28,413 bases of DNA from an uncultured virus (IMG/VR IMGVR_UViG_3300037067_011978) (taxonomy: Duplodnaviria > Heunggongvirae > Uroviricota > Caudoviricetes). Numbering within the stretch: the stretch's first letter is position 1; each line of letters begins with the position of its first letter. The stretch lies in IMG/VR virus record IMGVR_UViG_3300037067_011978; one strand, given 5' to 3'. This document shows, piece by piece, positions 1 to 28,413 of the stretch. A program made the translations under genes and the position numbers. The notes under the pieces were generated by a model. It was not told the origin of the DNA and ran no database searches. It worked only from the letters and a program-made list of their open reading frames with translations.

Positions 1-113
1 AAAAATGTATTAGATATCCTACAAATAAAAAAGATGAATTAAATGATAATTGGTTAAAGCATGAAAATATGATAAGTGTTAATGGCAAATGCAGAGCGTT
101 TATTGAAAGATAA
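1..113 (+). CDS. 3' end of a hypothetical protein (5'-truncated by window)
   Basis: Frame open from position 3 (KCIRYPTNK...FIER) to TAA 111-113, followed by the SD (AAGGAGG) of the next gene. Confidence 0.5.
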   Translation, partial: KCIRYPTNKKDELNDNWLKHENMISVNGKCRAFIER

Positions 114-125
114 TAAGGAGGAATC

Positions 126-797
126 ATGGTAACGCGCGAGCAGTATGACAACGCGGTAAAGATTAGGGATAATGGGTATAGGTGTAGCGATTTGGGGCCT
201 AATGGGCTTTCTTGTTGTAAGAGTCAATGCTTTGACTCTATTTCTTTTAATTGTGGAAGCAGCTCCGAACCAAATGGACGCCGAAAACAAGTAGTCGATG
301 ACCGCATCTCCACCTACGAAACCGAGCATCCCGAGGATTTCGGCCCCGGCGAGGGGTGGCGATGGCTGAAACCTGAGGCAGATATCCTATGCAAAGGGGA
401 TGAGAACTATTTCAGATCGGTTGAGTTTAGGCCGATAAATCCAGAGTTATTCGGCCAGATTGTCAAGCTCCAAAATGGCTTCCGTCGCCGCATCTCAAAG
501 CCTCGCATATACACCTATGAGGACGTAAACCTACCCGAGGTTCAAGCGTTAGTGGGGAAAATGGTTTATGTGTGCGATTGTTACCGAAAGATAAACGAAG
601 AACCAGAAAACCAAGTAATATTGTATGAAATAAAGGTAGATAAATGGCACCCATTTATTGATAAATCGAGGAACTGGTGGCAATTCATCCGCGCGATTGA
701 TCCTATCCGCCTCACCCGTGCCGAGCTTATCGCCATAGCTGCCAAGGCTCGCGGCGTCAACCCTGAACAGATCGTAGTGGAGGATGAATCGAAATGA
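126..797 (+). CDS. hypothetical phage protein, 223 aa, Cys-rich N-terminus, visibly higher GC than the rest of the window
   Basis: Strong SD AAGGAGGA just before ATG; long ORF; no family recognised. Confidence 0.8.
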   Translation: MVTREQYDNAVKIRDNGYRCSDLGPNGLSCCKSQCFDSISFNCGSSSEPNGRRKQVVDDRISTYETEHPEDFGPGEGWRWLKPEADILCKGDENYFRSVEFRPINPELFGQIVKLQNGFRRRISKPRIYTYEDVNLPEVQALVGKMVYVCDCYRKINEEPENQVILYEIKVDKWHPFIDKSRNWWQFIRAIDPIRLTRAELIAIAAKARGVNPEQIVVEDESK

Positions 798-910
798 TTT
801 GTGAAACATGCGGAAACCTTATCGAGGATTGCGAATGTGAACGAGATGAAGATCAAGGTCCATTATCAGACGATATAGGAGAAACTGATTATGACGGGGA
901 TGGTATCTAG
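794..910 (+). CDS. small acidic Cys-motif protein, 38 aa (MICETCGNLIEDCECERDEDQG...)
   Basis: ATGA overlap with the previous stop; CxxC...CxC motif; hand-translated. Confidence 0.5.
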   Translation: MICETCGNLIEDCECERDEDQGPLSDDIGETDYDGDGI

Positions 911-1058
911 CCGCCCAGCGCTCAACCCTAGAGGCGGCGGAGAGATTTTGCAGAATTTGTCCGGTTCCGATAGATGATTGTCAATGCCCTACACGGTTCA
1001 ACATCGAAACAGAATGCGATTATTACCAGGCCATCCTCGAACCGATCAAGGAGTAAAT

Positions 1059-1229
1059 ATGAAATTAACAAATGAACAGTCAAATCTAAAAGATAATATT
1101 CAAGAAGATTTAGTAAAAATAACTTATTTAGAGGAGAAAATAAAAGCAAATAAAAAACATATTAAAAATATTGTATCAAGGATAAATAATATTTTTACTG
1201 CATTGAATACTATAAGGGGCTATCTATGA
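1059..1229 (+). CDS. hypothetical coiled-coil protein, 56 aa (MKLTNEQ...)
   Basis: SD AAGGAG before ATG 1059, a better start than the track's 978. Confidence 0.7.
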   Translation: MKLTNEQSNLKDNIQEDLVKITYLEEKIKANKKHIKNIVSRINNIFTALNTIRGYL

Positions 1230-1402
1230 AATGTATTTGCGGATATGATGAAAACGATGAATTTAGATGGTTTTCTCACCCTTCACATATAGAAAAGGAT
1301 TTGCCAAAATTTAAAAGAATAGATGGAAGATTTTTTGTTGGTGATGAAAAAGAAATTGAACTTTTTATGTGCCCAAAATGTGGGACTATTCAAGGCAGAT
1401 AG
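1226..1402 (+). CDS. small zinc-ribbon-like protein, 58 aa (MKCICG...MCPKCGTIQGR)
   Basis: ATGA coupling to the previous gene; terminal CxC and CPKC motifs; hand-translated. Confidence 0.7.
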   Translation: MKCICGYDENDEFRWFSHPSHIEKDLPKFKRIDGRFFVGDEKEIELFMCPKCGTIQGR

Positions 1403-1443
1403 TTAATCATCTTTTAACTTCCTATAATAAAAATACTAACGCT

Positions 1444-1479
1444 ATGAGGCTTTATACAAGAAAAGGTATAAAGCCTCAT
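1444..1479. terminator. likely bidirectional terminator between convergent units
   Basis: Perfect 14-bp inverted repeat ATGAGGCTTTATAC-8 nt-GTATAAAGCCTCAT, T-rich on the right, located where the plus and minus gene blocks meet. Confidence 0.75.
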
Positions 1480-1483
1480 TTCT

Positions 1484-1963
1484 TTATAACAAACCCCTTA
1501 AAATCGTGTTTTGAAGCCATATCCACAAACCTTCAAGGACCATTATCGATCCCGTTATTCCCGCTATCCATATTAATGCTTTTTGTACCTTCAATGATTT
1601 CTGATAATTCTTGTTCAATGTCAAATATAATTTTTCCTGCTTCGTCGTTTCCAGTTGTAAGCTTTCGATATATTTCTGTTTCTCTTCTATATCTATCTTC
1701 AAGCTTTTTATAATCAAGCTCAAATCGTCTTGCACTTTCTGATTTGATTCTTTCAAGCTCGATAATTCTTTTTCTTTCAATTGCAATTCCATCGTTAAGC
1801 TTTCCAATAATATCGTTTGATTGCTTAATAGAGTTTTCATATTTGAAACTTTCAATTGAATACTTATCAGTTTCGATTTTGAAACAAGTATAGAATCCTC
1901 CGAAAAAAGTAATGAGTAAAACGATGATACCAATACTAATATATATAAGTATTTTTTTATCAT
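1484..1963 (-). CDS. spanin-like membrane protein: signal-like N-terminus, coiled coil, C-terminal hydrophobic segment (159 aa)
   Basis: ATG overlaps the holin stop (ATGA); last gene of the lysis block. Confidence 0.6.
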   Translation of the reverse strand: MIKKYLYILVLVSSFYSLLFSEDSILVSKSKLISIQLKVSNMKTLLSNQTILLESLTMELQLKEKELSSLKESNQKVQDDLSLIIKSLKIDIEEKQKYIESLQLETTKQEKLYLTLNKNYQKSLKVQKALIWIAGITGSIMVLEGLWIWLQNTILRGLL

Positions 1964-1967
1964 TCAA
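1533..1967 (-). CDS. Rz/i-spanin-like protein: N-terminal TM helix plus coiled coil (144 aa)
   Basis: TTG start 7 nt after AAAGGA; type II membrane topology; lysis-block position. Confidence 0.6.
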   Translation of the reverse strand: MNDKKILIYISIGIIVLLITFFGGFYTCFKIETDKYSIESFKYENSIKQSNDIIGKLNDGIAIERKRIIELERIKSESARRFELDYKKLEDRYRRETEIYRKLTTGNDEAGKIIFDIEQELSEIIEGTKSINMDSGNNGIDNGP

Positions 1968-2151
1968 TTTTTATTCCTTTACTCATCGCAAATAATTTAT
2001 ATATTTCCCTTGTTCCTACCATTAATGACAAGGCTATAAACGGATAAAGAAAATCTACTTTATAAAAAAAGAATGCCGCAACAGTTATAATTACAAATAA
2101 TCCTTTTACGCCTACAAATTTTTTTATTAAATCTAATATTCTCTTTTTCAT
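1960..2151 (-). CDS. putative holin (63 aa, two hydrophobic segments)
   Basis: Small, basic termini, two TM-like stretches, directly after the endolysin candidate; SD GGAG. Confidence 0.6.
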   Translation of the reverse strand: MKKRILDLIKKFVGVKGLFVIITVAAFFFYKVDFLYPFIALSLMVGTREIYKLFAMSKGIKIE

Positions 2152-2160
2152 TTTCTCTCC

Positions 2161-2811
2161 TTATAGTTTAATTAAATTATATGAATCTACAATATAACTT
2201 TCTTTCTTCATAAACGGATCAATATATTCATATAGGAAATTGTTCATTAATTTAATTCCACCACCACGATTTTTCATATCTTCTTTTAAATAAGGGCCAT
2301 ATTTTTTTATCAAATTATCTTTATCATTTTTCTTCCAAAGGTTTCCCCATTTTTCATCTAAATCAGAATCATAAATACCTTTTTCTAATGTTAATGAATA
2401 ATGAACGTGACGGCCACTTCCGCCAAAATTAGATACAGATAATCCATAATTTCCAGCAGGGCCTATTATAGAACCTTTATCAATAGGTAAACCATTTAAT
2501 ATTAAAGCTCTAGTATCAGGGAATAATTCTTCACGTAATAAATGCAATAATCTTAATTCAAACCCTTCACCGATTAATCTTAATATACTTACACCAGCAC
2601 CATTATCATCAATCCATTTTGTTTTTATTACTTCACATGGATTATAGATAGGAAAATCTTTATATCGTTTTTCCTTATTAATAGGTAATGCTCTATCAAT
2701 AGGATGACAACGAGGATTTCCTGGAAATGTTTTGTTATCAATTCCAAATGGGATTGTTATAGTTGATTCAGGGAAAAATAATTTAGGATCAATATAATTT
2801 AATATTTTCAT
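2161..2811 (-). CDS. M23-family metallopeptidase-like endolysin
   Basis: IGPAGNYGLS...GRHVHY matches the M23 HxH motif region; upstream CHPID and LLHL; lysis-block position. Confidence 0.7.
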   Translation of the reverse strand: MKILNYIDPKLFFPESTITIPFGIDNKTFPGNPRCHPIDRALPINKEKRYKDFPIYNPCEVIKTKWIDDNGAGVSILRLIGEGFELRLLHLLREELFPDTRALILNGLPIDKGSIIGPAGNYGLSVSNFGGSGRHVHYSLTLEKGIYDSDLDEKWGNLWKKNDKDNLIKKYGPYLKEDMKNRGGGIKLMNNFLYEYIDPFMKKESYIVDSYNLIKL

Positions 2812-3113
2812 TTTTTTAATATAGACATTACAAGTAAGAATAAATTAGGAACAGCAGATACAAGCGCCACTAGTATTAACGTTTTAGAATTGATATTCGT
2901 TTTAGTCATTTCAATTTCGTCTCCTTTTGCTTTAGTTTCACTTTCAATATGAACTTTTAACGCATTACATCCATAACAACTTTCTTCTCTTTCTTTTAAT
3001 AAATAATCACTTTGCCATGATTCTAGGATGTTGACCCTTGATACAATGCCATCTTTACAATCATTTAATTGTTGCTCATGTTTTCTTACTAAATCATGGT
3101 CTTCACTTTCCAT
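2808..3113 (-). CDS. small protein with C-terminal TM helix (lysis-associated, holin/XhlA-like topology)
   Basis: Hydrophobic C-terminus TLILVALVSAVPNLFLLVMSIL; ATGA-coupled to the endolysin gene. Confidence 0.55.
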   Translation of the reverse strand: MESEDHDLVRKHEQQLNDCKDGIVSRVNILESWQSDYLLKEREESCYGCNALKVHIESETKAKGDEIEMTKTNINSKTLILVALVSAVPNLFLLVMSILKK

Positions 3114-3125
3114 TATGTACTCCCT

Positions 3126-4580
3126 TTATACGATTCTGTAACCGAAATTAATAAAACCATTTTCGTTTAATTTATATGATTTTGAAATAATTTCACATTT
3201 TTTTGTTCCTAACATATCCTCCCCATCTAATTTTTTTATTTCTATATTTACAATATCGCCTAACGTTAAAGTATAATAAGACATTGGAACTAATACTTCT
3301 CCGATACCATGAATGTCTTTTGCATATTGCAGTATCGTTTCGCCAAATGCAGTAGCATCAGTACTATTAGTTAATAATGTAAAGAATGTTTTTTGATTAT
3401 ATATTTTATATGTTTGGAATACGGTAGATTCATAATTAGTATTATAAACAAAAGTATATGGTGAATCATATCCTAATGTCCAATCTTTATTGTATCCAAC
3501 TTTAGCAGAAGAAATAACTTCCGTAGGATCAAAACTTATATAGTGATTTGATAAAATATCTGAATCAAGAATAGTTGTAGATGCCGTAGCGGTAGTATCT
3601 ACTATTTTAAATGAAACCTTGTTATCAGTTTCTAATATAAATAAACCAAATACCGTAGAACATATATTTTCTATAATATCTATTACTGGAGATTCTTCTT
3701 CTGATTCTTCCATATCAATAGTAATATTATTTACTAAAGCTTTTGCGACTTCCCAAGCCGTAGTATTATAAAAAATAGAATCATAATTAATAGCATAATT
3801 ATTTAACAACAATTCTTGAATAGCTTCTAAAGCATTTTTATTTGTACATTTATAAATAGCTGATTTTGTTAAAAACTTTCTTGAGTCTTCTCCATTAATA
3901 ATAAATTGTTCTTCTGATAAAGATGTCTTTTCAACCTTGCCAGAAAAAACACATATATAATCATCTATATTTATATCATCATAACCAAACAATATTCTAA
4001 CAATATTCCCATAAAGATTTCCTCCACCAAATATTCCAGAAGTTTCTAAGAAATTATTAAAATTACCATCTTCATTGTGTAAAGATAAAGTAACACCATT
4101 ATATTGTATTTTACCAAAGTATAATGGATCGCGTGAAATAGTTATATCAGGAACTTGTGATAATCTACCTTCATAAATTGTTTCTGAATTAATTGGTTTT
4201 ATATCATTAAATGAATATCCAAATAATATATTTAAAAAAACATCATGTAATATAGGGTTATCATAAAAAGACAAACAAACATAAACTCTATTTGAAGTAT
4301 AATAATATGTATTCGGAGAATTGGTTAATTCTAATAATGAATCTTTTTTTATTAATAAAATACTATCTACAAATATAGAGCCAATCTCTCCAAATGTTTG
4401 AACAGTAAATCCTGATAATAAACTTGCATCAACTTCTGGATAATTAATATTAAAATCCACATACCAAATACCCGAACCAATATTTACCCATTGAATATTT
4501 ATTTTTGAAACGTGTAATTGCATTAACATTATAAAAGGCGAGGTAGATTTTGCTGTCCATTGTGCTAATGTTAATGACAA
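3126..4580 (-). CDS. tail tip / baseplate hub-like protein (484 aa)
   Basis: Position after tail genes; hub-like segments (VRILFGY, VFSGKVE, LTLGDIVNI); TTG start. Confidence 0.65.
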   Translation of the reverse strand: MSLTLAQWTAKSTSPFIMLMQLHVSKINIQWVNIGSGIWYVDFNINYPEVDASLLSGFTVQTFGEIGSIFVDSILLIKKDSLLELTNSPNTYYYTSNRVYVCLSFYDNPILHDVFLNILFGYSFNDIKPINSETIYEGRLSQVPDITISRDPLYFGKIQYNGVTLSLHNEDGNFNNFLETSGIFGGGNLYGNIVRILFGYDDINIDDYICVFSGKVEKTSLSEEQFIINGEDSRKFLTKSAIYKCTNKNALEAIQELLLNNYAINYDSIFYNTTAWEVAKALVNNITIDMEESEEESPVIDIIENICSTVFGLFILETDNKVSFKIVDTTATASTTILDSDILSNHYISFDPTEVISSAKVGYNKDWTLGYDSPYTFVYNTNYESTVFQTYKIYNQKTFFTLLTNSTDATAFGETILQYAKDIHGIGEVLVPMSYYTLTLGDIVNIEIKKLDGEDMLGTKKCEIISKSYKLNENGFINFGYRIV

Positions 4581-4586
4581 TTTATT

Positions 4587-5600
4587 TTAACCCCAAGCAA
4601 TAGAAATTGCAAATATTGTAGTAGCATCACCAGAATCATAATAATGAGCATTTATACAATTAGAAGTATTATTTTGGATACCATAAATCGTAATTCTTGT
4701 TGAAGATGTTCTCATTGCATAAGAAAAAGTCATTATATTTGGGGTTGTGTCAGAAGTACCAGCGCCTCCAGTTATTTTAATTACATCATTTGTGCTTGGT
4801 ATTGCTGGCGACAAAGAATCAAATACTGAACCACGTACAACATTGTTACCATGAACAGAACCACATTTAGAATACATTGGTCCTAATACTCTTGAAGGTT
4901 TCCCTGAATTACCAACAAAATCATAGAGTGTACCATGGCCTACTACTCCATAAGGGCCTTCCCCATATACACCTTCTCCACCAGTATATCCTTTCCCATA
5001 TACCCCAATACCACCTATCGACTCTGATGATTCTCCATATGTTCCAATATATCCTTTCCCATACACTCCAAAATCATCACCAACACCATACACTCCATAA
5101 TCGTTACTAATACCCTTAACACCAAAATTTACACCAATTCCCAATACACCACTTGTATTTCCATAAACTTTTAATCCTTCAACCCCAGTTTCATTAATAT
5201 TCTGCATAATATTTTTGAACCCTTGACTTGTATTTGAAACTTTATATACAGAAGCGACAACCCTAACAACCGATCCTGCCGTTGCATACCATCCATTTTT
5301 ACTTGTTACCCAAGTTGGTGCCGTTTCTGTCCATGATGCTGTTAATATTTGACTTCCTGCTGTTCCGCTTGGTGTTAATGCTAAATAGGCAGAAGCAGAA
5401 GTTGTAATTGCCGTCCATGATGAAGCATTGGGCGTTATTGCTGAATCAGCTTTAAAAAATGCTCCAGATATTTCTATGGCAGAACCACTCGCTATTGTCG
5501 ATAATGCAGAAGTAGCAAAATCAGTTAATGATATACCACTATATCCAATAAGACCTGAATTAATTATGGTTACTGACGTAGCAATTTGATTAAACGCGAT
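4587..5600 (-). CDS. tail fibre / receptor-binding-like protein, 337 aa, apparent ATC start
   Basis: Frame is open 131 codons upstream of the track's ATG 5207, up to ATC 5600-5598, 8 nt after GGAGG; Gly-rich GVYG-type repeats in the C-terminal half. Confidence 0.7.
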   Translation of the reverse strand: MAFNQIATSVTIINSGLIGYSGISLTDFATSALSTIASGSAIEISGAFFKADSAITPNASSWTAITTSASAYLALTPSGTAGSQILTASWTETAPTWVTSKNGWYATAGSVVRVVASVYKVSNTSQGFKNIMQNINETGVEGLKVYGNTSGVLGIGVNFGVKGISNDYGVYGVGDDFGVYGKGYIGTYGESSESIGGIGVYGKGYTGGEGVYGEGPYGVVGHGTLYDFVGNSGKPSRVLGPMYSKCGSVHGNNVVRGSVFDSLSPAIPSTNDVIKITGGAGTSDTTPNIMTFSYAMRTSSTRITIYGIQNNTSNCINAHYYDSGDATTIFAISIAWG

Positions 5601-5612
5601 TTTGTTTTCCTC

Positions 5613-7400
5613 CTACAATATTTCTTCTAAATCTAAATCATAAACCCAATCCATTCCGACTTTAGATAAATGATTAAAATTCAAATCATTATTTATTACA
5701 CAATAAACAGGTTCAACTAAAGAATAATTTCTAGCAGTGTCTAAATTGCAGAATATTATAGATGAATGATTCCCTACTGTATCAAATATATTCTGTATTG
5801 CATTAATCATTTCACTACTCGATCTTGGAAAAGATAATTTAAATTGCCTCCAAGTTATTCCAGGAGTGGAAAACTTTTGTCTATTTCTACCAAATGAAAC
5901 TATATCATTCCGCTTTTTTATTATGCTAAAATTATCTAATGATGAAGGATTTATAGTTGTATAATCAGAAAGCCAAAGCCTTCCTATTTCTATAGAACCT
6001 TGACCCGTAATTGTAATTTTCCAATATTTATAAATATATGTAGATGCTAAAAATCTTAATAACATTTTATCACTATTTATATAATTAAAATATTCAGTTA
6101 TTGGAGGAGCATCAAATTTGTTTAAGTCATTTGCCTGTACTTTTATTTTACTACTTGATTTTATATTGTGTCCTATTATCGCAGCGGTATTCACTTTATA
6201 ATTTTTATCTAAATTATAATCACATACTAATGATAAATTTTCTGTTTCATATGAAATATTATTTTCTTCATTTAATTTTTCATTATCAGATAACGTTCTT
6301 CCCCATATTTTATATTTACCAATTAATCCAGGGAATTGATTTAATGTTGCGTTATATCTCCCAATGAATAATTCCCCAGTTGGCATAATAATTTGATTTG
6401 TTAATGTTCCAGTAGTTGTAATCCCATCAACTGTTATTGTATAAATTTTAGTTGAATAAGTATATGTTATTATTACATTTTTTAATGTAGTTGAATTTAA
6501 TGTAACAATATTATTTACCGTTTCCGTTCCTGCAGTTGTTACAAAAACTAAATTATATGTTGATGATGTATTTGTAGACGAAATACAATAAAGACCATTA
6601 GATGTATCTAATCCATATTTAAAAATAATTTTTTCATTATCAGCAAAATTTACATTTATTTTTTCTAATGCAGAAAATTCAATAGTAAAGCCATCAAGTT
6701 CAGTTAAATCGGATATTGTTCCTGAACAATAAGCACAATTATTATTAAAATTAATACATTTTAAATTCCCATTCATTTCAGTGTTTATATTAATTGGAGT
6801 CAACGTAAAATTATTTTCACTGTTATCAGGTAGCAATGTATTATAAGCACCTGTTCCTACATAACTATAATCAACATCAAAATGAGAATTAATATTATAA
6901 GAAGTGACAAGAATATTATAAGCATCAGAAGGACCAACAGTATTTAATGTTCCCCATTGATTATAACTTAGTATAACAGAATCTAAAGTCGCACCTAAAG
7001 TAACAGCAGGTGCCTTTAACATAAAAGTTTCTGCCGATGCATTTGTATTCCTAATTCTTATTATTACATTTTTACTTGAGGTGCTAATTGTTCTATAACA
7101 ATCGCAATTAACGTGTAATAAGCCATTAGAAACAGTTAAGGCCGTAGCTCCGTTGCTTATCCAACTATCCGTAGTTGACCACTCTGTTTGTAAATATGTT
7201 GTCCCTGTAGTAGAATCAGGGTATTGGGGAAATGTATTAAATTCACAAGTTATTGTTTGTGTTGTCGTCGCATCGCTCATCCATGTTTTTTTTAATCTTT
7301 CATCTTGAACATTTATTACAGTATATCCCGTTGCTGTAGTTGATGCGGTTAAAGTCACTGAGGTTAAATCATCTACGATGTTATTGTGCATTATTCTCAT
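5613..7400 (-). CDS. distal tail-like protein with inserted LamG/ConA-like domain (595 aa)
   Basis: Directly follows the tape measure (TGATG overlap); LFIGRY...FPGLIGKYKIWGRTLSDNE resembles the C-terminal LamG signature. Confidence 0.6.
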   Translation of the reverse strand: MRIMHNNIVDDLTSVTLTASTTATGYTVINVQDERLKKTWMSDATTTQTITCEFNTFPQYPDSTTGTTYLQTEWSTTDSWISNGATALTVSNGLLHVNCDCYRTISTSSKNVIIRIRNTNASAETFMLKAPAVTLGATLDSVILSYNQWGTLNTVGPSDAYNILVTSYNINSHFDVDYSYVGTGAYNTLLPDNSENNFTLTPININTEMNGNLKCINFNNNCAYCSGTISDLTELDGFTIEFSALEKINVNFADNEKIIFKYGLDTSNGLYCISSTNTSSTYNLVFVTTAGTETVNNIVTLNSTTLKNVIITYTYSTKIYTITVDGITTTGTLTNQIIMPTGELFIGRYNATLNQFPGLIGKYKIWGRTLSDNEKLNEENNISYETENLSLVCDYNLDKNYKVNTAAIIGHNIKSSSKIKVQANDLNKFDAPPITEYFNYINSDKMLLRFLASTYIYKYWKITITGQGSIEIGRLWLSDYTTINPSSLDNFSIIKKRNDIVSFGRNRQKFSTPGITWRQFKLSFPRSSSEMINAIQNIFDTVGNHSSIIFCNLDTARNYSLVEPVYCVINNDLNFNHLSKVGMDWVYDLDLEEIL

Positions 7401-10400
7401 CAGACTACCGCCTTAGAAGATATCAATACTGTTTTATTTTGTGTTGCTTTAAATATTCCTGAATATAAAGTTTTACTATCCATGTTTATTTGTAGATTCA
7501 TCATTCCACCCTCGCCATTTGTATTATTTCCATATCTAGATAATAAATTATCTAATTGATCTAATGGAAAAATAACCTCTGGTTGATTTCCTTCACCTAT
7601 TATTGCCCTTGTCCCTCCGGGAGTAGGCATTACGATACCACCAGTAGCTAAAGCCGGTAAGGGCACTGCTGATATCGATGCTATTAATTGGTCATATAAA
7701 TTAATTAATTGATCTAATGGCGAAGGAGTAACAACTCCCTTTACTACACTAGACGCGGCCATAGCTTTTGCTTTTAATTCAGCTTGAGCTAATTTGATAT
7801 TAGCAATGGTTATTTCTCTTTCAAACACTGCCTGGTCATGTAATATTTTTCTTTTAACTTTTGCGGCTTCCTCTTCCGCTAATCTTCTTTGTTCGGCGTA
7901 TTTATCTATTATCTTTTGTTTATCTATTTCTTTTTGTAATTCAGCTTTTTCTTCTACACTAGTTGCCTCAGCTAATTTTTCTTCTAATGTTTGTAATTCA
8001 GTTTTATCAACAAATCCAGCCGCCGCTAATTCAGCTTTTTCGGCTTCATCAATTACTTTTATTTTAGCATCTAATTCAGATTCTAATAGTTTTAATTTTT
8101 CATCTAATATTTGTTTATTGATACTTGCGATTTCATTTGCCATCTCAACTTCTTTGACATGATTTTCCCATTGTTGTTGAGCTAAATCAATTTCATCTTG
8201 TATTTGCTCTTCAATTCTACCTTTTATTTTATCTTCACTTTCTTCTATAGCATCTAAATCATTTTGTATAGATTTTAATACTAACGGGATTAATTTAAGC
8301 AAATTAAGAATACCACTAACAACATCTCCTGATAAAAAATTCATCATCGCATTTAACGTTGTTTCCATTGCCTTAGAACCAGCCATCATAGCTCTATCTA
8401 AATCTTTAATTCCAGTATTTATTTCTAATAATCCACTAATAGTCCCAGTTAAAAGATTAACTCCCATTTCTATTTTTTCATTTTGTAAATCTATTAATTC
8501 ATTTTCTGTTTTTAATAAACTAGCTTCTGCACTTAAAGATAAATTCCTTACTTTATCTCTATCACTTAAAGATTTCTGTATAGATTCTTGTAACATTAAA
8601 ACATCACGTTGTTCTTTTAATATATCTAATGCCTTATCACGAGTCTTTTTTTCATCTTCCGTTAAATTTTTAACATATTCCAAATCTGATATTTTTTCAT
8701 TTAATGTATCTAAATCATCTTTAGAACTATCGACTATCCCTTGAGCATAATCTAATAACTGTTTTTTTACTTCTAATTCTTTTTTACTTGCATCAGTTTT
8801 TTCTTCCGTTAAATCACGTTCGGTTTCTGCAGCCGCTTCTATTAATTTTGCTTGAGCTAATTGTACCTCTAATACTGCTACGGCATCATCACGTAATTTT
8901 GCATCTTCTTTAGATAAATCATTTAATGCTTTATACGAAGCTATTTCTTCCTCAATTTTTTGTATTTCTGTTTTTTGTGAATCAATAATTTCTTGAAACT
9001 TCTTTTTTCTTTCTTCAGCTAAAGTTACTAAACCAACACTATCCTCTACAATTTTATCTGTAGTTTCTTTTGATTTAACTAATGTTTTACTGTTTTTATC
9101 AAAGGTTAAACCTAGCAATCCAGCTTGAGTATTTAAATTTGCTAAACTAAGCGTTATTTTATCGTTTGCTACTTTTACTCTTTCGGCAAATGCACTTTTA
9201 ATATATGAAACATCTTCATCATATATTTTTCTTATTTTGCCCATTTGAATTTGATATTCTTGCGTACCTTTTTCATAAGTATCTGCAATCAAATCCTGTT
9301 GTTTTTGAAATTCAGCTTCTCTATTTATCAATGGGTCATTTAGTTTATCCGCTTCTTTTACTAATTTTACATAATCAGCTATTAATGGTTGTAATGTTTG
9401 AACGCCTTCTAAATAATTTCTTCGTTCCAACATAGGTAACAAATCTTTAATTGAAGTTTTATATACATCTACTTTTCCAGCTAAATCAGGATAAATAGTT
9501 AATAATTTATCGGCTTGTTCTTTTGTTAATTTACCGGAAGCATTATTCTTTTTAGCTGATTCCATTAATTCATCAACTGCGGTTTTATTCTGTTGTAATT
9601 TTCCTATTAATGATTTTGTTTTATCCGTAATTGTATCTAAATGTTTTTGATACGTTTCCATTGGATGAGTAGTTTCATACATTGATCTACTAACAGCAAT
9701 TACTCCAATTGTTAAAGCCGCTAATCCTGCTATTAATAATCCTAATGGAGTAAGCATACTTGAAGCTGATAAAGCTTTTATTGCGGTACTTAATACTCCG
9801 ATAACCTGTATTGTTTTTGATAATCCTAAAAGCAACGGCCCTATACTCGCAACAATTGCCAATATAGTTAATACTATTTGTTTTTGATTTGAATCTAAAG
9901 CGGAAACTTTTTGTGCTAATGAACTAAACCATTTTACAGTTTCTTTTATTTGTGGAATAAAAGCATCAGCAAATGCGCGGCCAGCGGTTAATACATCATC
10001 TTTTAATGTAGATAATAAACCTTCTAATGTTCTAGAAGCCGTATCCATTCCTTTATAAAATCTTCCACCTTCACTTGTAGCATCTTTAAAAGCATCAGTA
10101 ACTTCTTTAGCAGAAATAGCGCCTTTACTCATTCTATCTTTTAATACAGCCATTGATACGCCAGTCTTATCACTAATAACTTTTAATGGATTGAATCCAG
10201 CATTAATCATTTGTAATAAATCTTGACCCATTAATCTTCCAGCAGAAGACATTTGACCAAAGACCAATGCTAAAGAATTAAATTTTTGATTGTTACCTTG
10301 AGAAATATCACCTAACATTTGCAATGTAGGAATTATCTTTTCACCAGTTATTCCAAATTGTAAAAGTGTTTTAGAAGCATTTGCTAAATCGGTAGTTTCA

Positions 10401-10699
10401 AATGGGGTTTTTGCCGCCATTGTTTTTAATTCGGTCATTAAAGCTATGGCTTTATCTGCACTGCCTAACATTGTAGTAAAGGAAGCCTCAAGCATTTCCA
10501 TAGTAGCGGAAGATTTTACAGCGGCAGTTGCCATAGCCAATAATGGAACGGTTACACCTAAAGACAAACCTTTTCCTACCTTATCCATTACCGAAGTAAA
10601 GGAACGGGCTCTAGCTTCTGATGCATCAATAGCTCTATTAAATTCTACGGTGTCGCCAACTATCTTAAAAACTAGATCACCTAGTGTTGCTTGTCCCAT
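7400..10699 (-). CDS. tail tape measure protein (1099 aa)
   Basis: Tape-measure domain motifs (AAKTPFE, GRLMGQDLLQMINAG), TM-like middle, long coiled coil, C-terminal ATGGIV...IIGEGNQPEVIFPL. Confidence 0.95.
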   Translation of the reverse strand: MGQATLGDLVFKIVGDTVEFNRAIDASEARARSFTSVMDKVGKGLSLGVTVPLLAMATAAVKSSATMEMLEASFTTMLGSADKAIALMTELKTMAAKTPFETTDLANASKTLLQFGITGEKIIPTLQMLGDISQGNNQKFNSLALVFGQMSSAGRLMGQDLLQMINAGFNPLKVISDKTGVSMAVLKDRMSKGAISAKEVTDAFKDATSEGGRFYKGMDTASRTLEGLLSTLKDDVLTAGRAFADAFIPQIKETVKWFSSLAQKVSALDSNQKQIVLTILAIVASIGPLLLGLSKTIQVIGVLSTAIKALSASSMLTPLGLLIAGLAALTIGVIAVSRSMYETTHPMETYQKHLDTITDKTKSLIGKLQQNKTAVDELMESAKKNNASGKLTKEQADKLLTIYPDLAGKVDVYKTSIKDLLPMLERRNYLEGVQTLQPLIADYVKLVKEADKLNDPLINREAEFQKQQDLIADTYEKGTQEYQIQMGKIRKIYDEDVSYIKSAFAERVKVANDKITLSLANLNTQAGLLGLTFDKNSKTLVKSKETTDKIVEDSVGLVTLAEERKKKFQEIIDSQKTEIQKIEEEIASYKALNDLSKEDAKLRDDAVAVLEVQLAQAKLIEAAAETERDLTEEKTDASKKELEVKKQLLDYAQGIVDSSKDDLDTLNEKISDLEYVKNLTEDEKKTRDKALDILKEQRDVLMLQESIQKSLSDRDKVRNLSLSAEASLLKTENELIDLQNEKIEMGVNLLTGTISGLLEINTGIKDLDRAMMAGSKAMETTLNAMMNFLSGDVVSGILNLLKLIPLVLKSIQNDLDAIEESEDKIKGRIEEQIQDEIDLAQQQWENHVKEVEMANEIASINKQILDEKLKLLESELDAKIKVIDEAEKAELAAAGFVDKTELQTLEEKLAEATSVEEKAELQKEIDKQKIIDKYAEQRRLAEEEAAKVKRKILHDQAVFEREITIANIKLAQAELKAKAMAASSVVKGVVTPSPLDQLINLYDQLIASISAVPLPALATGGIVMPTPGGTRAIIGEGNQPEVIFPLDQLDNLLSRYGNNTNGEGGMMNLQINMDSKTLYSGIFKATQNKTVLISSKAVV

Positions 10700-10708
10700 T
10701 TTTATTCC

Positions 10709-10975
10709 TTATACATTCCCATACAAACGCCTAAGCTCATCACGCTTTTCCCTTACTTCATCGGCGCTTGCATTTGCTAATGTTGCTTTTCCTTCCCCCT
10801 CTTTAGATTTAGGATATTTAATATCTATTCCTTCATTATGATATAAAATTACTTGGGCATAAGACATATTCCATAATACATATTCTTTCGTTGCCCAAGG
10901 ATACAATAAAGCCATTGTTACTAATAAGCGGCCCAAGTGAACTTTATTATCACCTGAGCCGCTTCTCAGTTTTTT
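10709..10975 (-). CDS. tail assembly chaperone C-terminal extension (gpGT-like), reached by -1 frameshift
   Basis: The -1 frame from A AAA AAC (10975-10969) reads KLRSGSGDNKVHLGRLLV..., in frame with ORF 10709..10936. Confidence 0.8.
   Translation of the reverse strand, partial: KKLRSGSGDNKVHLGRLLVTMALLYPWATKEYVLWNMSYAQVILYHNEGIDIKYPKSKEGEGKATLANASADEVREKRDELRRLYGNV
10926..10975 (-). promoter_or_regulatory. programmed -1 ribosomal frameshift signal (slippery heptamer plus 3' hairpin)
   Basis: A AAA AAC directly before TGA; 4 nt later a 15-bp stem AAGCGGCTCAGGTGA/TCACTTGGGCCGCTT (two G-U pairs) with a 9-nt loop. Confidence 0.85.
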
Positions 10976-11346
10976 GAATATCTATCCGCTCCACTAATCG
11001 CTCGTTGCAATGATCCTTGTAATGATTCAACAAACTTTGACATTTGATAAGCATCTACGTTTTCTCTAAACCACTTTCTATCTAGCTCAGGAAATTTATA
11101 ACTACAAAACGTTACACATAAATCAACAGCTACTTCTAATGCTTCTTTAGTTGTTATTAAATCGTCTTTAATCTTATTAGGATTATTCCCAGCTATTTTA
11201 ACTAATTTATTTAACAAATCATTTACTTCAAACGTAATTGCTAAAGGTATGAAACTGACATCAATTTCTTTTTTACCTAAAATTACAATTTTCTTTTCAG
11301 GTCTGAGAATATCAATGTCAATTATTTCTGTTTTTGCTTCACTCAC
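10966..11346 (-). CDS. tail assembly chaperone (gpG-like)
   Basis: Between major tail and tape measure genes; ends at the slippery site (YSKN*). Confidence 0.85.
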   Translation of the reverse strand: MSEAKTEIIDIDILRPEKKIVILGKKEIDVSFIPLAITFEVNDLLNKLVKIAGNNPNKIKDDLITTKEALEVAVDLCVTFCSYKFPELDRKWFRENVDAYQMSKFVESLQGSLQRAISGADRYSKN

Positions 11347-11349
11347 TTG

Positions 11350-11907
11350 TTAAATATCCCTTGTAATTTTATACAATTGGCTACCGGCAGATTGGGTAGT
11401 ATCAAGTTTTGCGATTAATTGACACGGCATAACGGCAACTGGATCAGCATCATTATCAGATTTAAAATTAAACTCTGGACCTGTAGCTAAGTGTGCTTGA
11501 TAAATTAAAAATACCGTTTGCTTCGTCACACCTGCTATCATCGAAGTATTAGTTATTCTAAATGCACGATCAGTAATAGTTGAATTACCACCGGCATTAA
11601 TAACAGATTGAGTAGATGACGTTGTAGTATCCGCTGAAATAGTTCCACATTGAATTGCAGATATTACAGAGGCATCATATTCAATCATTTCAAAATCACA
11701 AGTTGCACTTTCAGTGGATATACCTTCAATAGGATCAGGGCCATTCCCTGATTGCGAAGTAAACGTTTCGTAAATATGTTTGAAATTAGTTACAATACCA
11801 TTCCCTAAGTTTACGAATGAACCACCTGAAGTTGCGGCGGTTTCAATTTTAGCATTCCCAAGAATTAATTTCGTATTGGTTGCTATTGTATTTTGATAAT
11901 TACCCAT
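11350..11907 (-). CDS. major tail (tube) protein
   Basis: Position, size, Ser/Thr/Gly-rich beta composition, SD AGGAG. Confidence 0.8.
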   Translation of the reverse strand: MGNYQNTIATNTKLILGNAKIETAATSGGSFVNLGNGIVTNFKHIYETFTSQSGNGPDPIEGISTESATCDFEMIEYDASVISAIQCGTISADTTTSSTQSVINAGGNSTITDRAFRITNTSMIAGVTKQTVFLIYQAHLATGPEFNFKSDNDADPVAVMPCQLIAKLDTTQSAGSQLYKITRDI

Positions 11908-11919
11908 TTCATTTCTCCT

Positions 11920-12321
11920 TTATGTTTCTTGATCTGAAAAATAAACAAACCTAATATCAACTGGCGTATTATAAATACCATCATCAGGCTCTGGTATTGT
12001 TCTTAATGGACTATTTAATGACATTCTCGCAACAGTAAAATTATTATTCACTCCATACATTCCCGTTTCACTTGTACCAATAAAAACATGCATAACTTTT
12101 TTTGCTAAACTTTTACTTACCGAAATAGATGATGCTCGACAATTTAAAGAAAAAACTTCTGAATTAATTCCACTATATACATTATCGTCTATAGAAAAAT
12201 AATTAATGGAAGGAACTATTGTACCCCCTGGTCTCAACCCGCTATATATTCTATTGCTAACTATTGCGGTTATCGCCGAAGTGTTATTTAATATCCATCC
12301 AACATTCTGTTCACTTGTCAT
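11920..12321 (-). CDS. tail terminator / completion protein (DUF3168/gp17-like)
   Basis: AITAIVSNRIY...PGGTIVPSINY pattern; position before the major tail gene. Confidence 0.75.
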   Translation of the reverse strand: MTSEQNVGWILNNTSAITAIVSNRIYSGLRPGGTIVPSINYFSIDDNVYSGINSEVFSLNCRASSISVSKSLAKKVMHVFIGTSETGMYGVNNNFTVARMSLNSPLRTIPEPDDGIYNTPVDIRFVYFSDQET

Positions 12322-12458
12322 TTTTTCTTTTTACTCTTTTCTATCTTTTGATATTTAATTTTTCTGTCAATTCCCTCTTTTGATTTCTTATGTACTGTAT
12401 TTGGATTTTTCCAATGTCCATTATGGCCCGGCCTTCTTCCGCTTCCTTTACCTCCCAT
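12318..12458 (-). CDS. small basic protein, MGG-motif family copy 6 (46 aa, MGGKGSGRRPGHNGHWKNP...KSKKKK)
   Basis: Hand-translated; SD AAGGAG; stop overlaps the ATG of the next gene (ATGA). Confidence 0.75.
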   Translation of the reverse strand: MGGKGSGRRPGHNGHWKNPNTVHKKSKEGIDRKIKYQKIEKSKKKK

Positions 12459-12933
12459 TATTCTCTCCTTTATTTGCAATAAAAAATACATCTCTACTAT
12501 TTAGATATTCAGCAAAATAATTCTTACCATTTATTTTTATAATATTCAAAGCGTTTCCTTTTAACATATCCATTGCTGGTCTCATAAAAGCTTGAGCATT
12601 TGTTTTAACAGTCCCGTACTCCATATGTGGTCCATAAAAAACTAATGTACCAACTAAAGCTTCTAATATTCTCGGCTTATCTAATTTTATAAATCCATAT
12701 GGAGTCTTCCCTCCACCTTTTCCATAATTACTTGGATTCCCTAACTCGCTTCCTCTATCATACATTTGATAATTTATAGACGCGGCTAAATGCCCTGAAT
12801 CTCTTGGTGCTAATAAAACTGCATTACTTACCGCCGAAATTGCTAATTGTTCTACAGAAGCATTAGTCATTTCTGAACAAATACTTTTTACTTCATTCCC
12901 TCGCCATGTCATTTTAGTTTCAATTTTTATCAT
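12448..12933 (-). CDS. HK97 gp10-like neck/tail-completion protein
   Basis: APRDSGHLAASI and YGPHMEYGT...AQAFMRPA motifs. Confidence 0.9.
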   Translation of the reverse strand: MIKIETKMTWRGNEVKSICSEMTNASVEQLAISAVSNAVLLAPRDSGHLAASINYQMYDRGSELGNPSNYGKGGGKTPYGFIKLDKPRILEALVGTLVFYGPHMEYGTVKTNAQAFMRPAMDMLKGNALNIIKINGKNYFAEYLNSRDVFFIANKGENNGR

Positions 12934-13286
12934 GATATTCTTTCTAACCCTTGGGTAACAATTTCATTTAATTCTAGATAATTGTTTTGAAATCCAGAAA
13001 TATTATATGTTTCATTTTTATAACTAATGGTTTCCAAAACTGTTCCGCCACTAGCATCAGGCGAATTAAAATTATATGCACCATATTCAAAACATAATAT
13101 ATGTGTACTTGATAATGCATATTTATCAGAAATAAAACGATTTGATCCATTATTTTGCCATAATGCACATAAAGGAATAATAGTAGTTGAAGTCGTGCTC
13201 GAAAAACCACCCATGCCGTCATTGGTATCAATTCTTCTATTAATCGTAACGGCATTTTTTAAATTTAAACAATCTTTAAAAGCCAT
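12930..13286 (-). CDS. head-tail adaptor / head closure protein (SPP1 gp16-like)
   Basis: VTINRR..TNDGMGG motif; position. Confidence 0.75.
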   Translation of the reverse strand: MAFKDCLNLKNAVTINRRIDTNDGMGGFSSTTSTTIIPLCALWQNNGSNRFISDKYALSSTHILCFEYGAYNFNSPDASGGTVLETISYKNETYNISGFQNNYLELNEIVTQGLERIS

Positions 13287-13897
13287 CAGTTAAGCCTACA
13301 TAATCTATAAGGAATTAATTTGTCTAATATCGAAGTTGGATAACCAAAATTATCATTATCTACAGTGTAACTTTCTGACCATGGGCCTAATGATTTTGAC
13401 TTAATTCCTGGACCAACTTTTCCAATTCCAGTACTTGATCTAACTTCATAATCAAAATATGCCATTTCATAAGCGGCCATTTTTACATCTAAAGGCCAAT
13501 TCGCTAATGAAAATAAAATAATAGGGCCATCAGAATTATTAAAATCCTCTTTTATTACCGTCGCACTAGAAGCTATTATTGCAGTATTATCTGATAAACT
13601 ATATATTGATTTATATCCTTCATTTCTATAACTATTATATATAAATATTGGATCGCTTGCTTGAAATCCATAATCTTCCCAATGTTCAGAAGATGAATTT
13701 AAAACTATAGAATTATTACTTGGATAAAATTTACATGTTGATTCTAAAATAATACTATCAGAAACAAAATAATTATTTGTTATTATAGGTATTCTTGCTT
13801 CAATAGTATCTAATAGTTTTTTAGTTATAATAGTTCCTGTCGTTGCCGTTATTGAGGAATATATCGTACATTCTGTAGCCGAAAGTATTATGCTCAC
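13286..13897 (-). CDS. head-tail connector protein (gp6/gp15-like)
   Basis: PLDVKMAAYEM...GIKSKSLGPWSESY...LIPYR motif; GTG start abutting the previous stop. Confidence 0.8.
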   Translation of the reverse strand: MSIILSATECTIYSSITATTGTIITKKLLDTIEARIPIITNNYFVSDSIILESTCKFYPSNNSIVLNSSSEHWEDYGFQASDPIFIYNSYRNEGYKSIYSLSDNTAIIASSATVIKEDFNNSDGPIILFSLANWPLDVKMAAYEMAYFDYEVRSSTGIGKVGPGIKSKSLGPWSESYTVDNDNFGYPTSILDKLIPYRLCRLN

Positions 13898-14431
13898 TTA
13901 CCAATCCTGTTCATAAAATGATGTTCTAATAACAGTTCTTGTTGAAGCATTATCGGCGACAAACCGCAATAGATATTTAGTATTAGGAGCTAATATAGCT
14001 TCATTAACTTCGCCTGCAACATTTCCTACATTTGCTTTATTTGTTCCGGTGCTTCCCATTAAATAATATCTTAAAATCGTTCCTGAACTTGTATATGTTC
14101 CATTAACTACCGTTAAAGCACAAGCAACATTAGTACTAGTCGCATCATTATTATATTCAGTAATTACCGATGAACTAGAAGTAGTAGCATTTGGATTTAC
14201 AGAAAAATAAGCCATACCAGAATTATCAGTAGCTATTTCACCTACCATATGAACTTTCTTTCCGCCAGTTGTCATTAAAATATTTATAGCAGAAGCCGCT
14301 CCTATTTTTTCATAATAAGAAGTAAAAAAATGATGCCCTTCGTGAATCTCATGATGGATAATGTCAATTGTAGGAATGCTTCCTGAATCATCTAAAGGAT
14401 TATTTATTGTAAAGGATTTTGTTACACCCAT
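13898..14431 (-). CDS. hypothetical virion-associated protein (177 aa)
   Basis: In the head cluster; HHEIHEGHHF and ILAPNTKYLLRF segments; function not recognised. Confidence 0.6.
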   Translation of the reverse strand: MGVTKSFTINNPLDDSGSIPTIDIIHHEIHEGHHFFTSYYEKIGAASAINILMTTGGKKVHMVGEIATDNSGMAYFSVNPNATTSSSSVITEYNNDATSTNVACALTVVNGTYTSSGTILRYYLMGSTGTNKANVGNVAGEVNEAILAPNTKYLLRFVADNASTRTVIRTSFYEQDW

Positions 14432-14449
14432 ATTTTATTCCTTTTTAAT

Positions 14450-14507
14450 TAAATTAAAGGGAAGAGAATTTTTATTTTTACATAAAGTTAGATTCATTCT
14501 CTTCCCT
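14450..14507 (-). terminator. terminator-like hairpin after capsid and decoration genes
   Basis: 12-bp inverted repeat AGGGAAGAGAAT (14458-14469)/ATTCTCTTCCCT (14496-14507) with a 26-nt loop and a U-rich tail on the minus strand. Confidence 0.55.
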
Positions 14508-14524
14508 CTTTTTTTAATTATCTA

Positions 14525-14914
14525 TCATTCCCAACTATTCGGTAAAATAGTTGCCGTCCATGTAGTAGGACCAGTTCCGGTTTGAGTAAATACTAAAGCA
14601 TTGTCATCTGTTAAGAACCTTGCGGATTCTAAACCTTGCCCACCTATAATTACAGTGGACTCCGTTGCGATGGTAATTGATTTAGCGCCTTGACCCTTAT
14701 CAGAATAATCATCAGCGGCGGCAAGTGAAAGCACAACAGATTCGGTAGAGTTTGCGTTAGCTACGGTAATAACTAATCGTTCAGGTTTTAAAATACTTTG
14801 CGCCGTAGTAGCAGTAATGGTCATAGTTTCGCTAGACGCAATAGTTCCAGAAGCCGCAGTAATAGCAACACCAGTTAAAACAGGCGTAGTAGGTTTTAAA
14901 GTTCCATTAGCCAT
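14525..14914 (-). CDS. putative capsid decoration/cement protein (129 aa)
   Basis: Immediately after the capsid gene; SD AGGAGG; Thr/Ala-rich beta composition. Confidence 0.6.
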   Translation of the reverse strand: MANGTLKPTTPVLTGVAITAASGTIASSETMTITATTAQSILKPERLVITVANANSTESVVLSLAAADDYSDKGQGAKSITIATESTVIIGGQGLESARFLTDDNALVFTQTGTGPTTWTATILPNSWE

Positions 14915-14932
14915 ATTATTGTCCTCCTAACC

Positions 14933-15802
14933 TTAGCTCGCAGCTTCGGCAAGATATAAAGTGAATAAAGCCTCAGACTGAACAGCCTTAGCACCATATA
15001 CATATAAACCGCGAGCCGCATTAGCAAAAGTGGTTTGGAGACGAAGGGCTTCGATGGTATTTACCTGACCAACATACGCAATCGCTTTTCCACCACCACA
15101 CATAATACGATACTGAGTACCGTCATTAGAAACGTTATTTGATTCAAAAATATCAAAACCAAAAGCCTTAGTAACGAAACCATTAAGTAATTCACGATCA
15201 GTAGGAACTTTGGGAACTGCGTTGTAAGCAATTCCGCCAACTTCAGCAAGGGTCAATTTCTGAGTAACCCACGGAGGGACTACAATCCAGCGCCCAGGCT
15301 TAGGCACATTCGCTTCATCAAGACGCCTTGAGGCATAAGATAAAGTTTCAATGACATTGCCAGAGCTTACAGAAAGTGAAGTTCCACTAACCCCAGTGGT
15401 AGTAGATGTTCCCCCAGCAACACCTGCTTGAGCATAAAGACCAGCAATAAATTGATCGACGGTATCACCAATCGCATAAGCTGCCTCTTCCATTGCCCCA
15501 TCCATGAGCTTAGGATTGCTCTGGGCATTATTAACATCATCAATTTTAAAATGGAACTCGGTAGCTTGGTCGACAAGAAGGGTTTTCTGTGCCGAGTCAA
15601 GTTCGGAATACGTTAACGTTGCACCCTTAGTATAAGCAGTGGCGGTAACGGGGCCAAGTTCATTGATATGAATCTGATCACCATAATTAAGTAACTCACC
15701 TTCATATTCGCGATTGGTAATATTACCAAACACGAATGATTTCCTAAGCCTAGTATAAAGCCTCGCGCTCCATAACTCAGGAATAAAATTTTCTACTCCC
15801 AT
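14933..15802 (-). CDS. major capsid protein (HK97 fold, P22-coat-like family)
   Basis: FIPELWSARL...NREYEGE...GDQIHI, LDEANVPKPGRWIVVPP, RGLYVYGAK motifs. Confidence 0.95.
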   Translation of the reverse strand: MGVENFIPELWSARLYTRLRKSFVFGNITNREYEGELLNYGDQIHINELGPVTATAYTKGATLTYSELDSAQKTLLVDQATEFHFKIDDVNNAQSNPKLMDGAMEEAAYAIGDTVDQFIAGLYAQAGVAGGTSTTTGVSGTSLSVSSGNVIETLSYASRRLDEANVPKPGRWIVVPPWVTQKLTLAEVGGIAYNAVPKVPTDRELLNGFVTKAFGFDIFESNNVSNDGTQYRIMCGGGKAIAYVGQVNTIEALRLQTTFANAARGLYVYGAKAVQSEALFTLYLAEAAS

Positions 15803-15822
15803 ACTATTTCTCCTTTAATTTA

Positions 15823-16512
15823 TTAACCAACCACGAGATTATCTATCTCGCCGGTTTCTGCCATTCTATTTTGTTCAGCACGTGGTAATTTTTGAAATTG
15901 GCTAAACGTCATTTTTGAATTATCTTTATTTTCAGGAACTTGTGGTTTATAAGCAGTTGAAGCAACGAAATCATTAATAGCCTTTTTTGCTATATCATCT
16001 TTTAGTTTCGTAAATACTCCAGCGGCACTTTTAAAATGGTCTACAGAAGGGAAAGGAAAATTTTCAACTAATTCTTTAGGCACATTAAGGTCATTTGCAG
16101 TCATTAAAATTGCGTTACGAAGTTCTTTCGCTTCCATGTCCTTTTGCATCTTTTCCATGTTGTTGGTGACTTCGCGCAATAGCCTTTGTTCCTCAGTTTC
16201 TTCAGGATGTAATTTCCTAATACCTTCATTCACCCCAGCCTTAATTCTAGCTTCAATAACCGATGCTTGTTTTTCATCATGCGTTTTAATAGCCTGAGTA
16301 GCATAACGATCAAGCTTAGGTTGTAAAACAAATTTACCTTCAGGAGTTTCCAAATACGCATTAACAGTTTCAGTATTCAAATCTTTTTCCACGGCAAACG
16401 TAGCAACGTATTCTGATACATCTGGCCGTTCCTTATTAGATTCGATAAATGCCTTAACCTGTTCAATGGTAATTATCTTCTCTTCACTTTCTAATACCGT
16501 TTCCATTCCCAT
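15823..16512 (-). CDS. capsid scaffolding protein (DUF4355-like)
   Basis: Charged helical protein before the capsid gene; HPEETEEQR segment. Confidence 0.8.
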   Translation of the reverse strand: MGMETVLESEEKIITIEQVKAFIESNKERPDVSEYVATFAVEKDLNTETVNAYLETPEGKFVLQPKLDRYATQAIKTHDEKQASVIEARIKAGVNEGIRKLHPEETEEQRLLREVTNNMEKMQKDMEAKELRNAILMTANDLNVPKELVENFPFPSVDHFKSAAGVFTKLKDDIAKKAINDFVASTAYKPQVPENKDNSKMTFSQFQKLPRAEQNRMAETGEIDNLVVG

Positions 16513-16844
16513 TATCTTTTCTCCTTAGATTTTTTGGCGGATTTCTTTACAGACTTCTTAACCAAATTCTTAGTAGATTTTTCTACCTTATTATTTTTAT
16601 CGGTTATTAATTTCTTAGGCCGTCCCCGTCCTCGTTTTTCAATAACCGTTACATTGGGGGAATTAACCGAAACATTTTTTTGAATTACATTTTCTTTTAC
16701 TTTTACAATTCCCTTAACCGGGAAATTTTTCGGTTGTGGAACTTGGATTTTATTTACAGTAGGTTCAACAGTATTCCCTCTATTGTGCAAGGACTCCTGT
16801 CTATTCTCCCGCGCATCCAATCTCCGTTGCCTAGCTCGATTCAT
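16512..16844 (-). CDS. highly basic protein with AT-hook-like motif (110 aa)
   Basis: KRGRGRPKK and Lys-rich tail; SD AAGGAG; TAATG coupling to the scaffold gene. Confidence 0.75.
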   Translation of the reverse strand: MNRARQRRLDARENRQESLHNRGNTVEPTVNKIQVPQPKNFPVKGIVKVKENVIQKNVSVNSPNVTVIEKRGRGRPKKLITDKNNKVEKSTKNLVKKSVKKSAKKSKEKR

Positions 16845-16881
16845 TTTCTGATGGTCTCCTTTTCTAAATCATTTAGATAAT

Positions 16882-16937
16882 AAAAAAGGCGGCTAGAAAC
16901 CTATTTCTAGGAATCTTAGCCGCCTACCGTTTTCGGT
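16882..16937 (-). terminator. structured leader with intrinsic terminator upstream of the capsid operon
   Basis: Minus strand: ACCG-AAAA-CGGT hairpin, then AGGCGGCTA...CCTA-GAAA-TAGG...TAGCCGCCT followed by a T run. Confidence 0.75.
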
Positions 16938-16960
16938 TTGACGCTTAATTTAACTTACAT

Positions 16961-16990
16961 TAAGTATTATATAACATATATACAAAAAAA
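16961..16990 (-). promoter_or_regulatory. putative late promoter (-10 TATAAT at 16971-16966)
   Basis: TATATAATACTTA, identical to the 13-mer at 25985-25997; intergenic. Confidence 0.6.
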
Positions 16991-17080
16991 ACTAGTGGCT
17001 AATTCAATAGCTCATATATCCTTTTTAGATTGCCTTCCCAATAATACTTTCTATATTACTTTCACTAAAAATAGGAAACT

Positions 17081-17131
17081 TTACTTGAGTAAATAATTTA
17101 ATACTTGTTGTTCTAACTTGGATAGATTCAT
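17081..17131 (-). pseudogene. 16-codon duplicate of the 5' end of the MuF/gp7 gene (MNLSKLEQQVLNYLLK*)
   Basis: 43/48 nt identical to 20155-20202 (MQLSKLEQQALNYLLK). Confidence 0.8.
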
Positions 17132-17135
17132 ATTA

Positions 17136-17306
17136 TTACCTTATCTTATTTCCAGTTGCCGGATCAATTCCTTGTTTCCGTAAGTCTTTTCTGTATTGTT
17201 TGTCAAGTTTTTTATTGCTTCGGATTTGCTTTTTATCTGTTTTACTTAGTCCCTTATTCTTTTTATTCCCGCTACCTTTCTTTCTACCTGATCCTGGTCC
17301 ACCCAT
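17136..17306 (-). CDS. small basic protein, MGG-motif family copy 5 (56 aa, MGGPGSGRKKGSGNKKNKGLSK...GNKIR)
   Basis: Hand-translated; SD AAAGGAG. Confidence 0.85.
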   Translation of the reverse strand: MGGPGSGRKKGSGNKKNKGLSKTDKKQIRSNKKLDKQYRKDLRKQGIDPATGNKIR

Positions 17307-17307
17307 A

Positions 17308-17487
17308 TTATTCTCCTTTCTTCTTTAATTGAAAATGGTCTTTATCCTTAGAACCTTTTTCTACATCAACAATTTGCGAATTACAAATAGTAAAGACAAT
17401 ACTCACTTCACCAAAATCTTTTTTTTCTATTTCATTCTTTACCCAAGATAAATAATTTTCAATGCTTGTTCCAGTTGTGCTTACCAT
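17308..17487 (-). CDS. DUF2292/YezD-like small protein (59 aa)
   Basis: Hand-translated MVSTTGTSIENYLSWVKNEIEKKDFGEVSIVFTICNSQIVDVEKGSKD...; FGEVSI...QIVDVEK resembles the family pattern; TAATG coupling. Confidence 0.6.
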   Translation of the reverse strand: MVSTTGTSIENYLSWVKNEIEKKDFGEVSIVFTICNSQIVDVEKGSKDKDHFQLKKKGE

Positions 17488-17726
17488 TATATTTTCCTTA
17501 TCAATAATTCTTTATTTTCTATTTCACTTATTATAGTAAAATCTTTTACTAAACAATAACTAAATCTAACATTTGAATCTTCTAATATTCTCATTCCAGG
17601 AAAATTATTAATATCACTTTTTATCTTTTCTTTTACTAAATCAAAACTTTCACAATCAAATCCATAAATAGAAGTATTTAATGACACTGTCCCATTCATT
17701 AAACTTTCTTTTAATATAAAGATCAT
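17487..17726 (-). CDS. hypothetical protein (79 aa)
   Basis: ATGA-coupled within the operon. Confidence 0.65.
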   Translation of the reverse strand: MIFILKESLMNGTVSLNTSIYGFDCESFDLVKEKIKSDINNFPGMRILEDSNVRFSYCLVKDFTIISEIENKELLIRKI

Positions 17727-17938
17727 TTCGTATTTTCCTTAATGACTAATTCTTTTAACAATTCCCAATTTTCCCTTACTTCTTTATCTTTATATGTAAC
17801 CTTTGTATCAAGATCACTTTCCTTACTTATAATTATTTGTTTTTCATTTTTAATTATATCTAATTCATTTTTTAAGTTTTTAAATTCTTTTTCTAATTCA
17901 GAAATTTTTGCAATTTGTTTTTCTATTTTATTATTCAT
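17723..17938 (-). CDS. hypothetical coiled-coil protein (71 aa)
   Basis: SD AAGGA; ATGA coupling at both ends. Confidence 0.7.
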   Translation of the reverse strand: MNNKIEKQIAKISELEKEFKNLKNELDIIKNEKQIIISKESDLDTKVTYKDKEVRENWELLKELVIKENTK

Positions 17939-18081
17939 TTCTTTTCCTTATTAAATAATAATTGTAAAAATATCTGAACCTTTTTTAATAATACCCAAAA
18001 TCTATTTATACTTACTTTTACATAAAAACTATCATTTTTTGGATAAATTTTCCCGGCTTTTATATACCAAGGCAACTTCAT
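17935..18081 (-). CDS. hypothetical protein (48 aa, [17 protein letters not shown]...)
   Basis: Hand-translated; fills the gap exactly with ATGA overlaps at both ends. Confidence 0.6.
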
Positions 18082-18224
18082 TTATTTTTGCCTTTCTTCT
18101 TTTTACTTTTACCGGCTTTACTCATTGCAATTGCTACAGCTTGTTTTTGTGGCTTCCCAGATTTCATTTCACTTTTTATGTTTTCTGAAATTACTTTTTT
18201 ACTAGTCCCTTTTTTCAATGGCAT
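18078..18224 (-). CDS. small basic phage protein (48 aa, [48 protein letters not shown])
   Basis: Hand-translated; SD AAAGGAG; resembles a recurring small phage protein type (MPLKKG...QAVAIA), recalled rather than searched. Confidence 0.8.
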
Positions 18225-18480
18225 TATTTTCTCCTTTCTTATTTAATTCTTCTTTTATGTAATAATCTAATTCTCCTAAATCAATAATTCCGAATCTATC
18301 TACTAATATTTTAGCTAACCCTGACCATGTCCAAGTTTCATCATCAAATAAAACATAAAATATTGATCCTATAGTATTAGGCATATTTGATTTTAAAAAC
18401 TCATCTGAATCTGATGTTTGATTCTGATATTTTTCTTTTAACATTATTTTTTTCTTATAAACATTCTTTGTAATAATCAA
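18202..18480 (-). CDS. hypothetical protein (up to 92 aa; start may be the internal MLKEKY)
   Basis: Fills the gap between the lipase and MPLKK genes. Confidence 0.6.
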
Positions 18481-19042
18481 TATAATGATATTTAGGCAAA
18501 GCTATAATTTTTCTTTTACCTAATTTCACAATATTCCCTATATGCCTAAATCCAAAAATCCATAATGGTAACTTAGTAATTATATCCCCTTTTGTTTGAT
18601 AATTAAATACATTATTAAATCTATTCTTAAATGTTTTATTAGGTAACCAATATATTCTAGGGCTTCCAAATATATAACAATAAACATTAAAATATGTTTT
18701 CATTAAATCTTCATAATATAAAACAGATAAAGCCGCGCCTTGTGAATAACCAGATATAATTATTTTATCAATCTCATATCCTAAATGCTCAATAATATAA
18801 TGGATATTCTTTTTAACTATTAAATAATTTTCTAAAAATCCTAAATGAACATATTCATTATTATGTTTCTTTATCCAAAATTTAAAATTCTGTATCCAAT
18901 CTCTTTTAGAAACTGTGCCTTGAAAGTAAATATATAAAATCCTTCCTTCCCTTAATACTTTAAATTGTACATCATTTTTATCACTGCTTACCCACGGGCC
19001 TTTGATAGAATCATTAAATAATTGTTTTACATTTTCTTGCAT
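18455..19042 (-). CDS. class 3 lipase-like alpha/beta hydrolase
   Basis: FQGT, VHLGF, GYSQG (GxSxG), FGSPR, DIITKLP, FRHIG and a C-terminal His. Confidence 0.9.
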   Translation of the reverse strand: MQENVKQLFNDSIKGPWVSSDKNDVQFKVLREGRILYIYFQGTVSKRDWIQNFKFWIKKHNNEYVHLGFLENYLIVKKNIHYIIEHLGYEIDKIIISGYSQGAALSVLYYEDLMKTYFNVYCYIFGSPRIYWLPNKTFKNRFNNVFNYQTKGDIITKLPLWIFGFRHIGNIVKLGKRKIIALPKYHYIDYYKECL

Positions 19043-19194
19043 TATCTATCTTCTTTAAAAGCCATTCCTTCACCAGATAATCTTCTTTTTCTTGCTCTAA
19101 TTTTTGTTGCTTGACTACGCCCATCATGTAACATTAATTTCTTTTTCTTGCTGTTACCTGATCCTTTCTTTCTTCCACTTCCTGGTCCACCCAT
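19042..19194 (-). CDS. small basic protein, MGG-motif family copy 4 (50 aa, MGGPGSGRKKGSGNSKKKKLMLHDG...KEDR)
   Basis: Hand-translated; SD TAAGGAG; TAATG coupling to the lipase gene. Confidence 0.85.
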   Translation of the reverse strand: MGGPGSGRKKGSGNSKKKKLMLHDGRSQATKIRARKRRLSGEGMAFKEDR

Positions 19195-19218
19195 AATAAT
19201 CTCCTTATTATACTTCGT

Positions 19219-20202
19219 TTATAGCCAATCCGGATGATATTGCTTTGCGTAATCCAAATAATTTTGATACTTAATAATCCCTTCTTCTCTTGTTCTCATT
19301 AATTGTGGGCTATATCCTTCAATATCCATTCTTTCTGTACATCGTTCGTTGCATCGTTGCGCGGCACTTAGATTAGGATCACCTGGCCATCTTGCATATT
19401 CATTGGTTGATGACAAATAAAATAATCCATCTTTATCTTTCTTTTGCCCATCCATTATTTTATGGTTTGCTAATGAAGTATCTTTATATCTTTTACCTTT
19501 TTTACTAAATCTAACTTGTGGCCTAACCTTATTATCTTTTGCAGTACTCCAAACAATATCGCCAATAATTCCTTTTTCTTTCGCTTGCATATAAACATAA
19601 TCTTGACCAGCATTAATAGCGGATTGGCCTTCCGTTCTAACAGTTAACATGCATCGATTATATGTGGCAGTTACGGCTTTATTTAAATCAGCGGCCATTT
19701 GACTATATGATTTCCCTAATGACAAACCATTTAGTAATGCTGAACGGATAGCTTTTTTTGCGTTTATAGAATAATTCTTTAAAGCCTCTTGAAGTTCTAT
19801 GTTCTTAGGATTAGTTATATCAAAAGCTTGTAATAATTCTTTCGTGTTAACTAATCCCCATGACAATCTCATTCCCGTTGAATTATCAATTGCCCAAGCA
19901 TAATGAAAAAAGCTTTCATTGAATTGTTCAGGTAATAATTTTTTAATGGTTTTAATATTTGCTTTCAATGCAGGATCAAGTTTTTTTAATATTATTTCTT
20001 CCATAGTAGAATATTTATTATATTTAGTCATTTCAGCTTTTGTTAATTTACCATTAATAGAATACTTTTTATATATTTTAGTCATTTCTCCATAGATAGA
20101 AGTTAGAGCATCAAGCAATTGTTTTTGTATTTGTTTAGAATACATTGCCTCGCGCTTGAGTAAATAATTTAATGCTTGTTGTTCTAACTTAGATAATTGC
20201 AT
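19219..20202 (-). CDS. head morphogenesis / minor capsid protein (SPP1 gp7/MuF family)
   Basis: VRTEGQ, WSTAKDNKVR, HKIMDGQ, WPGDPNLSAAQRCNERC motifs. Confidence 0.9.
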   Translation of the reverse strand: MQLSKLEQQALNYLLKREAMYSKQIQKQLLDALTSIYGEMTKIYKKYSINGKLTKAEMTKYNKYSTMEEIILKKLDPALKANIKTIKKLLPEQFNESFFHYAWAIDNSTGMRLSWGLVNTKELLQAFDITNPKNIELQEALKNYSINAKKAIRSALLNGLSLGKSYSQMAADLNKAVTATYNRCMLTVRTEGQSAINAGQDYVYMQAKEKGIIGDIVWSTAKDNKVRPQVRFSKKGKRYKDTSLANHKIMDGQKKDKDGLFYLSSTNEYARWPGDPNLSAAQRCNERCTERMDIEGYSPQLMRTREEGIIKYQNYLDYAKQYHPDWL

Positions 20203-20215
20203 TTAATTACTTCTA

Positions 20216-20374
20216 TTAAGGCATTTGCCTTGGTTTCTTCATCATGGCTTTTGCTCTTTTATAATTTTTACCTACTAATCTAGGATCAGCGCCAGAATTT
20301 GCTGTTCTGCCGGATTTGGCCACTTTGCTTTTCCCGCTTGATCCTTTCTTTCTTCCACTTCCTGGTCCACCCAT
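20216..20374 (-). CDS. small basic protein, MGG-motif family copy 3 (52 aa, MGGPGSGRKKGSSGKSKVAKSG...PRQMP)
   Basis: Hand-translated; SD TAAGGAG. Confidence 0.85.
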   Translation of the reverse strand: MGGPGSGRKKGSSGKSKVAKSGRTANSGADPRLVGKNYKRAKAMMKKPRQMP

Positions 20375-20384
20375 GTTATTCTCC

Positions 20385-20894
20385 TTATAATAGCTTTGCT
20401 TTTGGATTCAATATCTGAATCATACTTTTCATCTTATCACTCTTAATTATAACATCATTTCCTAATTTTATTCTAGCTATATCATAATCGCTAAATCCGC
20501 ATCTAATCAAATCACTAATAAACTCATTGTTTTTCATTTCTAAATTTCTAAATAAATGAATGCTTACAGAATTTTTATCTTTCAATTCAAAATAATCCAA
20601 TTTATTGTTAAACAAATGTATTATTGCGAAAGCATCTTTATTTAATAATATCTTACAATTAACATTCAACAATAAATCAAAAGCGGCAGATGACATTTCC
20701 CAATTACAAACTATTTCAAAACGATTTTCAAACCTATTTATATAATCATAAAGATCATTAGTATCAGTGCAAGTTCCACCGCTAGAAGACATATATAAAA
20801 CAATATTTTCATTAGAATCTATTTTATCAATATCATTTAATAATGTTTTTACAGAAGTATTGTTTATTTCACCTTCAAATTTTATTGCTTTCAT
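20385..20894 (-). CDS. ClpP/S14-like serine protease (169 aa)
   Basis: FEGEIN, LYMSSSGG, MSSAAF (candidate Ser) and IIH (candidate His) follow the ClpP layout. Confidence 0.7.
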   Translation of the reverse strand: MKAIKFEGEINNTSVKTLLNDIDKIDSNENIVLYMSSSGGTCTDTNDLYDYINRFENRFEIVCNWEMSSAAFDLLLNVNCKILLNKDAFAIIHLFNNKLDYFELKDKNSVSIHLFRNLEMKNNEFISDLIRCGFSDYDIARIKLGNDVIIKSDKMKSMIQILNPKAKLL

Positions 20895-22415
20895 TTATTC
20901 CTCATTATTATCTTCTATATTTTCATCTTCATCTTCATCAAAACCTTCATTAAGAGAAGTCCCATCTATGCCTACCATATCATTTCTTTCTTTTTCTTCC
21001 TCGGCCAATTCATCTTCAACATCAGAGACCATATCTTCTGGCATTTGTGAAATAATCATTTTTCTACTAAATCCGGCAGTAGTTAATGTATAAGCCAAAG
21101 TTGCATACATATTTTTATCTAATGGAAGATTTCTTTTATGCATAATATTAATCATCATACTAAAATCAGAATCCCTAGGAATAGCGTTCATTTTAATTAA
21201 ATAATCTGTTATCATTTCTCCACGCCTAATTAATGCTACATCGAAATCAGCTTCATCGCTTGACACTAAGTTTTCAAAATCAAATAATAATCTATCAATA
21301 GCCGCACCACTCAATGCACCAGTAAGCAAAGTAAAATCAGGAACATGAGATTGTAAATGGATTTCTTCTTTTAATTTCCTAGCCATATATTCAATAAATT
21401 GTGTAGGGATATCTTTAGTAAGAAAATGAATATCAGAATCTTTATCTAATCCTTCAAATATTCTCCTTCGCTTTACTTTTTCTAATGCGGCGGCGGCTTT
21501 AACTGGGTCTTTCTTATCAATAGGATTGGTTAATGATATATTTTTCATTATTAAATACGCAAAAGCGAATCTATCAAACTCATTCATACTATCAGACATT
21601 AATACATCATAAGCATCGATAAGACTTAAAACATTTTCAATAATACTTTGCATTTCATCACCACGATAAAAAGCTATTACGGGAACATCATTAAAATAAT
21701 TAGGCATTACTTTGCCATCGGTTTTCAATTTCCATTCATTAACATTGTTATTTGTTTCTTCCCTATAACGGATATATGGAATCATATTATCTTTATAATA
21801 TACTTCAACTTTATATTCATTTTTATTCATGGGATAAAATCTAATAGCTATGATTATTTTAGGTTCAGGATCATAATTATATAAAACTACCATTTGTCTA
21901 GGGTCAACGGTAAAAAACTTAGGAACGGCTTTATTGGTTAATTCTTTCTTATCATATTCAGAATCAATATATAATAGTTCGTAATTAAATCCGAATATTC
22001 CTAGATTTCTTCCTGCTCTATTTGTTTTAATATGTTCATTGTTATATTTATAAATATTCTGTATTTCATTACAAAATTTCTTTTCTACAGGATCAGTTTT
22101 TTCATTACTTAAATCATTTTCTGTATTTTCTATTTCTGTATTAGTCTTTTTTACATTAGGTTTATAAGTAATATATTTAGGACGATATCCATACCCTGTA
22201 TATGTAGTAACTATTTTTCTTCCATAAGACGCTATAACTTTATTATCAGGATTATTATTATCAGGTATTTTCCTTTCAGTTATCTTTACATTCTTACCTT
22301 TATAATATTCCCATAAATCATCTAAATGCTTAACAGTATTTATTTCATAATCAGAAATATATTTTAATATTTCTTCGTTTGTTAGAATCGCTTTATTTGT
22401 CTTTTGTAAAGTCAT
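20895..22415 (-). CDS. portal protein, SPP1 gp6-like
   Basis: LWEYYKGKN, NKVIASYGRKIV, LIDAYDVLMSDSMNEFDRFAFAYL, LSGAAI motifs; acidic tail. Confidence 0.95.
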   Translation of the reverse strand: MTLQKTNKAILTNEEILKYISDYEINTVKHLDDLWEYYKGKNVKITERKIPDNNNPDNKVIASYGRKIVTTYTGYGYRPKYITYKPNVKKTNTEIENTENDLSNEKTDPVEKKFCNEIQNIYKYNNEHIKTNRAGRNLGIFGFNYELLYIDSEYDKKELTNKAVPKFFTVDPRQMVVLYNYDPEPKIIIAIRFYPMNKNEYKVEVYYKDNMIPYIRYREETNNNVNEWKLKTDGKVMPNYFNDVPVIAFYRGDEMQSIIENVLSLIDAYDVLMSDSMNEFDRFAFAYLIMKNISLTNPIDKKDPVKAAAALEKVKRRRIFEGLDKDSDIHFLTKDIPTQFIEYMARKLKEEIHLQSHVPDFTLLTGALSGAAIDRLLFDFENLVSSDEADFDVALIRRGEMITDYLIKMNAIPRDSDFSMMINIMHKRNLPLDKNMYATLAYTLTTAGFSRKMIISQMPEDMVSDVEDELAEEEKERNDMVGIDGTSLNEGFDEDEDENIEDNNEE

Positions 22416-22539
22416 TTAATTTCTCCTCAATTATTCTATTATTTATATAATTTTCTAATACTTCAATTGATTGTTCAAAATCTAAATCATTTCTAATTTC
22501 CATAACTAATTTTATAATATCTTTATGATTATCTATCAT
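22393..22539 (-). CDS. hypothetical protein (48 aa, MIDNHKDIIKLVME...)
   Basis: Hand-translated; TAATG coupling to the upstream gene. Confidence 0.55.
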   Translation of the reverse strand: MIDNHKDIIKLVMEIRNDLDFEQSIEVLENYINNRIIEEKLNDFTKDK

Positions 22540-22874
22540 TAAACTATTTTATTATTCAATTGTTTAATGTTAACCATATCAGCACAATATTTTTCAAATG
22601 TAGCGCCTTTTGATTTTTCCCAATCATCTAACATATAAATATATTTGCATTCCATTAAATATTTTATATCTTCTTTTAAATAAGCATCATATTTTTCTTC
22701 TTCATTCATATTATCCCAATTGTCATATGCAAATGATATATTATTACCAATATCAACAGGACTAATAGGATGATACCCTATAGAATAAAGATATTGGAAA
22801 GCATTTTCAAAAGATTCTTTATTAAGATTAATATAACCTTTCATTGGCCCTGAAATATAAACCTTTTCTTTCAT
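22539..22874 (-). CDS. DUF4406-like (nucleoside deoxyribosyltransferase-fold) protein
   Basis: VYISGPM...IYMLDDWEKSKGATFE motif. Confidence 0.85.
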   Translation of the reverse strand: MKEKVYISGPMKGYINLNKESFENAFQYLYSIGYHPISPVDIGNNISFAYDNWDNMNEEEKYDAYLKEDIKYLMECKYIYMLDDWEKSKGATFEKYCADMVNIKQLNNKIV

Positions 22875-22880
22875 TGATAC

Positions 22881-23036
22881 TTACTCCTTTATAATTGGAT
22901 CATCATAAAAGTGGCCTTCTAAAAATCTTTTTAAAGTAATATATATTCTATGAAACAACCTATAACCACTTGCACCTTTCCAACATCTATATAAATATTT
23001 CAATTCATTTACTTTTTCATCATAATAATATCTCAT
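22881..23036 (-). CDS. hypothetical protein (51 aa from MRYYYD)
   Basis: The ATG right after the MGG copy 2 stop is more plausible than the track start at 23081. Confidence 0.55.
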   Translation of the reverse strand: MRYYYDEKVNELKYLYRCWKGASGYRLFHRIYITLKRFLEGHFYDDPIIKE

Positions 23037-23037
23037 A

Positions 23038-23202
23038 TTATTTTTTCTTAGGTTTATATCCAGGCGTTCCAAATTTATCATGGTCTATTTTGTGAGTTTT
23101 TAAATATTCTTTATCAAGTTTTGCACTTTTTTGTTTTGCGGAGAGTGGTTTACCTTTTTTAGAAACTGATCCTTTCTTCCTGCCGCTTCCTGGTCCACCC
23201 AT
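23038..23202 (-). CDS. small basic protein, MGG-motif family copy 2 (54 aa, MGGPGSGRKKGSVSKKGKPLS...KPKKK)
   Basis: SD AAAGGAG before ATG 23202; the track start at 23241 overlaps terL and is less plausible. Confidence 0.85.
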   Translation of the reverse strand: MGGPGSGRKKGSVSKKGKPLSAKQKSAKLDKEYLKTHKIDHDKFGTPGYKPKKK

Positions 23203-23213
23203 AATTTGCTCCT

Positions 23214-24500
23214 TTATAATCCCAAATCTGATAATGTCCAATCATTAGTTTCACATACCTTATTTTGATTTGACCAAATATATTCAGAACCATATCTAAG
23301 TGCCGCAATTCCGTCATCATTAATTTCTACAAAATCTTCCGTTACTGTTCCATCTTTATCTTCTTTACGTTTGAATGATGCTATTTCACTTGCTAACTCT
23401 GGACATTTATTCCCATCAATATACATTTTTATTCCTACTAAATATTCAACTCCAAACCGTAATGATCCATCTCCTTTTTTTGCCGCTTCTACTTTATAAC
23501 CTTTATCTTTCCATTCTTTTATTTTATCAGGATTAGCAGAATCAGCAGTCATATGCATTTCATATAATTTATCACCAAAATAGTTTTCTGCATCTTCTAT
23601 AAATTGTGCATTAGTTCTATTCTTTTCATGCAATTCATCAAATACATATAAAGCAATTTCTTTTTCATTCTTATAATCTTGCTGAAATCCCGCTCGCTCT
23701 ATTGCTTGAGCGTGAACGAATCCAAAGTCTAATCCTTGAAATACATTTTCTAAATTATCTTCTGTATATGGGAAGTTTTCATTTATAATTTCATAGTTAC
23801 TAAATACAACATTGCCATAAATACCCCAATTACCTAACACATAAACATCATAGAAATATTTATCCGTAATATTCTCTAATCGTTTAATAGTATCTTCGTC
23901 TAAATGTTCGTTATTCTTATATGTAGAATGATGCGTTATGCAATCAGCTTCTTTCCTGTCAAAAAATCGTTTCTTTATCCAATGCTTAATAGAAATAGGG
24001 TTTAATGTTAGAGTAATTGTTTTCTTGTGTAATGTCTCACCACGAAGACGTAAATCTAATTGATTGAAATCTGATTCTGATATTTCTGAAGCTTCCTCAA
24101 CCCATATATCTGTAATGCCATGAATTGATTTTAGCTTTTCTACATCATCAAGGCCAGTAAATATAATTGAATTATCATTTGCCAAACACGTAATCAATAA
24201 TTCAGAGCTATTATATTTGAAAAGCTCCCGCATATTAGAATCATTAATAATAGAAACCATTAAATCAAATACAGAGTGCCTAAGTGTTTTAGCAACTTTT
24301 CTAACAACTAATATCTTATGGCCTTTTTCTCTAATGCAACGATAAATATATTTTTGGCCAGTAGAATAAGATTTTGAAGATGAAGCTCCACCTACAAGAA
24401 CTTGAATACGGCTTTTATCTTTGAATAAAGGTATAAAATGTTTATTTATCTTTTTACCAAAGCCGCGAAGATCAATTGTAGGTGAAGCTATATCAGACAT
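23214..24500 (-). CDS. terL: terminase large subunit, PBSX family
   Basis: GGASSSKS Walker A, WVEEA Walker B, GLDDVEKLKSI, LNP, GLDFG nuclease motif, DDGIAALRY. Confidence 0.95.
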   Translation of the reverse strand: MSDIASPTIDLRGFGKKINKHFIPLFKDKSRIQVLVGGASSSKSYSTGQKYIYRCIREKGHKILVVRKVAKTLRHSVFDLMVSIINDSNMRELFKYNSSELLITCLANDNSIIFTGLDDVEKLKSIHGITDIWVEEASEISESDFNQLDLRLRGETLHKKTITLTLNPISIKHWIKKRFFDRKEADCITHHSTYKNNEHLDEDTIKRLENITDKYFYDVYVLGNWGIYGNVVFSNYEIINENFPYTEDNLENVFQGLDFGFVHAQAIERAGFQQDYKNEKEIALYVFDELHEKNRTNAQFIEDAENYFGDKLYEMHMTADSANPDKIKEWKDKGYKVEAAKKGDGSLRFGVEYLVGIKMYIDGNKCPELASEIASFKRKEDKDGTVTEDFVEINDDGIAALRYGSEYIWSNQNKVCETNDWTLSDLGL

Positions 24501-24710
24501 TTATTTCTTCTCACGTCTTCCTTGAACTATATCGCCCTTTTTATTTGTATACATATAACTTTCATATTGCTTTCTATTTTTATTTATCCTTCCCGTGCTA
24601 CTATGCGTTTTAATATAAGTTCCCACACCTTCTTTTTTACTTTTATATTTTCTTAATTTTGGGGAAGAAATCGAAGACCCCTTCTTTCGTCCTGATCCTG
24701 GTCCGCCCAT
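24501..24710 (-). CDS. small basic protein, MGG-motif family copy 1 (69 aa), between terS and terL
   Basis: In the ORF track; SD AAGGAG; abuts the terL start. Confidence 0.85.
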   Translation of the reverse strand: MGGPGSGRKKGSSISSPKLRKYKSKKEGVGTYIKTHSSTGRINKNRKQYESYMYTNKKGDIVQGRREKK

Positions 24711-24713
24711 AGT

Positions 24714-25220
24714 TTACTCCTTATCCTCTAGTATTTCATCAGGAATAACTTTGTATTCCATTTTGCCAGTATGCTCTAAATCAACTTTATCTCTCCATTC
24801 TTTAGGTAATCTATTTTTAGTCCAATATATTTGTGCAGTAACATTAGCTGGAATTCTTTCTTTTACTTCTACCATTTCAATATGACTCCCAACCTGAGAA
24901 CCATCAGAAACTACTATTGGTTTTTTAGTTACATATTCTCCGCCAAGAGCATTTTCAAACAAAGCTTTTACCACTTGTTTATCTGGATTCTCCTTCCCAG
25001 CTTTTAGAGCTTTAAGGAATTCTGGATGATCCTTTTTCCATTTATTAAAAGTTGCTACAGAAATATGTATTAATCTTTGTATTTCAGATTCAATATATCC
25101 TTCATTTGCTAATTCTTTTACAATTTCAATATAAACAGGGTTCCATTTTTCTCCAGAATTTTTTGGTCTCCCTTTACCTCTTTTAATTGATTTTTCTAAA
25201 GTTTGACTATTTTTTTTCAT
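24714..25220 (-). CDS. terS: terminase small subunit
   Basis: HTH region (ISVATFNKWKKDHPEF) and AQIYWTKNR...WRDK motif; ATG 25220 preceded by GAGG. Confidence 0.85.
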   Translation of the reverse strand: MKKNSQTLEKSIKRGKGRPKNSGEKWNPVYIEIVKELANEGYIESEIQRLIHISVATFNKWKKDHPEFLKALKAGKENPDKQVVKALFENALGGEYVTKKPIVVSDGSQVGSHIEMVEVKERIPANVTAQIYWTKNRLPKEWRDKVDLEHTGKMEYKVIPDEILEDKE

Positions 25221-25731
25221 AATAATTTGCCTCAATTAATTCTGCTATAAAATGCTTATTAAATAATATATATCTATACCCAAGTCTAAATCTTTGAATC
25301 AATTTAAATAGCATTTGATTATATTTTGAAGAAACAAAAATCATCTGCGGATACATATTTCTTTCTAAAAATAATTCTTGATATAACATTAATTGCCCTA
25401 ATACTTGACAAATACTTACTGAATCTCCGCTTCTATTTTTTAATTCAATCGCATACAAATTCTTTTTACAAAGAATTAATAGATCAATTCTACCATGATG
25501 ATTGCCTCTATTTCTATGGTTGCTTTTTATCAATGGTAATAAAAACTCCTTTTCATGAGAAACATAAATATCACCTAATGCTTGAATGCAAAATTCTTTT
25601 ATATGTTTTATTATATAATTCAGCATTTCTTCTTCTGTATTAAAATCATCAGTATTATTAAATATAGTATTTATTTGTTCGTTTGAGGAATCTTTCCAAT
25701 TTACAATAGAAGAAAATCCGTCTCTTTTCAT
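25207..25731 (-). CDS. PD-(D/E)XK nuclease-like protein (NucS/YhcG C-terminal-like)
   Basis: GRIDLL...AIELK...LGQLMLY, i.e. D...ExK plus QxxxY. Confidence 0.8.
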   Translation of the reverse strand: MKRDGFSSIVNWKDSSNEQINTIFNNTDDFNTEEEMLNYIIKHIKEFCIQALGDIYVSHEKEFLLPLIKSNHRNRGNHHGRIDLLILCKKNLYAIELKNRSGDSVSICQVLGQLMLYQELFLERNMYPQMIFVSSKYNQMLFKLIQRFRLGYRYILFNKHFIAELIEANYYEKK

Positions 25732-25733
25732 AA

Positions 25734-25982
25734 TTATATTATTCCTTTAGCAAATTCTGGATGTTCTTTTTTATATTTAATTCCCGTTGCTTCTGATATT
25801 CCTAATATTTTATATATTTCTTTTTGTTTTGTTCCTTGTTTAGCAAGCTTTTCTGCAACTCCACACATCCAAGAATAATATTTAGGTTGCTGTCCTCTAT
25901 GTTTTTTAATTGTTTCTTTAGGTAAAGTTTTTTTATTAACTGTTTTTTGAGGTTTTTTTATTACTTTCTTAGTAGTTTTCAT
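25734..25982 (-). CDS. TerS-like HTH protein lacking the C-terminal half (82 aa)
   Basis: KLAKQG...EIYKILGISEATGIKYKKEHPEF aligns with the TerS N-terminal half. Confidence 0.7.
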   Translation of the reverse strand: MKTTKKVIKKPQKTVNKKTLPKETIKKHRGQQPKYYSWMCGVAEKLAKQGTKQKEIYKILGISEATGIKYKKEHPEFAKGII

Positions 25983-25984
25983 AC

Positions 25985-26015
25985 TAAGTATTATATATCA
26001 TTTTTAAGTTTTTAT
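25985..26015 (-). promoter_or_regulatory. putative promoter for the packaging operon (-10 TATAAT at 25995-25990)
   Basis: TATATAATACTTA shared with 16961-16973; 7 nt from the ATG at 25982. Confidence 0.6.
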
Positions 26016-26037
26016 AAAGTAGTCTATAAAGATACTG

Positions 26038-26223
26038 TTATTTATCTTTTTTTACAAAAATTCCATTCTTACAAGCAAAACATTTCCCATTATTAAAAGC
26101 ATTGATATCACAATCATCTAAAATTATTATTGCACTACTACAAATATTACAGATATAAGTTATTCTTTTTCTACTTTTTCTTTTATCTAATATTGGATCA
26201 TAATTAAGTTCTGATAATTTCAT
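26038..26223 (-). CDS. small Cys-motif protein (61 aa)
   Basis: CNIC...CFAC motifs. Confidence 0.65.
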   Translation of the reverse strand: MKLSELNYDPILDKRKSRKRITYICNICSSAIIILDDCDINAFNNGKCFACKNGIFVKKDK

Positions 26224-26228
26224 TTATT

Positions 26229-26363
26229 TTACTCTTTGTATCTTTGGATTATTTTTAATATTGTTATTTCTTTTAATTTATATATTTCTGATATTTTTTT
26301 TATTGAAACATTTTCACAATACATATTAAATATTTCATTATTTCTTTCTATTTTTTCTTTCAT
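26229..26363 (-). CDS. small HTH-like protein (44 aa, MKEKIERNNEIFNMY...SIKKISEIYKL...)
   Basis: Hand-translated; ATGA-coupled; Mor/HTH-like pattern. Confidence 0.55.
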   Translation of the reverse strand: MKEKIERNNEIFNMYCENVSIKKISEIYKLKEITILKIIQRYKE

Positions 26364-26767
26364 TTATTTTTCCAATATTGTTTTTCTTTATGTATTTTAT
26401 TTTCACATTCTTTACATCTATATTTATTATTCATTAAACCAACATCTTTTATTTGTTTGCATTTATGACATCGATATTCATTTTCTTTTAACATATATTT
26501 AGGGTAATCATCAAAGTTAACATACTTTTTTAATGTAATATCAGATATTTTTAATTCTTTAGAAATATCTCTCCATCCCTTCCCTAATTTTCTAGCTTTA
26601 ATAAAATCATATTTAGATATTTTAATCTCATTGATGTCAGTTTTTTCTACTTTATATTTTCTTAACAATTGATATATTCTTTGTTTAGAGATATTATATT
26701 TATCACCTATTTCTTGAAATGTTTTTCCTGATTTTCTTAATTGAATCATTTCATTTATTCTATTCAT
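26360..26767 (-). CDS. double-HTH plus zinc-finger DNA-binding protein (135 aa)
   Basis: GKTFQEIGDKYNISKQRIYQLL, GWRDISKELKISDITL, CHKC...CKEC. Confidence 0.75.
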   Translation of the reverse strand: MNRINEMIQLRKSGKTFQEIGDKYNISKQRIYQLLRKYKVEKTDINEIKISKYDFIKARKLGKGWRDISKELKISDITLKKYVNFDDYPKYMLKENEYRCHKCKQIKDVGLMNNKYRCKECENKIHKEKQYWKNK

Positions 26768-27056
26768 TTATTGTTTCCTTGTATAACTTCATATATTTTT
26801 CTTTACTTAAATATAAATATTCTACAGGAAATTGACAAATAAGAAAACCATTTTCGTAATTATTATCACTAGCAAAAGAAACAGAAAGTAATCCATTATT
26901 TATTGTAAAGTGTTTATTGTAATAAAACTTTTGATCCATCAATTTATAGCCAATATTATTTGCTATTTCAACAACTTCTGAATAAAACATATTTTCTAAA
27001 TCATTACAATATTTTTGTGTTCTAAATAATTCCTTAGTAAAAGTTTTAGTTAACAT
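26760..27056 (-). CDS. hypothetical protein (98 aa)
   Basis: SD AAGGA; overlaps both neighbours. Confidence 0.7.
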   Translation of the reverse strand: MLTKTFTKELFRTQKYCNDLENMFYSEVVEIANNIGYKLMDQKFYYNKHFTINNGLLSVSFASDNNYENGFLICQFPVEYLYLSKEKYMKLYKETINE

Positions 27057-27285
27057 CTTTTATCCTTATATAGCTTCCTAATAATTTATTAAAACAATGT
27101 TGACACATATCTAATTCTATTTCTTTATCATCACCAAACTCTGATAAATATCCTGATACATATTTGATATTTATGAATTCTTGCATTTCTAAAGTATCAC
27201 TAACTAAATATTCATTTTTACATACATCACAAATTATAGATGATAATACTAAGGTAGGATTATTTACTTCTTTGTATTTATTCAC
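27046..27285 (-). CDS. hypothetical protein with CxxC pairs (79 aa)
   Basis: ICDVCK...FGD...LDMCQHCF; GTGA coupling. Confidence 0.75.
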   Translation of the reverse strand: MNKYKEVNNPTLVLSSIICDVCKNEYLVSDTLEMQEFINIKYVSGYLSEFGDDKEIELDMCQHCFNKLLGSYIRIKDVN

Positions 27286-27467
27286 AATAATTTTATCTCT
27301 AAACGATAATTGTTTTTATCATATAAATCACTAGTTGTTTTTATTCTAGTAACATTCTCGACTTCTCCAATATAAAAAATACTTGATTTATATTTTTCTA
27401 TTGCTTCATTTACAGTTTCAGCATTTACTAAAAACAACGCTTGATTAGTCCGTAAAGATAAAAGCAT
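27282..27467 (-). CDS. hypothetical protein (61 aa)
   Basis: SD AAGGAG. Confidence 0.7.
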   Translation of the reverse strand: MLLSLRTNQALFLVNAETVNEAIEKYKSSIFYIGEVENVTRIKTTSDLYDKNNYRLEIKLL

Positions 27468-27483
27468 CTATTTCTCCTTAGAT

Positions 27484-27663
27484 TTATTCATTGTTAAAAC
27501 AAAAACTTATTGAATAATTTAAAAACGAAAAATCAATATAATATTTTTTTACAGAAGCAAAAGAATCTATTTTTTCAAAAGTAAAATCATAATCATCATA
27601 AACATAAATAGATGGAAATATATAAAATATTCCTATCTTCATAAACTTTGCTTTTATTTTCAT
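27484..27663 (-). CDS. hypothetical protein (59 aa, MKIKAKFMKIGIFYIFPSIY...)
   Basis: Hand-translated; SD AAGGT; fills the gap. Confidence 0.55.
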   Translation of the reverse strand: MKIKAKFMKIGIFYIFPSIYVYDDYDFTFEKIDSFASVKKYYIDFSFLNYSISFCFNNE

Positions 27664-27675
27664 TTATTTACCTTA

Positions 27676-27909
27676 TTACATTTCAATTTCATCTTGTTTT
27701 TCTTTAGGTGGCGTCCATCCTAAAGCTATTAAGGCGTTTCTAATTAATTTTTCTTTTAAATTTATAATTTCTGTATAAGATCGAATAAGTTCGTCATTCA
27801 TTTTTGTTTCATGAAACAACATTATTTGTTCATTTTTAGCATCTAACATAGATCTTATTGTAGTTAACCAATTTACTTTATATTTGTTTTCTAAAGAAAT
27901 ATCATCCAT
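27676..27909 (-). CDS. hypothetical protein (77 aa, ...LIALGWTPP)
   Basis: SD GAGGT. Confidence 0.75.
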   Translation of the reverse strand: MDDISLENKYKVNWLTTIRSMLDAKNEQIMLFHETKMNDELIRSYTEIINLKEKLIRNALIALGWTPPKEKQDEIEM

Positions 27910-28102
27910 TTTTTTAACCTCATAACCTCATAATCTTATATTTTATTTTACTTAACAAAAATTAAGTAAAATTTGAAAGAAAACCTAATTTTTATCATTT
28001 CTTGTAAAAAACTACCGTTAAAAACTAGCCTAGAATCAATCAAAAACGCTTACTATGAGGTTTTCTAGTCAAAAAGGTATAAAGTAATGTTGAAATCAAA
28101 AA

Positions 28103-28413
28103 TTAACGCTTTAACCACGGCTTTTTATAATTGGTTTTATTCAAATATTCTTTAAAATCGTTTTCATGTTTAGTGAAACCTCGCTTATTTAGTTCATATA
28201 AAATTGCATCAGCAGTTCTAGGGTCATTCCCCCAAATTCCTTGACGCCATCCAAAAATAGTAGCTTTTATTTCATCATCTTGCATTCTATAAAATGATTC
28301 TGTATTAGAAACATATTGTCTATCAATATCATTTTTATATCTTTCATAATTACGCTTATATTCAATTTCTAAATCAGTTTCTTTTAATTCAATATTTTCG
28401 TCATTTACCTTTT
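28103..28413 (-). CDS. 3' part of a hypothetical protein (5'-truncated by window)
   Basis: Frame remains open from the track's ATG 28285 to the window edge (KVNDENIELKETDLEIEY...). Confidence 0.6.
   Translation of the reverse strand, partial: KVNDENIELKETDLEIEYKRNYERYKNDIDRQYVSNTESFYRMQDDEIKATIFGWRQGIWGNDPRTADAILYELNKRGFTKHENDFKEYLNKTNYKKPWLKR

What the first reader, a model, noticed from the sequence alone, without database searches (positions are those of the whole stretch)
12318..24710. Six dispersed small basic genes share an N-terminal MGG(P/K)GSGR(K/R) tag fused to variable cationic tails
Seen: minus-strand ORFs at 24501-24710, 23038-23202, 20216-20374, 19042-19194, 17136-17306 and 12318-12458 (46-69 aa), each with a GGAG Shine-Dalgarno. 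Five start MGGPGSGRKKGS and one MGGKGSGRRPG. Codons vary synonymously across copies (Ser6 is TCA, AGC or AGT; Arg8 is CGA, AGG or AGA; Gly codons vary), which points to selection on the peptide and not just a DNA repeat. After about residue 12 the tails are Lys/Arg-rich and mostly unalignable, although copies 2 and 5 share KLDKxYxK...ID. They follow terS, terL, the ClpP-like gene, the MuF gene, the DUF2292-like gene and the gp10-like gene. Four are missing from the ORF track. Established precedent: T4 internal proteins use a short shared N-terminal capsid-targeting sequence. Inference: a tag-plus-variable-cargo system, for example peptides loaded into the prohead to condense DNA or be injected as effectors or anti-defence decoys, or substrates of a common processing or binding partner.
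Basis: partly seen in the sequence, partly recalled or inferred. Interest (0 to 1): 0.92.

Follow-up and report, generated by a model that had tools for sequence, protein, structure and literature searches.

The report
Shared address tag on basic phage peptides
An uncultured tailed phage and its relatives scatter up to six tiny, very basic genes among their head-building genes, all starting with the same twelve amino acids, which looks like an undescribed address label for proteins that travel with the phage DNA.

Summary
Six minus-strand ORFs (46-69 aa) start MGG[P/K]GSGR behind an AAGGAG ribosome site (6 matches, 0 in 100 shuffles). The five P-type tags differ at up to 10 of 36 bases with no amino-acid change.

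The family is clade-wide. The tag pattern gave 41 IMG/VR loci (39 distinct peptides), and 64 small unnamed proteins reached E<=0.001 among 1.84 billion representatives. Three complete relatives carry 4-5 copies each, at varying junctions between terS, terL, portal, MuF, scaffold and capsid genes.

Tails are lysine-rich (median net charge +15) and mostly unrelated (108 tails, 73 clusters). Between close relatives a tail is replaced while both flanks stay 95-100% identical.

GGPGSGR[H/K/R] also marks domain starts, 2-5 times per protein, in large proteins of unrelated phages. These carry polyvalent or head-packaged-type domains, and one has an XkdF prohead-protease domain. The tag also heads a probable small terminase.

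Best reading (about 0.4): head-module cargo peptides that are enclosed with, and bind, the packaged DNA. The tag would serve as a common docking or DNA-anchoring N-terminus. No packaging, cleavage or binding was shown. The ClpP-like gene is not required across the family. No paper with the motif was found in two full-text searches. An earlier scan note (e1-5872231) describes an analogous tag on other DNA.

The parts
24501..24710 (-). Tag peptide 1 (69 aa, MGGPGSGRKKGS + basic tail, pI 10.6, net +16). It lies between terS and terL. AAGGAG sits 6 nt before the ATG. The ORF is in frame with terS behind its TAA stop.
   Evidence: In relative L059 the tail is replaced while the flanks stay 95-100% identical.
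23038..23202 (-). Tag peptide 2 (54 aa, MGGPGSGRKKGS..., net +13), directly after terL. Its tail shares KLDKxY.K..ID with peptide 5.
20216..20374 (-). Tag peptide 3 (52 aa, pI 11.9, net +14), after the ClpP-like gene and before MuF.
19042..19194 (-). Tag peptide 4 (50 aa, net +12), after MuF. Its stop overlaps the start of the Lipase_3-like gene. Its first 36 nt are identical to peptide 3.
17136..17306 (-). Tag peptide 5 (56 aa, net +15), after a 59-aa gene and followed by a 290-nt gap before the basic 110-aa gene and the scaffold gene. Relative P0030, listed at 73% identity over 66% of the query, keeps the tail.
12318..12458 (-). Tag peptide 6 (46 aa, divergent tag MGGKGSGRRPGH, net +13). It overlaps the 3' end of the Neck1 gene, and its stop overlaps the next gene's ATG.
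   Evidence: Relatives L062 and L063 carry a tag gene about 2-4 kb downstream of the MCP gene too.
12448..25235 (-). Host module. Genes: terS 24714-25235, terL 23214-24500, portal 20895-22415, ClpP-like 20385-20894, MuF 19219-20202, Lipase_3-like 18455-19042, scaffold 15823-16512, major capsid protein 14933-15802, Neck1 12448-12933.
   Evidence: PHROGs and Pfam

Best explanation
The six ORFs are real genes of a clade-wide family of small, largely disordered, lysine-rich proteins. They are encoded, and presumably made, together with the head proteins.

Each has three parts:
- an invariant N-terminal address, which after removal of the initiator Met would read GGPGSGRKKGS;
- a flexible Ser/Gly/Lys stretch;
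- a fast-exchanging basic cargo.

Most likely the address docks every family member to one conserved partner of the packaging or procapsid-interior machinery, or directly to the DNA backbone. The peptides would then end up inside the capsid with the genome. There the Lys-rich tails would act as protein counter-ions for the packed DNA and could leave with it at infection, as T4 internal proteins do.

In unrelated phages the same address marks the start of each module in large multi-domain head-type proteins. It follows a residue that is constant within a protein but differs between proteins. This suggests that a free GGPGSGR N-terminus, produced either by Met removal or by cleavage, is the functional unit.

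Shown: the genes, selection on the peptide, tag/cargo modularity, cassette exchange, head-module context, and the tag's occurrence in head-type polyproteins.

Inferred: translation, Met removal, cleavage at the junctions, docking, encapsidation and DNA binding.
For: (1) Selection on the peptide. There are 0 amino-acid changes against up to 10 of 36 nt changes between window copies; chance is 1e-5 at 8 changes. Across 59 distinct peptides Ser6 uses AGT 22, AGC 16, TCA 19 and TCG 2. 57 of 59 have a Shine-Dalgarno core.

(2) A real family.
- 41 IMG/VR loci gave 39 distinct peptides.
- 64 proteins reached E<=1 among 746 candidates, all unnamed or 'hypothetical'.
- 75 proteins reached E<=0.001 among 1.84e9 representatives. 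64 of them are 42-114 aa and match from residue 1.

(3) Head context. Complete relatives G001, G002 and G004 carry 4, 5 and 5 pattern matches (G004: four genes plus one 12-aa remnant). All of these except one gene in G002 and the remnant in G004 lie at varying junctions between terS, terL, portal, MuF, scaffold and MCP.

(4) Cargo properties. Tails are 21.7% K, 7% R and 5.7% D+E, with median length 64 aa and median net charge +15. The 17 larger module proteins have K+R 0.11 and D+E 0.13.

(5) Modularity. 108 tails fall into 73 clusters, 63 of them singletons. The largest family (21 members) is tag + variable linker + conserved module. AF2 gives the tag and linker pLDDT 52-57 and three helices pLDDT about 90.

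(6) Cassette exchange. Against L059 (MCP 89% identical), the terL 5' end matches at 191/201. The last ~90 nt of terS and the SD match at ~100%. The tag matches at 27/36 with the peptide unchanged. The tail matches at 74/171.

(7) The tag on head-type proteins elsewhere.
- P0065 has 5 tags plus InPase and hits to minor-head and DarB-like PHROGs.
- Tag-bearing ORFs hit Nudix, PNK, ParB-like and minor-head families in 5 of 16 scanned.
- P0123 has 2 tags ahead of Peptidase_S78_2/XkdF, E 9e-30.
- Tag proteins sit after the portal or a head-tail adaptor in L129, L153, L158 and L161.

(8) Junction grammar. In 13 of 15 multi-tag proteins the residue before every tag is identical within the protein (E, K, A, F or N); 0 of 10,000 shuffles reach this. 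P3 is hydrophobic in 32 of 44 junctions. 40 of 42 distinct GGPGSGRKKG sites in IMG/VR have ATG directly in front.

(9) Precedent. T-even internal proteins are described as a highly diverse set sharing only a capsid targeting sequence. About 1000 molecules are packed, and their lysines contact DNA phosphates (PMC3012670, passages read). Genes encoded among terminase, portal and capsid genes are argued to be head-packaged (PMC9503650, passages read).
Against: - There is no direct evidence of translation, packaging, cleavage or binding.
- The tag is hydrophilic and glycine-rich, unlike an amphipathic targeting helix.
- It also heads a 211-238-aa family whose best structural match is the P22 small terminase (Z 7.3, rmsd 4.0, 104 residues aligned). 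Terminase is not a virion component. This fits a DNA-binding arm better than a capsid address.
- One G002 copy lies outside the head module, beside nuclease/ATPase-like genes.
- No dedicated prohead protease was found in the head modules of the three complete relatives. The ClpP-like gene is absent from all three. T4-style tag removal is therefore unsupported for this clade.
- The DNA under the tails is A-rich enough that the other two frames would also be basic (K+R 0.27-0.33). Composition alone is therefore weak evidence.
- The constant P1 within multi-tag proteins may partly reflect internal duplication of units rather than a protease specificity (one search shows duplicated contexts).
- Most small-peptide records come from one phage clade, so their counts are not independent.
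Confidence: 0.4

Rival explanations
1. The peptides are cytoplasmic DNA-binding cofactors and are not packaged. The tag would be an AT-hook- or histone-tail-like arm that grips DNA, as on the N-terminus of a small terminase. The peptides would coat or condense replicated phage DNA, or help terminase engage it, and stay outside the capsid.
For: - The tag heads a probable terS family.
- The window's own terS has a similar G-K-G-R-P-K-N-S-G stretch before its helix-turn-helix region.
- A 110-aa neighbour carries KRGRGRPKK.
- Tails are polycationic.
- The tag occurs in phages with different portal families, phrog_64 and phrog_12. It spans GC contents of 30% to 67%. This fits a universal partner such as DNA.
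- One copy in G002 lies beside nuclease/ATPase-like genes.
Against: - The tag lacks the R-G-R-P core of an AT-hook.
- A DNA anchor has no need to be exactly N-terminal, yet 40 of 42 sites are.
- The terS assignment rests on Z 7.3 for a helical model, with no family hit.
- The tag's presence on XkdF-protease and polyvalent head-type proteins points to the capsid interior.
Confidence: 0.2
2. The peptides are injected anti-defence or take-over effectors. The tag loads them into the head, and the hypervariable tails are the business end, diversifying in an arms race with host defences as T4 IPI* does against GmrSD.
For: - Tails are extremely diverse and are replaced as cassettes between phages that are 87-89% identical in MCP.
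- Copy number and positions vary between relatives.
- T-even internal proteins are described as diverse defence proteins sharing only the CTS (PMC3012670).
- The tag is shared with DarB-like/polyvalent proteins.
Against: - Most tails are low-complexity polycations, which suit a composition-dependent role better than specific inhibition.
- No tail matched any family in Pfam or PHROGs.
- No defence-related neighbour or target is known, and the host is unknown.
Confidence: 0.15
3. The tag is only a processing or modification site. It would be the primed side of a protease junction or a substrate motif for an enzyme, with no addressing role. The small genes would be free-standing versions of polyprotein modules that kept the junction sequence.
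For: - The tag recurs 2-5 times at module boundaries of large proteins.
- P1 is constant within a protein and P3 is hydrophobic.
- Two tags sit in the N-terminal part of an XkdF protease-domain protein.
Against: - Conservation lies mainly on the C-terminal side of the junction (8 residues against 1-3). This is unusual for a mere cleavage site.
- In the window's clade nothing needs to be cleaved, yet the tag is under strong purifying selection.
- No protease was found in 3 complete relatives.
Confidence: 0.12
4. The genes are selfish or near-neutral gene cassettes. They would spread through head operons by recombination at the conserved SD-plus-tag sequence, or serve as translational coupling spacers, and their products would have no virion function.
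For: - Positions between conserved genes vary.
- In G004 a tag gene was copied together with a 48-residue MuF N-terminal fragment (75% identical) into the terS-terL junction.
- G004 also holds a 12-aa remnant copy.
- Stops and starts overlap the neighbouring genes.
Against: - The tag is conserved as a peptide, not as DNA. Up to 10 of 36 nt differ and Ser codons switch between TCN and AGY.
- Some tail families are conserved over many homologues.
- The tag recurs on functional domains in unrelated phages.
Confidence: 0.08

Closest known systems
Phage T4 internal proteins (IPI, IPII, IPIII and their diverse T-even counterparts) with the capsid targeting sequence (CTS)
   Same: Both have several small basic proteins per genome, otherwise unrelated, that share only a short N-terminal sequence. 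Both sets are diverse and exchangeable, and both are lysine-rich. T4's proteins contact DNA phosphates (PMC3012670, passages).
   Different: - The tag was not compared with the T4 CTS sequence here. As recalled, the CTS is not glycine-rich.
- T4's CTS is removed by the prohead protease after loading onto a scaffolding core. This clade has a P22-coat-type capsid with a separate scaffold, and no dedicated protease in 3 complete relatives.
- Here the genes are scattered between head genes, not grouped.
- Packaging is unproven.
Polyvalent (multi-domain, virion-delivered) proteins of phages and conjugative elements (Iyer, Burroughs, Anand, de Souza, Aravind 2017, PMC5512222)
   Same: The same GGPGSGR[H/K/R] motif sits before domains typical of that class: InPase, DarB-like, ParB-like, Nudix and PNK. 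The class is proposed to be packaged and injected.
   Different: The window's proteins are single 46-69-aa units, not multi-domain chains. In the passages I searched, that paper gave no occurrence of 'glycine-rich' or 'linker' and only an unrelated GXGU motif. I did not read the whole text or its supplements.
AT-hook (HMGA-type) and histone-tail-like basic arms
   Same: These are short glycine/arginine/lysine motifs in disordered basic proteins that bind DNA without a fold. A canonical KRGRGRPKK occurs in a neighbouring gene at 16512-16844.
   Different: The tag has G-S-G-R-K-K-G and lacks the R-G-R-P core. AT-hooks are not restricted to the N-terminus. The resemblance to histone H4/H2A tails is recalled, not tested.
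   Same: The architecture and reading are the same: a shared N-terminal peptide on several small, very basic virion-operon proteins, compared with the T4 CTS.
   Different: The tag sequence and phage clade differ. That tag is followed by a putative lysine cut site. It is an unchecked AI note and was not tested here.
Adenovirus core peptides (pVII, mu) and protamine-like DNA condensers
   Same: These are small polycationic peptides enclosed with viral dsDNA as counter-ions (recalled knowledge).
   Different: They are eukaryotic-virus proteins, arginine-rich, and made from precursors by the viral protease. There is no sequence relation, and the comparison was not tested here.

Membership tests
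T4-type internal proteins with capsid targeting sequence | A short N-terminal sequence shared by several otherwise unrelated small basic proteins of one phage | tested here: met
   Six copies in the window and 1-5 in relatives. 108 tails fall into 73 clusters.
T4-type internal proteins with capsid targeting sequence | Sequence similarity of the tag to the T4 CTS | not tested
   No T4 CTS sequence was fetched. PHROGs gave no family for the six peptides beyond one weak hit to an unannotated family (E 0.15).
T4-type internal proteins with capsid targeting sequence | Removal of the tag by the prohead protease after loading | tested here: inconclusive
   The ClpP-like gene is absent in 3 of 3 complete relatives. 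No dedicated protease hit appeared among the 41 head-module ORFs scanned. Cleavage itself is not testable here.
T4-type internal proteins with capsid targeting sequence | Physical presence inside the capsid, bound to DNA | not testable with these tools
   The phage is uncultured. No cultured phage with the tag was found.
AT-hook DNA-binding motif | Core Arg-Gly-Arg-Pro flanked by basic residues | tested here: not met
   The tag reads G-S-G-R-K-K-G-S, with no RGRP in any of 28 aligned members.
Polyvalent proteins (PMC5512222) | Two to fifteen domains in one polypeptide | tested here: not met
   The window peptides are 46-69 aa with no domain hit. Only the tag is shared with such proteins.
Small terminase N-terminal DNA-binding arm | The tag lies at the N-terminus of a protein with a small-terminase fold | tested here: inconclusive
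   For the 231-aa family the best structural match is P22 terS 3p9a_A (Z 7.3, rmsd 4.0, 104 aligned). Pfam and PHROGs gave no hit. hhalign against the clade's terS gave probability 0.4.
Protease cleavage junction of a phage polyprotein | A recurrent motif at module boundaries with a conserved residue before the cut | tested here: inconclusive
   There are 2-5 tags per protein. P1 is identical within 13 of 15 proteins, and P3 is hydrophobic in 32 of 44 junctions. No cleavage data exist.

The most novel reading that the evidence does not exclude
GGPGSGR[K/H/R] is a portable, lineage-crossing 'new N-terminus' label of tailed phages. Any polypeptide that begins with it would be taken into the capsid with the DNA. 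The label can be exposed by removal of the initiator Met, as in this clade's free-standing mini-genes. It can also be exposed by cleavage after a phage-specific residue in polyproteins. Phages would thus carry interchangeable cargo with a single 7-12-residue handle that needs no dedicated protease: DNA counter-ion peptides here, and enzymes elsewhere.
Probability: 0.2. Interest if true: 0.85.

Novelty: new variant of a known kind. Interest (0 to 1): 0.66.

Why it matters
If the tag is a loading or DNA-anchoring label, three things follow.
- Dozens of unannotated mini-genes in phage head operons would be explained.
- It would show that the T4 'internal protein plus address' strategy exists in a different chemical form in siphovirus-type phages that apparently lack a dedicated protease.
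- It would supply a very short handle for putting cargo into phage capsids.

The junction grammar in multi-domain head-type proteins would also give a testable rule for where these giant proteins are cut. Independently of function, the mini-genes are systematically missed or left nameless by annotation. All 64 database relatives are unnamed or 'hypothetical'.

Tried and rejected
- Complex prediction of peptide 5 with capsid protein, scaffold and MuF (alignments A2-A5): no answer, score 0.00 against a mark of 0.32, controls not run. This is no evidence either way.
- Sequencing runs: no RNA holder listed. Two DNA holders may be the source samples.
- Pfam and PHROGs on the six peptides: nothing below E 0.01.
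- ESM Atlas: no usable hit.
- Cultured phages. Megablast of the module found no match. tblastn of peptide 5, P0009 and P0080 found none or only chance-level hits. InPase-domain homologues in Bacillus phage Dartukuta and Escherichia phage kaset lack the motif.
- Genome-contig scan: 2 hits. One is an out-of-frame chance match in a Smithella MAG. The other is the terS-like gene of an Olsenella MAG prophage. The host of the main clade stays unknown.
- Foldseek of the conserved 3-helix tail module: nothing at E<=0.001.
- Foldseek of the 231-aa model: nothing at E<=0.001.
- Promoter/terminator scan: counts at shuffle level (74 vs 81 promoter-like, 5 vs 4.4 terminator-like).
- The idea that peptides are read-through extensions of the upstream gene: only copy 1 is in frame with its upstream gene (from the coordinates). 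Rejected as a general rule.
- The idea that the tag is a DNA-level repeat: rejected on synonymous variation.
- Dependence on the ClpP-like gene: rejected for the family.
- Literature: 'GGPGSGR' gave 0 papers. 'GPGSGR' gave 1 paper on an unrelated subject by its title and abstract, not opened.

Full report
WHAT IS THERE

The window is part of a 63.5-kb IMG/VR virus record (GC 30%, estimated 84% complete). Its minus strand carries a siphovirus-type structural module (PHROGs/Pfam):
- terS 24714-25235
- terL 23214-24500
- portal 20895-22415
- a 169-aa protein with a partial CLP_protease match, 20385-20894
- MuF 19219-20202
- a Lipase_3-like protein 18455-19042
- scaffold 15823-16512
- a P22-coat-type major capsid protein 14933-15802
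- Neck1 12448-12933
- tape measure 7400-10699

Six small ORFs sit between these genes. All start MGG[P/K]GSGR, and all lie behind an invariant AAGGAG. A degenerate pattern for the first eight codons finds these six sites and nothing else in the window, against 0 in 100 shuffles. It finds nothing else in the whole record either.

Apart from AAGGAG, nucleotide conservation starts at the ATG and ends after about 36 bases.

The five P-type tags differ at up to 10 of 36 bases without one amino-acid change. In a simulation, 8 random changes preserve the peptide in 1e-5 of trials. The peptide, not the DNA, is what is kept. The products have pI 10.3-11.9 and net charge +12 to +16.

THE FAMILY

Three searches recovered relatives:
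- The exact-tag DNA pattern recovers 41 loci in IMG/VR, with 39 distinct peptides.
- A profile of 28 members (A2) finds 64 proteins at E<=1 in the 5.8-billion set, all unnamed or 'hypothetical'.
- The same profile finds 75 at E<=0.001 among 1.84 billion representatives.

Three relatives estimated complete (two of them with direct terminal repeats) give 4, 5 and 5 pattern matches. All of these except one gene in G002 and a 12-aa remnant in G004 lie at different junctions between terS, terL, portal, MuF, scaffold and capsid genes. Other fragments carry 2-4.

Among 27 loci fetched through the capsid protein, 5 of the 11 with capsid identity of 58% or more have tag genes. Many of these loci are short fragments. 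None of the 16 with identity of 43% or less has one.

The nearest cultured phages have about 40% capsid identity. None was found to carry the tag. The host is unknown.

ANATOMY OF A MEMBER

Across 59 distinct peptides:
- Position 4, which the search pattern left free, is Pro in 58.
- Ser6 uses both codon families (AGY 38, TCN 21).
- 57 of 59 have a Shine-Dalgarno core.
- Tails are 21.7% Lys, 7% Arg and 5.7% Asp+Glu.
- Median length is 64 aa and median net charge is +15.

Positions 1-3 and 5-8 were fixed by the search pattern, so their invariance in this set is partly by construction. The synonymous codon spread is not.

The 108 tails of at least 23 residues fall into 73 clusters, 63 of them singletons. 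Some tails are nevertheless conserved. The largest cluster (21 members) shows tag, then an S/G/K linker of variable length, then a conserved 40-residue module. AF2 models that module as three short helices at pLDDT about 90, while the tag and linker stay at 52-57. Foldseek found no known fold for it.

One caveat applies to composition. The tail DNA is so A-rich that the other two frames would also be basic.

CASSETTE BEHAVIOUR

Compared with a relative whose capsid protein is 89% identical:
- the terL start is 95% identical;
- the last ~90 nt of terS plus the ribosome site are ~100% identical;
- the tag differs at 9 of 36 bases with the peptide unchanged;
- the tail is unrelated (43% identity).

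In G004, a tag gene together with a 48-residue fragment of the MuF N-terminus (75% identical) has been copied into the terS-terL junction. A 12-codon remnant copy lies elsewhere in that genome. The units are gained, lost and replaced quickly.

THE SAME TAG ELSEWHERE

Large proteins carry the tag internally. The 'longer' search and the representative search found proteins of 241-1077 aa with 2-5 internal copies of GGPGSGR[H/K/R/P]. A scan for A-GGPGSGRH in IMG/VR gave 35 loci and 33 distinct in-frame instances. The unforced position P3 was L, I, V, M or F in 29 of 32. A few instances in GC-rich contigs are probably off-frame noise.

Where domains could be named they are of the head-packaged or polyvalent kind:
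- InPase with minor-head and DarB-like PHROGs;
- Nudix, polynucleotide kinase and ParB-like (5 of 16 ORFs had any hit);
- in P0123, two tags ahead of a Peptidase_S78_2/XkdF prohead-protease domain (E 9e-30).

In a different phage group (portal phrog_12), tag-bearing proteins of 106-206 aa follow the portal or a head-tail adaptor in L129, L153, L158 and L161.

In 13 of 15 multi-tag proteins the residue before every tag is the same within the protein (E, K, A, F or N) but differs between proteins. This occurred in 0 of 10,000 shuffles. The pattern looks like polyprotein junctions. Internal duplication of units may contribute to it.

In the small-gene clade that preceding position is the initiator Met. 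40 of 42 distinct GGPGSGRKKG sites in IMG/VR have ATG directly in front. Removal of Met before Gly is expected from general knowledge of methionine aminopeptidase. Both routes would then yield the same free N-terminus.

A COMPLICATION

A 211-238-aa family starts MGGPGSGRKKGSKNRPGTR in 6 of its 7 members and includes a copy in an Olsenella MAG prophage. It has no family hit. Its confident core (residues ~40-135) matches the P22 small terminase best in an all-against-representatives structural search: Z 7.3, rmsd 4.0, 104 residues aligned, with the next row at Z 5.7. For a helical model this is suggestive, not proof.

If it is a terS, the tag sits on a DNA-binding protein that is not part of the virion. 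The window's own terS has a similar GKGRPKNSG stretch.

MECHANISM

I commit, at about 0.4, to head-associated cargo peptides. They would be made with the head proteins and docked by the common N-terminus to a conserved partner, either a packaging or procapsid component or the DNA backbone itself. They would be enclosed with the genome, and their Lys-rich tails would serve as counter-ions.

The precedent is T4. Its diverse internal proteins share only a capsid targeting sequence, about 1000 molecules are packed, and lysines contact DNA phosphates (PMC3012670, passages read). The contextual argument that genes among terminase, portal and capsid genes are head-packaged is made in PMC9503650 (passages read).

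The family does not depend on the ClpP-like gene, which is absent from 3 of 3 complete relatives. No dedicated protease appeared in their head modules. T4-style tag removal is therefore unsupported.

Rivals, with my odds:
- non-packaged DNA-binding cofactors (0.2);
- injected anti-defence effectors, a sub-case of packaging (0.15);
- a mere processing or modification site (0.12);
- selfish or neutral cassettes (0.08).

NOVELTY

Full-text searches for the motif found no paper on it ('GGPGSGR' 0 papers; 'GPGSGR' 1 paper on an unrelated subject by its title and abstract). My term search of the polyvalent-protein paper (glycine-rich, linker, cleav, GxG and two others) turned up no mention of it. 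I read neither the whole text nor its supplements.

It is unchecked and was not tested here.

I class the finding as a new variant of a known kind: an internal-protein address system. Its tag chemistry differs, it apparently needs no protease, and the tag has an unexpectedly wide second life at domain starts of head-type polyproteins.

Noticed in passing
window 16512-16844 (-): A 110-aa very basic protein (pI 11.3, net +23) with a canonical AT-hook-like KRGRGRPKK. Its N-terminus (RQR[RK]LDAR..RQESL) is conserved just upstream of the scaffold gene in the relatives (L050, L053, L057, L058). No family hit.
   Followed up: partly
window 18078-18224 (-): Another small basic protein (48 aa, net +14) of the unannotated family phrog_2423 (E 3e-21). 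Related MPLTKKG... genes occur in G001 and G004. The head module therefore holds at least three kinds of small polycations.
   Followed up: partly
window 18455-19042 (-): A class-3 lipase/esterase-like alpha/beta hydrolase (Pfam Lipase_3, E 9.7e-18) sits inside the head module right after MuF and a tag peptide. A homologue is at the same place in G001 (L050:9020-9619). It may be a packaged enzyme.
   Followed up: partly
window 20385-20894 (-): A ClpP-like 169-aa gene (only residues 11-75 match CLP_protease) is present in this phage and in G010. It is absent from the three complete relatives, so it is an accessory element of the head module.
   Followed up: yes
L053:6339-8813 (G004): The large terminase of relative G004 is 825 aa instead of about 420. 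The terminase PHROG matches resume at residue ~449, suggesting an inserted element, possibly an intein or a fused domain.
   Followed up: no
L053:5970-6173 and L167 (G004): A 48-residue fragment of the MuF N-terminus (75% identical) is duplicated between two tag genes at the terS-terL junction. A 12-codon remnant, MGGQGSGREKGSG*, lies elsewhere in the genome.
   Followed up: yes
L130:4493-6202 and L130:9627-11180: In a 55% GC phage that also has GGPGSGR proteins, two large neighbouring proteins begin with a different shared motif after a short hydrophobic stretch: K-G-N-P-x-H-x-E-H-G-[RK]-F. This may be a second N-terminal label of the same kind.
   Followed up: no
L129, L130, L132, L134, L161, L162; P0080, P0088: Several modules that follow the tag share a pattern like ...L..xG[YF]K[YFR].. 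and then H/Y-rich strands. From memory this resembles HicA-type small domains. Not tested.
   Followed up: no
window 22539-22874 (-): A nucleoside 2-deoxyribosyltransferase-like gene (phrog_355, E 1.4e-22) lies between terL and portal. Related genes are near terS in G002, G004 and G007.
   Followed up: no
window 24708-24716: Tag peptide 1 is in the same reading frame as terS, separated only by TAA and one codon. The other copies checked (2 and 3) are not in frame with their upstream genes, so this is probably chance.
   Followed up: partly
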